NCBI GenBank assembly: GCA_016190925.1
Contig: JACPPQ010000109.1
Coordinates: 1,614 to 65,613, forward strand
DNA: 64,000 nucleotides
Origin: Chloroflexota bacterium
Lineage (GTDB): Bacteria > Chloroflexota > Dehalococcoidia > Dehalococcoidales > JACPPQ01
Reading direction: 5' to 3'
Part shown: positions 1-64,000 of the stretch, piece after piece
Numbering within the stretch: the first letter of the stretch is position 1
How the letters are laid out: each line of letters opens with the position of its first letter
Made by a program: the position numbers and the translations under genes
Notes under the pieces: model-generated
What the model was told of the DNA's origin: nothing
The model's input: only the letters and a program-made list of their open reading frames with translations
The model's database searches: none

Positions 1-1076
1 CCCGGAAACATTTGTTTAACTGAAACCACCGGTATATTCACACCCCTGGCATCTTCCAATACCCAGACTGCTTCTATGCCGGGAACCATGCTTTCTAACT
101 CATTCCATAACAAGGCCACATGCCTGATGCATCCACCTGCTTGTGCGGAATCATTCATAACAGGCGGGCACCCTAGAATTATAGGGTCGTCCCTGTGAAG
201 CACGGTTTTTACCTTCAAAGCCGCTTCCATGCTGGAACCGCTGGCGTAATAACCTATCCATTCCGCAAATGGGCCTTCTTTTCTTGTTTCCACATCTGGC
301 GGCACAATCTCACCTTCCAGGGCTATTTCTGCAGTAGCCGGGATGGGGATGCCAGTAGAAGGTCCCCTGGTTACTTTGACAGGGTTTTGTCTTAACCATC
401 CGACATACTCGTATTCAGAACTTCCCCAGGGGATTTTAACCGAAGCGATTAAGAAAAGAAGAGGGTCCTGGCCGCAGGTAACAACCACCGGACAACTCTG
501 CCCCCGGTCCCAGTACTTCTGCCGTATTAACGCTCCGTGCTGGCCGGGTGCTATCCAGACCGTTGCGGTATCTTTATCATGGATTTGCACCCTGTACGTG
601 CCGAGGTTCACCCATCCATCATCGGGGTCTCTCATGATTACCGTGTCACCGGTGCCGATATATCTACCTCCATCGAGTGCATGCCACCTCGGGACGGGAA
701 ACTTGAATAAATCGATTTTGCTACCGGTAATAACATTCTCTTTAACCGGGGCATTGTCAACTTCAACCGGTGCAACTGGTACTACCCCATCTTTTAATTT
801 TTGGCGATAGTAGCTGACTACCTCCCGTTTGTTCTTCATCTCCGGGAAGCCCAACGCCAGAACGAGACGGCTGAGTTTGGGGAAGACGTTAGTGAGAACT
901 CTGTATCCTTTAGGATAGCCCTTGATGGAGTCAAACAGAAGCATGGGTGAATCCGGGACTGTGCCCATCACTTCGGCTATCGAGCCGATTTCCAACTCCC
1001 AGTCCGCGCCTTCAACAAGTTTGCACTCACCGAGTTCCTCAGTTTTTTTTATGAAGCTCCTCAAATCATCAATCAT
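1..1076 (-). CDS. UbiD-family (prFMN-type) decarboxylase/carboxylase, paralog 1; C-terminus runs off the left edge
   Basis: This ORF is absent from the ORF track because the window edge truncates it. My reverse-strand translation from the ATG at 1076..1074 gives MIDDLRSFIKKTEELGECKLVEGADWELEIGS... It contains DDGWVNLGTYR and EGPFAEWIGYYASG, motifs shared with the other UbiD-like ORFs here. Confidence 0.85.
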   Translation of the reverse strand, partial: MIDDLRSFIKKTEELGECKLVEGADWELEIGSIAEVMGTVPDSPMLLFDSIKGYPKGYRVLTNVFPKLSRLVLALGFPEMKNKREVVSYYRQKLKDGVVPVAPVEVDNAPVKENVITGSKIDLFKFPVPRWHALDGGRYIGTGDTVIMRDPDDGWVNLGTYRVQIHDKDTATVWIAPGQHGALIRQKYWDRGQSCPVVVTCGQDPLLFLIASVKIPWGSSEYEYVGWLRQNPVKVTRGPSTGIPIPATAEIALEGEIVPPDVETRKEGPFAEWIGYYASGSSMEAALKVKTVLHRDDPIILGCPPVMNDSAQAGGCIRHVALLWNELESMVPGIEAVWVLEDARGVNIPVVSVKQMFP

Positions 1077-1148
1077 AGTTGTGCTCTCCTGGTCTAAATT
1101 TTTTCGCTCATTTTGAGACTCTCAATGAAAAAGATGCTCTGTGCGCAG

Positions 1149-1270
1149 GTTGACATAACTCAATACAAAAATCAATAAAATCAAATCGAACACGGAGGCT
1201 AACAGCAAACCAAAACAAATCAAATCAAATAAATACGGGAGCTAAAAATACTCGTTAGTTGACATAACTC
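1149..1270. promoter_or_regulatory. Two copies of the 13-mer GTTGACATAACTC (1149..1161 and 1258..1270) in the region upstream of UbiD paralog 1
   Basis: An exact 13-nt direct repeat, 109 nt apart, lies in the 247-nt gap between the dctM stop and the UbiD-1 start. The intervening DNA is A-rich, low-complexity CAAAT/CAAAA sequence. Any operator or promoter role is inferred only. Confidence 0.3.
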
Positions 1271-1323
1271 TAAAAATAAATCCCAAAGCCAACCATTCAC
1301 GAATTGTTTCCCGAATTTTTTGT

Positions 1324-2643
1324 TTAACTCCCTTTGAACATGAGACTGGGAAGCCACAATGATAATTGGGGAAAAGCGAACATGAAAGCCATCGCTATCA
1401 AGTCGACATAGACAAACGGCAGGCCAGCTCGATAGACGTCCTGCATTGAATACTGCGGGGCTACACCCTTCATTACGAACAGGTTCAGGCCGAATGGGGG
1501 AGTAATTCCCGCTATTTCCAGATTAAGCAACGTTATCGCCCCGAACCATATCGGGTCGAAGCCCAGATTGCGAACAATAGGCATAAACATGGGTATGGTA
1601 ATCATCATTATGGGGACCTGGGACATGAACATGCCCATCACCAGTATAATGAGCTGCGTGATGATTATGATACCGATGGGGGATAGTGATAAATCAGAGA
1701 TGAATCCAGAAAGTCCCTTGCTGATGCCGGTAAAAACCAGGATTTGAGAGAAGACCTGTGCGCTGGTTAAAATAATAAGTACCATCGAGGTCATTTCAAT
1801 GGTTGTGAATAGCGCTCTTTTAATTTTCCCCCAATCAAGCTGCCTGTATAAGGCGGCTAAAAGCAGACTTCCAAGAGCACCCATGGCCGCTGCTTCGGTC
1901 GGTGTGGCAATGCCCAGGAATATAATTCCCAGAACCAAGAATACAATCAGTCCCAGCGGAAGGATGTAACGCACAGCGGCCATCAGTTTTTCTGAAAGTG
2001 GCAGGTCTGTCACCCGATAAGATGGCGCAATTTGTGGTTGGAGTTTGCATCTGGCGATAACATAAATTGCCATAAGAGCCGCTACCAGTAAGCCGGGTAC
2101 AACGATAGCCATGAAAAATTGCCCGATAGACATTTGTGCAAGAATCGCCAGGATAACTCCGAGACTGGTAGGTGGAATCAACATAGCCAGACCGCCGCTG
2201 CCTAAAATTGGTCCTAAGCACATTGGCTTTTGATAACCCCTTTTTTCCATCTCCGGAATAAGCGATGACCCCAGTAATGCCGTGCCACCCATGCTGGAGC
2301 CGCTCAAACAGGCGAACACAGTCCCACCGGCAATGGCAAGCAGCCCCAGTCTGCCTGGAAGACGCCCTATCCACATGTCCAGGGTATCTATCATGTTCCG
2401 CGCTACGCCGCTTACAAAAATCACCTCACCCATGAAGATGAAGAAAGCTACGGTTAAATAGGAAAAGTCACTTATAGAATCACGCAGGCTAAGAATAAGT
2501 TGGTTTAAACCCCTTTCGCCACCCCACAAAAGTAATGCGCCTATAATGCCAATAAGCATAAAACAAAAAACGGTCTCCAGCCCCAGCGCCATCAGGGCAA
2601 CCAGACCGCCAATCACAATCAAAGCGGCAAACTGCCATTCCAT
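1324..2643 (-). CDS. dctM: TRAP transporter large permease (DctM family)
   Basis: This is a 439-aa polytopic hydrophobic ORF. The motifs WIGRLPGRLGLLAIAGG and EKRGYQKPMCLGPILGSGGLAMLIPPS align by eye with the second DctM at 52170..53477. It starts 10 nt after dctQ. Confidence 0.9.
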   Translation of the reverse strand: MEWQFAALIVIGGLVALMALGLETVFCFMLIGIIGALLLWGGERGLNQLILSLRDSISDFSYLTVAFFIFMGEVIFVSGVARNMIDTLDMWIGRLPGRLGLLAIAGGTVFACLSGSSMGGTALLGSSLIPEMEKRGYQKPMCLGPILGSGGLAMLIPPTSLGVILAILAQMSIGQFFMAIVVPGLLVAALMAIYVIARCKLQPQIAPSYRVTDLPLSEKLMAAVRYILPLGLIVFLVLGIIFLGIATPTEAAAMGALGSLLLAALYRQLDWGKIKRALFTTIEMTSMVLIILTSAQVFSQILVFTGISKGLSGFISDLSLSPIGIIIITQLIILVMGMFMSQVPIMMITIPMFMPIVRNLGFDPIWFGAITLLNLEIAGITPPFGLNLFVMKGVAPQYSMQDVYRAGLPFVYVDLIAMAFMFAFPQLSLWLPSLMFKGS

Positions 2644-2653
2644 GAGTTCACCT

Positions 2654-3169
2654 CTACCGCTGACTAAGGGGGACGCTCTTCAGGGTTGTTATACTTTGAT
2701 GTATTTTTCTCAGGCATTGTATCAATAGAAGGAGGTAGGCTACAGGAATAATCCAGAGGACGGTTGCGTTGGGAATATTGAGAAACGAGGGTTGGTAAAT
2801 ACCTCCACGCCAATGGTTCCAGGTGGTCTGGACGCCGTACCAGAAAATAATGCCGCAGATTACGACTCCGAGAAATGCATTAAAGATACCGAGCAGGAGC
2901 TGATAGTTTGGTTTTAAACGGAGAGGTAGCAGGTCCATCCTGACATGCTTTCCTTCCCTCATCAGCTTTGCTGCAGGTAACATCACCATGAAAAACAGTA
3001 GAATCTGGTTGATTTCTATTTGCCATCTTATTGGCCAGCCGAACATTCTGAGGATGACATCAATTCCGACAGTTAACATCGCAAAGGCAAGCAAAGCACT
3101 TGCGATAGTTACTGCGGTATTAAGTACCCGGTCGAAATTGGCTCTGATTTTGCTGGCTATCTCTGTCAT
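2654..3169 (-). CDS. dctQ: TRAP transporter small permease (DctQ family)
   Basis: This 171-aa ORF has about four hydrophobic segments and lies directly upstream of dctM. It is paralogous in size and position to 53483..54004. Confidence 0.8.
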   Translation of the reverse strand: MTEIASKIRANFDRVLNTAVTIASALLAFAMLTVGIDVILRMFGWPIRWQIEINQILLFFMVMLPAAKLMREGKHVRMDLLPLRLKPNYQLLLGIFNAFLGVVICGIIFWYGVQTTWNHWRGGIYQPSFLNIPNATVLWIIPVAYLLLLIQCLRKIHQSITTLKSVPLSQR

Positions 3170-3357
3170 ACCTTCCCTTGGGAAAAAGCTTTAGCGAATA
3201 GCGCGAGCTGCAGGGGATAGTCATTTGCCGTTATTAAGCTCCGAATGTCTGATAATGGACATCCCGGGGCTTATTGCGAATTGATAAACTGGTGGCGTTC
3301 CTGCGTATACCGGTTATCGGTTTACTCAGAAAAATGGTATTGATTAACCCTATCTCC

Positions 3358-3542
3358 TTTACGTTAAGTAAACGCTCTGCGCTCTTGGCGCAGGGTAAAA
3401 AAATACAGTTTTCCAAAAGGACGTCCGCCTCAGGTGGATGGCCGCACGTAGAGCTTGCCTGAGCCTGCCCTGAGAGAAGCCGAAGGGTACCTGATACGGG
3501 GGTCAATGCCCTGCCCGCCTCTGGCGGGCGGAATTGCTTTAC
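3358..3542 (+). repeat. Composite hairpin-mosaic repeat, copy 1 (ends in GGAATTGCTTTAC)
   Basis: This copy aligns by eye with 4904..5111, 33307..33484 and, for the 3' half only, 61244..61347. It contains the hairpins CTGCGC-n5-GCGCAG, CGTCCGCC-TCA-GGTGGATG and CCCGCC-TCT-GGCGGG. Confidence 0.85.
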
Positions 3543-3625
3543 GAGCTGTTTGAAAAGTAAAAAGATTTGTGACTTGCCCTCTTTATTTCCCTCTCTCGAA
3601 AACAGGAAGGGAGAGCATTTTTTCT

Positions 3626-3748
3626 GAAGAGGGGCGTAATCCCCTCTTCAACACCCCATATTCGGACAACCTCAAGAATTTTAGAAGAGGGTTTGCACCC
3701 CTCTGGACGCCTCGACTTTTCATTGTTCGTGTGTGCGCCTCAGGCGCA
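3626..3748. repeat. Further hairpin modules in the dctP-dctQ spacer
   Basis: GAAGAGGGG-cgtaat-CCCCTCTTC lies at 3626..3649. AGAGGG-n7-CCCTCT follows near 3686. TGCGCC-TCA-GGCGCA lies at 3734..3748, and its 20-mer GTGCGCCTCAGGCGCATGGA recurs at 54245..54264. Confidence 0.8.
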
Positions 3749-3755
3749 TGGATAA

Positions 3756-4799
3756 TTACTTTACAAAGAGTTGTCTTAGTTTGTCGTAAGTTTGCTGATT
3801 GACATTCTTCTTCAAGACCGCCCACCTTGATTCGTAGGCAAGATTAAGATACGATTTTGTATCTTCAGGGGAGAAGGTGATAGGCTGCATGCCTTTTTCC
3901 ACTATTGTTTTCTTCGCGGCTTTGGCCAGATTGTCCGGCCGTGAAGGGTCTGCCTCCAATTTTGCTGCCTCATTCACCAGTATGTCTTGCAAGTTCTTTG
4001 GGAGCTTATTGAATCGGTCCATGTTTATATAGGTCGATGTATTAGTGTAGTAGAATGGGTAGTCAATCCAGTATTTGACCACTTCATACCATTTGTTCTG
4101 CACTGTCAGGTCGTAGGTCATAACATAGCCGTCAATCAGTTTGGTTTGCAGGCTGGTGTAAATGTCACCAAAACCTACATTGAGGGGGGTGACGCTCAGG
4201 GCATTTAAGAACGGGGTATAAGTCGGCGTGGTGCGCATCTTTAGCCCGGCTAACTCTTTGGGAGTCTTTACCTGGGGATTCAGGAATATGGAGAACATGG
4301 CCTCGGTGTTAGTGGCAATCATCCCCAGCAAGTATACCTTTGCCCTCTCCTTGAAAAGGTCGCGGATATAGGCATACCCGCCGGCCTGCCGATTTTCCCA
4401 CGATTTATACGAGGAGATAGAAATGGCCAAAGTCTCCGGCACAACATATTCCCATTCATCGGTGAAGCTGAAGAGCATATCGATTGTACCGGAACGCACT
4501 GCCTCAGTCTGGTTTGCTCTGGGGATAGCCTCCGGCCCGCCGACGATGTCAATAACAAGCTGCCCGTTAGACGCTTTCTTGACATTATCAACAAAATCAT
4601 CGGCGCTGAGCATCGTCGCTGTATGGGCGGGCAAAACGGTTACCGCTTTCAGCACTATCGGAGCCGCGGTTGGCGCGGGCGCAGGTGCTGGTTTTGGCGT
4701 GGCCGTGGGTGCCGGAGCCGGGGTTCGTGTACAGCCTGCCAGAACAAGCACCGCTGCCAGCGCTAAGGTCAGAATCAGGATTACAGTTTTCATTTTCAT
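3756..4799 (-). CDS. dctP: TRAP substrate-binding lipoprotein (DctP family) with a Pro/Ala/Thr linker
   Basis: The track ORF is 3756..4811. I prefer the ATG at 4799 (M5) because GGAGGGG lies 5 nt upstream of it. The protein has a signal peptide with lipobox VLAGC followed by TPAPAPTATPKPAPAPAPTAAP. The mature domain is DctP-like. Confidence 0.85.
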   Translation of the reverse strand: MKMKTVILILTLALAAVLVLAGCTRTPAPAPTATPKPAPAPAPTAAPIVLKAVTVLPAHTATMLSADDFVDNVKKASNGQLVIDIVGGPEAIPRANQTEAVRSGTIDMLFSFTDEWEYVVPETLAISISSYKSWENRQAGGYAYIRDLFKERAKVYLLGMIATNTEAMFSIFLNPQVKTPKELAGLKMRTTPTYTPFLNALSVTPLNVGFGDIYTSLQTKLIDGYVMTYDLTVQNKWYEVVKYWIDYPFYYTNTSTYINMDRFNKLPKNLQDILVNEAAKLEADPSRPDNLAKAAKKTIVEKGMQPITFSPEDTKSYLNLAYESRWAVLKKNVNQQTYDKLRQLFVK

Positions 4800-4903
4800 T
4801 TTCCCCTCCATGGTAATGAATTACTATTTCAAGTTGGCGTTTGCTATTGATTTCCGAATATCCCACCTCCTCCGAACAAATCTAACTTTTTCCAAGGTTA
4901 TTG

Positions 4904-5111
4904 TTTACGAAGTAAACGCCCTGCGGTCTCTGCCGCAGGGTTAAAATATATAGGGTTTCCAAAGGGACGTCCGCCTCAGGCGGATGGCTTGCCTCCGCTG
5001 AAGCTTTAGCGCAAGCAGGCCGCACGCAGAGCTTGCCCCGTTCACAGTTTGCCCCGTACCTGATACGGGGGTCAACGCCCTGCCCGCCTCTGGCGGGCGG
5101 AATTGCTTTAC
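4904..5111 (+). repeat. Composite hairpin-mosaic repeat, copy 2
   Basis: Its hairpins are CCCTGCGG-n6-CCGCAGGG, CGTCCGCC-TCA-GGCGGATG, CCCCGTA-cctga-TACGGGG and CCCGCC-TCT-GGCGGG. It ends in GGAATTGCTTTAC, and its last bases overlap the stop codon of the minus-strand gene 5108..5380. Confidence 0.85.
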
Positions 5112-5380
5112 AGGTACTTCTCTACGGGATTGGGAAGTTTTTCCAGAATCTTGATTCTCATGGGTTCAGGTATGATAGATTCGTCATAATCCTTCACCCA
5201 TAAAACATCACCTTCAGGTAGTTTGGCCGGGTCCCTGGAGAATTGAGCTTTAACATATATCCGCTCCAGGGTTTTGTGGTCTTTTATTTCGACGTTATTA
5301 ATCTGGAATATCTGCCTGTTCTCAAAGTCTGCCGCCTTTCCGCTATCACGGATGTCTATCATAGTGGCTTCCCATTCCAT
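5108..5380 (-). CDS. Small Cys-free protein (90 aa), paralog of 6953..7216; candidate UbiD accessory subunit
   Basis: It lies immediately downstream of UbiD-2 on the same strand. It shares the block VKAQFSRDPAKLPEGDVLWVK with VKAILSSKPGELPGGDTLWIR in the other small ORF. I recognise no known family. Confidence 0.6.
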   Translation of the reverse strand: MEWEATMIDIRDSGKAADFENRQIFQINNVEIKDHKTLERIYVKAQFSRDPAKLPEGDVLWVKDYDESIIPEPMRIKILEKLPNPVEKYL

Positions 5381-5450
5381 TCCTTATTACCTCTCCCTGG
5401 TGTTGTAATTACCATTAGCCTCAAAGCAAATAGCTGCCCCGATTGAAGAC

Positions 5451-6917
5451 TTATTTCAAACCGTACGAAGTCCAATTTTTCACTACTTTGTCCTGTAACT
5501 CTTTAGAATACATGGCTGCAAAGGTCACTTTGGGCGGTGCCGTAATTTCAAGCGGCCAGTCCAGAGGCCAGGTGGCGTCATAGACTATTTGTGGGCCTGT
5601 CTGGTCCATTCTTTCCTTCAAATCGGCGGAAGGTTGAAGCGGGCTGCCCTGCTGGTGATACACCCATATTCCCCGCTCCGGATGTACTTTTTCGACAAGG
5701 CTATTAATAACGTCATCTGTGTTAAAAACATCGGTATCTTCGTCACACACTAGAATTGCGTAGGAGTACAGGCCACCGGCAGCAGAGTATATAGCCGCTG
5801 CTACCCCCTGAGCCACCCTGGGTCTCCCTCTCTTGACGGACACTATGACCAGGTCAGCGACACCCGGATAGCAATGCACCTCTTTTACCGGCCAGCCAGC
5901 GTCAGTCAAAAGCTTTCGATAGAAAGCTGATTTTACAACAGGTGCGATTATGCCACCTTCGTCCCTGCCTCGGCCTACGCTGGCCATGGATAATATCGGG
6001 TTATTTCGCCAGGTTATGCACTTCACGACAAAAACGGGGCGCAGGTCTCTCGGCGAAGCCCTGAAGCCTGTATACTCGCCAAAGGGACCTTCGTACGCCC
6101 GCACATGCGGCGGAACTATACCTTCGATGACTATCTCGGAGGATGCGGGCACGTAAATGTCATTGGTTTCACATTTGACCAGTTCGAGAGGTTTCTTCCT
6201 CCAGCCTCCTACGGCATCAACCTCAGACATCTTTGCGGGAATGGGACTGGCCGCAGCAATGGCAGATAAGGGGTCGGGATTTATGGCAATGGCGCAGGGC
6301 ATTGGCTCGTTAGCATCCTCGTACTGTTGATAGAACATGTTGGGCCCGTGCTGTCCATAAACAAAAAGGCAACCCAGGCTTCTTCTATCGTGAATCATGT
6401 GCCGGTACATACCCCAGTTTACCCAATCACTATTCTTGTCCTTGGTAATGGTAGCGTGATAAGTGCACATATATCGGCCGCCATCGCCTTCATGTATCAT
6501 CGGCGCGGGAAAGGTATACAGGTTGCAATCATTTCCAAACGTTTTATTCTCTTTACAAGGGGCCTTCTTGACTACTACCGGTTTTATCGGATGTTCCAGC
6601 CCGGCAATATACAGGTCCTGTAGCTCCCGCCAGGTTGCCTTGTCAGGGTTCGGATGTCCAAAGATAATGGCCATGCGCTTCAGGTTACAGATGCTGGAGC
6701 TTATAATCGAATGACCGGGGTAGCCTTTAATGTTTTCAAAGAGCATAGCGGGTTGTCCACCGTGGTTGACGTTCTTTCCCTCACCGATTTCCAGGGCTCT
6801 GCGCGCAATGGCGCCAGCTTCCAGATTCCAGTCTACCTCTTTTTTTATCCTGGCAAGCTCTCCAGCCGCCTCCCAGTCAACTATCGCATCCCTGACGCTA
6901 TCGTGTGGGAATGGCAT
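5451..6917 (-). CDS. UbiD-family decarboxylase/carboxylase, paralog 2
   Basis: This 488-aa ORF has an AAGGAGAA ribosome-binding site. It carries the motifs DWVNWGMYRHM and EGPFGEYTGFRA, plus the typical N-terminal segment that contains GELARIKKEVDW. Confidence 0.9.
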   Translation of the reverse strand: MPFPHDSVRDAIVDWEAAGELARIKKEVDWNLEAGAIARRALEIGEGKNVNHGGQPAMLFENIKGYPGHSIISSSICNLKRMAIIFGHPNPDKATWRELQDLYIAGLEHPIKPVVVKKAPCKENKTFGNDCNLYTFPAPMIHEGDGGRYMCTYHATITKDKNSDWVNWGMYRHMIHDRRSLGCLFVYGQHGPNMFYQQYEDANEPMPCAIAINPDPLSAIAAASPIPAKMSEVDAVGGWRKKPLELVKCETNDIYVPASSEIVIEGIVPPHVRAYEGPFGEYTGFRASPRDLRPVFVVKCITWRNNPILSMASVGRGRDEGGIIAPVVKSAFYRKLLTDAGWPVKEVHCYPGVADLVIVSVKRGRPRVAQGVAAAIYSAAGGLYSYAILVCDEDTDVFNTDDVINSLVEKVHPERGIWVYHQQGSPLQPSADLKERMDQTGPQIVYDATWPLDWPLEITAPPKVTFAAMYSKELQDKVVKNWTSYGLK

Positions 6918-6952
6918 TTCTTCTCCTTTGTTGATTTACTTATTTTAGAAAC

Positions 6953-7216
6953 CTAATAATATTCTTTGCCTACCGCTTCTCCGAGTGAGCTGATGTCCTG
7001 GATTATTTTTATCGCCCAGGGTTGTGGATGTTTCTGACCTCTCTGCCACCGTATCCATAGCGTATCTCCGCCGGGCAATTCCCCAGGTTTGCTGCTCAGG
7101 ATTGCCTTAACCTGCCTGGTTTCTACAGTGGCCAGGTCACGTACGTTGACGATGGTTTCTACTCCCTCTTTCAATTCGCTGAAGTCCTTTATCAGGAAAA
7201 GTTCGTATTCCGGCAT
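6953..7216 (-). CDS. Small Cys-free protein (87 aa from M13), paralog of 5108..5380
   Basis: The track ORF is 6953..7252. The internal ATG at 7216 is preceded by AGGAAGGA with 7-nt spacing, so I prefer it. The gene lies 35 nt upstream of UbiD-2. Confidence 0.6.
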   Translation of the reverse strand: MPEYELFLIKDFSELKEGVETIVNVRDLATVETRQVKAILSSKPGELPGGDTLWIRWQRGQKHPQPWAIKIIQDISSLGEAVGKEYY

Positions 7217-7280
7217 GATGCATTCCTTCCTAAAAGTGGACAGGCAGTCCAAGATGACACTCTGACTTTCGGATATGAAT

Positions 7281-7382
7281 GTATAGATGCTAACTTGTTT
7301 GACTATCGATTATCTGCCAGACATAAGCGTAAATTATTGTAAGACTAATACCATATCCCCCTACCTTACTTTGCCTACACTG
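7281..7382 (-). promoter_or_regulatory. Conserved TGTAGG-box upstream element, copy a (read on the minus strand)
   Basis: The reverse complement reads TGTAGGCAAAGTAAGGTAGGGGGATATGGTATTAGTCTTACAATAATTTACGCTTATGTCTGGCAGATAATCGATAGTCAAACAAG. It closely matches copies b and c and sits upstream of the small-protein/UbiD-2 operon. Confidence 0.7.
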
Positions 7383-7564
7383 TTTTCCAAGCGTCGATAC
7401 CAAAATTACGCGGACTAACGGAAAGGGGTAACTAGGAAGGGGTCGCTGGTCATAGACATGTTCAGACGTCGGTCATACCGCTACTATCTTTGAGAATTGT
7501 TGGGGTCTTTGGATTCTGGGGAAGTCTAATAGTGGAAAAGAATAAATTTTAATTTTGGCATTAG

Positions 7565-8770
7565 TTATCGGGCGCGCATTTTGCTCTGCTTCCACCTGAG
7601 GACAATCATTGCCACCGCAACGAAGAACATAAAACCTGCCATTAGTGCATAGCTTTGTTGGTAAGAACCGCTGATGTCCCTGACAAAGCCTGCCGAAGCC
7701 GGTCCGAGCAGTATTCCAAGGTTGAGACAGGTAGAGATAATGCCAAAGCCGAGGCCGAGCCTTTCCGGGCTGGTCGCTTCCGGTGGCAGTGCGAGAATCG
7801 GAGCGGGAACAAGGGTTTGTGCGGCCCCTATCAGGAGCATCAACCCGAGTATCCATCCTGTTGCCGAAGGAACAAATGGTATCAAAATTGCCAGCGTAAT
7901 GCCTCCCGAGGCGATTATTGCCTGCTTCTGGCCTATTCTGTCCATCAAATAACCTACCAACGGACTTAAGACCAGGGCCGGCCACATGACTGCGCTGGTA
8001 ATGAAACCGGCTTGGCTGGGGCTAATCCCGGCAGAGGTCAGCAGGTCTGGTGTGAATGTGAACAGGGAAATAACAGCGGCGTTGAACAAAAGCCAGGCAA
8101 TGCCGATAATCCAGATTGGCGCTCCGGTGCGCCTCAGACTCAAGAAAATGGTTTCTCGCGGAGGTGTGGCTTTCTGTATTTTTCGCGGCGCCGGTGCAAA
8201 GAGCAAGAGGAATATCAATACCGAAGCGGCCGGCAGGATGATGCTGACCCAAATGCTGGCTCGCCAGCCCAGGTTTGCTCCAAGTTGGGACAGGAAATTC
8301 AGCGACAGGATGGTTCCCAGGGGCATTCCGGTGCTGTACACGCCCATTGCAATGCCTATCTCGCGTCCGGCGAACCACTGCGCCAGCAGTTGGGGAGAAA
8401 TTATCATCAATGTTATAGCGCCTGCGCCGGATATTATTCTACCAAGTGCCAGTGTAGGAAATGAATTGCCAGTAGCCACGATTGCTATGCCTGTAATGAC
8501 CAGGATAAAAGAGGCCAGGCCTATTAACTTCTGTCCATAGCGGTCAGCAAGCATTCCTGCCGGAATGGAGATGGCTATCCCGGGCAACGCAAAAAGGCTC
8601 ATCAGCAGGCCGCCTTGTGCGTGGGACAGCTTAAGCTCCCGTATGATGAGGGTGAGAACAGGCGGCACCGCTTGCAGGGTGATGGCGAAGCTTAAGATGC
8701 AGAGATAAACGACACCCAGAATGGTCCATCTACGCTTTAGCTGGATGCCTGACAGTTCATTAGTAGTCAT
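7565..8770 (-). CDS. MFS transporter
   Basis: This 401-aa ORF has about 12 hydrophobic segments. The MFS loop motif GMLADRYGQK follows the second or third transmembrane segment. Confidence 0.85.
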   Translation of the reverse strand: MTTNELSGIQLKRRWTILGVVYLCILSFAITLQAVPPVLTLIIRELKLSHAQGGLLMSLFALPGIAISIPAGMLADRYGQKLIGLASFILVITGIAIVATGNSFPTLALGRIISGAGAITLMIISPQLLAQWFAGREIGIAMGVYSTGMPLGTILSLNFLSQLGANLGWRASIWVSIILPAASVLIFLLLFAPAPRKIQKATPPRETIFLSLRRTGAPIWIIGIAWLLFNAAVISLFTFTPDLLTSAGISPSQAGFITSAVMWPALVLSPLVGYLMDRIGQKQAIIASGGITLAILIPFVPSATGWILGLMLLIGAAQTLVPAPILALPPEATSPERLGLGFGIISTCLNLGILLGPASAGFVRDISGSYQQSYALMAGFMFFVAVAMIVLRWKQSKMRAR

Positions 8771-8909
8771 AAATTTGCCTTCGAGGTATATTACATCGAC
8801 TTTCTACTGCACGGCAAGCATTATTGTCTCAAAACCGGCATTTCGTTTAATAAAGCGATTCCAGGTGAAATCATTCATGACAGGCACACTTCATCTGATG
8901 TGAAAGTGG

Positions 8910-9017
8910 TGTAGGCAAAGTAAGGTGGGGAACAATGGTATTAACCCTACAATAATTTACGCCGATGTCTGGCAGATAATCAGTGGTCAAAGAGGTTACT
9001 TTAAGGTACTAAGCATT
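8910..9017 (+). promoter_or_regulatory. Conserved TGTAGG-box upstream element, copy b
   Basis: The sequence is TGTAGGCAAAGTAAGGTGGGGAACAATGGTATTAACCCTACAATAATTTACGCCGATGTCTGGCAGATAATCAGTGGTCAAAGAGGTTACTTTAAGGTACTAAGCATT. TGTAGG at 8910..8915 can pair with CCTACA at 8946..8951. Confidence 0.7.
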
Positions 9018-9094
9018 GGGAATATGAGATATTCTGGTCGGAATACCAGGCTGGATTATTATCCCAGGCAGAACAAAGGAAGGAGAATCGAGTT

Positions 9095-10279
9095 ATGAGA
9101 ACGAGAATAAGGACAATCCTCATCGCGTGTTTGGGACTGGTTGTAACGGGAGTGCTTCTGGCAGGGTGTGCCGCGCCAGCCCCAACTCCAACTCCCGCAC
9201 CCGCGCCCAAACCTGCGCCTACGACTGCACCGGCGCCAGCAACTACACCCAAACCTCCGGCACCTGCACCTCCGGCCACACCAAAACCCACTCCACCGCC
9301 AGCCCCGGCACCGGTAAGCGCAGCAGAGTTTTACCGGAATAATCCTGCAACTATTTATGTTGGCTATGGGGCTGGTGGTGGGGCCGACTATGCTACCCGC
9401 ACGTTCGCTTCTTTCTGGAAAGAGGTCACCGGCGGTACCATGGTGGCCAAGAATATGGAAGGTGCATCTGGGATGGCATTGGCCAATTGGATGTACAAAA
9501 CGGCCAAACCGGATGGTCTTACCATAGGGCTACTATATAGCGGCGCCTCTTTGACAGGCCCGGTGCTTTTCGCAAAGTCCGGTGTCGAGTTCGACCTGCA
9601 GAAATTCATATATATCGGCTCGTTTTATCAGGATATGCCCGGGCTTGCCATCAGCACTAAGCTGCCATATACCTCCCTGGATGAGTTGCGGAAAGTTAAA
9701 GGTCTGAAAATCGGGACTGTGGCGTTAAGAGACATAAACGCGCTGGCGGCAGCCCTGGCCATTGAGTTTCTTGGTCTGCAGGATGCCAGGATTGTTGCCG
9801 GCTACTCCGGTACGCCGGAGATGTTTCTGGCTGTGGGCAGGGGTGAGATAGATGCCGTTTCATATACCGCCGCTACAATTCTGCGTGAGCGTGGAGCCGG
9901 GACGGGATATTTTAAGCCAATATGGGTCGTGATGGCTGAGCAAAGGTCTCCGGCTTTCCCCGATGCACCAACGCTTGGCGAGTTAGTAAAGATCTCCCCA
10001 TCGGACGCACCATTGTTAGAACTCCTGTCAGCTATGGCATCGTATCCGGTAATCTTTGCCCCGCCAGGGGTACCCCAGGACCGGGTTGAATTTCTACGCG
10101 CTACTTTTGACAAAATGTTTTCCAATGAAACCTTTGTGCAACAGATGAAGAAGAATTTTCCGGTGTGGACTAAGCCTGTTAGCGGGGTAAACGAGACTAA
10201 AAACATTGAGCGTGTACTAAAGGTATCCAAGGTTGACATAGACAGAGGAAACGCTTTGATAGACAAATACTCACGCTGA
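9095..10279 (+). CDS. tctC: Tripartite tricarboxylate transporter substrate-binding lipoprotein (TctC/Bug family)
   Basis: This 394-aa ORF has lipobox LLAGC followed by a ~50-aa Pro/Ala/Thr linker. The mature part contains GYGAGGGADYATR...NMEGASGMALANW...KPDGLTIG, which is typical of Bug/TctC proteins. Confidence 0.85.
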   Translation: MRTRIRTILIACLGLVVTGVLLAGCAAPAPTPTPAPAPKPAPTTAPAPATTPKPPAPAPPATPKPTPPPAPAPVSAAEFYRNNPATIYVGYGAGGGADYATRTFASFWKEVTGGTMVAKNMEGASGMALANWMYKTAKPDGLTIGLLYSGASLTGPVLFAKSGVEFDLQKFIYIGSFYQDMPGLAISTKLPYTSLDELRKVKGLKIGTVALRDINALAAALAIEFLGLQDARIVAGYSGTPEMFLAVGRGEIDAVSYTAATILRERGAGTGYFKPIWVVMAEQRSPAFPDAPTLGELVKISPSDAPLLELLSAMASYPVIFAPPGVPQDRVEFLRATFDKMFSNETFVQQMKKNFPVWTKPVSGVNETKNIERVLKVSKVDIDRGNALIDKYSR

Positions 10280-10384
10280 CAACTAAGGCGTCTACTCCCG
10301 GCCGAAAGCATATCTTCTGAGTAAGGGGATGCCCTCGGTAAGATTGTCCAGGGCATCCCCTGGAGCAGGGTGAGGTAAGAGCGG

Positions 10385-11899
10385 ATGGCAGTAGAGGCTT
10401 TTCTTCAAGCCTTACAAAATTTCAGGGATTTAGACCTCCTTCTTTTCATGTTCGTCGGGTCAATTATCGGAATCGTATTTGGCCTTATTCCGGCTATTGG
10501 CAGTCTGACGGCGATGGCTCTCATTATACCCTTCACCTTCATGATGCCGCCGATGAATGCCATCCCCCTTTTGCTTGCGTTAACCAGCGGCGCCATTACT
10601 GCCGGCTCAATAACCTCTATTTTGCTCAATATCCCCGGAACGGGTGTCAATGTGGCAACTCTTATCGATGGTTTTCCGATGAACCAGAAAGGTCAAGCTG
10701 GACGTGCCTTAGGAGCAGCTCTGGTGAGTTCTGGAATGGGCGGGGTTTTTTCCGTATTTCTGGCCTTTGCCATAATACCGCTCGTATTGCCTATGGTGAT
10801 GGCGCTCCGTTCAGCAGATATGGTCTTCGTGATACTCTTGGGAATAACCTTTATCGGTGTTCTTGGGACAGGCTCCACACTCAAAGGTCTAATCAGCGGA
10901 GGAATCGGGCTGCTAATTTCTTTCATTGGATATCAAGCGTCAACAGGAGCGTCACGCTTCACCTTCGGAGCTAACTATCTGTATGATGGTATCCCCTTGC
11001 TCCCTGTGATTTTAGGCATATTCGGCTTGCCGGAAATGATTACTCTGGCAGCAAAAGGTGGCGCCATCGCTAAAGCAGGAGCCAACGTTAAAGGAGTGCG
11101 AGATATATTTGAAGGAGGGAAGGACGTATTTCGCCACTTTTTCTTGTGGATGCGTAGCACTATTTTAGGTTACATTATCGGCATCGTTCCGGGTGTGGGA
11201 GCGTCGGTAGCCCAGTTCGTAGCTTATGGGCAAGCACGGCAGACTTCAAGACATCCTCAGAAGTTCGGTACTGGCACTGTCGAAGGTGTTATTGCTCCGG
11301 AAAGCGCCAATAATGCGGTTCAGGGCGGGGCATTATTAACCATGCTGGCATTGGGTATACCGGGAAGCCCTGATACGGCGATTCTATTGGGCGCGTTACT
11401 ATTGATGAATGTTATACCCGGTCCACAAATGATGACCGCTCAGCTTGACCTATCGCTTACGCTTTTGTTAATCGTTATCGGCGCTAACATTATAGCTGCG
11501 AGCGTTTGTCTGATACTGGCACCAAATCTGGCTAAAGTAGCGTATATTCCTGGTCGTATTCTCGTTCCTTTGGTGATAGCAATAATATTCATCGGGGCTT
11601 ATGTTCATCGGGAGTCACTTAATGATGTGGTTGTAACCATCGCTTTCGGCATAGTTGGATTAGCGATGAGGAATTTTGGTTTTAGCAGACCCTCACTGTT
11701 ATTGGGCCTTATCCTGGGAACTCTGTTCGAGCACTATCTTTTCCTTGCGCTTGCAGCATCTGGCCCGCTATTCTTCGTGAGACCTATCAGCCTGGTTCTA
11801 ATTGTTATTAGTATAGCTGCTATTTTCCAGGGACAAATAAGAGGCCTGTTCGGAAATCGATTTAGAAGGCAAGCTAAGACGTATGAAACTAAAGGGTAG
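10385..11899 (+). CDS. tctA: Tripartite tricarboxylate transporter large permease (TctA family)
   Basis: This is a 504-aa polytopic ORF placed between tctC and a small four-helix ORF. Length and hydrophobic pattern fit TctA. Confidence 0.85.
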   Translation: MAVEAFLQALQNFRDLDLLLFMFVGSIIGIVFGLIPAIGSLTAMALIIPFTFMMPPMNAIPLLLALTSGAITAGSITSILLNIPGTGVNVATLIDGFPMNQKGQAGRALGAALVSSGMGGVFSVFLAFAIIPLVLPMVMALRSADMVFVILLGITFIGVLGTGSTLKGLISGGIGLLISFIGYQASTGASRFTFGANYLYDGIPLLPVILGIFGLPEMITLAAKGGAIAKAGANVKGVRDIFEGGKDVFRHFFLWMRSTILGYIIGIVPGVGASVAQFVAYGQARQTSRHPQKFGTGTVEGVIAPESANNAVQGGALLTMLALGIPGSPDTAILLGALLLMNVIPGPQMMTAQLDLSLTLLLIVIGANIIAASVCLILAPNLAKVAYIPGRILVPLVIAIIFIGAYVHRESLNDVVVTIAFGIVGLAMRNFGFSRPSLLLGLILGTLFEHYLFLALAASGPLFFVRPISLVLIVISIAAIFQGQIRGLFGNRFRRQAKTYETKG

Positions 11900-12347
11900 C
11901 TCATATTGCTATATCGGGGTTATGGGCATTGCTGCGGCAGTCATAATTCTGGCGTTGCCTATGGAATCCTTGAAGCCCAAATTGCTTCCTTTAATTTTAG
12001 GAGGCATCGTTTTTGTTCTATCGGCAGCAGGTCTCTGGCGGGACCTTTTTGTGCAAAACAATAAACCCGATGGTGAGACAAAAAAGGATGTCGATTCGGA
12101 AGTCGCCGATGCAAGATTGGGCGGCTATTTAGCCATCGGAGTATGGATAGCGGGCTTTTTCCTGGCCATTTATTTGGTCGGTTTTACCATAGCTACTCTA
12201 TTGTTCGTCCTGGCCTATATTAAAGCGCACGGCGCGAAATGGCTAACCGCTATTATCTTTACCATTATTACTTTAGCTGTTGTATATGGTGTATTCGAGG
12301 TAGTTTTGAAAATGAGCTTATATAAAGGACTATTTTTTGCTTTTTAG
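11883..12347 (+). CDS. tctB: Tripartite tricarboxylate transporter small subunit (TctB family)
   Basis: This 154-aa ORF has about four hydrophobic helices and overlaps the tctA end by 17 nt. The C-A-B gene order differs from the usual C-B-A. Confidence 0.7.
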   Translation: MKLKGSSYCYIGVMGIAAAVIILALPMESLKPKLLPLILGGIVFVLSAAGLWRDLFVQNNKPDGETKKDVDSEVADARLGGYLAIGVWIAGFFLAIYLVGFTIATLLFVLAYIKAHGAKWLTAIIFTIITLAVVYGVFEVVLKMSLYKGLFFAF

Positions 12348-12426
12348 TTATGGTACTGGATGAGTCTGCTGAAAACCTTGAGCTTCGGGTAAAAACATAA
12401 ATTTATTGTAATAAGGAGAACAAACG

Positions 12427-14037
12427 ATGGCATACTACAGGGACTTGAGAGAATACCTTAAAGTCCTGGAATCCAAAGGAAAGCTTGTCAGGATAAACCG
12501 GGAGATAAACAAGGATACCGAGCTTATGCCATTGGTCAGATGGCAATTTCGTGGGCTTCCAGAGGAGCAAAGGAAAGCCTTCATCTTCGATAATGTGAAA
12601 GATGCAAAGGGGAAAAAGTACGATATGCCGGTAGTGGTGGCCGCTCATGCTCCATCCAGAGAGGTCTACGCACTGGCCATGATGTGCGCGCCTGACAAGA
12701 TTATTGAGCGCTGGACGGAGGGCCAGCTTCATCCCATAGAACCTGTAGTGATAGAGAGCGGGCCAGTCCATGAGAATATTCATCAGGGTGACGAGCTTAT
12801 TACATGGGGTGGTCTGGGACACCTCCCGGTACCCATTTCAACGCCAGGATTCGATAACGCTCCTTATTTGACTTGCTCCAACTGGGTAAGCAAAGACCCG
12901 GACACTGGCATAAGGAACATGGGCATTTACCGGGGTATGTTGAAAAGCGCTACCAGGCTGGGGATACAGTGCGACCAGGGTAAGCATCTGCGCATACACT
13001 GGGAAAAGTGCCGGAACAAAGGGATTCCATTGCAGGTTGCGGTAGTTGTCGGGGCGAGCCCTAACCTGGGATTTGTTGGAGCGGCACATATACCGTACGG
13101 TGTGGATGAATTCGCAATCGCCGGTGGCCTCAGCGGAGAACCGATTAAGCTGGTAAAGTGCAAGACGGTGAACATCGAGGTCCCCGCTACGGCAGAGATA
13201 GTCATAGAGGGTGAAATGCCTACGGATTCTATGGAGAAAGAGGGACCCTTCGGAGAGTTCACCGGCTATATGGGAGCCGAGGGGGTCTACCCCTATTTCA
13301 ACGTCAAGTGCATTACGCATCGTAACGATGCAATTTACACGGCCTTTATCAGCCAATTTGCACCGAGCGAGAGCAGCAAGCTGAGGCAAATTTCCCAGGA
13401 AGGTGTCTGGTATAAGCTCCTGAAGCATGACTTGAATAATCCGGGCGTACTGAGATGTGCCTTTCACGAGAACGCCAGCGGGAGTTCCGCTGCCCTCCTT
13501 GTGATACAGCTCAAGAAAGCGCATCCCTTCGATGCATGGCATGCCCTGGACGGGGCGGCTGCCTTCACCCAGAGCTGGCCCAGGATAATAATAGCGGTTG
13601 ACGAAGACATCGACCCGGAGGATGCTGATTCGGTGAACTGGGCGCTCAGCTTCAGGATGGAACCACATAGAGATTTGCGCGTGGTTCAGGGGAAAGCCTA
13701 TAACCTGGACCAGGCGAGCAATCCGCCATGGACACCCCAGGCAGAAAGGTTTTACCCATCGCCGAACGGAAGCTCGGTCTTGTTGATAGATGCCACCAGA
13801 AAGTGGCCGTACCGGCCGGTTTCACTGCCCGCCAGGAAATTCATGGAAAGGGCAAAGCAAATCTGGGAAGAAGAAAAGCTTCCCAGGCTAATCCCACGGT
13901 CTCCCTGGTTTGGCTACTCACTGGGACAGTGGACTGATGAGAACAAGGAAGAGGCCGAGCTGGCCCTTAATGAAGAACACTACCAGACAGGCGAAAAGAT
14001 AGCCAGGCAAAGGACTCAGCTTGGCAACTCTGAATAA
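12427..14037 (+). CDS. UbiD-family decarboxylase/carboxylase, paralog 3 (long C-terminal tail)
   Basis: This 536-aa ORF has an AAGGAG ribosome-binding site. The N-terminus reads MAYYRDLREYLKVLESKGKL, and the motifs GIRNMGIYRGM and EGPFGEFTGYMG are present. Confidence 0.9.
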   Translation: MAYYRDLREYLKVLESKGKLVRINREINKDTELMPLVRWQFRGLPEEQRKAFIFDNVKDAKGKKYDMPVVVAAHAPSREVYALAMMCAPDKIIERWTEGQLHPIEPVVIESGPVHENIHQGDELITWGGLGHLPVPISTPGFDNAPYLTCSNWVSKDPDTGIRNMGIYRGMLKSATRLGIQCDQGKHLRIHWEKCRNKGIPLQVAVVVGASPNLGFVGAAHIPYGVDEFAIAGGLSGEPIKLVKCKTVNIEVPATAEIVIEGEMPTDSMEKEGPFGEFTGYMGAEGVYPYFNVKCITHRNDAIYTAFISQFAPSESSKLRQISQEGVWYKLLKHDLNNPGVLRCAFHENASGSSAALLVIQLKKAHPFDAWHALDGAAAFTQSWPRIIIAVDEDIDPEDADSVNWALSFRMEPHRDLRVVQGKAYNLDQASNPPWTPQAERFYPSPNGSSVLLIDATRKWPYRPVSLPARKFMERAKQIWEEEKLPRLIPRSPWFGYSLGQWTDENKEEAELALNEEHYQTGEKIARQRTQLGNSE

Positions 14038-14076
14038 CCAATAACCTGGACCCGACATTGTAATCCTTAAAATTGA

Positions 14077-14184
14077 TGTAGGCAAAGCAAGGTAGAAAAT
14101 AATAGTATTAGTCTTACATCAACTTACGCCGATGTCTGGTAGATAACGATAGTCAAAGAGATTAGTTTTAAGGTACTAAGCATT
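14077..14184 (+). promoter_or_regulatory. Conserved TGTAGG-box upstream element, copy c
   Basis: The sequence is TGTAGGCAAAGCAAGGTAGAAAATAATAGTATTAGTCTTACATCAACTTACGCCGATGTCTGGTAGATAACGATAGTCAAAGAGATTAGTTTTAAGGTACTAAGCATT. It is collinear with copy b up to the start codon of the next gene. Confidence 0.7.
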
Positions 14185-14256
14185 ATGGACATATCTCATT
14201 CGGATATAACCTGGAGAATATGAGACCCAGGTGCAGACACAGAAAGGAGAAATCGT

Positions 14257-15378
14257 ATGAAAAATGGAATAAAGACAATCTTCATCGTGTGTTTAGGTTT
14301 AATCACCACAGTAGCACTTCTTGCTGGATGTGCCGCACCAGCAACCACCCCTGCTCCCGCGCCTAAACCAGCACCTGCTCCGGCAACAACGGCTGCTCCA
14401 GCGCCGAAGCCTTCGCCCAGTCCGGCTCCCGGGCCAGCAACAGTTTGGACGTTTGCCATCCATAGAGGCACTAATTCTATGGAGCTGGCTTATACGCCAA
14501 ATCCACGCTTCCAGGACATGATAGCAAAAGCAACCGGTGGCCGGCTGAAACTCGATACCAAAGTGGAAATATTTCCGCCCAATGAGGTCATAAACGCGGT
14601 AATTGATGGGCGAATAGACATGGGATTGCAGAGACTGGATTATGTCTCCGGGACCTTCCCTCTTTGGGGTTTTGGCTCTCTTCCATTCTTCTTTTCAAAC
14701 TATCATTACGAATATGAAGCAGCACTAAACGACCCCCGCATGATTCAACTACTGCAGAAAAGCTATGGAGAATCCGGCCTGTTTTATCTATTTGACACTT
14801 CTGGCACCGGAATCGAATCCATTTGGTCCAAAAAGCCTATCGCTACGCTCGACGATCTCAAGGGCGTTAAAGTAAGGGCCTCCGGCTTGCTTACCACAAG
14901 GGCGTTACAGCTTCTGGGTGCGGCACCCTTAACCACAGCCCCGGGAGAAATAGTCGATGCAATGCAAAAGGGACTGGTTGATGCTGTAGCTTCGGGCATG
15001 GGATTCGGTCTCTTCCTGGGGCTGGCCGATGTTTCCAAGTATGTTAATTCCTGGCCGATAACCGAAGTGTTTCCGGGTTCTGTGGTAGTCAACATGAAAA
15101 AATGGAATGCCTTACCCGATGACCTGAAGCAGATAGTAATCAATGTGGCGAAAGAGGTACAGGGGCAGGTAGTTCTTGCTGTTGATGTTGAATGGAGGAA
15201 GACCCTCGCTAGCCTTCAGGCTGCGAAAATGCAGGTCATAATACCTGACAAAGCCCACATACAAAAAGCGAGAGAGCTTACTAAACCTGCAATTGATGAG
15301 TGGGTTAAGTTGGCTGGTCCTTACGCCCCAGAGCTCCTAAGCATTGCTTCGCAATATGCCAGTGGGGCGAAAAAATAG
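14257..15378 (+). CDS. Orphan TRAP-type (DctP-like) substrate-binding lipoprotein
   Basis: This 373-aa ORF has lipobox LLAGC and a Pro/Ala linker. The mature domain contains GGRLKLDTKVEIFPPNE...GRIDMG...GSLPFFF, which is DctP-like. No dctQM genes are adjacent. Confidence 0.75.
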   Translation: MKNGIKTIFIVCLGLITTVALLAGCAAPATTPAPAPKPAPAPATTAAPAPKPSPSPAPGPATVWTFAIHRGTNSMELAYTPNPRFQDMIAKATGGRLKLDTKVEIFPPNEVINAVIDGRIDMGLQRLDYVSGTFPLWGFGSLPFFFSNYHYEYEAALNDPRMIQLLQKSYGESGLFYLFDTSGTGIESIWSKKPIATLDDLKGVKVRASGLLTTRALQLLGAAPLTTAPGEIVDAMQKGLVDAVASGMGFGLFLGLADVSKYVNSWPITEVFPGSVVVNMKKWNALPDDLKQIVINVAKEVQGQVVLAVDVEWRKTLASLQAAKMQVIIPDKAHIQKARELTKPAIDEWVKLAGPYAPELLSIASQYASGAKK

Positions 15379-15391
15379 TGAAAAAGGAAAC

Positions 15392-15457
15392 ACATCAGGC
15401 CGCATCTCGATACCTTGTAAAAAGCAACTTTTCAGGGTGGTTGGTGCGGCCTGATGT
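15392..15457 (+). terminator. 13-bp perfect inverted repeat downstream of the binding-protein gene (possible terminator or processing structure)
   Basis: ACATCAGGCCGCA at 15392..15404 pairs with TGCGGCCTGATGT at 15445..15457, followed by CCATCTTTCC. The 40-nt loop is long for a classical intrinsic terminator. Confidence 0.35.
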
Positions 15458-15742
15458 CCATCTTTCCAAGTTGTCCGGGATAAGTCAAATTAAGCAGGGC
15501 AAATACTGAGAGAGCGGCAGAATTCAATTATGTTTGCTCTCGGCGTTTCTTACCGCTTACCCGCTTCTTCCAAAGGTGTTTAGCTAGAAAAGCTCTCCGG
15601 ATTGATAGCTGTTGGGAGAAATGAGGTTTGAAAAAGAGAAATTCTGGACACGTCCCTGGATTGTTCCCCGTAGAAATCTCCATACTTAAAAGCAAGGGAT
15701 AACTATGAAAAGGATGATGCACCGGCACACGAGGGAGGTACA

Positions 15743-17842
15743 GTGGCATATATAATAGGAATTGATACCGGAGGGACTTTCACGGATATAGTGGTCTTGA
15801 GTGAAGATGATGGAAAAGTCACAACTGACAAAGCTCCATCAACACCAAGGGATTTTTCTATCGGGGTGATAGATGCGGTCGAAAACGCAGCCCGGCAGCT
15901 CGGTATGTCCGGATTCCAACTTCTGAATAATACGGCTATCTTTGCTATTGGCACGACAGTAGCAACTAATATGTTGTTGACACACACGGGTACAAAAACC
16001 GGTCACATCACCACTAAAGGGTTTGAAGATACATTACTCATCGGCAGGGTAAATCAGAAGATAGCCGGGCTGAGTGGTATCGATGTCCTGGACCTGGCCC
16101 GTTTAGACAAAGCAAGGCCTGTTATTCCCAGAAATCTGATTAAAGGGGTGACCGAACGAATTGATTATAAGGGGGAGGTTATTGTCCCGCTGGTTTACCA
16201 GGAGACTGCACAGGTTGTCAGGGACCTGGTCGAAAAAGAACATGTGGAGGCGATTGCCGTTGTTCTCCTGTGGTCATTTATGAATCCAGAGCACGAGCAG
16301 GAAATCAAAAAGATTATCAATCAAATGTACCCGCAAATCTATGTCACCATATCAAGCGAACTGGTGCCCAAAATAAAGGAATATGAAAGAGCCGCTACAA
16401 CGTCAATCAATGCTTACGTAGGGAAAGGCACATCAAGGTATATCTCATCATTGGGAACGAGACTAAAGGAGAATGGCCTCAAGTTGCCTCCTATGATAAT
16501 GCAGAATATGGGCGGCTTTACAACCGCTGACGAAGCATGCAGGAAACCCGTTCTTACCTGCAATTCAGGACCAGCAGGTGGCGTGGTCGGCGCTCAGGCT
16601 CTGGCAAATCTCTTGGGCTATAAAAACATCATAACTACCGATATGGGTGGTACCAGTTTTGACGTAGGACTGGTGGTTAACGGAGTTTCCCAGTTTGCCA
16701 GTCAATTAATACTTGATAAATACGTCACTTTAAATCCAACCATCGATGTAACCTCCATTGGTGCTGGCTCGGGAAGTATTGCCTGGATAGAGCCGGATAC
16801 CGGCCTGTTAAAAGTCGGTCCGCAAAGCGCCGCAGCTGACCCGGGCCCTGTTTGTTATGAAAAAGGGGGGACAGAACCAACGGTAACAGACGCCAATATT
16901 GTGTTAGGCAGGTATCCCGGCCACCTCCTTGGGGGAAAAATCAAACTTAATAAAGAGAAATCATTCTCAGCTATTAAAACAAAGATTGCCGACCCATTAA
17001 AAATGGACGTTGCAACGGCGGCCATCAGCATCATCGATATAGTGGACTCGCACATGGCGGACTTGATAAGAAAGGTCACTGTAGCGAAAGGCTATGACCC
17101 TGGCGATTTTGTCATTTTTTCCTTTGGAGGAGCTGGAGCCGCCCATGTTGGCTCATATGGGTATGTGGGTTCGAAGACAGCAATCATACCTAACTTCGCG
17201 TCAGAATTCTCCGCATTTGGGATATGTTCATCTGATGTTATTCACATTAATGAGCTATCGGAGCCTATGCGATACCCGTTCGGCACGGAACGAATTACTG
17301 CAATTTATCAAGACCTGGAGAACAAGGCGCTTAAAGACTTTCAAGCAGAAGGGTTTAGCCGAGAGAACATACTTTTGACTCGTTTGGTTGATTTAAGGTA
17401 CATCGGCCAAATACAAGAGATGGCAACACGTGTTCCCGCCGGCGATTTGAATCATCAAGACATGGAAAGGGTCATCGATGAATTTGAAGCAGCATATGAA
17501 CTGAAATACGGGAAAGGCTCGGCCTATAAGATAGCGGGAATCGAGGCGACAACGTACCGAGTCCACGGAGTAGGCAAAATAATCAAGCCATCTCCGAAAA
17601 AACGCAGACGAGGTCCCGCTAATTCATCAGCGGCTATAAAAGAGAAACGGGACGTTTATTTCAGAGAATGCGACGGTTTTCGTCTTATCAATGTATATGA
17701 CCGGGGGAAACTACAACCTGGCAATATTGTGGAAGGGCCTGCCATTATAGAGGCGGTTGATACCACAGTGGTCGTTCATCCCGGGCAGACCGTTAAGTTA
17801 GATGGATATTCCAACATGATAATGCAACTGAGTCAGGGGTGA
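15743..17842 (+). CDS. Hydantoinase/oxoprolinase A family subunit (HyuA; acetone/acetophenone carboxylase beta-like)
   Basis: This 699-aa ORF starts with GTG after GAGGGAGG. The N-terminus IGIDTGGTFTD is the hallmark of the HyuA ATPase fold. Confidence 0.9.
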   Translation: MAYIIGIDTGGTFTDIVVLSEDDGKVTTDKAPSTPRDFSIGVIDAVENAARQLGMSGFQLLNNTAIFAIGTTVATNMLLTHTGTKTGHITTKGFEDTLLIGRVNQKIAGLSGIDVLDLARLDKARPVIPRNLIKGVTERIDYKGEVIVPLVYQETAQVVRDLVEKEHVEAIAVVLLWSFMNPEHEQEIKKIINQMYPQIYVTISSELVPKIKEYERAATTSINAYVGKGTSRYISSLGTRLKENGLKLPPMIMQNMGGFTTADEACRKPVLTCNSGPAGGVVGAQALANLLGYKNIITTDMGGTSFDVGLVVNGVSQFASQLILDKYVTLNPTIDVTSIGAGSGSIAWIEPDTGLLKVGPQSAAADPGPVCYEKGGTEPTVTDANIVLGRYPGHLLGGKIKLNKEKSFSAIKTKIADPLKMDVATAAISIIDIVDSHMADLIRKVTVAKGYDPGDFVIFSFGGAGAAHVGSYGYVGSKTAIIPNFASEFSAFGICSSDVIHINELSEPMRYPFGTERITAIYQDLENKALKDFQAEGFSRENILLTRLVDLRYIGQIQEMATRVPAGDLNHQDMERVIDEFEAAYELKYGKGSAYKIAGIEATTYRVHGVGKIIKPSPKKRRRGPANSSAAIKEKRDVYFRECDGFRLINVYDRGKLQPGNIVEGPAIIEAVDTTVVVHPGQTVKLDGYSNMIMQLSQG

Positions 17843-17845
17843 GAA

Positions 17846-19699
17846 ATGCGTACGAAAAACAAAATCGACCCGGTAACCTTCGAGATTCTGAGACATAGGG
17901 TTGGCGCCATTAATGATGAGGGTGCTTCCAGCTTAATGTTAGTTTCGGGGTCACCGGTGGCCAGTGAGGTTCTCGACTTTAATACCGCCTTACTTAATGC
18001 CAAAGGAGAGGTAATCGTCATCGGCCCGTACATTCTGGAGCACGGTATCTCTCTGGAGCAAATTGTAAAGTACATTATCGCTAATTATCAGGATAACCCG
18101 GGAATTAATGAAGGCGACATGTTCTTGTGCAACGACCCGTATGTGGGAGCTCTCCATCAGAATGATGTCGCCCTGGTGGCGCCGATTTACTGGGAGGGGG
18201 AGCTAGTAGGTTGGACGGGGGTTGCGGTGCATCAGCAGGATGTTGGAGGGCCTGGCAAAGGACAGGTAAGCATAGGCGCAACTTCTATTTTTGAAGAGGC
18301 ACCTGTATTCCCACCCATTAAGCTTATAGAGAGAGGAATTATCCGAAAAGACCTTGAAGGAGAGTACTTCAAACGAAGCAGATTACCAGAGCGCCTCGGG
18401 CTGGACTTGAGGGCTATGACTGCTTCAAACAACGTTACGAGCAGACGTATTAGAGAACTTATTAAAGACCGAGGAATAGAAACCGTAAAATCGACATTCG
18501 ATGCCATCATAGATTATGTTGAAGTCAAGTTAAGAAGCAGATTAATGGAACTCCCTGATGGGACCTGGCGCCATACCGCTTACCTGGATTACGGAGACAA
18601 GATTTACCCCTGTAAGTTAACCATGACCAAGAAGAAAGACAAGCTAGTTTTTGACTTTACTGGGACAGCCGCCCAGGCGCCCGCCGTTATTAATTGCACT
18701 TATCCTGTCTTGCAGGCTATTGTCACGGGAGTTTTTATGATGTACCTGGGATACGGCATATTCCCGCCGAGTTCTGGAGCAGCAGGCAGGTGTCTTGAGG
18801 TAGTTTCTGAACCCGGTACGTTTGTCCATGCGATATGGCCAGCAGGTGTGAGTAAGGCGACCACTGGTGCAAGGTATTCCGTAATCGATGCCGGAAGTGT
18901 TTGTTTAGCTAAAATGCTGGCTGCCAGTGACAAGTACCGGGACCGCGTAATGGCTCCGTGGAGGAGCTCATCTATAATAGCGGACTTATTTGGTATCGAC
19001 CAGAGGGGTGCTTACTTTGGGGCCTCAATCCTGGACTTTATGGCGGGTGGCGCCGGTGCAAGGAGCTATAAAGATGGCATCGACACCGGAGGTCAACTGG
19101 GTGCTCCGGCAATCGCCATCGCTAACGTAGAAACGCACGAGTTCCGCTACCCGATGCTTTTTTTGTACCGGAAACAAGAAAGGGATACAGGCGGGCCTGG
19201 CAAATTCAGGGGAGGAGTGGCACTGGGGTATATGTGGATGCCCCATGACGTAGAGGAAATCTCCAATGCGGTTATTCACGCCATCGGTCTGCAATCGCCC
19301 AATGGTGTAGGTATTTATGGAGGTTATCCCAGCAGTACCCATGTAGTCTCCCTCAAAAGAAATACCAATATACTGGATATCTTCAGGGATGGGAAGCTAC
19401 CGGCAAGCCTGGATGAAATTGACGGCAAATTTGAGATACCTCCTCAACTTGTAGAAACATCTCTTAAGAAGAACGACATAATTGTGGGCCTGGGACAGGG
19501 GGGAGGTGGCTATGGAGACCCAATCGAGCGCGATGCCAGGTTAGTTGCCAACGATGTAACGAATGAGTTAGTTTCCAGAGAATGTGCCAGGGATATTTAT
19601 GGGGTAGTGCTCGACCCTCAAACACTCCAGCCAGACATAAAACAGACTGAGGAACGGAGGCTTGAAATAAAGAGGGAAAGGGCGGGGTGGCAAAAGTAG
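17846..19699 (+). CDS. Hydantoinase B/oxoprolinase family subunit (HyuB; carboxylase alpha-like)
   Basis: This 617-aa ORF starts 3 nt after HyuA. The N-terminus DPVTFEILRHRVGAINDEG is typical of HyuB. Confidence 0.9.
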   Translation: MRTKNKIDPVTFEILRHRVGAINDEGASSLMLVSGSPVASEVLDFNTALLNAKGEVIVIGPYILEHGISLEQIVKYIIANYQDNPGINEGDMFLCNDPYVGALHQNDVALVAPIYWEGELVGWTGVAVHQQDVGGPGKGQVSIGATSIFEEAPVFPPIKLIERGIIRKDLEGEYFKRSRLPERLGLDLRAMTASNNVTSRRIRELIKDRGIETVKSTFDAIIDYVEVKLRSRLMELPDGTWRHTAYLDYGDKIYPCKLTMTKKKDKLVFDFTGTAAQAPAVINCTYPVLQAIVTGVFMMYLGYGIFPPSSGAAGRCLEVVSEPGTFVHAIWPAGVSKATTGARYSVIDAGSVCLAKMLAASDKYRDRVMAPWRSSSIIADLFGIDQRGAYFGASILDFMAGGAGARSYKDGIDTGGQLGAPAIAIANVETHEFRYPMLFLYRKQERDTGGPGKFRGGVALGYMWMPHDVEEISNAVIHAIGLQSPNGVGIYGGYPSSTHVVSLKRNTNILDIFRDGKLPASLDEIDGKFEIPPQLVETSLKKNDIIVGLGQGGGGYGDPIERDARLVANDVTNELVSRECARDIYGVVLDPQTLQPDIKQTEERRLEIKRERAGWQK

Positions 19700-19723
19700 C
19701 TGAATTGTTCAGGAGGCATAAAA

Positions 19724-20005
19724 ATGCAGAGGGTCAATGAATACCTGGAAATTGTTGAAGAAGCTGGGGAAAAAGCCTTCCGCTGCAAATGTGGCTATAT
19801 ACTCGGTCCAGCGACTGATAACTACAAAACGTACGCTCTTAAATGCGAGTCCCCGCTTAAAAAAGCCGGCCCTAATGTGAATCCGTATAAAGTGGGTGGA
19901 GAAAAGTTTGTTTTCAGGGAGTTTTGCTGCCCCGGTTGTTATACTTTGCTTGGTACCGATATTGCATTAAGGGGAGAACCTCTTTTGCGGGATGTGGAAT
20001 TGTAA
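19724..20005 (+). CDS. Small Zn-ribbon protein resembling the acetone carboxylase gamma subunit
   Basis: This 93-aa ORF carries the Cys pairs CKCG and CCPGC. Its position directly after HyuA/HyuB matches the three-subunit carboxylase layout. It is shorter than a canonical gamma subunit. Confidence 0.55.
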   Translation: MQRVNEYLEIVEEAGEKAFRCKCGYILGPATDNYKTYALKCESPLKKAGPNVNPYKVGGEKFVFREFCCPGCYTLLGTDIALRGEPLLRDVEL

Positions 20006-20062
20006 GTCGTCCCTGACTGAGTGTTTTGGTTTGTTTACCTTGAGGGTTAAGGAGGCGTGTTA

Positions 20063-20707
20063 ATGGTAGATTACGCAATACGCCCTGAAAAGACTGCCTT
20101 GATTCTATTTGACATGGTAAACGAGTTTATAAAGCCGGGCGCGCCGCGTGAGAATCCTGAAATCAGGGAAAAATTAGTCCCAAAACTAAGGAAACTGATA
20201 ACGGTATGCCGTACCAGTGATATTCCGGTCATTTATACTAACCATTGCCACCGCGCGGACGGAAGCGACCTGGGAGTTTTGGAAGACATTTATAAATGGT
20301 GGCGGAAAGTAAGGCCCGGGAAAGTGGCGCCGCTCATAGAAGGAACACCGGGAACAGAGGTCTATCATGAAATCGCGCCTCAAAAAGGCGATATCATAGT
20401 CAAAAAGCACAGGTTCAGCGCTTTCTGCGGCACAGACCTGGATATGATTTTGAGACATAAGGGCATAGACACAATCATACTTACCGGAGCTACGACCAAT
20501 ATCGGCCCGGAAACCACGGTGCGCGATGCCACCGTGAGAGATTACAAGGTAATTTTTCCCAGCGATGGTAATCTTTCAAGAGACCTGCCTGACATGGGAT
20601 GGGGGCCGGTGACCAAAGAGGAAATCGATAAAGTGGCATTGAGCACCATGCAGTACTGTTTTGCTCGGGTATTGACAATCGAAGAGTTGATTTCGGAGCT
20701 GTCATAG
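20063..20707 (+). CDS. Isochorismatase-fold protein lacking the nucleophilic Cys (Gly at that position)
   Basis: The track ORF starts at GTG 20057, but the ATG at 20063 has better spacing from AGGAGG. The D and K of the fold are present (ILFDM, VKKHRFSAF). The segment GATTNIGPETTVRDA aligns with G-x-x-T-x-x-C-V and places G where the Cys should be. Confidence 0.7.
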   Translation: MVDYAIRPEKTALILFDMVNEFIKPGAPRENPEIREKLVPKLRKLITVCRTSDIPVIYTNHCHRADGSDLGVLEDIYKWWRKVRPGKVAPLIEGTPGTEVYHEIAPQKGDIIVKKHRFSAFCGTDLDMILRHKGIDTIILTGATTNIGPETTVRDATVRDYKVIFPSDGNLSRDLPDMGWGPVTKEEIDKVALSTMQYCFARVLTIEELISELS

Positions 20708-20709
20708 AC

Positions 20710-22146
20710 GTGGGCACGGAATACAGGGACTTGAGGGAATGGCTCTCGAAAGTCGAGGAAATTGGAGAGCTCAGGCGGGGCAAATCCCTTACCGTAGAAG
20801 AAGACGCCGGCAGGGTAGCGGAGATATTGCCCGCCCTGGAAAACGGACCGGCGGTTATTCTGGATGAGTTAGTAGGGTACGAGCCCGGTTACCGAATCCT
20901 GCTTAATCTCTTCGGCAGCACTCGCAGGATAGCCCTGTCATTTGGATTTCCTATTGACTCGGATAGAAAATCGCTGCTTCAGCACTTTGAAAAGAAACTC
21001 GAAAAGATCGAGCTTATAAAACCAGCCTATGTCGAAACAGGCCCCATATTAGAAAACCGGCTGGTAGGGGATGATGTGAATCTTGACCGGTTTCCTGTTC
21101 CTCTGTGGCATAAGCACGATGGAGGTCCCTACATTGGAACAGGATGCGCGGTGGTTACGCAAGACCCTGACGACGGTTGGGTTAATTTGGGGACCTACAG
21201 AAACCAGCTCTTCGATAAGAAAACGGTGGGATTCTATATCACTTCGGCGGGGCAGGGAAGGGTTCATCGGGAAAAGTACTTCAGTCGCGGAAAACCATGC
21301 CCGGTGGCCGTTGTTTTCGGGATGGACCCTTTGCTATTTACCGGGGGTATGACTGACATTCCTCCAGGCATCTGTGAATATGATTGGGTCGGAGGTTGGC
21401 AAGGCAGGCCGGTGCAGGTTATCAAGGGACCTGTAACCGGTCTTCCGGTTCCTGCTAATGCTGAAATTGTAATCGAAGGTTTCTCTTATCCGGGAAAAAA
21501 CCGGCTCGAAGGCCCTTTCGGTGAGTCGAGGGGATATTATGCATCAGGCGCAAGCGAAGCACCTTACATCGAAGCTCAGGCCCTTTACTTCAGGAATGAA
21601 CCTATTCTTCTGGGAATGCCGTCCCAAAAACCGCCCTACGATGCAGACAAAGCTAGGCAGTATATGAAATCTGCGCTACTGAAACAACAGTTGAAGCAGT
21701 TCGGTATCCCGGGAATAACGGATGTATGGTGCTATGGAGAAGGTAGCTGCAGGCTTTTTGTGGTAGTCGCTATAAAGCAGCAGTATCCCGGACATTCCCG
21801 ACAGGCAGGTCATGCGGTTTATGCCAGCCGCGTAATCACTTACGGGCGCTATGTAATAGTGGTCGATGACGATATCGATGTTGCCGATATCAAAGATGTG
21901 CTGTGGGCTATTACAACCCGTTCTAGCCCGGCAACCTCGGTAGACATCATACACAAAGCGAGGTCATTTCAGTTAGACCCGCTAATCTCGCCTGAGGACC
22001 GGGCGGCAGGCCGATATTATGATTCTCGCGCCATCATCGATGCCACAAAGCCATTCGAATGGAAAGACCAGTTTCCTTTACCCGTACAGACAGACCAGGA
22101 GTACAGGCGGGAAACCAGAAAAAAGTTTGATTATCTTTTTAAATAG
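20710..22146 (+). CDS. UbiD-family decarboxylase/carboxylase, paralog 4
   Basis: This 478-aa ORF has a GTG start 2 nt after the previous stop. The motifs DDGWVNLGTYRNQ and EGPFGESRGYYASG are present. It is a close paralog of 59000..60439. Confidence 0.9.
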   Translation: MGTEYRDLREWLSKVEEIGELRRGKSLTVEEDAGRVAEILPALENGPAVILDELVGYEPGYRILLNLFGSTRRIALSFGFPIDSDRKSLLQHFEKKLEKIELIKPAYVETGPILENRLVGDDVNLDRFPVPLWHKHDGGPYIGTGCAVVTQDPDDGWVNLGTYRNQLFDKKTVGFYITSAGQGRVHREKYFSRGKPCPVAVVFGMDPLLFTGGMTDIPPGICEYDWVGGWQGRPVQVIKGPVTGLPVPANAEIVIEGFSYPGKNRLEGPFGESRGYYASGASEAPYIEAQALYFRNEPILLGMPSQKPPYDADKARQYMKSALLKQQLKQFGIPGITDVWCYGEGSCRLFVVVAIKQQYPGHSRQAGHAVYASRVITYGRYVIVVDDDIDVADIKDVLWAITTRSSPATSVDIIHKARSFQLDPLISPEDRAAGRYYDSRAIIDATKPFEWKDQFPLPVQTDQEYRRETRKKFDYLFK

Positions 22147-22167
22147 AAGAAGGAGGAAACATAGAAA

Positions 22168-22950
22168 ATGGTTAATGTGAAGATATTGGGGATTTCGACC
22201 AGTGTCCGGCATGCTAATACCGAGATTGCCGTCAAGTGGGCAATGGAATCGGCGGCTGAATTGCCGGGAGTGGAGACTGAATTCGTATCGTTGGCAGGAA
22301 AGACCATATATCCCTGTAACAACTGCTATCGGTGTCTGAATTCCGAGGCGGATAACCCCTGCCCTGCCTATGACGATGATTTTAGGGAAATATGTCTCAA
22401 GATGATAGAACCAGATGGGATTATTGTAGGAGCTAATGTTGATTTTCAGACGGCTGGCGTGCTCTTTCACATTTTTAAGTCAAGGCTGATGTCTCTGGAA
22501 ATGAACAGAAAAGTTGGGCCTGAGGCTCTCCGGAACAAGGTATTTGGCTGTATTGCCGTGGGTGGCTCCCCTTATAACGGTATCAACACCGCACAACAAT
22601 ATATGATAATGTGGGCAATACAGAATGATATGCACGTGGTTGGCTGCGGCCCTGATAAAGGCATTACCTGTGGAGGCTTCCTTGGAGCGGGTGGGGCAAC
22701 TTTCCTCGTTAAAGGTTGTGCCAGAATATTCCGGGGGCGCGGGCCGCTCCTGCCCAACACGCCAGCAGAAAAGGAGGCCATAAAAGAGGATGAGGCGTGC
22801 TTCCTCCAGTGCCAGGCCCTGGGTAAAAGGGTCGCAGAAACAGCCAAGGTGATAAAGGCAGGCTTTGATACGGTACCGCCAGAGGAGATGCACTGGCAGA
22901 AGGGTCCGGTTAAGATTGGAGGATACGACTTCGGGCAGAAACAACGCTAA
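22168..22950 (+). CDS. Isf-like iron-sulfur flavoprotein (NADPH-dependent FMN reductase fold), paralog 1
   Basis: This 260-aa ORF begins KILGISTSVRHANTE, a flavodoxin-like start. It carries the Cys motif CNNCYRC-x8-C. The C-terminal block GKRVAETAKVIKAGF is shared with 30116..30913 and 48721..49506. Confidence 0.6.
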   Translation: MVNVKILGISTSVRHANTEIAVKWAMESAAELPGVETEFVSLAGKTIYPCNNCYRCLNSEADNPCPAYDDDFREICLKMIEPDGIIVGANVDFQTAGVLFHIFKSRLMSLEMNRKVGPEALRNKVFGCIAVGGSPYNGINTAQQYMIMWAIQNDMHVVGCGPDKGITCGGFLGAGGATFLVKGCARIFRGRGPLLPNTPAEKEAIKEDEACFLQCQALGKRVAETAKVIKAGFDTVPPEEMHWQKGPVKIGGYDFGQKQR

Positions 22951-22991
22951 TGGGCAGACTATTAAACCACTAAAAGAGGAGGCCTAGTAAA

Positions 22992-23669
22992 TTGCCTGTA
23001 TGGGACGATGTCATCACTGAACGAGATAAACTGGTCTACAATGCCGCAGGCTTCGGCCAGAAAAGAATTGGGTTCGGCCAGAAACCTGCGCTCATTATAA
23101 TCGACGTCACATATGCGTTCGTTGGAGATAAACCGGAGCCTATCATGGAATCAATCAAACGCTTTCCCAACAGTTGTGGAGAAGAAGGTTGGGCAGCGGT
23201 CCGCCAGATTGCTTCTCTGCTGCCGGTAGTAAGAGAGAAAAACATACCCGTAATCTATACTGCCTCGGATACCGTGCAAAAGCCCTCGGCTTGGACAAGC
23301 TGGAAGAGCTCCCGTATGAAAGAGGAAAACAGGGTTGCGACGAATCAGATTGTGCGGGAGATATCGCCCTCCGCCAATGATATTTTAGTTTACAAATCTC
23401 GTGCCAGCATTTTTTATGGCACGCCGTTGCTGAGCATACTCATCTCTCTCCGTGCGGACACATTGCTTGTGTGTGGTTGCACCACCAGTGGCTGCGTCCG
23501 GGCCAGTGCTATCGATGCCTGGTCCAGTAACTTTAAGGTAGCAGTCATTGAAGAATGTGTTTTTGACCGGGCACAAACGAGCCACAAGATAAACCTCTTT
23601 GACATGAATGCCAAGTACGCTGATGTTGTCTCCGTTTCTGATATAAAGGAATATATCGCCAAGTTGTAA
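22992..23669 (+). CDS. Isochorismatase-family cysteine hydrolase (amidase-type)
   Basis: This 225-aa ORF has a TTG start 9 nt after GAGGAGG. The full D-K-C set is present (IIIDVT, VYKSRAS, VCGCTTSGCVRASAIDA). Confidence 0.75.
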   Translation: MPVWDDVITERDKLVYNAAGFGQKRIGFGQKPALIIIDVTYAFVGDKPEPIMESIKRFPNSCGEEGWAAVRQIASLLPVVREKNIPVIYTASDTVQKPSAWTSWKSSRMKEENRVATNQIVREISPSANDILVYKSRASIFYGTPLLSILISLRADTLLVCGCTTSGCVRASAIDAWSSNFKVAVIEECVFDRAQTSHKINLFDMNAKYADVVSVSDIKEYIAKL

Positions 23670-23719
23670 CAAATGAGGCTGGCAGTAACCGGTCGGAAGC
23701 CCTGAAGGAGAAATGAGAA

Positions 23720-24469
23720 ATGAAATATGATGAATTTCTCGGGCTTTTGAAGTATAGGCGAAGCATAAGAGTATTCAAACCGGAGCCGATTCCCGATGAA
23801 TATGTCATGAAAATACTGGACGCGGCCCATTATGCGATGTCCGGAGCTAACTCTCAACCCTGGGAGTTTCTGGTGGTCGAAGACCGACGGAACAGAGAAA
23901 AGCTCTATCAAGCCTATCTCAAGGACTTCGATATGATTTACCATCTGGAACAGCAGCGCACGCCGAAGTACAAACACCCAGCGTTCAAAATGCGGGTTGA
24001 CGATAGAGATGAGGCCATAGGGAAGTTTGCGAACTGGAAAGATGCGCCGGTGTATATATGCGTGCTTGAAGACCCGAGAAAAATGTTCGGCTCGGTGCTT
24101 GCCGCTCGGTCTGATTTTTGCGCCGCCAGTCATAGCATCCTGGCTACCACTATGGGTCACCTGTCAATGACCATACAACTGGCTGTGGCCTCGCTTGGAC
24201 TGGGTTCACAGCGCGTTGACGTTTTTGTCCAGGAACCATACAGGCAAATCCTCGGGTATCCCGAGCCCTTGCGTCTGAATATCATAGTCCCGGTTGGTTA
24301 CAGAACACTTGAGCCGGGGCCTCCGCACCGCCTGCCGTTGGAGGCGCTGGTACATTTTGAAAGATACGATATGAAAAAATATGTGCGCAGCGAGGACTTC
24401 CTGAAATATCTCGGTAAGATAAGAAAACGCGGAAAACGGCACGGAAGTCCTCCCGCTTCCAACAAGTAG
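23720..24469 (+). CDS. Nitroreductase-family flavoprotein
   Basis: This 249-aa ORF contains RRSIRVFKPEPIPDE and SGANSQPWEFLVV, which are hallmark nitroreductase motifs. Confidence 0.8.
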   Translation: MKYDEFLGLLKYRRSIRVFKPEPIPDEYVMKILDAAHYAMSGANSQPWEFLVVEDRRNREKLYQAYLKDFDMIYHLEQQRTPKYKHPAFKMRVDDRDEAIGKFANWKDAPVYICVLEDPRKMFGSVLAARSDFCAASHSILATTMGHLSMTIQLAVASLGLGSQRVDVFVQEPYRQILGYPEPLRLNIIVPVGYRTLEPGPPHRLPLEALVHFERYDMKKYVRSEDFLKYLGKIRKRGKRHGSPPASNK

Positions 24470-24489
24470 ACAGCTTTAAGAGATGGCTC

Positions 24490-25677
24490 CTATTCCCTGC
24501 GACCAAAGATGCCGATTGCGGAAGTAAATGCCCCCGGCCAGCCGCCGATATTATGGACCAGCCCCACTTTGGCATTTTTAACCTGCCTGGGCCCGGCCTT
24601 GCCGCGAAGCTGCTGGCAAATCTCGAAGACCATTCTCAGGCCGCTAGCGCCGATGGGGTGGCCGAAAGATTTGAGTCCGCCATCGGGATTAGCGGGCAGG
24701 CCACCACTCAATTCAAAGAAACCGGAGTTTATGTCCTCGATGGCCTTGCCCCTGGCGCTGAATCCCAGGTCTTCATAGGTCAGCAGCTCGTTTATGGTAA
24801 AGCAATCGTGCAATTCAGCAACGTCTATCTGCTCGCGCGGAGCGGTTATCCCGGCCTCCGCATATGCCAGTTTAGCAGCGGCCAGGTTCTCTTTCCAATG
24901 CGTCCAATTGTAATCAGGGGAAATCTGGGCGTATTCATCGCCGCATGCTACACCCAGTCCTTTAATCAGTATGTAATCGTCGCGGTATTTCTCGGCTATT
25001 TCCGGACGTGTAATGACAGCCGCAGCGGCACCATCGCTCACACCACAACAATCGAAAACCCCCAGGGGCTTGGCAATGATTGGAGAATTAAGTACCACCT
25101 CCAGAGTGACCTCCTGGCGAATGTGCGCTCTAGAGTTTAGAGTCCCGTTATGATGGTTCTTAACTGCAATTTTTGCCATCGCCCTCTTGCCTTCCATGGG
25201 GTCTATTCCGTAGTGATAGAAGTACCTGTTAGCCATTAAGGCAAACTGGGACGGCATCGGCGTAGCCGGCCTCGTGTGGCTCAGTGCCACATCGGGATAT
25301 GAAGGCGGAGAGACCGGGAGGCCGGAAAAACCGTAGTCCTTCAGCTTCTCAACCCCAACGGCCAGGGCTACATCGTACGCTCCTGAAGCTACCGCGTAGG
25401 CGGCATTGCGCAAGGCGTCCGTTCCGGTGGCGCAGGCATTTTCCAGCCGGCTGATTGGAATATCTGGAATATGTAATGGAATCAGTCCTGTCCCCCGATG
25501 ATAGCCATAGCCTGTCCCAATCCACGCTGCCTGGATTTTATCGGGTGATATCTTCGCATCCTCGAACGCTTCATAACAGGAATCGACCACTAGGTCGTAG
25601 AAGCTTTTCTCCCACAGCTCACCAAACCTGGTGCAGCCCGCTCCGATGACGGCAACTTTATCTTTAATACCTTCCAT
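24490..25677 (-). CDS. SCP-x / DUF35-associated type thiolase
   Basis: This 395-aa ORF contains NACATG (nucleophilic Cys) and GHPIGASG. Its start is coupled to the stop of the upstream DUF35 fusion gene (TAG-A-ATG). Confidence 0.85.
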   Translation of the reverse strand: MEGIKDKVAVIGAGCTRFGELWEKSFYDLVVDSCYEAFEDAKISPDKIQAAWIGTGYGYHRGTGLIPLHIPDIPISRLENACATGTDALRNAAYAVASGAYDVALAVGVEKLKDYGFSGLPVSPPSYPDVALSHTRPATPMPSQFALMANRYFYHYGIDPMEGKRAMAKIAVKNHHNGTLNSRAHIRQEVTLEVVLNSPIIAKPLGVFDCCGVSDGAAAAVITRPEIAEKYRDDYILIKGLGVACGDEYAQISPDYNWTHWKENLAAAKLAYAEAGITAPREQIDVAELHDCFTINELLTYEDLGFSARGKAIEDINSGFFELSGGLPANPDGGLKSFGHPIGASGLRMVFEICQQLRGKAGPRQVKNAKVGLVHNIGGWPGAFTSAIGIFGRRE

Positions 25678-25678
25678 T

Positions 25679-27088
25679 CTAGCTTACCTCCGAGAACCTG
25701 ACAGGCATGCATTTCCAGGCGTAATTGTGGATACCTTCAGATGTAAACAGTTTTCTAAAAGTCATCTCTACGGGCATTCCGATTTCCACCTGCTTGTCGC
25801 CCCTATCGGTCATATAGGCCCACATCCTTCCGCCGCCTTCGAAGTCAATCACAGCCAGAACCATCGGTGGGTCAGGATTGGGTGTAGCGTAGTCTTCGGT
25901 GTAGGTAGTCAAAGTCGCCCTCCTGCCGCCGAAACGGTAAGTCTCGTTCTGGTCTTTGGCGTGGCAATTGTAGCATATCCGTTGGGCCGGGTACTGCACC
26001 ATGCCGCAGCTTTTGCATCTGCCACCGTGGAGACGGAGAGTCTCTTCTCTCTCTCGCCAGAGGCAGGTAACGGAAGGACTCGGCGTTGGCGGGCGGCGGC
26101 GACCGGTCACCATCTCCACCAGCCCTCTCCAGTTGAGATATTTGAGATAGTCTTTTGATACCATTTTCGATGAGACGCAGGCTGAAAATGGCGGGCTGAC
26201 GTTAACCGCCTTCGCCGACTCGAGAAGGAACACATCGGCTCCATTGCCGTAAGCACCGAGGAGGAGCTTATCCCCGGGTCTGGCTTTTTCAACAGCCGCC
26301 GTTAGCATCATCAGACTGGAAGCTGTTCCTGTATCGCCGACTGTGCCAAACATGGGGGCTTGCACCTGCTCGGCAGCGAGTCCTAGCCTCTTCCCCATCT
26401 CGCTATGGCGCCTGGCATTGGGCCCATTAAAAACAGACCTGGAGAAATCTTTGACGGACAGTCCATTGCGCTCCGCCAGGCGCGAGATAGCCCTGGGCAG
26501 CACCCTGAAATAGCCTTCGTCAAGGTTAAATCTCTCCTCCCACGAGCGTATGTATTTATCCTCGTCGCTCCGCCAGATATCATGTATTTCGTCCGCAAGG
26601 GAGAAGCTATCCCTGATTGCCACGCTAATATCCGTAGAACTGACCAGGAGAGCGGCAGCGCCATCGCCAAACTCCCTTTCGAAGTCAGAACCAGGCATGG
26701 GCAGACGCATATCGGAGGCAACTACCAGTACCTGTTTTGCCGCCCCAGCCTTAACGGCGTTCGCCGCCGCGGTCAGAGCCGTTGTACCAGCCCTCAAAGA
26801 AGTGGAAAAATCGGCGGTTAGAATATCGTCGCGAAGGTCGAGCGCGGTGGCGGCCGTCACCGATACCTGTTTCTCGCGGTAGGGGAAGGTAGTGGAGGCA
26901 AAGAAGAGTCCGTCCACCGTGTTGCGGTCTATGCCTCTCAGGCAATTCGTACCGGCAGCCACGCCCATGGTCAGGCTGTCTTCGTCGAAGTTGGCGATTG
27001 CCTTCTCACCACGCAGGCCGGCCTTGATACTACCCAGGTCGAGTCGCCATTGTGGTACATAGACACCGCAGGCCCTGATGCCCACCAT
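25679..27088 (-). CDS. HMG-CoA synthase/KAS-III-like domain fused to a DUF35 Zn-ribbon/OB-fold domain; catalytic residues apparently absent
   Basis: This 469-aa ORF has an N-terminal part that aligns by eye with archaeal HMGCS. It reads ASTTFPY where I expect GSESHPY, TSLRAGT where I expect FACKAGT, and VFNGPN where I expect VFHQPN. The C-terminus has CKSCG...CYNCH plus an OB-fold-like tail (DUF35). Confidence 0.7.
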   Translation of the reverse strand: MVGIRACGVYVPQWRLDLGSIKAGLRGEKAIANFDEDSLTMGVAAGTNCLRGIDRNTVDGLFFASTTFPYREKQVSVTAATALDLRDDILTADFSTSLRAGTTALTAAANAVKAGAAKQVLVVASDMRLPMPGSDFEREFGDGAAALLVSSTDISVAIRDSFSLADEIHDIWRSDEDKYIRSWEERFNLDEGYFRVLPRAISRLAERNGLSVKDFSRSVFNGPNARRHSEMGKRLGLAAEQVQAPMFGTVGDTGTASSLMMLTAAVEKARPGDKLLLGAYGNGADVFLLESAKAVNVSPPFSACVSSKMVSKDYLKYLNWRGLVEMVTGRRRPPTPSPSVTCLWREREETLRLHGGRCKSCGMVQYPAQRICYNCHAKDQNETYRFGGRRATLTTYTEDYATPNPDPPMVLAVIDFEGGGRMWAYMTDRGDKQVEIGMPVEMTFRKLFTSEGIHNYAWKCMPVRFSEVS

Positions 27089-27262
27089 CTATATAGTTAC
27101 CTCCTTTTTATAGTCGATGTAGTTTATCCCCTTCGGGCTACAGGAGTTTCGTGACTTGTGGTATAAATCAAGCAGCATTGTACTTCGTTATGCATGGTAT
27201 CAGTTGGATGTCCCGTTGTCAATAATTAGAATCAGTCATAATAGGCTTTTTCATGACCTTGA

Positions 27263-27292
27263 CATGTATGTTATAATCATGTATGTTATAAG
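27263..27292. promoter_or_regulatory. Tandem 15-bp direct repeat CATGTATGTTATAAT / CATGTATGTTATAAG in the divergent promoter region
   Basis: The two units are adjacent, differ only in the last base, and overlap a TTGACA hexamer at 27259..27264. They lie between the thiolase operon (start 27088, minus strand) and the kinase gene (27420, plus strand). Confidence 0.5.
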
Positions 27293-27419
27293 TAACTTAT
27301 CGGATACGATGATGTGTGTCCTCATGCGAGCAGAGAAGAGGGGTGGGGTACGTCAGAACGGTCTTCAGTAGTTGAGTACCCTAAAACAGTTTCCCTTGTA
27401 GAAAGCAGAACAGGAGTGC

Positions 27420-29096
27420 GTGGTGGTATCAGAAACTTTGACGAGATGCATGCTACCTATGAATGGCATTCTAAATCCTCACGTCTGCCTGTTTTACCGG
27501 GCTCGACAGCAAGCGGATGACTTCTTATTGCCTTTCCTGGAAGAGGGACTGGAGAATAACGAAGTCTGCCTTTGGGTGAGCGATAGATGTCAGGAAGCCG
27601 AAGAAGCAGCGAGAAAGCGTATCCGCAATTTTGATATTCAACTGTCTCAAGGCCGGATAGATATTATCCCGCACACGTTGTTCTGCCTTGAGAATGAAGG
27701 CTTCAACCCGCGTATAGCACTTGCATGGTGGGTTGATAGAGTTAACCAATTATCGGATGAAGGATGCGGAAGCATCCGGATTATTTGCGATGCGGGCAGT
27801 ATCAATAAGAGACTTTGCTACATGCTGAGTGACCTTCAGGATACAATGAACCGCGATAGACAAATAAGTTCAATAGCCATTCTTTGTGTTCATTCTCTAC
27901 ACAACTGCACCACATCTCAATCGATGGAAATCGCAATGAGGCATGACCTGGCACTGGTTAAACGTGGACCTAAATGGAGCTTTATCAAGAGACGCCAGAG
28001 CAAACGTGTAGATGAAGTGGTCCAGCTCCAAAGTGAGATATTATCGAAAGCTCCTGCTGGAGCACTTATTGTGCAGAGGAGCGATAATACCATAATCTAC
28101 TGTAATGCGGAACTTGAGAAAATGTTTGGCTATGAACGAGGTGAATTGCTCGGTAAGAATGTAGCCATACTAAATGCGCCGTCTGGTGGAAAATCAGCCG
28201 AAGCTATTAGGGACGAAATTGTCGATGCGCTGGAAAAATGTGGTGATTGGAGCGGGGAGCTCAAGAACATAAAGAAGGATGGCACAATCTTTTACTGTCG
28301 CTCACGGGTCTCGACATCGCAGTCGTCGCGCTATGGAAAGGTTTCCATTGCATTCCACGCAGATATTACTGAGCGTAAGCGAGTAGCCGAGGAATTACAA
28401 AGGTCGCGTGATGAACTGCGCAATCTTTCCTTGCATTTGCAGTGCGTGAGGGAGGAAGAGAGGAAACTTGTGGCGCGTCGCATTCATGACGACCTGGGGC
28501 AGTCGCTGGCGGCTCTGCGAATGGAGCTGGCAGGGATAAGAGGAAGGCTACCGCCGGGTATCGATTCACTACACGAAAGGCTGGAAGAGGCCATAAGAGG
28601 TGTCGATGGTACTATCCAACAGGCAAGAGAAATTTCGACACAGTTGAGGCCGGGGATACTGGATGATTTTGGCCTTCTGGCTGCGATGGAATGGGAGGCA
28701 AGCGAGTTCCAGAGGCGCACCGGGACTCAGTGCGCAGTCAAGGGCAATCCCGGCATTGCCATCGGAAAGAACTGCGCTGCATCTATTTTTGAGATATTTC
28801 GTGAAGCTCTGACTAATATTGCTCAGCACGCCAACGCTACCAGGGTTACAACCTGTATCAAAGTTGAGGAGGGCAAATTGGTTCTTCAGGTCAGGGACAA
28901 CGGAAGAGGAATTACAGCCGAGCAGGTATCTTCTCCAAAATCGTTTGGCCTGCTGGGAGTGAAGGAGCGCGTACGTTTCTGGGGAGGAGAGACAAAGATA
29001 AAAGGTATCACAGGTAAAGGTACTAACTTGAAGGTAATAATCCCGGTAGGGAGCATTCAGGAGGACCACCATGATAAAGATGCTTGTTGCCGATGA
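27420..29096 (+). CDS. Sensor histidine kinase: MEDS-like N-terminal domain, PAS, HisKA_3, HATPase_c
   Basis: This 558-aa ORF starts with GTG after AGGAG; starts at 27423 or 27450 are also possible. The N-terminus HVCLFYRARQQADDFLLPFLEEGLENNEVCLWV resembles a MEDS domain. A PAS region follows, with an H-box at RRIHDDLGQSL and an ATPase domain at the C-terminus. Confidence 0.8.
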   Translation: MVVSETLTRCMLPMNGILNPHVCLFYRARQQADDFLLPFLEEGLENNEVCLWVSDRCQEAEEAARKRIRNFDIQLSQGRIDIIPHTLFCLENEGFNPRIALAWWVDRVNQLSDEGCGSIRIICDAGSINKRLCYMLSDLQDTMNRDRQISSIAILCVHSLHNCTTSQSMEIAMRHDLALVKRGPKWSFIKRRQSKRVDEVVQLQSEILSKAPAGALIVQRSDNTIIYCNAELEKMFGYERGELLGKNVAILNAPSGGKSAEAIRDEIVDALEKCGDWSGELKNIKKDGTIFYCRSRVSTSQSSRYGKVSIAFHADITERKRVAEELQRSRDELRNLSLHLQCVREEERKLVARRIHDDLGQSLAALRMELAGIRGRLPPGIDSLHERLEEAIRGVDGTIQQAREISTQLRPGILDDFGLLAAMEWEASEFQRRTGTQCAVKGNPGIAIGKNCAASIFEIFREALTNIAQHANATRVTTCIKVEEGKLVLQVRDNGRGITAEQVSSPKSFGLLGVKERVRFWGGETKIKGITGKGTNLKVIIPVGSIQEDHHDKDACCR

Positions 29097-29697
29097 CCAT
29101 GCGGTTGTCCGGAAGGGGCTGAAGGAGATAGTGGGAAATATCCCCCAATTAGTCGTAGCTGACGAAGCGTGCAACGGCGACGAGGTTATGCGAAAGGTGT
29201 GGCAAAACGATTATGACCTCCTCTTGCTGGATATTACCATGCCTGGTAGAAGTGGGCTTGAAGTACTGAAGGAAGTCAAGAACTTGAAACCGCAACTACC
29301 CATTCTGATACTCAGTATTCATCCTGAAGAGCATTATGCCGTGCGCGTCCTGAGAGCGGGAGCAAGCGGATATTTAAACAAGGAAAGCGCTCCGGACGAG
29401 TTGCGCTCTGCTATTGAGAAAGTAGCGGCTGGCGGGAAATATGTCAGCCCGATTGTGGCGGAAATTCTTGCCTCCGAACTGGTAGACAGCGAAAAAGCAG
29501 CTCATGAATCTTTATCCGACCGTGAATATGAAATTATGTGCATGGTAGCTACGGGCAAAACGGTAAAGCAGGCTGCGACAGAGCTCAAATTAAGTCCTAA
29601 GACTGTGAGCAGTTATATTCACCGTATTCTGGTCAAGATGAGAATGCGAAACAAGAGCCAGCTTACAAGATATGCTATCGAACATCTTCTAATATAA
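29071..29697 (+). CDS. NarL/FixJ-type response regulator (REC + LuxR HTH)
   Basis: This 208-aa ORF contains MLVADDH...LLLLDITMPG (receiver domain) and LSDREYEIMCMVATGKTVKQAATELKLSPKTVSSY (LuxR-type HTH). It overlaps the kinase gene by 26 nt. Confidence 0.9.
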   Translation: MIKMLVADDHAVVRKGLKEIVGNIPQLVVADEACNGDEVMRKVWQNDYDLLLLDITMPGRSGLEVLKEVKNLKPQLPILILSIHPEEHYAVRVLRAGASGYLNKESAPDELRSAIEKVAAGGKYVSPIVAEILASELVDSEKAAHESLSDREYEIMCMVATGKTVKQAATELKLSPKTVSSYIHRILVKMRMRNKSQLTRYAIEHLLI

Positions 29698-29879
29698 AAT
29701 TACCAATCGATGCCCTTATTAGTTTGATTAACCAACCTTCTTATCAGTGCGTCGCAGTTCACCGTGTTTCTCTGCTATTTCTGTTTGCAAGCATGCCCGT
29801 ATCTTTCCAGAAATGGCCGAAATACCAACCTCGCTTTTTGGTCTTGGGTTCTTGCATCGTGACACACTCTCTCTACCTG

Positions 29880-29982
29880 TGTAGGACAAGGGCTACATCT
29901 GGATATGGCAAACGTCCTACGGAATCAAGGGGTCACATCTTACAGACTTGCCGCAACACTAATTGATAGTATCAAAGGCAGA
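29880..29982 (+). promoter_or_regulatory. TGTAGG-box upstream element, divergent copy d
   Basis: The sequence is TGTAGGACAAGGGCTACATCTGGATATGGCAAACGTCCTACGG...CTAATTGATAGTATCAAAGGCAG. It keeps the closing helix (GTAGGAC/GTCCTAC) and the TAAT-GATAGT-CAAAG block. It lies upstream of the Isf-like/amidohydrolase pair. Confidence 0.5.
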
Positions 29983-30115
29983 TTCCCAAACATTTTCCTC
30001 AGCGAGTAGAGCATGCCCGAAATACCAATTGCTAATGTAAGTGGCAGAGAGGGCGGATAAACCGAAATTTAAGTATGGTTGTAACAAAATTAATTAACCT
30101 GGAGGGTAGGCAAGT

Positions 30116-30913
30116 ATGGTGAAGGTCAAGCTGCTGGGTGTTGCTACCAGTGCACGGCATGGTAATACGGAGATAGCAGTAAACTGGGCGCTTGAATCGG
30201 CACGCGAACTACCGGGAGTGGAAACAGAGTTCGTCTCACTCTCAGGGAAAGTGATTCGTTCTTGCCTCGATTGCACCGGGCGAGGAGGTCATCTGTGCAC
30301 TGGTGCTCCCAAGGATAATCCCTGTCCAAGGATACCGGATGACGACTTCAGAGAGATATGCCTCAAGATGGTGCAGCCTGACATAGATGGGTATATCATG
30401 GGTGCCACGGTTGATTTTCAGCAGGCAGGGGCAGCCTGGCATTGTCTTAAATCCCGTCTTGTATGTCTGGAGCACAATCAGTGGGGACCCGAGGCGTTAA
30501 GATGCAGGGTTTTTGGTGCAATTGCCATAGGAGCGGTACCCTACGGCGGCCAGAGCACTGCGTTAGAGCAGATGGTAATCTGGGCACACCAGACCGATAT
30601 GTACGTGGTAGGTTGTGGCCCGGAGCCCGGTGCGGCCTGTGGTGGTTACATCGGGGCCAGTGGAGCAACATGCCGGAGCGCTGCAACCGGTCGGATTTTC
30701 CGTAACCGCGAGCCGCTAAAGCTCGGTAGCAGGGAGGAGAAGCAAGCCATTCTGGAAGATAAGGCATGCCTGAAGCAATGCCAGAACCTGGGCAAGAGGG
30801 TTGCTGAAACTGCCAAGGTCATAAAGAATGGCTATAGTACGCTATCGCCGGAAGAGCTGCGCTGGCCCAAGGGTCCCATCCCAACCGGCGGATATGAGTT
30901 TGCCCATGAGTAA
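30116..30913 (+). CDS. Isf-like iron-sulfur flavoprotein, paralog 2
   Basis: This 265-aa ORF is collinear with 22168..22950 (MVKVKLLGVATSARHGNTEIAVNWALESARELPGVETEFVSL..., GKRVAETAKVIKNGY). Its Cys motif is the variant CLDC-x7-C-x8-C. Confidence 0.6.
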   Translation: MVKVKLLGVATSARHGNTEIAVNWALESARELPGVETEFVSLSGKVIRSCLDCTGRGGHLCTGAPKDNPCPRIPDDDFREICLKMVQPDIDGYIMGATVDFQQAGAAWHCLKSRLVCLEHNQWGPEALRCRVFGAIAIGAVPYGGQSTALEQMVIWAHQTDMYVVGCGPEPGAACGGYIGASGATCRSAATGRIFRNREPLKLGSREEKQAILEDKACLKQCQNLGKRVAETAKVIKNGYSTLSPEELRWPKGPIPTGGYEFAHE

Positions 30914-30938
30914 CCGTCAAAATAAAGAAAGGAGAGAA

Positions 30939-32471
30939 ATGAGCGGAACGCAAGAAGGAAAGGTTGACCTGGTAATCAAAGGTGGTAAGGTTGTCACTGA
31001 TAGAGGTACGAGGGCGCAGTGGATTGCGGTAAATGCCGGCAAAATCGTCGGCCTGGGTTCTGGCGAAGAATGCGCGCCACCTGCTGCAAAAAAGACGCTT
31101 GATGTTACCGGCAAACATGTTTTGCCCGGAGTCATCGACCCTGAACATCACCTGGTTCCTCCTATTACGGAGAGCTTCCTCACCGAGACAAGGGCGGCCA
31201 TAGCTACCGGAGTAACTACTCAGGGCATGATAACTACTGCAAGCTGGATGAAGCCTTTGCCTAAAGAGATGAAAGATAGCTGGGAGATGAGGGTCAAAGA
31301 AAAGACCTCGCTCAATGCGGAGGCTCTCCCCTTTTTCAAAGAAGTGGGTGATGAGAATTCCATGGTCGACTGGTTCTACACTCCCTGGATTGTGACAGCC
31401 CCGCAGTGCCACGAAGTTGAAGAACTGAGCTCCAAATGGGGAGTCACTTCCTATAAACTCACACTGCATACCATGAACGGTGAGGATGCCTATAACATGT
31501 GGCCGCACCTGATGCGCGTCGGTGCTTCGCGGTATGACGATGGTGATATCTATTCTCTAATGAGAGACATTGTCAAACTGGGGCCGCCCGGAATTTTGGT
31601 CATACATCCCGAAAACTGGGAAATCTCTCGAATCCTCAAGGAGGACTTGATAAAAGAGGGACGGGACAGGATGGACCCTGGATTATGGTGCGAGAAATCA
31701 CCGGACTGGGTGGAGGCCGGACATGTCCATGACTATTCATTCTATGCCAAAGTCACAGGTTGTCCCCTCTATGTTATCCATGCTACCACCCCGCTGACCT
31801 TCGAAGAGATACGTAAAGCCCGGGCCGAGGGGGTGAAACTCTGGGCCCAGTGTGCTGTGCATTATTTAACTCTGGACAAATGTCAGTGGCCAATAAACAT
31901 CCCGCTCAGGGGTAAGGAAGACCGGGAAGCCTGCTGGAAGGCCATACAGGACAGGACAATCAATTGCATCGGTAGTGACCATGTGGGTTGGGGCAGGACT
32001 GCCAAGCAGATAGAAGAGAGAGGGACCGGACTTGAGTACAAGGCCGATGTTTGGGCTGTCTGGGAAGGATTTGCCTCAAGAGTAGAAGCCCTGTTGCCCA
32101 TGCTGTTGAGTGAGGGAGTAAACAAGGGAAGAATCACTATAGAGCGAGTAGCTGAGATATCCTCCACGAACGTCGCTAAGGCATTCGGTTTGTATCCCAA
32201 GAAAGGCGTAATTGCAGTCGGCGCCGACGCCGATTTTGCCATTGTCGACCTCGAAAGAGAGAAGACCATAACACGGGACATGATATTCAGTCGCCAGGGC
32301 TGGTCTCTGTGGGAAGGCTGGGATGTCAAGGGATGGCCGGTCATGACCATCCTGAGAGGGAACGTAATGATGGAATGGCCGGAAGGAGAGCCTCGAGCCA
32401 GGATTGTCGGCAAGCCGGATGGCAAGTATCTCCCGCGTTATCCCGGGCACGAGCTTTATCCTATTGAGTAG
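30939..32471 (+). CDS. Cyclic amidohydrolase (dihydropyrimidinase/hydantoinase-like)
   Basis: The track ORF starts at 30828, but the ATG at 30939 follows AAGGAGAGAA and gives the typical start MSGTQEGKVDLVIKGGKVVTD. Motifs VIHPEN, VIHATT and GSDH are present. The first metal motif reads DPEHH rather than DPHxH. Confidence 0.75.
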   Translation: MSGTQEGKVDLVIKGGKVVTDRGTRAQWIAVNAGKIVGLGSGEECAPPAAKKTLDVTGKHVLPGVIDPEHHLVPPITESFLTETRAAIATGVTTQGMITTASWMKPLPKEMKDSWEMRVKEKTSLNAEALPFFKEVGDENSMVDWFYTPWIVTAPQCHEVEELSSKWGVTSYKLTLHTMNGEDAYNMWPHLMRVGASRYDDGDIYSLMRDIVKLGPPGILVIHPENWEISRILKEDLIKEGRDRMDPGLWCEKSPDWVEAGHVHDYSFYAKVTGCPLYVIHATTPLTFEEIRKARAEGVKLWAQCAVHYLTLDKCQWPINIPLRGKEDREACWKAIQDRTINCIGSDHVGWGRTAKQIEERGTGLEYKADVWAVWEGFASRVEALLPMLLSEGVNKGRITIERVAEISSTNVAKAFGLYPKKGVIAVGADADFAIVDLEREKTITRDMIFSRQGWSLWEGWDVKGWPVMTILRGNVMMEWPEGEPRARIVGKPDGKYLPRYPGHELYPIE

Positions 32472-32821
32472 CTTAAGATAGACTCGCGGTAGGGCACGTT
32501 CGCGGTTGCGCAGGCAAGGCTACTTCCAGGAATGTGTCCTATCTTTGCCTTTCAATCAAGAATTAGAAATCGAGGAGGCAGGATCCAATCCATCTCAGAT
32601 TGAAATTATGCGGATTGTCTCAATCCGCTCGACCGATTCCGCAATGACGGATTATGTGATGGTCTTGCAACTCGGAACATTACTCGAGGAAGTGGGTGGC
32701 TAAGGGTTCACCCTGCGTGCCCCCGGCTTCTTAAGTCCCTTGAGATTGCACCGGTTCTATTGAAATGAGCGTGCCAGACTAGGAGGTGATTTAAGGGCTG
32801 AAATGCGCTGACAAATTCGTT

Positions 32822-33286
32822 CTATATCTCTATATGCAGGCCTTTGCCTATCTTCATGCAAACGAAAGCTTCGGTATCTCTCAATCCCTTGATTTTCACT
32901 GTCTCTCTATGCAAAAAGTCAGCAAGTTCATCAGCTGAACGAAATGCAGCAAATACCATGATATCAAAGCGTCCTGTGGTGCTTGAAATCCAGGCTACCT
33001 GCTGGTAGCTGGCCAGTTGTCTGACTGCTGCTTCAACCTTGTCCTGTTCTACGTCAAAAGCCAGCATAGTCAGAAAAGGAAATCCCGCTTTATAAGGGTC
33101 GACCAGGGCGGCTATCCGCAGTATTTGGCTTTCGGTTAATCTCTTCATCCGGCGTCTGACTGTAGACGGACTAATGCTGAGTTGCTTTGCCAGTGTTTCA
33201 CTTGACTGTTGGGGGTCGGTTCTTAATAGAGAGATAATCTGCCGGTCAACGGAATCCAACGGCTCTTCGTCGTTTCTCTTTCTCAT
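32822..33286 (-). CDS. Lrp/AsnC-family transcriptional regulator
   Basis: This 154-aa ORF has an N-terminal HTH (LDSVDRQIISLLRTDPQQSSETLAKQLSISPSTVRRRMKRL) followed by an AsnC-type ligand-binding domain. It is divergent from the 33876 operon. Confidence 0.85.
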   Translation of the reverse strand: MRKRNDEEPLDSVDRQIISLLRTDPQQSSETLAKQLSISPSTVRRRMKRLTESQILRIAALVDPYKAGFPFLTMLAFDVEQDKVEAAVRQLASYQQVAWISSTTGRFDIMVFAAFRSADELADFLHRETVKIKGLRDTEAFVCMKIGKGLHIEI

Positions 33287-33306
33287 GTTCCATTACCTTT
33301 CGCACT

Positions 33307-33484
33307 TTTACGTTAAGTAAACGCCCTGCGCCAAGAGCGCAGGGTAAAAAATATACAGGGTTTCCAAAGGGACGTCCGCCTCAGGCGGATGGCCGCACGC
33401 AGAGCTTGCCCCGTTCACAGCCTGCCCCGTACCTGATACGGGGGTCAATGCCCTGCCCGCCTCTGGCGGGCGGAATTGCTTTAC
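33307..33484 (+). repeat. Composite hairpin-mosaic repeat, copy 3
   Basis: Its hairpins are CCCTGCGC-caaga-GCGCAGGG, CGTCCGCC-TCA-GGCGGATG, CCCCGTA-cctga-TACGGGG and CCCGCC-TCT-GGCGGG, ending in GGAATTGCTTTAC. By eye it is almost identical to copy 2 over the 3' part. Confidence 0.85.
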
Positions 33485-33815
33485 AACAGTTGTTGGTTAG
33501 AACTATTCACTTATAGTCAACAACAGGGGATTTCTCCCCGTCAGGTATCAAACGTTCTAAAAATAGCATACCTGGATAAGAAATATCAAATTTTACTGTT
33601 ATTGCAGTTTCAATTGCTCCAAATCGAAATCATGGTCGAAGTAGTTAAGAAAATGGTGATACTATATAGCATTTCCTTCTTTTACACGATAGAACTATAA
33701 GAGGACTTAATCGTTTAAGAATCATCGAGGTGAGATTTATTCAAAAATTTAACAATAAATGCTCGTAATTGGTCAATAATACTACAAAAAATGTGAAAAA
33801 CAATCATATTTTATA

Positions 33816-33845
33816 TTGACATGCCTTAAAACGCCATGCTATAAT
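33816..33845 (+). promoter_or_regulatory. Near-consensus sigma-70-type promoter for the 33876 operon
   Basis: TTGACA at 33816..33821 is followed by an 18-nt spacer and TATAAT at 33840..33845. It lies 30 nt upstream of the ATG at 33876, in an AT-rich stretch. Confidence 0.6.
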
Positions 33846-33875
33846 GAGCTACCTCTAAATGAATTGAGCTTGTGA

Positions 33876-35471
33876 ATGGAAAAAATATTTCAGACTGACT
33901 CAGCAATAGAGGTGAAACCTCTCTATACTCCCGAAGACATGGTAGAAGCGGGCTTTGACCATAGTCGCGACCTGGGCTCTCCGGGGAGATATCCTTTCAC
34001 TCGTGGGAAGGATTCTACCGGTTACAGGAAGAATCCCTGGATAATGTACCAGTATGCTGGATTTGGCAGTGCCGAAGAAACTAACAAGCGCTATCACTTT
34101 CTCCTCGACCACGGCGAGACAGGTCTCTCTGTAGCCATTGACCTCCCCACACAGATTGGGTATGACTCGGACAATCCCCTGGCATCGGGTGAAGTCGGGA
34201 AAGTCGGTGTTCCCATAAGCTCATTGCAGGATGCTGAAGTCCTTTTCAAAGGTATTCCGCTCGATAGACCGCGCCAGATAAGTGCTACTTTCAACTCCAA
34301 TGCGCCCATCTGGCTGGCAATGATGATTGTGCTTGCTGAAAAGCAGGGGATATCTCCTCAAAAGATAGGGGTCCGGATTCAGAACGACATTCTGAAAGAA
34401 TACATCGCCAGGGGCACTTACATTTTCCCTTCAGCCCCTTCTGTCAGTATGGCTACGGACGTCATCGCCTACTGCGCGGAACACCATCCCAACTGGTTTC
34501 CGTTGACTGCCTGCGGCTATCACATCCGGGAGGCCGGAGCTAACGCAGCGCAGGAGATTGCTTTTACCCTGGCCAACGCTATTGCCTATATCGATGACAC
34601 TGTCCGCAAGGGGGTTAAACCCGAGAAGTTCATTTCCAAAATTCCCGTTTTCTTCTCCTGTGGAATGGATTTTTTCGAGGAGATAGCCAAATTCAGGACC
34701 ATGCGCCGATTGTGGTCGCGGACCATGAAAGAACGCTATCATATTGATGACCCCAATTTGCTGAGCCTTAACCTGGTTGTGTTCACTGCCGGAAGCGCCC
34801 TCACCGCTCAACAACCGATGAACAACATCGTGCGGGTGGCAGTCCAGACCCTCGCCAGTGCTATCGGCGGATGCCAGAACCTGCATACCTGCTCAATGGA
34901 TGAGGCCTATTGTACTCCTACCGAAGAAGCGGTCAAGCTGGCGTTGCGCACCCAGCAGATAATCGCCCATGAAACAGGGATAGTCAGGACTATAGACCCC
35001 TTGGGCGGCTCATATTTTATAGAATCTCTGAGCAACAAGCTTGAAGAAATTGCGAAAAACTACCTGCGGGAAATTGATGAAACTGGTGGGGCGGTTAAGG
35101 CCACTGAAAGCGGCTATTTTCAGCGGCAAATTTCCAAATCAGCATACGAATTAAATCGACAGATTGAAGAGAAGGAACGTATCGTGGTCGGTGTTAATGA
35201 GTACGTGGACGATACAGGACTGCCTATCGAGATACTCAAAGTCGACCCTGGTTTGGAAAGAAAGCAGATAGACAGTGTCCGGGCGCTGAAAAAAGAGCGA
35301 GATAATGTCAAGGTGAAGCAAGCTCTGAGAGAGCTGAAACGGGTGGCAGAGATTCGGGAGAACATAGTTCCGCCGTGCATTGAAGCTGTCAGAGCCTATG
35401 CTACGGTAGGTGAAATCTGCGATGTTCTCAGGGAAGTCTACGGTGAGTATACCGGAGCGAGTCACTTTTAG
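33876..35471 (+). CDS. Methylmalonyl-CoA-mutase-family catalytic (large) subunit
   Basis: This 531-aa ORF contains YPFTRG...GYRKNPWIMYQYAGFGSAEETN and IQNDILKEYIARGTYIFP, both typical of acyl-CoA mutases. It is the TIM-barrel part only, with no B12-binding domain. Confidence 0.85.
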   Translation: MEKIFQTDSAIEVKPLYTPEDMVEAGFDHSRDLGSPGRYPFTRGKDSTGYRKNPWIMYQYAGFGSAEETNKRYHFLLDHGETGLSVAIDLPTQIGYDSDNPLASGEVGKVGVPISSLQDAEVLFKGIPLDRPRQISATFNSNAPIWLAMMIVLAEKQGISPQKIGVRIQNDILKEYIARGTYIFPSAPSVSMATDVIAYCAEHHPNWFPLTACGYHIREAGANAAQEIAFTLANAIAYIDDTVRKGVKPEKFISKIPVFFSCGMDFFEEIAKFRTMRRLWSRTMKERYHIDDPNLLSLNLVVFTAGSALTAQQPMNNIVRVAVQTLASAIGGCQNLHTCSMDEAYCTPTEEAVKLALRTQQIIAHETGIVRTIDPLGGSYFIESLSNKLEEIAKNYLREIDETGGAVKATESGYFQRQISKSAYELNRQIEEKERIVVGVNEYVDDTGLPIEILKVDPGLERKQIDSVRALKKERDNVKVKQALRELKRVAEIRENIVPPCIEAVRAYATVGEICDVLREVYGEYTGASHF

Positions 35472-35480
35472 GTTAAGCAT

Positions 35481-36308
35481 ATGGTTACAAAGCCAATCAG
35501 GGTCTTGATTGCCAAAGTAGGGCTGGATGGGCACGACCGTGGAGCCAAAATCATAGCCAAGGCATTGGCGGACACAGGTATGGAGGTTATTTACACTGGA
35601 ATACGCCAGACACCGGAGCAGGTGGTAAGCACGGCGATTCAGGAAGACGTGGACATTATCGGCCTGAGCAGCCTCTCCGGGGGGCATGAGGCCCTTTTCC
35701 CCAGAGTGGTCGAGCTCCTGAAGGCAAGGGGGAGCAATATCAGAGTAATCGGTGGCGGCATTATTCCTCCCGAAGACGCTTCGAAGCTGAAAAAACAGGG
35801 TATCGCCGAGATTTTCGGGCCGGGCACTCCTACCAAGGAAATTGTGCGCTTTATTAAAGGCGCTTGCCAGGAACCGGTTCGAGACGAGGAGAGTAAAATG
35901 CTCAAGCAAATTGACCATATCGGCATAGCCGTTCGTGATTTAGAGAAGTCTCTGGATAAGTATGCGGAGTTGTATGGGGCAAAGGCCACCCACACTGAGG
36001 TCATGGAGAGCCTGTCAATCAGTATTGCGTTTATACCGGTTGGTGAGGTACTGCTGGAGCTGCTTCAACCTCTTGCTCCGGGCAAAGGACGCATCGGTGA
36101 GTTTCTTGAAAAATACGGCGAGGGATTTCACCACATTGCCTACCGCGTGGATAACCTTGACCGGGTGCTGGCAAAGATGAAAGAAAATGGAATTAAATTG
36201 AGAGATGATAAGCCTCGCCCCGGCGCGGATAACACACGGATTGCATTCATAAGCCCTGAAGAGACCGGCAATGTGCTCACTGAACTGGTAGAAAGTAAGA
36301 AACTATGA
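35481..36308 (+). CDS. Fusion protein: B12-binding domain of acyl-CoA mutase + methylmalonyl-CoA epimerase (VOC fold)
   Basis: This is a 275-aa ORF. Residues 1-130 contain [20 protein letters not shown] (the DxHxxG cobalamin motif). Residues ~150-275 contain [15 protein letters not shown]...[13 protein letters not shown], which is epimerase/glyoxalase-like. Confidence 0.8.
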
Positions 36309-37870
36309 ACATACGGCAGCTCATAGAAGATAGAGTAGCTCGCAATCCGGCAAAGGTCTACCTCTATTTTGAAGACCAGCAGGTTACCTATGCCGATTTC
36401 AATGCGCAGATTAACAGAGTGGCGAACAGCCTGTGGAACGCGGGCATTCGCAAGGGCGACCGCTTTGCCATCATGTTGCCCAACTGCCCTGAGTTTCTGT
36501 ATGTCTGGTTCGGACTGAATAAGATTGGCGCTCTTGAAGTACCCATCAATAACAGCCTGAAGGGCGAGGAGGTCAAGTATATCCTGAAACACTCCGAGGC
36601 CAAAGGCATCGTAATTCATTCGGATTACCTGGCCCTGCTGGAAGGTATACGAGCGGAACTCCCGCAGTTGAAGCATGTGGTTGTATTTGGAAAAACTGCT
36701 GGGCTAGTCGGGGTAGTTCCCTATGAGTCATGGTTGAATTCCTCGTCCTCGGAGCCGCCGGTAGTGGAAATTGCAGAAGACGACCCCGCCGGTATCATCT
36801 ATACATCAGGGACCACCGGACTGCCAAAGGGTGTGCTTCTCTCTCACCGTGGCTGGGTGATGACGGGGGAATCCTATGCCTTTACAGTCGGTATCAAGGC
36901 CGATGACCGGGTTATGACACCCAACCCCCTCTTTCACGCCAATGCGCAATGTTACTCCACTATGGGAAGCCTGGCAGCCGGAGCAAGTCTCATCGTGATT
37001 AAGCGCTTCAGCCAGTCGGAGATACTGGAGCAGACCCGTCGGTATGGAGCTACTGTGCTGGTACTGGTGCAAGCGGTAACACCCTGGGTCTGGAGCCGGC
37101 CTGTTAAGCCTGATGATAAGGATAATCCGGTGAGGACGGTAGTTGCTGGGAACTGGCCTCCGGACATTTACAAAAAATTCGAGGAACGTTTCGGAGTAAA
37201 AAACCAGACTATCTACAGCCAGACCGAAGCCACGATGGCTATCATGGGACCCCGGGAGGGTACTCAACCGCGGAAGGCGGGGGGCATCGGGGTTCCTATG
37301 GAGCATCCCGACCCCTCGGTCAAAAACGAAGTGAAGATAGCCGACGAAAAGGGAGAAGAAGTCCCGTCCGGGCAGACAGGGGAGATATTAATCAAAAACC
37401 CGGCAGTGATGCTCGAATATTATAAAGACCCTGAAAAAACGGCTGAGACTAAACGGAATGGCTGGATTTACACCGGCGACACCGGTTACCGCGACGAAAC
37501 GGGCTACATTTTCTTTGTCGGAAGAAAAAAGCAACTCATTCGCCGGAGGGGTGAGCTTATATCTCCGGTGGAAATCGAAGAGGTGATTAATAAACATCCC
37601 AAAGTACAGGAATCAGCGGTTATTGGGATTCCTTCCGGGCTGGGAGTAGGAGAGGAAGAGATAAAGGTTTACGTTATGGCAAAGCCGGGCGAAACGGTGA
37701 CTCCCGAGGAGATTTGCAGTTGGTGCGGCGAAAAGCTGGCCGCGTTTAAGGTGCCCAAATATATTGAGTTTCGCACTGAGTTTCCACGGAGCTCTATCGG
37801 CAGGATTCAGAAAGAAGCACTCAAAGCGGAGAAGAAAGACCCACGAGAGGGCTGTTATGAGCGTAAGTAA
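36305..37870 (+). CDS. AMP-forming acyl-CoA synthetase/ligase
   Basis: This 521-aa ORF contains the AMP-binding motif [14 protein letters not shown] and the late motifs [21 protein letters not shown]. It overlaps the previous gene by 4 nt. Confidence 0.9.
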
Positions 37871-39224
37871 GACTTTGGCGGAAACGCAAAAACTGGTAAT
37901 AGAAGCGTACAAGCAAAAGACTGGCAAGTCCAGAGAACTGCACAAACGAGCTTGCGAGAGCCTCCAGGCGGGCGTATCGGCCAGCACCAGGTTTTATCCG
38001 CCATATCCCATATACATGACCCACGCAAAAGGCAGCAAGACCTATGACGTCGATGGCAACGAATATATAGATTGTTTTCTCTGTGCCGGACCTTTGATTC
38101 TGGGACACAACCGCCCGGAGGTTGTGGAAGCCATCAAGCGGGAAATCGACCGCGGCCTGCTTTTTTCAAATCCTGAGATGGTTATTGAATGCGCTGAACT
38201 GCTTAGGGAACTGGTCCCCTGTGCAGAGAAGATAAGACTTTGCAATACGGGCACCGAGGCAATACTCGCTGCCGTAAGAGCGGTCCGGGCCTTTACTGGC
38301 AAGGACAAGATTATCAAATTCTACGGCCATTACCACGGGCTGGAAGACCAGTTCCTGGTAGGCACCACAACTATAACCAACGCTCCCACCTCCGGGGGCA
38401 TCCCGAAGTCACATGTAGCGAATACCGTCCTGCTGAGATATGGCGATATCGAAGCAATAAAGCGAAAGTTTGACGAAGAGAATGATATTGCCGCTGTGAT
38501 TCTGGACCCTCAGATGAGCTACGAAGGTATCTGGCCTGCGAGCGTCGATTACCTGCGGGAACTGAGACGTCTAACTAAAGAACGGGGAATCGTCCTGATA
38601 TTCGACGAGGTAATAACCGGTTTCAGACTGGCCGCAGGAGGAGCGCAGGAATATTTCGGCATTATCCCCGATTTAGCCACTTTTGCCAAGGGCATGGCCG
38701 CTGGAGAAAAACTGGGGGCGGTAGTTGGCAGAGAGGATATCATGGACACCTTTTCCCCCACGGGATTCGTTCCCCCTTCAGGGGTAAAAGCGAGGGCTAT
38801 ACACGGAGGGACTTTTGCGGACTGCACGGCGGCCGTAGCCGCAGGGATAGCTTCTTTGAAGGTCTATAAACAATTGAAAAAAACGGGAGAATACCAGAAG
38901 CTCTTTCAGTTAACCGAAAAATTGAAAGCAGGCATAGAAGAGGCTTTCAAACAAAGGGGAGTACCCTGTCATGTAAACCAACTTGGCCCTTCAATCAAAA
39001 TTTTCATCACCGATTTGGAACCAGCCACCTTCGAGACTTATTGGAAGCTCGATAAAACTGCCATCTCGTTATTCTACCTGAGCATGATTCCTGAAGGTGT
39101 CTGGTTAGCCAATCCGAGCATGCGCTCGGTGTTCCTGTCCTTTGCTCACACCGAGCAAGATGTGGAGCAAATAGTTGCCGCGGTTAATACCGTTCTGGAT
39201 AAATACAGATTTGAACCTAGCTAA
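37857..39224 (+). CDS. Class-III PLP aminotransferase / glutamate-1-semialdehyde aminomutase-like
   Basis: The track ORF starts at 37764, inside the ligase gene. The ATG at 37857 gives [13 protein letters not shown]... Motifs IDCFLCAGPLILGHNRPEV and ATFAKGMAAGEKLGAV (PLP lysine region) are present. Confidence 0.8.
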   Translation: MSVSKTLAETQKLVIEAYKQKTGKSRELHKRACESLQAGVSASTRFYPPYPIYMTHAKGSKTYDVDGNEYIDCFLCAGPLILGHNRPEVVEAIKREIDRGLLFSNPEMVIECAELLRELVPCAEKIRLCNTGTEAILAAVRAVRAFTGKDKIIKFYGHYHGLEDQFLVGTTTITNAPTSGGIPKSHVANTVLLRYGDIEAIKRKFDEENDIAAVILDPQMSYEGIWPASVDYLRELRRLTKERGIVLIFDEVITGFRLAAGGAQEYFGIIPDLATFAKGMAAGEKLGAVVGREDIMDTFSPTGFVPPSGVKARAIHGGTFADCTAAVAAGIASLKVYKQLKKTGEYQKLFQLTEKLKAGIEEAFKQRGVPCHVNQLGPSIKIFITDLEPATFETYWKLDKTAISLFYLSMIPEGVWLANPSMRSVFLSFAHTEQDVEQIVAAVNTVLDKYRFEPS

Positions 39225-39256
39225 TTGGTTGCCTGAACACACAAAGAGAGGTGACT

Positions 39257-40267
39257 ATGAAAGTCATACAGTATGGTGTGGGTGACCTGGGTCAAACGGC
39301 AATTCGCCTGATGGCGAAGAAAGGGTACGAGGTAGTAGCCGCCATCGGCCGGAAGCGGTTTCTTAATGAAGACATCGGTGACATATCCGGCCTCGGCAGA
39401 AAGCTGGGCGTAAAAGTCACCGGCGATGCTGAAAGTGTGCTTGGGAAGGTAGAAGCCGATGTGGTCTGTCATATGACGGTAACGGATTTTGAAGAGGTCT
39501 ACCGGGAGATAATGCCCTGCGTGGAAGCCGGGCTAAACGTGGTTTCCATATCAGAGGAATTGAGCTATCCCTGGGACACTCATACCAGACTGGCCAGGGA
39601 GATGGACAAAAAGGCGAAATCGCGCCGTGTGACTGTGGTTGGAACGGGCATGAGTCCTGGCTGGGAGCATGACCTGCTCCCTTTAACTGTAGCCAGTGCT
39701 TGCGCCAGGGTCGATAGCATGAAAGTAATGAGAGTAAGTGACTGGAGCCACCAGGCCCGGAGCCGGGGCGATGTCCGGTTCGGGCGAAGCTTACCTGACT
39801 TCGAAGCCGGTGTCAGAAACGGGCAAATCCCGCTACATGCTGGTTTCCCGGAGGGATTGCATATGGTGGCTACTGCCCTGGGGTGGAAGCTGGACAGCAT
39901 TATAGACTGGTGGGAGCCGCTAGTATCGAAAAGCCTCCGCCAAGGCCCGGTGTATACCATTAAGGCTGGACAGACCTGCGGCTTCAAGCATGTTTCCATC
40001 GGATTAATCGACGGCGAAGCCAAACTGACTTTCGGGCTGACAGGAGTGGCAAACCCCGTCCCGGAAGAAGATGGAGAGATGGGCACATTTATCGAAATTG
40101 CAGGGGAACCGAACATAACCGTAAAAGAAGCAGGCTCGGACGTTCCCCTGGGGACAGTGGCGCGGGCGGTAAATTCCTTAAAGGCAGGGGTCGAGGCTCG
40201 GCCTGGTTTGCTTTCGGTGCTGGATTTACCGGTCGCGCCGCCGCTGCCGGACAGAAGTCATGTCTGA
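39257..40267 (+). CDS. DapB-fold NAD(P) dehydrogenase resembling 2,4-diaminopentanoate dehydrogenase / native amine dehydrogenases, paralog 1
   Basis: This ORF is 336 aa from the ATG at 39257 (GAGAGGTG ribosome-binding site). The N-terminal Rossmann segment reads KVIQYGVGDLGQ, followed by VVGTGMSPGW and ATALGWKLD. It is a paralog of 45311..46345. Confidence 0.6.
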   Translation: MKVIQYGVGDLGQTAIRLMAKKGYEVVAAIGRKRFLNEDIGDISGLGRKLGVKVTGDAESVLGKVEADVVCHMTVTDFEEVYREIMPCVEAGLNVVSISEELSYPWDTHTRLAREMDKKAKSRRVTVVGTGMSPGWEHDLLPLTVASACARVDSMKVMRVSDWSHQARSRGDVRFGRSLPDFEAGVRNGQIPLHAGFPEGLHMVATALGWKLDSIIDWWEPLVSKSLRQGPVYTIKAGQTCGFKHVSIGLIDGEAKLTFGLTGVANPVPEEDGEMGTFIEIAGEPNITVKEAGSDVPLGTVARAVNSLKAGVEARPGLLSVLDLPVAPPLPDRSHV

Positions 40268-40288
40268 GAAGCGAGTGGGGTTTGAAGT

Positions 40289-40561
40289 ATGGGGGTAAGA
40301 ATAAGGATACCGTATTCTCTGGTTCACTTGACCGGAGGCCAGTCGGCTGTGGAAGTGTTTGGTGACAATGTCGGAGAGTGCTTGGATTCTTTGCAGGCCA
40401 GGTTTCCGGAACTGAAAGCGACACTCTTCAATGAGGAAGGGAAGTTACGCGCGCTCTTCGATGTTTATGTGAATCACCAAAGCACTTATCCCGAGGGGTT
40501 GCTTCACCCGGTAAAAGGTGGTGATGAGCTTCTTCTCATCATGATAATCGGCGGTGGATAG
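40289..40561 (+). CDS. MoaD/ThiS-like ubiquitin-fold sulfur-carrier protein
   Basis: This 90-aa ORF ends in ...LLIMIIGGG, the C-terminal Gly-Gly typical of MoaD/ThiS. It sits inside the AOR-containing operon. Confidence 0.7.
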   Translation: MGVRIRIPYSLVHLTGGQSAVEVFGDNVGECLDSLQARFPELKATLFNEEGKLRALFDVYVNHQSTYPEGLLHPVKGGDELLLIMIIGGG

Positions 40562-40591
40562 CCTAATCCGATATGAATCGAGGAACCGTTT

Positions 40592-40900
40592 ATGGACAGA
40601 AGAATACAAAACGGGTTTGAGAGAGGCAAGAGTTTTGAAATAGAGGTGGATGGAACGAAGGTTAAAGCCTTCGAAGGTGAAACCATTGCTGCCGCTCTTC
40701 TTGCAGCGGGCAAGCGGACCACCTGCAAGAGTAACGCCAAAAAAGAAGCGAGGGGGCTCTATTGTGGCATGGGCGTCTGCATGGGATGCCGCATGATTGT
40801 CGATGGCAAGCCGAATACACTGGTATGCCAGACTCTGGCCACGCCGGATTGTAAGGTTAAAACACAGAATGCGCTTGAGAACTGGTGGGCTTCAAAATGA
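40592..40900 (+). CDS. Small [2Fe-2S] subunit (HcnA / opine-oxidase / proline-dehydrogenase gamma-like)
   Basis: This 102-aa ORF contains the Cys pattern CGMGVCMGCRMIVDGKPNTLVC. It is followed by HcnB-like and HcnC-like genes. Confidence 0.7.
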   Translation: MDRRIQNGFERGKSFEIEVDGTKVKAFEGETIAAALLAAGKRTTCKSNAKKEARGLYCGMGVCMGCRMIVDGKPNTLVCQTLATPDCKVKTQNALENWWASK

Positions 40901-42294
40901 AAGAAGTAGAAATTGCCATCATAGGAGGGGGACCGGGTGGTATCTGTGCCGCCGCTGAAGCGGCTAAATGCGGCGCGCATGTTGTCCTGCTTGATGAAAA
41001 TCCAGGCTTGGGCGGGCAAATTTACCGAAGGCTTCCCGGCGGTTTTGCTGTCAGGGATGAAGGCCGGCTGGGTAAGGACTACGTTGAGGGAACAAAACTC
41101 ATCAGAGAGCTGGAACAGCATAAGGAAAAGGTCGAAGTAATATCTGGCGCGGTAGTGTGGGGAGTTTTCCCTGGAAATGAAATTGCCTTCCTTAGCGGGG
41201 ACAGGAATGAGCGCCTGAAAGCGAATAGAGTCATTCTGGCCGAAGGTGCCTATGACAGACCTGTGCCCTTCCCCGGCTGGACGCTTCCGGGTGTTATCAC
41301 CGGCGGCGCAGCATTGAGAATGGTTAAGGCAGAGAGAATTTTGCCGGGCGAAAGGCTCCTGCTGGCGGGCACAGGGCCGTTGCAGCTTGCCCTCGGCGCA
41401 CATCTGGTGCAGGCTGGTGCTAAAGTGGTAGCCATCCTTGAAGCGAGCTCACGGGGCGCTTTTTGGAAGCATCTGCCCAAACTCCTGGGAGAGCGGGGAC
41501 TGCTCAAAGAAGGGTTCAATTATATCAGGGAGCTACAAAGAGCGAAAGTGCCGGTTCTCACGGGCCATGCCGTCGTTGCTGTGCAGGGCGATGGAGAAGT
41601 ACAACGAGCGGTTTATGCCAGGGTGGACAATAATTGGAAGACCATCTCTGGCACCGAGAAGACGGTAGAAGTGGACACCATTTGCAGTGGTTACGGTCTT
41701 GTGCCCTCTACCAGGCTGTCCAGGCTGTTCGGGTGCAAGCATAGCTGGGACCGCTCCCTCGGTGGCTGGGTCTCTGAGCACGACAGTTATGCGGAGACTA
41801 CTATCCAGGGTGTCTTTACGGTTGGCGAATGTGCTGGCGTAAGAGGCGCTCTGGTGGCAGCAGAGGAGGGACGTCTTGCTGCTATCAGAGCCTGCCAGCA
41901 ATTGGGGCGACTCTCAGAGGACGAGGCTCGGCGGAAAAGCGTTTCGGTAGTCAAGAGGTTGAAGAAGTTGACAGGCTTTGAATCCGCCCTCGGCAAGATG
42001 TTTGCCATGAGAAGCGGGCTATTCGCTCAAATACCGGACGAAACAGTGATTTGCCGGTGCGAGGAAATTACGGCGGGAGAAATCCGCAGTGCCATCGCTG
42101 AGGGGCTGACCAGTATTGATGAAATCAAGGCAGTAACTCATGCGGGGATGGGGCCTTGCCAGGGGCGGATATGCGAAACCATTGTCTCCGAGATGGTATC
42201 CATTCAAACCGGACGGCCACCGGAAGAGGTAAGGCCTCATACTCCACGTCCACCGGTTAAGCCCCTGGTCCTGGGAAGCTTTGCTCAAGAATAG
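40897..42294 (+). CDS. FAD/NAD(P) pyridine-nucleotide-disulfide-type oxidoreductase with BFD-like [2Fe-2S] domain (HcnB/OoxA-like)
   Basis: I prefer the ATG at 40897, which forms an ATGA overlap with the upstream stop. The dinucleotide-binding motif is IAIIGGGPGG, and the BFD-like motif is CRCEEITAGEIRSAI...GMGPCQGRIC. Confidence 0.75.
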   Translation: MKEVEIAIIGGGPGGICAAAEAAKCGAHVVLLDENPGLGGQIYRRLPGGFAVRDEGRLGKDYVEGTKLIRELEQHKEKVEVISGAVVWGVFPGNEIAFLSGDRNERLKANRVILAEGAYDRPVPFPGWTLPGVITGGAALRMVKAERILPGERLLLAGTGPLQLALGAHLVQAGAKVVAILEASSRGAFWKHLPKLLGERGLLKEGFNYIRELQRAKVPVLTGHAVVAVQGDGEVQRAVYARVDNNWKTISGTEKTVEVDTICSGYGLVPSTRLSRLFGCKHSWDRSLGGWVSEHDSYAETTIQGVFTVGECAGVRGALVAAEEGRLAAIRACQQLGRLSEDEARRKSVSVVKRLKKLTGFESALGKMFAMRSGLFAQIPDETVICRCEEITAGEIRSAIAEGLTSIDEIKAVTHAGMGPCQGRICETIVSEMVSIQTGRPPEEVRPHTPRPPVKPLVLGSFAQE

Positions 42295-42303
42295 CAGTGA
42301 GGA

Positions 42304-43461
42304 ATGTCAACAATGAAGCAGGAAACGGAAATAGTGGTGGCGGGTGGGGGTATAACCGGTACGGCAACCGCATACTACCTGGCAAAAGCGGGCAAAGACG
42401 TTGTCCTGGTCGAGAGGGGAGACCTGACCCGGGGCTCCTCGGCGGCCAATGCCGGGTTTGTTTGGATAACCTACCGCGCCCCTGGTCCCGCTTTGCGGTT
42501 GGGTTTGGCCACTCTTGATAGCTACGATGAAATGAGCAAGAACCATGACATGGAGTATGAGAAGTGCGGGGGCTTGACCCTTTTTGAAACCGAGAACCTG
42601 TTTAAGGACATGGCTCCCTTTGTTGATGTGCGGAAAAACGCAGGGCTGTCTGGGCTCAAGTTCCTGGATAGAAATGGGCTTTTGCAACTGGAACCGCATT
42701 TAGCTCCTTTTGTGTTAGGAGCATTGTTAAATCCACTGGACGGCCACATCAATCCGATGCGCGCAGTATATGCTTACGCCGCCGAAGCCAGGAAGCATGG
42801 CGCGCAACTCCACACCGGCGTAGAAATAACCGGCATCAACATCGAAAAAGGACATGTGAAGTCGGTTATCACTAACAAAGGTGAGATAAAAACAAAATAT
42901 ATCGTCAATGCCTGTGGTGCTCATGCGCCGGTCTTGGGCAAGATGGTAGGCTTGAAGGTCCCCATCGGCTTTCAGAGGGAGCAGATACTGGTCAGTGAAG
43001 AAGTCCCCGGGATTGTAGGCAGACCGATGTTCACCGCCAGCTACAAAAAAACGGTGCAGCAGGGTGGGGTTGGAGGGTTTACCACGGCCTTCTTCGCCAA
43101 TCAGACTAAAAAAGGCAATTTGATATTGGGGGGCGTCAACGATTTCCCGGGCGAAGTCACCAGCACCACCTTCGAAGCCTTTGAGGCTATCAGCCGGGAG
43201 GCGATAAGGTATTTGCCTATCCTGAAGACCCTGTCAGTACGCGCCATCAGGAGCTTCGCTAAATTTTACATCCACACACCGGATGCGCTGCCTGTCCTGG
43301 GGAAGGTCAAAGGGATAGAGGGATTCATTATGGCAAGCGGGCTCAATGATTTTGGCATGGGCGTTGGGCCGGGAGCGGGCAAGGTTATCTCTGAACTCAT
43401 CTGTCTTGGAGAGCCTTCTATCCCGCTCGATGGATTCAGTCTATCCAGATTTGAGAATTAG
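42304..43461 (+). CDS. FAD-dependent amine/amino-acid oxidoreductase (DAO family; HcnC/OoxB-like)
   Basis: This 385-aa ORF contains IVVAGGGITGTATAYYLAKAGKDVVLVERG. Length and position match the third subunit of HcnABC-type complexes. Confidence 0.75.
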   Translation: MSTMKQETEIVVAGGGITGTATAYYLAKAGKDVVLVERGDLTRGSSAANAGFVWITYRAPGPALRLGLATLDSYDEMSKNHDMEYEKCGGLTLFETENLFKDMAPFVDVRKNAGLSGLKFLDRNGLLQLEPHLAPFVLGALLNPLDGHINPMRAVYAYAAEARKHGAQLHTGVEITGINIEKGHVKSVITNKGEIKTKYIVNACGAHAPVLGKMVGLKVPIGFQREQILVSEEVPGIVGRPMFTASYKKTVQQGGVGGFTTAFFANQTKKGNLILGGVNDFPGEVTSTTFEAFEAISREAIRYLPILKTLSVRAIRSFAKFYIHTPDALPVLGKVKGIEGFIMASGLNDFGMGVGPGAGKVISELICLGEPSIPLDGFSLSRFEN

Positions 43462-43476
43462 GGAGGTCGAATAGAA

Positions 43477-45288
43477 GTGTACGGTTGGACGGGAAAGATA
43501 TTGAGGGTTGATTTATCCAGGGGAAAGACTTCTATCGAAGAGCTGGACCCAAAGGTGGCCAGGACTTACTTCGGGGGACGCGGACTGGGAGCGCGATACT
43601 TGTTGGACGAGGTTGACCCCGGGATAGAGCCGCTGAGCGAAGGAAACAAGCTCATGTTTGCCGCCGGGCCGGCAACAGGTGCTCCGATAGTGAGTGGAAA
43701 TCGATACAATGTTGTCACCAAGTCTCCGTTGACCGGGACCATTGCTGGACCGAGCTCCGCGGGATTCTGGGCGCCGGAATTGAAATTTGCCGGGTACGAT
43801 ATGGTTATCGTGGAAGGAAAGGCTAAGAATCCGGTATACGTCTGGATAGAAGATGACAAAGTTGAAATCAGGCCTGCGTCTCATCTCTGGGGGAAATCCA
43901 CCAACGAAACCCAGAAGGAAATCCGCAATGAGACCCGGCCGGAAACCAAAGTCGCCAGTATCGGCCCGGCAGGTGAGAGACTGGTCAGGTTTGCCTGCGT
44001 CATAAACGATGAAGGACGGGCGGCAGGGCGCGGAGGTGTTGGGGCTGTTGCCGGCTCAAAGAATTTGAAGGCAATTGCGGTAAGAGGTACTAAAAAAGTT
44101 CCCATAGCTGATACTGTTGAACTGAAGAGAATTGTGACCAGAATCCTGGGAAAGATGCCCAAGCCGTCAGGCCTCTCGCTGGGTGGAACACCATATGTAT
44201 TTGCCAGCGTCCAGGAGATTGGTATATTACCCACCAGGAATTTCCAGACCGGGGTTTTCGAGGGCTGGGAAAAAATAAGCGGTCAAGCGGTCAATAAAGA
44301 AGTGGTCTACAAGCACAGCGCCTGCTACCGCTGCCCGATTGGCTGCGGAAGATTAAGCCGGGTGACCAAGGCCCCCTTTGAAGGCGAAGGGGCAGGACCG
44401 GAATATGAGGGACTGTATGCCCTGGGTTCCAACTGTGGCGTGGATGATTTGTCTGCGGTGGTGAAAGCCTTTTTCCTCTGCAATGAGCTTGGGATGGATG
44501 TCATGAGTTGTGGTGCCACCATTGCTTGCGCCATGGAACTGTCCCAGAAGGGTTTTCTGCCGGAGAAAGACGTTGGAATGAAACTGAATTTCGGCGATGG
44601 CAGGACGCTGGTAGAGATGGTCAGGAAAACGGGGATGAGAGAGGGGTTTGGCGACCTCATCGCCGAGGGTTCCTACCGGCTGGCGGAAAGGTATGGTCAC
44701 CCTGAGCTTTCCATGAGCGTCAAAAAACAGGAACTGGCCGGCTATGACCCGCGTGGCGTGCAGGGACTTGGACTGGGATATGCCGTCTCGACAAGGGGTG
44801 CCTGCCATGTGCGCGGCGAAATCAACAACGCCGAGATTTGGGGAGCGCCTGTGAAACTGGACCGTCTAGCCACGAAGGGCAAGGCCAGCTACCTGATAAC
44901 CATTCAGGATGAGATTGCTGCCAGCGACTCGATGGGGATATGCCAGTTCTGCGGTGGTTACAAGATTGGCGTAGACGCCGTTATCGAAGAGATGGAACTG
45001 GTGAGCGGAGTTGACCTCTGGGCTGAAGGATTCTATCAAATGGGCGAAAGAATATGGAATATGGAAAAGATTTTCAACATGATGGCGGGCTTTACCGCCG
45101 CAGATGATACCCTCCCTAGGAGATTTCTTGAAGAACCCATGCCGGAGGGACCTACCAAAGGGCATGTTTGCAGACTTTGGGAGATGCTGCCCGAATATTA
45201 CCATCTGAGGGGCTGGGATAAAGAGGGAAGGCCAACCAGGGACAAGCTGAAAGAGCTTGGCCTCCTTGAATTTGCCAGGAAAATTTAA
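43477..45288 (+). CDS. aor: Aldehyde:ferredoxin oxidoreductase family (tungstopterin type), paralog 1
   Basis: This 603-aa ORF starts with GTG. The N-terminus reads MYGWTGKILRVDLSRGK. The cluster motif CYRCPIGC and the pterin-region motif GLGYAVSTRGACHVRG are present. Confidence 0.9.
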   Translation: MYGWTGKILRVDLSRGKTSIEELDPKVARTYFGGRGLGARYLLDEVDPGIEPLSEGNKLMFAAGPATGAPIVSGNRYNVVTKSPLTGTIAGPSSAGFWAPELKFAGYDMVIVEGKAKNPVYVWIEDDKVEIRPASHLWGKSTNETQKEIRNETRPETKVASIGPAGERLVRFACVINDEGRAAGRGGVGAVAGSKNLKAIAVRGTKKVPIADTVELKRIVTRILGKMPKPSGLSLGGTPYVFASVQEIGILPTRNFQTGVFEGWEKISGQAVNKEVVYKHSACYRCPIGCGRLSRVTKAPFEGEGAGPEYEGLYALGSNCGVDDLSAVVKAFFLCNELGMDVMSCGATIACAMELSQKGFLPEKDVGMKLNFGDGRTLVEMVRKTGMREGFGDLIAEGSYRLAERYGHPELSMSVKKQELAGYDPRGVQGLGLGYAVSTRGACHVRGEINNAEIWGAPVKLDRLATKGKASYLITIQDEIAASDSMGICQFCGGYKIGVDAVIEEMELVSGVDLWAEGFYQMGERIWNMEKIFNMMAGFTAADDTLPRRFLEEPMPEGPTKGHVCRLWEMLPEYYHLRGWDKEGRPTRDKLKELGLLEFARKI

Positions 45289-45310
45289 TAGTCAACCGAG
45301 GAGTGCAGAA

Positions 45311-46345
45311 ATGCAGAAAGCTAAAGTAATCCAGTGTGGTCTGGGAGCTATAGGTGTAGAGGTAAGCAAATTAATTCTGGAAAAGAAAGATATCGAGCTC
45401 GTGGCCGCAACCGATATCGCAAAACAACTGATAGACAAGGACCTGGGTCAGGTTCTGGGTCTGGAGCGCAAGCTCGGTATAAAAGTGAGGGATGATGCCG
45501 GGGAAGTGTTCAGGAAGACTGATGCCGATGTGGTAGTGGTTACAACCAGCAGCCATTTCGAGCGGATATTCGGCACCGTCAGGGAAGCGCTTTCGGCTGG
45601 CAAGAATGTAATCACCACCTGCGAAGATGCGTGCTTCCCGTGGACCAGAAATCCGGACTTGTCGCGCCAGATTGATGAATTAGCCAAAAGCAAGGGAGTT
45701 ACTTTCCTGGGCACCGGAATAAACCCGGGTTTTATGATGGACTACTTGCCCATAGCCCTCACCGGCATTATGAAAAGGGTGGACAAGGTTCGCATTCGCC
45801 GGGTGGCTAACATGGCTACCTGCGGCCTCACCGATTGGGAACTTTTCGGGTACGGAAAAAAGCTCGAGGCCTTTAACGAAGGGCTGGCTAAAGGGCAAAT
45901 CGGGGGGTTCATCGCCTTCAGGCAGATTATGGAGATGATAGCCCGGGCGCTTCAATGGGGAAAGATAGATTATGAGGAAGAAAAAGAAGGCTTGATTACC
46001 AGGTCCAGGCGGGTGGCCAAGGCCGGTGTGGTGGAGCCGGGCACCGTATACTCGGTCAAACAGACTGCGCGTGGCCTGAAGCAAGGCAAGGAAGTTATTG
46101 CCTTTGAGGAGTTTTTTGTCATCAATCCCAGCCTCGAAGAAGATGATTTGGAAGTTGGAAATTTCGCCACCATCGAGGGAGAGCCATCGGTAGTGGTCAA
46201 TGCCACCGGGCAGCAGGCTTCCCAGATGGCTGCCACGACCGCCGCTCATGTGGTGAACTCGATACCTGCCGTGATTGAGGGGCCGCCGGGATTGCTCACA
46301 GTATATGAGTTACCGCCATCACCTTGCTTGCCGGGGAAGGAATAA
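45311..46345 (+). CDS. DapB-fold dehydrogenase (2,4-diaminopentanoate dehydrogenase / amine dehydrogenase-like), paralog 2
   Basis: The track ORF starts at 45257, but the ATG at 45311 follows GAGGAG. The sequence contains KVIQCGLGAIGVEVSK, FLGTGINPGFMMDYLP and ARALQW. Confidence 0.6.
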   Translation: MQKAKVIQCGLGAIGVEVSKLILEKKDIELVAATDIAKQLIDKDLGQVLGLERKLGIKVRDDAGEVFRKTDADVVVVTTSSHFERIFGTVREALSAGKNVITTCEDACFPWTRNPDLSRQIDELAKSKGVTFLGTGINPGFMMDYLPIALTGIMKRVDKVRIRRVANMATCGLTDWELFGYGKKLEAFNEGLAKGQIGGFIAFRQIMEMIARALQWGKIDYEEEKEGLITRSRRVAKAGVVEPGTVYSVKQTARGLKQGKEVIAFEEFFVINPSLEEDDLEVGNFATIEGEPSVVVNATGQQASQMAATTAAHVVNSIPAVIEGPPGLLTVYELPPSPCLPGKE

Positions 46346-46347
46346 AC

Positions 46348-48228
46348 ATGTCTTTTGATGCGTGCGGATATACGGGAAAGCTATTGAGGGTCGACCTATC
46401 AAGCGGGAAAATTTCAGTCGAGCCGCTGAATATGGCCTGGGCCAGGCAATATATTGGCTGCCAGGGACTGGGCGTGAGATACCTGTTCGAAGAGCTGGCT
46501 CCCGGAATCGACCCTCTGGGACCGGAAAGTAAGATAGTCCTTCTCACAGGACCGCTTACAGGGACTATTGCCCCGTGCTCTCCTAAATACACGCTGATTT
46601 TTAAGTCGCCGCTGACCAATATACTCTACGATAGCACGTCGGGCGGGTATTTCGGTGCCGAGCTTAAATATGCCGGCTACGATGGCCTCATAATAGAAGG
46701 AAAATCGCCAAAACCGGTCTATCTTTTAATCAGAGACCAGAGGGTTGAGCTTCAGGATGCTGCCCGGATTTGGGGTAAAGATACCTTTACCGCCACTGAT
46801 ATGCTCAAACAGTGGTGGGGAGACGACCTGAGAGTTACGGTCATTGGCCTGGCGGGGGAAAACCAGGTCAGATTTGCCAGCGTTCTGACGGAATATGCTA
46901 AAGCCAACGGCAGGGCTGGTGGCGGGGCAGTCTTTGGCGCCAAGAACCTTAAGGCCATAGCGGTCAAAGGCTCCGGCTCGGTAAGTGTGGCCAATCCGGA
47001 GGCACTGGTTGAACTCTCACTGAAATTGATGGCGGAAACCCTGGTTGAAAACCCGGAGCAGCTGGTGTTCACCGGTTGGAAGGGTGGAGAAGGCACTATA
47101 AGCATAATGGACTGGGCTAATGATTATGGCTGCCTGCCCACCAGGAATTTCCAGGCTGGCAGCTTCGACAGAAAAAGCAAGATAGATGCCAGGGAAGTCA
47201 AGAAAATCACCAAGAAGGAGAAAGCCTGCTTCTCCTGTCCTATGGGTTGTGCGCATCAGGTTAAGATAGAGCAAGGCCAGCACAAGGGGACTGGAGTAGG
47301 TAGCTTCGAATACGAGAGCATAGCCATGCTTGGCTCGAACTGCGATATCAGTGACCTGGCTGTCGTTGCCAAACTGAACGAGCTATGCAATAAACATGGC
47401 ATGGATACTATCACCGCAGGAAACGTAATCGGCTGGGCAATGGACTGTTTTGAGAGAGGTCTCCTTACCGAGAAGGATACGAACGGTCTGCCCTTGCGCT
47501 TCGGCAACAATGAGGCCGCCATCGAGTTACTGGAAAAAATTGCTAGGAGAGAGGGAATCGGAGCCCTCCTGGCTGAGGGAGTAGCCAGGGCTTCAGCCAG
47601 AGTCGGGAAAGGCTCGGAAGAATTCGCCATGCATGTCAAAGGGCTGGAAATCCCCGCTTATGACCCCAGGGTAGCCATCGGAATGGGGCTTGCCTATGCC
47701 ACCGCTCCTCCGGGTGCGGCGCATACCCGCGCGTTCCCCATCAGCGGCGCCCTCTTTGGCGGATGGTGGGTTGGTGCCGACCCGGTCAAGCTGGACCCCA
47801 GAAAGCCGGAAAATTTTGCGCAGGTATGCATCCAGCAAAACCACTGGCAGGCTTACCGGTTCAGCACCGGCCACTGCGATTTCGGCCTGCTGGAGCCGGG
47901 ATGGAAACTCCCTGAACTGCTGGAAAACTGTACCGGGTGGCCGGAGATAAAGGACTGGAGAAAAATCGGCGAAAGGATTATCAACACCTACCGGCTATTC
48001 AGCATCAGGGAAGGAATCAGTCGGAAAGATGATACTCTACCTGCAGCATTCTTCAAGAAACCTCTTCCGGCTCCGGCGGAAGGCGCGGTCATCTCTCCGG
48101 AAGATTTCGAATTCATGTTGAACGAGTATTACGAACTCAGAGGCTGGGACCACGAGGGCAGGCCCACTCAGGAAAAGCTGAGAGAGCTTGGTATCCAAGA
48201 ACTTGGACTTAAGATTGGAGTTAGATAG
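46348..48228 (+). CDS. aor: Aldehyde:ferredoxin oxidoreductase family, paralog 2
   Basis: The track ORF starts at 46324. The ATG at 46348 follows GGGGAAGGA and lies 2 nt after the previous stop. The sequence contains YTGKLLRVDLSSGK and CFSCPMGC. Confidence 0.9.
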   Translation: MSFDACGYTGKLLRVDLSSGKISVEPLNMAWARQYIGCQGLGVRYLFEELAPGIDPLGPESKIVLLTGPLTGTIAPCSPKYTLIFKSPLTNILYDSTSGGYFGAELKYAGYDGLIIEGKSPKPVYLLIRDQRVELQDAARIWGKDTFTATDMLKQWWGDDLRVTVIGLAGENQVRFASVLTEYAKANGRAGGGAVFGAKNLKAIAVKGSGSVSVANPEALVELSLKLMAETLVENPEQLVFTGWKGGEGTISIMDWANDYGCLPTRNFQAGSFDRKSKIDAREVKKITKKEKACFSCPMGCAHQVKIEQGQHKGTGVGSFEYESIAMLGSNCDISDLAVVAKLNELCNKHGMDTITAGNVIGWAMDCFERGLLTEKDTNGLPLRFGNNEAAIELLEKIARREGIGALLAEGVARASARVGKGSEEFAMHVKGLEIPAYDPRVAIGMGLAYATAPPGAAHTRAFPISGALFGGWWVGADPVKLDPRKPENFAQVCIQQNHWQAYRFSTGHCDFGLLEPGWKLPELLENCTGWPEIKDWRKIGERIINTYRLFSIREGISRKDDTLPAAFFKKPLPAPAEGAVISPEDFEFMLNEYYELRGWDHEGRPTQEKLRELGIQELGLKIGVR

Positions 48229-48231
48229 AAC

Positions 48232-48690
48232 GTGGCTAAAGTGTTTTCCATAGATGCGAAAAAGTGTACGGGGTGCAAGCTTTGTGAGCTGATTTGCTCC
48301 TTTCACCACAACGGCGTCTTCAAGCCTTCGGTTTCACGGATAAGAGTCAAGCTGAACACCAGGGAAGGCACCGCTCAACCGTTGATATGCCGCCAGTGTA
48401 AAAAATGCACGTGTATAGAGGTATGCAGGCCAGGGGCAATTAGCCAGGATGAGAAAACCGGAGTGATAACCATCGACCATGCTAAATGCACCGGGTGCAA
48501 AGAATGTATATTTACCTGTCCTTTCCAGGCCGTTGGTTTTGAGGAGGAACCGAAAGGAGTTGCAATAGTTTGCGACCACTGTGGAGGCAAGCCAGAATGT
48601 GTAAAAGTCTGCTTTCCCGGAGCACTAAAATATATTGACAAAGAAACATCCTGGGCACCTACCAGGCAAGATACAACGAGTCGAGCTTAA
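48232..48690 (+). CDS. Polyferredoxin with four [4Fe-4S]-type Cys motifs (AorA-like electron-transfer subunit)
   Basis: This 152-aa ORF starts with GTG 3 nt after AOR-2. Its Cys motifs are CTGCKLCELIC, CRQCKKCTCIEVC, CTGCKECIFTC and CDHCGGKPECVKVC. Confidence 0.8.
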   Translation: MAKVFSIDAKKCTGCKLCELICSFHHNGVFKPSVSRIRVKLNTREGTAQPLICRQCKKCTCIEVCRPGAISQDEKTGVITIDHAKCTGCKECIFTCPFQAVGFEEEPKGVAIVCDHCGGKPECVKVCFPGALKYIDKETSWAPTRQDTTSRA

Positions 48691-48720
48691 CGTAAATCAT
48701 AGTAAAATAGGAGGGGTCAT

Positions 48721-49506
48721 ATGACAGTCAGAATTCTTGGTATTTCGGGAAGTCCTCGGCATGGGAACACTGAAATCGCTCTCAAAGAGGCCTTGGCTGG
48801 CGCCGCCGAAGTAAAGGACGTAGAAACGGAGCTGTATAGCATTGTCGGTAAAACGCTAAACCCGTGTACCGGGTGCTTTAAGTGCGGGACTGAAGAAGCT
48901 ACTCCGGAAATTCCCTGTCCGCAGTGGGGAGATGATGACATCACCAAACTGGTCAGAAGAATGAGGGACGATTTTGATGGGTTCGTGATTGGCAACCCGG
49001 TGTATATCGGTACCATCTCTGCCCAGATTAAAATGATTTTCGACAGGGCAATCATGATGACCGAGGGCGGCAGGCTGGGTCCCGTAACTCTAAGAAACAA
49101 GGTCTGCGGTGTTGTGATTAGCTCCTGGGACAGGAACGGAGGACATGATTTAGCCGCAATCGATACCTGGAGATGGGCTATTCTCCACGACATGATAGTG
49201 GTCGGTGTAGGACCGGAGAGAATAGATTGTAACAACTATTGGGCAGGATGTGTGGTTCAGGCCTATACTCCCAATCATCCCGACGGTGGCAAAGGAATCT
49301 GGTGGGCCAAGGCTAATTCGTTAGAGGAGCGGACCGCGGTCAAGTTTGATACACTGGGGCTCGCTCAATGCCGGAACACCGGCCGGCGAGTGGCAGAGTT
49401 GGCCAAAGTAATCAAGGCTGGCTTCGACAGTCTTAGCCGGGAGGATACCTACTGGCCGCGCGGCGGATGCGGAGGTTTTGAAGGGACAGCCTGGGGCAGC
49501 AAATAG
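48721..49506 (+). CDS. Isf-like iron-sulfur flavoprotein, paralog 3
   Basis: This 261-aa ORF begins RILGISGSPRHGNTE. It carries CTGCFKC-x10-C and GNPVYIGTISAQIKMIFDR, plus the shared C-terminal block GRRVAELAKVIKAGF. Confidence 0.65.
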   Translation: MTVRILGISGSPRHGNTEIALKEALAGAAEVKDVETELYSIVGKTLNPCTGCFKCGTEEATPEIPCPQWGDDDITKLVRRMRDDFDGFVIGNPVYIGTISAQIKMIFDRAIMMTEGGRLGPVTLRNKVCGVVISSWDRNGGHDLAAIDTWRWAILHDMIVVGVGPERIDCNNYWAGCVVQAYTPNHPDGGKGIWWAKANSLEERTAVKFDTLGLAQCRNTGRRVAELAKVIKAGFDSLSREDTYWPRGGCGGFEGTAWGSK

Positions 49507-49584
49507 GATACGAATATAAACTTGATAATTAATACAAACGACTTACTAACCGTCTCATATTAAGATAGAATCATGGAAATAGCT

Positions 49585-49672
49585 TCTCCCTTTCGCAAAG
49601 GGAGATTGTGAGGGATTTTCCACGGGTAGGTTGAGGGATTTCAAGTTCCCTACATCCTCTATTCGGAAAGGG
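49585..49672. repeat. Hairpin module TCTCCCTTT-cgc-AAAGGGAGA followed by a duplicated GAGGGATTT motif
   Basis: The 9-bp stem spans 49585..49605. TGTGAGGGATTTTC and TTGAGGGATTTC follow it. The same module type (CCCCCTTT-cgc-AAAGGGGG + GGGGATT x2) occurs at 61035..61068. Confidence 0.75.
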
Positions 49673-49745
49673 GTTACGTCCAGATTATTATGAAACGATT
49701 AGTAAGTGGAATCATTAACTATGTTGCATCATCGAGGAGCTAGCA

Positions 49746-50210
49746 GTGTTGCAGATTGATAAAGAAAAATGTACAGGGTGCAGATTATGTGAGATGATGT
49801 GCTCCTTTCGCCACGAAGGGGAATGCAGCACTGCAAAATCACGTATCAAAATCCTGAAAGATGAAGAATTCGGGAACTGCCTGGTGCTGGTATGCATGAA
49901 CTGTGAAGATGCTCCCTGTGTAGCCAGTTGTCCGACGGAAGCATTCAAAAAAGATGACAATAGCGGAATAGTAGCGCTTGATGAGTCTCTCTGTATCGGG
50001 TGCGAGGCCTGCATTGGCGTCTGCCCGATGGAAACTATAGTTCTGGATAAAGATAAAAACACCGTTTTCAAGTGCGACCTGTGCGGCGGCGACCCTGAAT
50101 GTGTGAAGTGGTGTACCAGGGGAGCGATAAAGGAAAACGACATCGGCTGGCAAGCCAGGCAAGCCTACATCGAGCAGGCAAATAAAATGCGAAGTCCAAA
50201 CAGCGCTTAA
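49746..50210 (+). CDS. Polyferredoxin (AorA-like), paralog 2
   Basis: This 154-aa ORF starts with GTG. Its Cys motifs are CTGCRLCEMMC, CMNCEDAPCVASC, CIGCEACIGVC and CDLCGGDPECVKWC. It is collinear with 48232..48690. Confidence 0.8.
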   Translation: MLQIDKEKCTGCRLCEMMCSFRHEGECSTAKSRIKILKDEEFGNCLVLVCMNCEDAPCVASCPTEAFKKDDNSGIVALDESLCIGCEACIGVCPMETIVLDKDKNTVFKCDLCGGDPECVKWCTRGAIKENDIGWQARQAYIEQANKMRSPNSA

Positions 50211-50235
50211 AACCTCGATAGTTAAGGGAGCAAAA

Positions 50236-52116
50236 ATGCACGGGTGGGCGGGGAAACGACTCAAGGTATACCTGACCGAAGGAAAGCTGGTCGAGGAGGA
50301 GCTAACCGAGGAATTCAGACAGGAGTACCTGGGCGGAAGAGGGTTTAATGTCAGAACCGTATTTGACGAGATAGCTCCGGGAATTGACCCCTTAAGCCCC
50401 GAAAACGTCTTGACAGTATCGACAGGTCCCCTGGCCGGCACTGCGGCACCGGGCATGACCAGGTGGACCGTAACCGCCAAATCTCCATTGACCGGAATAA
50501 TCGGCGACGGCAACGGGGGCAGCGACTTTGCCGCCGAACTCAAATTCGCGGGCTACGACCAGATTGTTGTATACGGGCGGGCTGCCTCGCCGGTCTACTT
50601 GTTTATCAAAGACAGTCGAGTCGAGCTGAGAGACGCATCCAGGCTATGGGGCAAGACGACTTGGGATACCCACAAGTTAATCGTCAAAGAGCTGCATGAC
50701 AGCCAAATCCGCGACTTGATTATCGGGCCGGCAGGGGAAAACCTGGTCCGTTTTGCTAAGATTATCACCAACATGACCAGGGCAGGTGGCAAGTGCGGGA
50801 TGGGGGCGGTCATGGGGTCGAAGAATCTCAAAGCAATAGTAGTGCGCGGGTCTGGCTCGGTCAAAATAGCCAGCCCCGATGCTTTTTATCAAGCCGCCCA
50901 GCAGGCCAACGCTAAGTTGCTGGCTTCGCGTTTTCATCGCCAGGTCCTGGGAGAAGAAGGCACTCCCTATCTTATAAAGTTTCTAACCTCGGAGCGTTCG
51001 TTAACTACAAGAAACTCCCAGGCAGGCTATTTCGAAGGTTGGGAGAAGTTAACTTCGGAGGCATTTGAATCCAGCTACGCAGTTAAACATGGAGCTTGTT
51101 TCTCCTGTCCCATCGCTTGCAGTCATTATTACCGCGTAAAGGATGGGCCATACGCTACTCACGGCGGCTCCAACCAGTTTGGCACGCTCTACCCCTTTAC
51201 TTCCAGGTGCGGAAGTGACAATCTGGCTGCCTCGTTGCACCTGACTACCCTTTGTGACCAGATGGGGATAGATACACATTCCTGTGGGGCGACGATATCA
51301 TTTGCCATGGAGGCCTGGGAAAAGGGATTGATTACTTTTAAGGATACCGATGGGCTTGACCTTTCCTGGGGGAATGCCGACTCAATGATAAAATTGGTAC
51401 AGAAGATAGCATACCGCCAGGGTTTTGGCGATATCCTGGCTGAGGGTTCACTGAGGGCCTCCGCGCAGATTCCTGGTTCAGCTTCCTGCCTGACCGTTGT
51501 CAAGGGACTGGAATGCAGTTCGTACTACCCCGGCGAAGGTGAGCACAAGATAATCGGGCTTGCCTTTGCGACATCGCCGATAGGTGGAAGCCACCATCGG
51601 GGAGGATTCATGGGACTGCACAGCCACCCCAAAGTGAGACAGGCCCTGGGCGAAGAGCTCGCTCGCCACCTTCGTGACCACACCACCTACAAAGGACAGG
51701 GCGTGCTCCTCGTCGTAGAAAACGACTTTGTGGCCGCTCTTAACTCAATGGAAACCTGCCTTCTGCTTTGCCAGTATGGCCTCACCGCGGATGACCTGGC
51801 CGGGCTGGTGTCGGCAGCTACCGGCTTTGACATCGACGGTGATGCGCTGTTGAAGATAGGCGAAAGAGTTTTCAATGTAGAGAGGGCGTTTAATGTGCGT
51901 GAGGGAATCCGGCGTAAAGACGATACCCTGCCTGAGCGTTTCTTTGTTGAAAAGGAAACGCCTTATGGAAAGACCGGCATAAACAAGGCGAAATTCCAGG
52001 AAATGCTGGATGAGTTTTACAGCTTCCGAGGCTGGGATAAAGAAGGTGTCCCAACTAGAAAAAAGCTTGAGGAACTCAATCTCGGATATATCGCGGAGCA
52101 GATTCCGGCTTCCTGA
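50236..52116 (+). CDS. aor: Aldehyde:ferredoxin oxidoreductase family, paralog 3
   Basis: This 626-aa ORF begins MHGWAGKRLKVYLTEGK. It contains CFSCPIAC and GLAFATSPIGGSHHRGG. Confidence 0.9.
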   Translation: MHGWAGKRLKVYLTEGKLVEEELTEEFRQEYLGGRGFNVRTVFDEIAPGIDPLSPENVLTVSTGPLAGTAAPGMTRWTVTAKSPLTGIIGDGNGGSDFAAELKFAGYDQIVVYGRAASPVYLFIKDSRVELRDASRLWGKTTWDTHKLIVKELHDSQIRDLIIGPAGENLVRFAKIITNMTRAGGKCGMGAVMGSKNLKAIVVRGSGSVKIASPDAFYQAAQQANAKLLASRFHRQVLGEEGTPYLIKFLTSERSLTTRNSQAGYFEGWEKLTSEAFESSYAVKHGACFSCPIACSHYYRVKDGPYATHGGSNQFGTLYPFTSRCGSDNLAASLHLTTLCDQMGIDTHSCGATISFAMEAWEKGLITFKDTDGLDLSWGNADSMIKLVQKIAYRQGFGDILAEGSLRASAQIPGSASCLTVVKGLECSSYYPGEGEHKIIGLAFATSPIGGSHHRGGFMGLHSHPKVRQALGEELARHLRDHTTYKGQGVLLVVENDFVAALNSMETCLLLCQYGLTADDLAGLVSAATGFDIDGDALLKIGERVFNVERAFNVREGIRRKDDTLPERFFVEKETPYGKTGINKAKFQEMLDEFYSFRGWDKEGVPTRKKLEELNLGYIAEQIPAS

Positions 52117-52169
52117 AGACCCGGCTTATATGGCGCACTTGAACCGAAGGCTTAATCCCATAGCCTTGA

Positions 52170-53477
52170 TTAGCCCATCCGGCCGGGAAGCCAGAGGGCT
52201 ATTGCGGGAAAAACAATAACAATTGCCATTATTATTACATTGAGCACGATGAATGGGAGCCCGGCCTTGTAGATATCTCCCATAGTGGTCCCGGGTGGAG
52301 CAACCCCTTTCATTACAAACAGATTCAAACCGAAGGGTGGGGATATCGCCGCTATCTCTGCATTAATGAGATAAATGACGGCGAACCAGACTGGATTAAA
52401 CCCCAGACCGTTAACAACGGGCATAAAGACGGGAAGGGTTATCATCATGATGGGCAGCACGTTCATGAACATGCCCAGAATCCCTACGATAAGCTGCATG
52501 GCGATAAATATCAATATTGGAGTGACAGGAAGACCCGTGGCAAGTTCAGTCAGATTTCGACTGACCCCGCCAAAGGCCAATATCTGGCTGAAGGCCCCCG
52601 ATGAGGCTATGATAAAAAGTATCATGCCGGTAACGTGAAGAGTGCTGGCCAGGGATTTTTTCATGACAGCCCAGCTCAGGCGCTTGTGTGAGGCGACCAG
52701 CAAGAGTGTACCCAATACGCCGGAGACCGCGGCTTCGGTCGGGGTTGCGATACCCAGTACGATAAGCCCGATGACCAGGAAGACTATAATACTTATCGGC
52801 AGGATATGCTTTGCGAGTGCTGCAAGCTTTTCCGAAAGGGGTACCCTGGTTATTTCATAGGGGGGTGCCAGAGTGGGGTCCAGCCGGCACCGGGTGACGA
52901 TGTATGTAGTAAAAATGACAGCGGATAAGAGTCCTGGAAGAATAATAGCTAACAGAATCTGGCCTATGGAGATTTCACCCAGTGCCCCCAGGAGAACCGC
53001 CAGGCCGCTTGGAGGAATCATCGTAGCCAGACCTCCGCTCCCCAGAATAGGCCCCAGGCTCATCGGCTTTTTATAGCCCCGTTTCTCCATTTCAGGTATC
53101 AAAGTTGACCCGAGCATGGCCACGCTGGCCATGCTGGCCCCTGTGAGGGTGGCAAGCAAAGTCCCGGCTCCTACGGCAAGCAGGCTCATCCTGCCCGGCA
53201 GACGCCCCATCCACTTATCCACGCTATCGATAATAATGCTGCCCATTCCAGACTGAAATAAAACGTCCCCCATCAATATGAACATGGGGATGGGTAAGAG
53301 GGTAAAGCTGGTCACGGAACCGAAAATGCTACGTACCAGTAAGTCCATATCGCCGTGCCGTACCACCAATAGTCCCACCATGTTTATGGCTAGAAAACTG
53401 AAAGCTACGGGCATTCCGGCTGCCATCATGACTATCAGCCCGCCGAACATTATGAGGAGTACCAGTTGCCAGTCCAC
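52170..53477 (-). CDS. dctM: TRAP transporter large permease (DctM family), second system
   Basis: This 435-aa polytopic ORF contains WMGRLPGRMSLLAVGAG and EKRGYKKPMSLGPILGSGGLATMIPPS. It is a paralog of 1324..2643. Confidence 0.9.
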   Translation of the reverse strand: MDWQLVLLIMFGGLIVMMAAGMPVAFSFLAINMVGLLVVRHGDMDLLVRSIFGSVTSFTLLPIPMFILMGDVLFQSGMGSIIIDSVDKWMGRLPGRMSLLAVGAGTLLATLTGASMASVAMLGSTLIPEMEKRGYKKPMSLGPILGSGGLATMIPPSGLAVLLGALGEISIGQILLAIILPGLLSAVIFTTYIVTRCRLDPTLAPPYEITRVPLSEKLAALAKHILPISIIVFLVIGLIVLGIATPTEAAVSGVLGTLLLVASHKRLSWAVMKKSLASTLHVTGMILFIIASSGAFSQILAFGGVSRNLTELATGLPVTPILIFIAMQLIVGILGMFMNVLPIMMITLPVFMPVVNGLGFNPVWFAVIYLINAEIAAISPPFGLNLFVMKGVAPPGTTMGDIYKAGLPFIVLNVIIMAIVIVFPAIALWLPGRMG

Positions 53478-53482
53478 TTACG

Positions 53483-54004
53483 TCAATCCATCCTCGCCTG
53501 ATTATTAGGTGCTTTCCACTTTTGAACATAACCCTGGATTTTTTTTGCGAGCTGGGAAAACAGCAGCAAAAATCCCAGGGGAATAATGATTTCCAGCACT
53601 CCGGCAGGAGGTCGCAATGGCGTTGGGTAGAGATAGCCGCTTTCGAAGAAATAGATGACGCTTTTTGTCCCAAACCAGACCAAAACCAGGCAAATAACAC
53701 TGCTGGCGATGGAGGTAACAAGGTTCACCAAGAGCCTTGTTCTTGGCTTCAATCGATTCAGGAGCAGGTCCACCGCTACGTGGCCGTCTCTTTTTAGTAC
53801 CCAGGCCGCCGCCAGAAAGGTAATAAACAATAAGCTGTACTCGCTGAGCTCGGTTATACCCTTTATCGGTCGCCGGAAGAAAAACCTCATGATAATCTCT
53901 GCGAGAATTCCCAGCCCGGTAATAACAATCAGCAAGGCTGCCAGAAACGCCGAGCTGTTGATAAGGGTGTCGACAAGGCCGGATATCTTCGCTATGAACT
54001 TCAT
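53483..54004 (-). CDS. dctQ: TRAP transporter small permease (DctQ family), second system
   Basis: This 173-aa ORF has about four hydrophobic helices and ends 5 nt upstream of dctM. Confidence 0.8.
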   Translation of the reverse strand: MKFIAKISGLVDTLINSSAFLAALLIVITGLGILAEIIMRFFFRRPIKGITELSEYSLLFITFLAAAWVLKRDGHVAVDLLLNRLKPRTRLLVNLVTSIASSVICLVLVWFGTKSVIYFFESGYLYPTPLRPPAGVLEIIIPLGFLLLFSQLAKKIQGYVQKWKAPNNQARMD

Positions 54005-54187
54005 AGAAATTCAAAACCCCATGAATGCACCACTGAATATGAGAGGCATTTCATCGTAAACAACCGCAGGCACAGCCCGCGACACCTTTGCCCTTCGGGC
54101 ACGGCCTGAGCTCCACAATATGGCCGGTTCACCCTGCTGTTACCGTAACGTTCAAGACTTACGTTTTCTCACGAAAATACATTTAGT

Positions 54188-54425
54188 GGTGGCACTCGCC
54201 TCAGGCGAGTGCCTGCCTGTGCAAGAAACATTTTCATACTTCGTGGTGCGCCTCAGGCGCATGGAGGATTACCAAGAAAATAGCCTTTGTCACCCCTGCG
54301 AAGGCAGGGGTCTACCGCCGCCGTCGAGGCGGCATCCCGATGTCCATCGGGACTAATTAACCTGTCCTTCCTAAGGGAAGGAATTGCCTCGACGGCAATG
54401 GATAGATTCCCGCTTTCGCGGGAAT
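54188..54425. repeat. Array of eight consecutive, non-identical GC-rich hairpins in the dctP-dctQ spacer
   Basis: The stems lie at 54191..54213 (10 bp, TCA loop), 54247..54261, 54293..54310, 54317..54333, 54335..54352, 54365..54382, 54383..54399 and 54406..54425. I checked each base by base. Confidence 0.85.
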
Positions 54426-54485
54426 GACAGTTATTTGTTGTTGCTATTTTCATCCTTCGTGGGTGGTGTAACGCGCTATGGGTAA

Positions 54486-55619
54486 TTACTTGTTATATAA
54501 GTCCATTAGTGTTTTGATGGCGTCCGGTTGCTGCTTAGCGAGCTCCTGCCATTGTGATGAGTAGGCCAGGTCAAGGTAGCGTTTGGCCTCCTCCGGCGGC
54601 AGTTTGATGAACTTTACGCCGGCATTTTTCATATTCTGTACGTACCTGTCATAAAAGCCGGTCATCAACTTGGCAGTCTCCGGTTCCATCTCGATGCGCG
54701 CCTGCTCCATCAGGTCCTGAATGTTCTTGGGAAGACTTTTCCACTTGTCTAAATTCATCAGGCTCAGTGGCGCCCCTATATAATAGGGATGGTCAACTAC
54801 TACTAAACCCTTGATTTGATGCAGGCCAAGGGCCACCAGCGTGTCCGCGGCGTTAATGTAAACGTCAATAACGCCGGTCTCCATGGCAGTGTATGTCTCT
54901 GCATAAGGCATTGGCTTGTAGCTCATACCGACTGAGGCGGCGGAAGCGTTACCAATTGTGCCCAATCCGCCGGCCCTCAAACCCTTCAGGTCGTCCAGCT
55001 TGGCAACCGGTTTCCTGCTGGCTGCATAGAAAATGGGGTCCTTTGAGGCATCATCCAGGCCCAGAAAATAGAATCCCGCTTCTGCGGCGTATTTGCGCAA
55101 AGCGGTTACTGCCCCGCGTTTTCGCTCTTCATCCGCTGTTAGCCGTGAGAGCCCGGGAGTATTGAGCGCCGGCATCATTGTCTCCACCATTGTGCCGAAG
55201 GTTGAAACGAGGTCTACCTGCCCCTTCTTCACTGCCAGTGGTTGCTGGCCTGCTGGTATGACTTCCGGACCTCCGCGGATTTTGATGGAAAACTGTCCGG
55301 GATATTTTTCAGCGGCCAGCTTATTGATACGGTCAATGGTCATCAACCATATCTTCATCTTTTCCCGGTCCGTTGGCAATACGGTAACCATTTCAAGCAC
55401 TATCGGCTGTGTCTTTGGCGTCGGCGTGGCAACCGGCGTCGGCGTTGGCGTGGGCTTAGGCGCAGGTGCAGGCGCTGGCTTAGGCGTCGCTGTAGGTGCG
55501 GGTGATGGCGCAGGCGCAGGTTTTTCTTGCGTAGCGCAGGAGGCTGCCATGGATAATACTCCCGCGATTGCTAAAAGGCAAACGATGCTCAATATCCTGA
55601 TACTTTTACTATTTATCAT
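54486..55619 (-). CDS. dctP: TRAP substrate-binding lipoprotein (DctP family) with long Pro/Ala/Thr linker, second system
   Basis: This 377-aa ORF has an AAGGAGGGG ribosome-binding site. Its signal peptide ends in AASC, followed by KPAPAPSPAPTATPKPAPAPAPKPTPTPTPVATPTPK. The mature domain is DctP-like. Confidence 0.85.
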   Translation of the reverse strand: MINSKSIRILSIVCLLAIAGVLSMAASCATQEKPAPAPSPAPTATPKPAPAPAPKPTPTPTPVATPTPKTQPIVLEMVTVLPTDREKMKIWLMTIDRINKLAAEKYPGQFSIKIRGGPEVIPAGQQPLAVKKGQVDLVSTFGTMVETMMPALNTPGLSRLTADEERKRGAVTALRKYAAEAGFYFLGLDDASKDPIFYAASRKPVAKLDDLKGLRAGGLGTIGNASAASVGMSYKPMPYAETYTAMETGVIDVYINAADTLVALGLHQIKGLVVVDHPYYIGAPLSLMNLDKWKSLPKNIQDLMEQARIEMEPETAKLMTGFYDRYVQNMKNAGVKFIKLPPEEAKRYLDLAYSSQWQELAKQQPDAIKTLMDLYNK

Positions 55620-55623
55620 GTTT

Positions 55624-55953
55624 TCACCCCTCCTTTGAGGAATTCTCCGATTTACCAGACATTACCAGGCTTATCTCACCATTGCTCACCCCCGTAGATG
55701 AAGAGGTTCTATCGGAACCTCTTGCTGCTCTTACTTCCTTTTCTATCCACCTCATCGAGATGGCATTCCTCGGGCAGTCCTCTATACAGGCAAAACATTG
55801 CGAGCAATCGTCCTGGTACACAATGATTGCTTTTCCTGCTTTCATCCTGATTACATCGTTTAAGCAAGACTGCACGCAAACACCGCACCCTGTGCAACGG
55901 TAGCGGTCTATCTTCCCGATAACCAGCCTCCGCGTTAACCTTGCCTCTATCAT
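55624..55953 (-). CDS. 2x[4Fe-4S] ferredoxin partner of the upstream flavoprotein
   Basis: This 109-aa ORF contains the Cys motifs CTGCGVCVQSC and CSQCFACIEDCP. It overlaps the flavoprotein gene by 4 nt. Confidence 0.8.
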   Translation of the reverse strand: MIEARLTRRLVIGKIDRYRCTGCGVCVQSCLNDVIRMKAGKAIIVYQDDCSQCFACIEDCPRNAISMRWIEKEVRAARGSDRTSSSTGVSNGEISLVMSGKSENSSKEG

Positions 55954-57659
55954 CTTCCCTGACCCCCGTTCGGCCGCACTGGGTACTCACTCATCGGGAG
56001 CGGCTCTACCCATGTCTTTATTTGTCGGCCTTCTCTTTTGGCTATTACCCACTTGAGCCAGTTCTTATCATCCCTTGCTGGATAATCCTCTCGGTAATGC
56101 GAGCCCCTGCTTTCGGTTCGCAACAATGCTGTATGTGCCAGAAGTTCCAGAAACAAGAGGCCGTTTTCCACTCCTATGACCCCTACCAGGTCGTGATAAT
56201 CTCTGGCCACCATTCTGGGTATTTCCTCATGCTTTATTCCCTGCACTATCTTCATCGCCGCCTTTAGCTTCCCATCGCTCCTAATTGGTCCAAACATCCC
56301 CTGTTCCTGTACGCTAACACAGTGTTCTCGCACTTCTTCCCGGGTCAAGCCGATCTGCCTCCACAGCGGTGCGAATATTTTGTTTTGCAGGCTCTCCACC
56401 TGATGGGTATCCACGGCCTGCAAGTCAAGAGCGGCCAAACTCCGGGCGGCAGCCTCTCCAGCGCGATGTCCCCCGATGGCTGATGCCATGCCGATGCTGA
56501 TAACGTCTGTCACTCCGACTTCAGCGTGGTCTGTTGCCGCACCGGCTGCGAACAGCCCGGTTAGCGTGGTAGCACCGCTTCTATTGACTCTGATTCCACC
56601 GGGGCATATGTCGGTCAAAGTGACCACGTAAGGAACCAGGTCTTTTCTGATATCGAGACCGCCGGCGGCAAAGGAGCGCATAACAATCGGAATAGCCATA
56701 TCGATGCGGCGGTAAGCGGCGTCATCCAGGTGGGTAGCATCCAGGTAGACCGGTCCACGGTTTTCCAGCATCTCGACCACAATAGCTCTCCCGACCAGCG
56801 ACCTGGTTGACCTCTCCACGAGTTCCTGGTCCCATTTCTTCATGAACCTCTCACCCTGGGCATTAACCATGACGGCCCCTTCGCCAAACAGGATATTTGC
56901 CCCGGGGGCTGTGTTGAAGTCTTTTGGCCTGTAGCCGTAGTGCGCCAGCTCGATATTCCTCATCTCACATCCGGCCCGAAAAGCCATCGCCTTGCCATCG
57001 CCGCTCAGGTTGTATACCGGCATCCTGGAAAGTATTGCCAGTGTGGGGCCGGTAGCAATTACCACTGCTTTGGCTCTAAAAACATAAAATGTGCCATTTC
57101 TGATGTTAAAGCCGGCTGCGCCAATTACCTGGCCGGTGGTCGGGAAATCGCCATCCGAGGTAAGCAGGTCGGTGGCCATAACTCGCTCTAATACGCGTGA
57201 GCCAAGGCGCAACACCTCCCCCCTCAGCACGGACATCATCTGAAGGCCGCCGTTGGTCAGAACTACGTTCCGGATATGGCGCTGGCCCACACACGCTTTT
57301 CGAAGACGTTTGCCGTTATCTCTCTGGAATGTAACTCCCCAACGCTCTAGGTCGTTTATTCTTTCGGCTGTTTCGGTCACCATTCCCTCCAGCCGGTGCT
57401 GGTCGCACAGCCATTCGCCGGCTTCAACACACTCCCGATACCACTGCTCGCGGTCATCGGTATCCGGGTCAAAACAGGTCAGCACCCCAGACATCTGGTG
57501 ACTCAAACCGCTTCTTCCTAGATTTCCTTTATCGACCATGACAACGTCGGCGCCAAGCTCTCTTGCCCTTATAGCCGCAAAACAGCCGGCAATTCCCCCG
57601 CCCAGCACCAGTACATCAGTTTCCAGAGTCTCGCTCTTTATTTGCTGTGAAACAGCCAT
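55950..57659 (-). CDS. FAD flavoprotein of the succinate dehydrogenase/fumarate reductase/AprA superfamily
   Basis: This 569-aa ORF contains DVLVLGGGIAGCFAAIRA, GLFAAGAA and ESRGSHYREDYPARDDKNWLKW, the last being a typical C-terminal motif of this superfamily. Confidence 0.75.
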   Translation of the reverse strand: MAVSQQIKSETLETDVLVLGGGIAGCFAAIRARELGADVVMVDKGNLGRSGLSHQMSGVLTCFDPDTDDREQWYRECVEAGEWLCDQHRLEGMVTETAERINDLERWGVTFQRDNGKRLRKACVGQRHIRNVVLTNGGLQMMSVLRGEVLRLGSRVLERVMATDLLTSDGDFPTTGQVIGAAGFNIRNGTFYVFRAKAVVIATGPTLAILSRMPVYNLSGDGKAMAFRAGCEMRNIELAHYGYRPKDFNTAPGANILFGEGAVMVNAQGERFMKKWDQELVERSTRSLVGRAIVVEMLENRGPVYLDATHLDDAAYRRIDMAIPIVMRSFAAGGLDIRKDLVPYVVTLTDICPGGIRVNRSGATTLTGLFAAGAATDHAEVGVTDVISIGMASAIGGHRAGEAAARSLAALDLQAVDTHQVESLQNKIFAPLWRQIGLTREEVREHCVSVQEQGMFGPIRSDGKLKAAMKIVQGIKHEEIPRMVARDYHDLVGVIGVENGLLFLELLAHTALLRTESRGSHYREDYPARDDKNWLKWVIAKREGRQIKTWVEPLPMSEYPVRPNGGQGR

Positions 57660-57677
57660 TCAGTATCACCCCGCGTA

Positions 57678-58970
57678 TTATTTGCCCCTGCCCCGTGGCC
57701 TTCTCTCACGGCTACATATATCGAGCGCAACCATGGCATATATTTCGGCAGCCTTGTACAGGTCGTCGATGAGAATGGAATAGTTTCTCCCGCCGGTCCC
57801 TGCCGCGGGGCCGTAGGTTAGAGAAGGGATGCCGACTTCGTTAAATATGTTGTTGTCTCTCCACATGCTGCACACCGGGCCGATAGCAGGCTCAGGCTTT
57901 TTCCCGAAAATGGCTTTATGAGCGTTGTCTACTGCTTCAACCAGTGGACCGATACCGGTAGCGTTAGCCTCGTAGCCCGGCTCCGATGCGAAGATGTCCA
58001 CTTCGCCATCCAGCTCCAGAGACCGGACTTTGTTTTCAAGCTCGGCCTTGATATCAAGAAAGTTCTGCCCCGGTGCTGTTCTGATGTCGATGTAAATTGA
58101 GCATACTTCAGACGTTCCATCGAGTGCAAAGGGCTCTCCCCCTCGTATAGCACCTATCGCGACTTTGGGAATCAGCGTACCGCCTGGGCATACGTACGTG
58201 TGCTCCCTCTCATAAACCGCCGCCCACGCTTCAATCTCGTTTATCAACCGGGACATCCGCACAATGGCATTTGGGTTCTTTTCAGGTGAATAGGAGCCTT
58301 TAAGGTACGGAGTGTACAAACGCGGTTCCCCGAACACTGTTATTTTGACGTACAGCTTTCCCGCCTCGACCCACGCCGACTGAAAATTGGTAGCTTCAGC
58401 TACAAGAGCATAGTCGGCAATTCCGCCGTGAGTAGCTATAAAGCGGGTGCCGATCTCGGTCCCCGGGCATTTAGGTGGCTGGAACTCATCGATTGGTTCC
58501 CAGGCAACCTCGCCGCTGACAGCGGTAAGTATGATATCACCTTTCAAAGCGATGCCTGCTTGCTTGATTGCCCTGGCAGCAATTAGAAAACATGCCATCG
58601 GCCCTTTGTCATTTACTATGCCGTTGCCGAAAAGCCTATCCCCCTCCCGCCATGCCTGGTGATAGATAGGGTCCTCGCTATCACGACGTGATAAGACTGC
58701 GTCACGGGATACCACCGTATCCATATGGCTATTGAAGAGAAGGCTTAATCCGCCCCCACTCCCCTTCAACGCGCCTATCACATTTGGACGGCTTTCCAGA
58801 AGACTGAGGACCTTCGTTTTGAATCCCTCCTGCTTGAGCCATGCCTCAACAGCTTGCGCCATTCCTCTTTCCTGGCCCGGAGGGCTATCGATGTTTCCAA
58901 GTTTCAAAGCAAGGTCGACCAGTTCTTCCCTGTCTATTTTTTCCAGGACTCGGTCAGTAACTGAAGCCAT
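57678..58970 (-). CDS. M20-family metallopeptidase/deacylase (ArgE/DapE/ACY1/hippuricase type)
   Basis: The track ORF starts at GTG 58985, but the ATG at 58970 follows GGGAG with 8-nt spacing. The sequence contains LLFNSHMDTV, the metal-binding H-x-D motif. Confidence 0.75.
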   Translation of the reverse strand: MASVTDRVLEKIDREELVDLALKLGNIDSPPGQERGMAQAVEAWLKQEGFKTKVLSLLESRPNVIGALKGSGGGLSLLFNSHMDTVVSRDAVLSRRDSEDPIYHQAWREGDRLFGNGIVNDKGPMACFLIAARAIKQAGIALKGDIILTAVSGEVAWEPIDEFQPPKCPGTEIGTRFIATHGGIADYALVAEATNFQSAWVEAGKLYVKITVFGEPRLYTPYLKGSYSPEKNPNAIVRMSRLINEIEAWAAVYEREHTYVCPGGTLIPKVAIGAIRGGEPFALDGTSEVCSIYIDIRTAPGQNFLDIKAELENKVRSLELDGEVDIFASEPGYEANATGIGPLVEAVDNAHKAIFGKKPEPAIGPVCSMWRDNNIFNEVGIPSLTYGPAAGTGGRNYSILIDDLYKAAEIYAMVALDICSRERRPRGRGK

Positions 58971-58999
58971 TAATTTAACTCCCACAAGTTATTTAGCCT

Positions 59000-60439
59000 C
59001 TATGTCTTAAACAGGTGCGCAAATCTTTTCCAGCTTTCTCTTCTATACTCCTGGTCTGATTGAACAGGCATGGGGAATTTATCTTTCCACTCGAAGGGCA
59101 TGGTAGCATCGATAATAGCGCGGGAATTCATGTACCGTCCTGCCGTGCGGTCTTCGGGAGAGACCAGGGCATCCAGGGCGCTTGTCCTCGCCCTGCGAAT
59201 GATGTCGACAGAAGTGGCCGGGTCACACCGGGTTAATACCGCCCACAGTACATCCTTCAGGTCCGTGACATCAATGTCTTCATCGACCACTACCACTAAT
59301 TTGCCGACGTTCGACCCTGTGATAGCGTACACCGCGTGTCCCACCTGCCTCGAATGGCCGCCGAACTGCTGTTTGATGGCTACCGCGGTCAGGAGTTTGC
59401 AGGCCCCCTCTCCGTAGCACCAGATATTGCTTATCCCTTGAATGCCGGTCTGCTTCAACTCGTTGAAAACGAGCGCGGATTCGATATATTGCCGCGCCTT
59501 ATCCGCATCATACGGTGGTTTTTCAGATGGCACTCCCAGCAGGATAGGGTCATTGCGGAAATAGACCGCCTCTACATCCACATAAGGAGCTTCACCGCTA
59601 CCGGAGGCATAATACCCCATCCACTCGCCAAACGGACCTTCCAGCCTGGTCTTTCCCGGATAAGAGAAGCCTTCTATCGCTATCTCGGCGGCTGCTGGTA
59701 TTGGAAGTCCGGTCACAGGCCCCTTTATCACTTTCACAGGACTGCCGCGCCATCCTCCGACCCAGTCCAGTTCGCTCACACCCCACGGCAGGTCGGTCAT
59801 TCCTCCTGCGAACAGAAGCGGGTCGCTTCCAAACACGATAGCTACTGGACACGGCTTTCCTTTGGCAATATACTTCTGCCGATGTGCGTAACCATGCGGC
59901 ACACGGGAGCTGAAGAAACCCACAGTCTTCTTGTCCAGAAGTTGGTTCCTGTAAGTGCCTACGTTGACCCATCCTTCATCCGGGTCTCGTGTTATTACCA
60001 TGCATCCCGTGCCGATGTAAGGCCCTCCATCCTGGCGGTGCCACATGGGGACAGGAAAGCGGTTCAAGTCTACTTGGTTTCCGGTGAGCTGGTTCTCAAA
60101 TATGGGGCCGGTATCAACGTATTCTGGGGGAATTAATTTCAGCCCCGCTAGCTTCTTCTTGAAATGCTCCAGCAAGGACTTCCGGTCTGAAACTAGGGGA
60201 AAGCCGAACGTGATAGCTATCTGGCGGATACTGCCATACGGGTTAATCAGAATGCGGTAGCCGGGCTCGAAACCGGGGAATTCGTCCAGGACAATAGACG
60301 GTGCGGTTTCCATGCTGGCGGCAATTTCAGCAATTCTGCCTGTATCTTCTTTCAGGTCTATCGATTTGGCTATCTTTAGTTCGCCGATTTCTTCAACCTT
60401 TGCTAACCACTGCCGCAAGTCTTCATAGTCTACTCCCAT
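59000..60439 (-). CDS. UbiD-family decarboxylase/carboxylase, paralog 5
   Basis: This 479-aa ORF contains DEGWVNVGTYRNQ and EGPFGEWMGYYASG. It is collinear with paralog 4 from the first residue (MGVDYEDLRQWLAKVEEIGEL versus MGTEYRDLREWLSKVEEIGEL). Confidence 0.9.
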   Translation of the reverse strand: MGVDYEDLRQWLAKVEEIGELKIAKSIDLKEDTGRIAEIAASMETAPSIVLDEFPGFEPGYRILINPYGSIRQIAITFGFPLVSDRKSLLEHFKKKLAGLKLIPPEYVDTGPIFENQLTGNQVDLNRFPVPMWHRQDGGPYIGTGCMVITRDPDEGWVNVGTYRNQLLDKKTVGFFSSRVPHGYAHRQKYIAKGKPCPVAIVFGSDPLLFAGGMTDLPWGVSELDWVGGWRGSPVKVIKGPVTGLPIPAAAEIAIEGFSYPGKTRLEGPFGEWMGYYASGSGEAPYVDVEAVYFRNDPILLGVPSEKPPYDADKARQYIESALVFNELKQTGIQGISNIWCYGEGACKLLTAVAIKQQFGGHSRQVGHAVYAITGSNVGKLVVVVDEDIDVTDLKDVLWAVLTRCDPATSVDIIRRARTSALDALVSPEDRTAGRYMNSRAIIDATMPFEWKDKFPMPVQSDQEYRRESWKRFAHLFKT

Positions 60440-60530
60440 TGGTCTCCTTCCTAAATAACGGCGAATCGCAAACCCTATCGGATAAGACTATCCGCTGACA
60501 AGCCTCAGTGTTACGGCTTCTCGTCCAGTT

Positions 60531-60640
60531 GTTATAGTGTATACTATTCTCAAGTCAATTGTTAATGGATGTCTGACGGATTTTTGCGTCAGTTTTTGTA
60601 AGGCTAATACTATGCTTACTCTCCAGTCTTTTCCTACACG
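60531..60640 (-). promoter_or_regulatory. TGTAGG-box upstream element, divergent copy e (read on the minus strand)
   Basis: The reverse complement reads TGTAGGAAAAGACTGGAGAGTAAGCATAGTATTAGCCTTACAAAAACTGACGCAAAAATCCGTCAGACATCC... The first ~45 nt are collinear with copies a-c. The GATGTCTG(A/G)C motif is present in the inverted orientation. It lies upstream of the UbiD-5 operon. Confidence 0.5.
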
Positions 60641-60886
60641 GTTGGCTTATGGAAAGGGGAGTTGCAACAGGCACAAATTAAATTTTGCTAGAAAACACTC
60701 AGCATGACAGCGTTGGTGACTGATTACAACCTCGATTATGAAGTTATTGACAATTACCAAGCAAACATGGTTATATAACTTACACTGCCCGGCAAATTTC
60801 CTGCGGACAAGGATAAAAGGACCTGCACCGTGTTAGTACTTAGTTGCAATATTGAGCGTAATGATGTTTTGGTGTTTCGTACATCT

Positions 60887-61347
60887 GGTGGCACTCGCCT
60901 CAGGCGAGTCCCTTTAGGGAGAACCCTTCAGGGTGAACCCTGCCTGTGCACCTTGACTAACAATTACGCTGATTCATGCAACTTAGCACTAGTGTGCCGT
61001 ATCAGAAATACGTTGACTAAATATTTTGTCATTTCCCCCTTTCGCAAAGGGGGATTAAGGGGGATTCTGAACCTGTCCGACAGAAAATTCCTCTCAGTCT
61101 CCCTTTCGTAGAGGGAGAGAACTTATTCAAGTTACTTGCGAGACAGGATACTAGGATGGTGAATCGCAAATAACGTTAGCCCGGCATTCACCCATTACTT
61201 CGAAAATACCCAAATTTCCTCTCCCTTGAGAAGGAGAGGATTAAAGCTTGCCCAAGCCTGCCCGCCGTAGCCTTGTGCGTTGGCAGGAGCGAAGCCGAAG
61301 GGTACTTGTTACGGGGGGCAATGCCCTGTGGTGCGGAATTGCTTTAC
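60887..61347. repeat. Mosaic of hairpin modules filling the divergent UbiD-5 / UbiD-6 intergenic region
   Basis: GGTGGCACTCGCCTCAGGCGAGT at 60887 is the same 23-mer as at 54188. Other modules are CCCCCTTT-cgc-AAAGGGGG (61035..61053), TCTCCCT-n7-AGGGAGA (61098..61118) and CCTCTCC-n8-GGAGAGG (61218..61239). The 3' half of the composite repeat spans 61244..61347. Confidence 0.8.
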
Positions 61348-61410
61348 TTTTCGGACAGCTTCCTGGATGACAGCAAATTCCTAACCTACCAAAATCTGAA
61401 GGAGTGAACG

Positions 61411-62844
61411 TTGGCATATAAAGACTTGCGGGAATTCATGGCTTTACTGGAAAAGAGGAGACTTCTGGTTAGAGTTAAGTCAGAAGTGGACCCTTCCTGG
61501 GAAATCAACGGCGTTACCAGGAGGCTTCAAGAGGTAGGCGGACCGGCAGTGCTTTTTGAAAATGTAGGAGGGCACCAGGTCCCTGTTCTTTCCGAGCTTG
61601 TTGGAACGCCGGAGCGCCTGGCTTTAGCCCTGGGGATGGACTCTTCCACAACTGAAAAGCAAATCACAGAGGAGTGGGTCCGGCGGATTGAACATCCTGT
61701 TCCACCAAGGTTGGTAAGCACTGGTCCATGTAAAGAGAACATCCTGAAAGGTATTAAAGCTGACCTGAATGCGGTATTCCCGCCTGTAATCTGGCACAAA
61801 GGAGATGGCGGACCGTTTATCGGTGTTCTTGGCCTGCAAGTCACCAGGGACCCGGAGACCGGGGTACAGAACACAGGTATTTACCGCCAGATGGTCAGGA
61901 GCAAGAATGAGACCGGCCTTTATATGCCGGCCTACCAGCACGGCGGCCAGCACTTGCAAAAATGGGCGCGATTATATCCCGGCAAGCCCATGCCTCTAGC
62001 CGTTGTCCTTGGGCCGGAACCTTGTTACCTGCTTGCCGCCGGTGCCAAATTTCATCATCCGCCTGGAGAGGATGTCTATACGGGTGCTCTGAGACAGGAG
62101 CCATTGGAGCTGGTCAGGTGCGAGACCTGCGACATCGAGGTGCCTGCCACGGCTGAAATCATTCTGGAAGGTGAGGTCTATCCCGAAGAGTTCAAGACGG
62201 ATGGCCCATTTGGAGAGTACACCGGTTTCCTCGGCGGAGAACAAGAATTCAACGTCTTCCATTTGAAAGCTATAACCCATCGCAATAATCCTATCTTCCA
62301 GGGTACCCGGGAAGGCGCTCCACGCGGCAAGGGCTGGGTAGAAAGCGGCCTCCTGTGGATTAAGGGAGAAGAATACCAGTTATATAAGGAGCTTAAGAAG
62401 ATTAACGGGGTGATAGATGTTTGTGTGCCACTGTGGTGCAGCGGTTTCCACGCGGTGGTCTCAATCAGGAAGTTGAGGGCCGGACAACCTTTTCAAATTA
62501 TCCAGAGAATTTTCGGAGATGAAGAATTCGGCTCGCTCATAAAACATGTAATAGTGGTCGATGAAAACATCGATGTCCGCAATCCAAAAGAAGTTGAATG
62601 GGCCGTAGCCAACCTCGTCCAGGGTGACAGGGATATATTGGTAGTTCCCAGGTGTCCCGGCGAAGGACTGGATACCTCTCAACCTTATTCTAAACGTTTC
62701 TGGACGTCAAAGGTTGGCATTGATGCAACCGTACCGACTTACGAATATCAGGCTGAAGGACGGACGCCGCCACCCACATGTCTTGACCCGGACATCGTGG
62801 CCAGGGTAATCGCGCAGTGGGATAAATACGGGATAAATATATAG
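61411..62844 (+). CDS. UbiD-family decarboxylase/carboxylase, paralog 6
   Basis: This 477-aa ORF has a TTG start after AAGGAG, supported by alignment with paralog 7 (MAYKDLREF...). The motifs GVQNTGIYRQM and DGPFGEYTGFLG are present. Confidence 0.9.
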   Translation: MAYKDLREFMALLEKRRLLVRVKSEVDPSWEINGVTRRLQEVGGPAVLFENVGGHQVPVLSELVGTPERLALALGMDSSTTEKQITEEWVRRIEHPVPPRLVSTGPCKENILKGIKADLNAVFPPVIWHKGDGGPFIGVLGLQVTRDPETGVQNTGIYRQMVRSKNETGLYMPAYQHGGQHLQKWARLYPGKPMPLAVVLGPEPCYLLAAGAKFHHPPGEDVYTGALRQEPLELVRCETCDIEVPATAEIILEGEVYPEEFKTDGPFGEYTGFLGGEQEFNVFHLKAITHRNNPIFQGTREGAPRGKGWVESGLLWIKGEEYQLYKELKKINGVIDVCVPLWCSGFHAVVSIRKLRAGQPFQIIQRIFGDEEFGSLIKHVIVVDENIDVRNPKEVEWAVANLVQGDRDILVVPRCPGEGLDTSQPYSKRFWTSKVGIDATVPTYEYQAEGRTPPPTCLDPDIVARVIAQWDKYGINI

Positions 62845-62904
62845 TGGCCTGAGTCTGAATGTCTTTACAAAAATAGTACCACCTTATTCAACAACAATGG
62901 AAAG

Positions 62905-63150
62905 TCGGGGTGTCTAAGAGGAATGCCGACCCCTCTTCTAATATCCTATGGGGGTGGGGTTCCCATCCAGGGGTTTTGGCGAGTGGTGCGAGCCAAAACC
63001 CCCTAAAAGCATCTGAGGCTGTCCAAAAATGGCCTGTCACTCTGAACGAAGTGAAGAATCTGGGGGATGTAAGGGGAAGTGAATTCCCCTCCCCGAGAAT
63101 CTTCAGTCGTCCGCCTCGGCGGACACTCTCAGAATGACATTTCGGACAGC
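62905..63150. repeat. Hairpin modules in the spacer between the tandem UbiD-6 and UbiD-7 genes
   Basis: An 11-bp stem GGGGTTTTGGC-n11-GCCAAAACCCC spans 62970..63002. GGGGAA-n5-TTCCCC lies near 63073. GTCCGCC-tc-GGCGGAC spans 63109..63124. TTCGGACAGC at 63141 is also seen at 3661 and 61350. Confidence 0.75.
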
Positions 63151-63314
63151 CTCTTAGGGTGAGGGTAATATTCTTCCAAATTAGTGCCACAAAAAGACAT
63201 CTATTTTGGACAAGCGTAATTTGGAGATTCGGAATTTATTTTGATTTTCAAAGAGCTATTCAAAGCTTTGTCCAGGCGATAAATATACACCATTCTTAAA
63301 GATGGGGAAAAACT

Positions 63315-64000
63315 ATGGCATATAAAGATTTAAGAGAATTCATAGCTCTGCTGGAACAGAAAGGCCACCTGGTCAGGGTGAAGGCTGAGGTGAACCCGTC
63401 ATGGGAGATAAATGGCATCACCAATAAACTTACCAGGGAAAACGGCCCGGCAGTGCTTTTTGAAAATGCAGGAGGGCACAAAGTCCCCGTTCTTTCCGAG
63501 CTGCTGGGAAGGTCCCAGAGACGATATGCACTGGCGTTGGGTCTTGATACGGATGATGTGAGAGTAATAAGAGACGAATGGCTGAAGAGGATTAACCATC
63601 CCATAACCCCGAGATTAGTAAAGACCGGCCCGTGCAAGGAGAATATCCTCACAGGTGACAGGGCTGACCTGAACGCTATCTTCCCTCCGGTGCTCTGGCA
63701 CAAAGGCGATGGCGCACCGTTTGTTGGTACACAGGGCCTTCAGGTGACCAGGGACCCGGAAACGGGAGTCCAGAACACCGGTGTTTACCGGCAAATGGTG
63801 TTCTCTAAGAACGAGACCAGCCTCATGATGCAGCCCTTCCAGCACGGAGCGCAGCATCTTCAGAAATGGGTGCGCCTGTACCCCGGCAAGCCGATGCCTG
63901 TGGCGGTTGTCATCGGCCCTGAACCATGCTACCTTATAACGGCTGGTGGAAAGTTCTCACACCCGCCGAGCGAAGACGCCTACGCGGGAGGGCTGAGGCA
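63315..64000 (+). CDS. UbiD-family decarboxylase/carboxylase, paralog 7; runs off the right edge
   Basis: This ORF is absent from the ORF track because the window edge truncates it. My translation from the ATG at 63315 gives MAYKDLREFIALLEQKGHLVRVKAEVNPSWEINGITNKL...GVQNTGVYRQM... About two-thirds of residues match paralog 6 by eye. Confidence 0.85.
   Translation, partial: MAYKDLREFIALLEQKGHLVRVKAEVNPSWEINGITNKLTRENGPAVLFENAGGHKVPVLSELLGRSQRRYALALGLDTDDVRVIRDEWLKRINHPITPRLVKTGPCKENILTGDRADLNAIFPPVLWHKGDGAPFVGTQGLQVTRDPETGVQNTGVYRQMVFSKNETSLMMQPFQHGAQHLQKWVRLYPGKPMPVAVVIGPEPCYLITAGGKFSHPPSEDAYAGGLR

Follow-up and report, generated by a model that had tools for sequence, protein, structure and literature searches.

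The long gaps that separate dctP from dctQ in two paralogous TRAP operons of a Chloroflexi MAG, and the hairpin arrays that they contain, are real. The preliminary description of them was in part overstated, and on our best reading they are the product of fairly ordinary repeat accumulation. From the analysis of a 64-kb stretch of DNA (hereafter the window), we consider it reasonably probable that both spacers are mosaics of small, dispersed, hairpin-forming elements of the REP/MITE-like kind, which recently accumulated in this Chloroflexi lineage at a junction where TRAP and TTT operons ordinarily have a short gap and one stem-loop, and that any stabilisation of dctP mRNA and lowering of dctQM expression would be a by-product or exaptation of this process.

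The transporter genes of the two operons are as follows.

1324–2643, minus strand: dctM1 (Pfam match)
2654–3169, minus strand: dctQ1 (Pfam match)
3756–4811, minus strand: dctP1, 351 aa (Pfam DctP)
52170–53477, minus strand: dctM2 (Pfam DctM)
53483–54004, minus strand: dctQ2 (Pfam DctQ)
54486–55619, minus strand: dctP2, TRAP substrate-binding protein, 377 aa (Pfam DctP, E 2.6e-27)

DctP2 shows 100% identity to NCBI MBI2831914.1, from a Chloroflexi MAG, and DctP1 shows 100% identity to MBI2831870.1, which is encoded on the same contig as MBI2831914.1; the two binding proteins share just 28% identity with each other (BLASTP). The gene order of system 2 is UbiD (59000–60439), M20 peptidase, FAD-binding flavoprotein, 4Fe-4S ferredoxin, dctP2, a 481-nt gap, dctQ2 and dctM2. 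That of system 1 is a phenylphosphate-carboxylase-gamma-like ORF, UbiD (5451–6917), a 90-aa ORF (5108–5380), dctP1, a 586-nt gap, dctQ1 and dctM1, and in both systems all genes are on the minus strand. Pfam matches support the earlier observation that UbiD lies upstream of dctP in both operons, and the gene calls agree with the dctP–dctQ gaps first reported (54005–54485 in system 2 and 3170–3755 in system 1). The accompanying claim that every other junction measures 4–30 nt holds for system 2 and fails for system 1. Here 639 nt separate UbiD1 from dctP1, a distance that shrinks to 296 nt if the 90-aa minus-strand ORF, which lies between UbiD1 and a family A repeat element and for which no Pfam match was found, is a genuine gene; this gap contains a repeat element with four hairpins. 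The spacers had also been described as devoid of plausible ORFs, and we likewise obtained no Pfam match for any spacer ORF. A coding function was rejected: the ORFs of 43–90 aa cross the hairpins, and the only residues that they have in common are ‘MK’ after the ATG of a shared module.

Several other genes and repeats of the window deserve mention. UbiD-family decarboxylase genes, five of them with Pfam support, are found among 5451–6917, 12427–14037, 20710–22146, 59000–60439, 61411–62844 and about 63315–64000. The segments 61407–62096 and 63311–64000 are tandem copies with 71–75% identity, which suggests a sixth UbiD paralogue cut by the window end. Between the tandem UbiD copies, at 63048–63140, a long imperfect inverted repeat, TGTCACTCTGAA...CTCAGAATGACA, surrounds two nested hairpins and has a MITE-like look. 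Three aldehyde:ferredoxin oxidoreductase paralogues are also present (43477–45288, 46324–48228 and 50236–52116). In combining UbiD and aldehyde:ferredoxin oxidoreductase genes with uptake genes of the TRAP, TTT and MFS types, the region resembles an island for the anaerobic catabolism of aromatic acids.

The features of the two spacers, followed by the further copies of their repeats in the window, are given below.

54005–54185 (181 nt), minus strand: dctQ2-proximal part of spacer 2, fold z = 0.08, with no promoter-like or terminator-like site
54186–54225, plus strand: family B element, an 11-bp hairpin GGCACTCGCCT/AGGCGAGTGCC (54191–54213) followed by TGCCTGTGCA
54231–54275, minus strand: module C2, intact, hairpin 54247–54261, 215 nt downstream of the dctP2 stop
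54292–54401, minus strand: five more unrelated short GC-rich hairpins (54385–54401, 54365–54382, 54335–54352, 54317–54333 and 54292–54311)
54402–54429, minus strand: hairpin TGTC-ATTCCCGC-GAAA-GCGGGAAT-CTA, 8-bp stem and 4-nt loop, with a CGTC-1/dRS3-type REP layout
54437–54490 (to 54500 in the alignment), minus strand: module C3, degenerate, hairpin arm decayed, overlapping the dctP2 stop (nhmmer E 4.7e-13)
3358–3543, plus strand: family A composite element in spacer 1, opposite to the operon, with subterminal hairpins
3625–3704, minus strand: two AGAGGG/CCCTCT-type hairpins, 3625–3650 (10-bp stem) and 3686–3704 (6-bp stem)
3716–3758, minus strand: module C1, hairpin 3734–3748, overlapping the dctP1 stop in the same register as C3
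4904–5112, plus strand: family A copy in the gap upstream of dctP1
33307–33485, plus strand: family A copy in a divergent AsnC-regulator/methylmalonyl-CoA-mutase intergenic region (non-TRAP)
61259–61347, plus strand: partial family A copy just upstream of another UbiD gene
60886–60945, plus strand: second family B copy, in a divergent UbiD/UbiD intergenic region, with a 28-nt nested insertion

The eight GC-rich stem-loops attributed to 54191–54425 of spacer 2 are all present; six of them have perfect stems of 7–11 bp, and the stems of the other two measure 6 bp. Of the 35 GC-rich hairpins in the 64-kb window whose stems are 7 bp or longer, six fall within these 235 nt, which form the densest hairpin cluster among the sequences examined. 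When folded as minus-strand RNA, spacer 2 as a whole gives z = −7.0, and its array part (54186–54430, mRNA strand) gives z = −7.9. Structure is weaker in spacer 1, where the z-score on the mRNA strand is −3.7 for the whole and −1.4 to −2.3 for its parts. Along the mRNA, spacer 2 runs from the dctP2 stop through module C3, six unrelated hairpins, module C2 and family B to 181 unstructured nt and dctQ2, and spacer 1 runs from the dctP1 stop through module C1, two to three AGAGGG/CCCTCT-type hairpins and an inverted family A to 173 nt and dctQ1. Consistent with the description of REPs as short (20–40 nt), imperfect, GC-rich extragenic palindromes, the hairpins of spacer 2 (eight, of 15–23 nt) and of spacer 1 (four to five) are all intergenic. 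Six of the eight hairpins in spacer 2 are single-copy within the 64-kb window, including each of the five at 54292–54401. A single GGTAG on the mRNA strand, located between 54317–54333 and 54292–54311, could tag either of these hairpins in the manner of the GTAG-tagged REP superfamily and, being a lone 4-mer, may also have arisen by chance.

The repeats from which the spacers are built occur in the window as four copies of family A, two of family B and three of module C. Family A is a non-coding, MITE/PATE-like element of ~190 bp, and three of its four copies in the 64 kb lie outside the dctP–dctQ gaps; with one of them at 4904–5112, upstream of dctP1, the repeats evidently extend beyond the dctP–dctQ junction. 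Hairpins are located near both ends of the element. Its right end is sharp at ...GGAATTGCTTTAC, past which point the copies diverge. Each of the three full copies is flanked by TTTAC on the left, and all four copies have TTTAC as their end, a pattern that is read from only three to four copies. Signs of turnover at the DNA level are evident in all three repeats. The loop of the left hairpin of family A is inverted between copies (3377–3395 matches 33342–33324 in reverse), one family A copy retains the stem via a compensatory GCGC/GCGG change, the second family B copy has received a nested insertion, and module C is duplicated in spacer 2, where C3 and C2 flank the block of six hairpins.

The arrays had been described as placed exactly between dctP and dctQM. 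They are not peculiar to this junction, as four or more further intergenic regions of the window contain the same families and similar hairpins, and hairpin-rich stretches also occur at 49.6, 60.4–61.4 and 62.8–63.3 kb. A further hairpin family, TC(T/C)CCCTTTCG(C/T)A(A/G)AGGG(A/G)GA, is represented three times, in two intergenic regions (49585–49605, 61034–61054 and 61098–61118). The hairpins of A, B and C have the core GCCTCAGGC in common, for which we counted seven matches against 1.0 expected, and the six intergenic matches all have the same polarity on the plus strand. Moreover, all nine copies of A, B and C point the same way along the chromosome, whichever strand their neighbouring genes occupy. 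Such uniformity counts against an RNA signal, whose orientation should track that of transcription. An account of the uniform orientation in terms of the replication strand was rejected, the leading strand being unassignable since GC skew follows the gene strand in the window.

No transposase, of the Y1/RAYT or any other type, was detected among the main ORFs of the 64-kb window. Neither family A nor family B matched anything in the IMG/VR scan, and a protein search with the translated family A frame gave no match. A candidate sigma-54 promoter in the family A end (TGGC..TTGC) was rejected by eye, since the spacing is off by one in both variants. The stem GAAGAGGGG-N6-CCCCTCTTC gave 32 matches in IMG/VR, which are unrelated phage terminators with different loops. 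Our best reading rests in part on copies of the repeats outside TRAP junctions, but the three copies of module C are all in TRAP spacers, and neither alignment nor nhmmer detected more of them in the 64-kb window.

The ~40-nt module reported to be shared by the two spacers was readily confirmed. The segments 3717–3752 and 54231–54265 (C1 and C2) are 92% identical over 36 nt, although the DctP proteins of the host operons are just 28% identical. On the mRNA strand, module C reads GTAAT..CCATGCGCCTGAGGCGCA..CACGAA..ATGAAAA. Its plus-strand end is ATTAC, the reverse complement of which includes G-TAA, and family A likewise ends in TTAC. C1 and C3 cover the dctP stop codon in one register, AAG TAA TTA, and the presence of the module at two dctP stops in the same register is not as random dispersal predicts. 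When metagenome sequence was scanned for the 20-nt core of this module, eight matches were obtained, with no evidence of TRAP association. Six of these fall by chance inside high-GC coding sequence, and the other two (L027 and L028) come from an unrelated low-GC organism, where they form part of a hairpin cluster. This cluster (metagenome Ga0105096; L027 61–175 and L028 1440–1541) consists of different short hairpins and includes the exact module C 20-mer GTGCGCCTCAGGCGCATGGA; comparable heterogeneous hairpin clusters therefore occur outside the Chloroflexi lineage studied here. Module C had no match in the IMG/VR scan.

One of the hairpins in spacer 2 can be assigned to a recognised class. 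CGTC-1 REPs, to which the dRS3 element of Neisseria belongs, carry a CGTC, TGTC or CCTC tag on a hairpin whose 8-bp stem opens with A then T; its loop measures 4 nt, and the short tail that follows is close to CCA (Di Nocera et al. 2013, PMC3733652). The hairpin at 54402–54429 shares the TGTC tag (a listed variant of CGTC), the 8-bp A/T-starting stem, the 4-nt loop and the short tail, which is CTA in place of the usual CCA; the other seven hairpins of spacer 2 do not fit this layout. The exact 24-mer of 54402–54429, TGTCATTCCCGCGAAAGCGGGAAT, occurs 32 times in 28 unrelated IMG/VR contigs (L030–L057) with 40–69% GC, where it is mostly followed by CCA(G) and has no consistent orientation with respect to neighbouring ORFs. 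By a rough estimate, the number expected by chance is far below one. That a 24-mer should be identical to the base across so many unrelated genomes is striking in itself. Of the five hairpins at 54292–54401, three were scanned against IMG/VR, and none of these has an exact match there. Judged from its sequence, the hairpin at 54402–54429 belongs to the cosmopolitan CGTC-1/dRS3-type REP class. Chloroflexi are not among the phyla listed with CGTC repeats (Di Nocera et al. 2013, PMC3733652), and hairpins of the CGTC-1 type thus reach a phylum that was unlisted for them in 2013.

We then compared the same junction in other TRAP and TTT loci. Relatives retrieved from a genome-collection scan with DctP2 had only 24–33% identity and were used as a spacing baseline, not as orthologues. 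The dctP–dctQ gaps in 15 other TRAP loci, whose DctP identities are below the 69% of the closest orthologue, measure 21–221 nt and often contain one 12–14-bp hairpin, and four of the seven other TRAP spacers tested (L006, L009, L010 and L019) fold significantly better than shuffles, with z-scores of −2.9 to −3.9. Single intercistronic stem-loops in other TRAP/TTT operons (L006, L008, L009, L010, L019 and L020, and tctC–tctA in the window) occupy the same position as the arrays, directly after the binding-protein gene. In those operons, however, one 12–14-bp hairpin is found in 57–221 nt, whereas the spacers studied here have five to eight hairpins in 481–586 nt, derived from repeat elements. 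Within the window, tctC is followed by a 12-bp stem ahead of tctA (10324–10361), and the orphan dctP3 (14257–15378), which has no adjacent dctQM, is followed by a 13-bp stem (15392–15457, z = −5.4) and then by hydantoinase A/B genes, so that a hairpin follows all four binding-protein genes (dctP1, dctP2, orphan dctP3 and tctC). Taken together, the other loci and the window suggest that one hairpin is the usual arrangement after a binding-protein gene, and that the 0.5-kb arrays are a lineage-specific addition. A literature search found no paper describing dctP–dctQ hairpin arrays. A separate repeat of ~180 nt, with 74–81% identity between copies, is located upstream of tctC (8903–9087), upstream of the orphan dctP3 (14070–14251), inverted near an MFS gene (7290–7387) and at 60565–60638, and is probably a common promoter/operator region of paralogous uptake genes.

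The preliminary description went further and proposed that the arrays set the ratio of binding protein to permease, a claim that it tied to the presence of arrays in orthologous operons. The closest orthologue of DctP2 (L014), with 69% DctP identity and the same UbiD–dctP–dctQ–dctM order, lacks them: its gap is 127 nt and has no excess structure (z = +0.9). This weakens the idea of dedicated, selected cis-regulatory devices that set the DctP:DctQM ratio via mRNA processing, stabilisation or partial termination. The start of the orthologous spacer has weak similarity to C3, so that an old sequence of the C type may already have been present before the arrays arose. A device of this kind would account for an outsized structured spacer at the same junction in both paralogous operons, and for the occurrence of module C after both dctP stops in one register despite such divergent proteins, but apart from this module the two arrays differ completely, their building blocks also occur in intergenic regions away from TRAP genes, where their orientation does not follow transcription, and the junction upstream of dctP1 holds the same kind of element. 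Nor is there sequence support for partial termination, since no intrinsic terminator, that is, no hairpin followed by a T-run, was found on the mRNA (minus) strand in either spacer. The ratio-setting proposal has partial support in that a single hairpin at this junction is common in other loci and is present after four out of four binding-protein genes in the window; nothing shows that the arrays were purpose-built, and the dispersed elements are present in non-TRAP gaps as well. Overall, we regard dedicated devices as unlikely.

It seems similarly improbable that the repeat clusters are neutral debris, kept at an intergenic site that tolerates them and without measurable effect on TRAP expression. 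Neutrality would fit arrays that are lineage-specific and heterogeneous, in which one module copy (C3) has decayed and the same elements are found in promoter regions and intra-operon gaps alike. However, hairpins have been maintained by compensatory changes and, from what is established for REP and other intercistronic hairpins, structure with a z-score of about −8, together with an untranslated stretch of 0.5 kb inside an operon, should influence both decay and polarity.

A more specific account, which we consider quite unlikely, starts from the ends of the repeats. Module C could mark the end of an element that transposes site-specifically as single-stranded DNA; the TTAC terminus of the element would target and regenerate G-TAA stop codons, and it would have landed repeatedly on the stops of binding-protein genes; the arrays would then have grown by serial insertion in the same orientation at the regenerated site, and the host would have co-opted the elements as a stabiliser hairpin after dctP. 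This would explain both the same-register module at dctP paralogues with 28% identity and the intact and decayed copies that flank the six-hairpin block. Gene conversion between the paralogous operons would also fit the sharing of module C.

Very unlikely is an arrangement in which the spacers separate transcription units, with dctP ending at the hairpins and dctQM having its own promoter in the unstructured 170–180 nt ahead of dctQ, or in which family A encodes a small or antisense RNA on the plus strand. In favour of such an arrangement, neither spacer has excess structure in its dctQ-proximal part, and family A has the sole terminator-like site of the spacers, a plus-strand hairpin with a T-rich tail, is always on the plus strand and lies twice just upstream of plus-strand genes. 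Against it, a simple consensus scan found no sigma-70-like promoter in either spacer on either strand, a weak counterargument because Chloroflexi promoters may escape such a scan, and a search of Rfam 15 gave nothing in the spacers at gathering thresholds (the top sub-threshold hit, FtrB, scored 27 bits against a threshold of 66).

The accumulation of dispersed repeats remains our preferred explanation, and the following consequences would be expected from it. The spacers are probably transcribed by read-through within the dctPQM mRNA, because co-directional genes flank them without a terminator-like or promoter-like signal. The hairpins would act as a barrier to 3′-to-5′ exonucleases, so that the dctP segment decays more slowly, and the 0.5 kb of structured RNA, being untranslated, would uncouple dctQM, which would then be expressed at a lower level. 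A more stable dctP mRNA and a lower dctQM output are thus plausible side effects of repeat accretion, by analogy with known intercistronic repeats. An excess of binding protein would then be a by-product or exaptation of the accretion of selfish elements, and not the output of a dedicated device.

In their structure, the family A copies may be akin to MITEs and to IS200/IS605-derived palindrome-associated elements (PATEs), the latter of which leave no classical target-site duplication after inserting 3′ of a fixed tetra- or pentanucleotide and are biased in strand. Family A is non-coding and ~190 bp long, with subterminal hairpins at both ends, TTTAC at the end and left flank, and a single orientation, but no cognate transposase (TnpA) was seen in the window, and the putative target site is read from three to four copies. 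More generally, a long gap that looks ‘empty’ in a MAG operon can prove to be a pile-up of repeats and not a missing gene. None of these findings overturns current understanding.

The closest parallel comes from enterobacteria, whose malE–malF and hisJ–hisQ gaps contain REP/BIME clusters; these are transcribed together with the operon and should shield the upstream segment against 3′ exonucleases. These facts about the mal and his repeats are reportedly due to Higgins, Newbury and colleagues. The analogy with malE–malF drawn in the preliminary description is reasonable for the first hairpin of each spacer, because a stem-loop at this position is common and is present after all four binding-protein genes in the window. 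In the mal and his operons, as here, the palindromes lie between genes for a periplasmic binding protein and a membrane component and are dispersed repeats of the genome. Those operons encode ABC transporters of enterobacteria, whereas the operons studied here encode TRAP transporters of a Chloroflexi MAG. The mal and his arrays are made up of copies of one REP consensus, whereas the array of spacer 2 has eight different stems; the arrays here are also much longer (0.5 kb), and their effect on the mRNA is a predicted one. REP and MITE families are defined by genome copy number, whereas the copies described here were counted within 64 kb. If the arrays do tune the DctP:DctQM ratio, the malEFG REP paradigm would extend to TRAP transporters and to Chloroflexi, and the recruitment of selfish palindromic repeats to this operon junction would be shown for a distant phylum as well.
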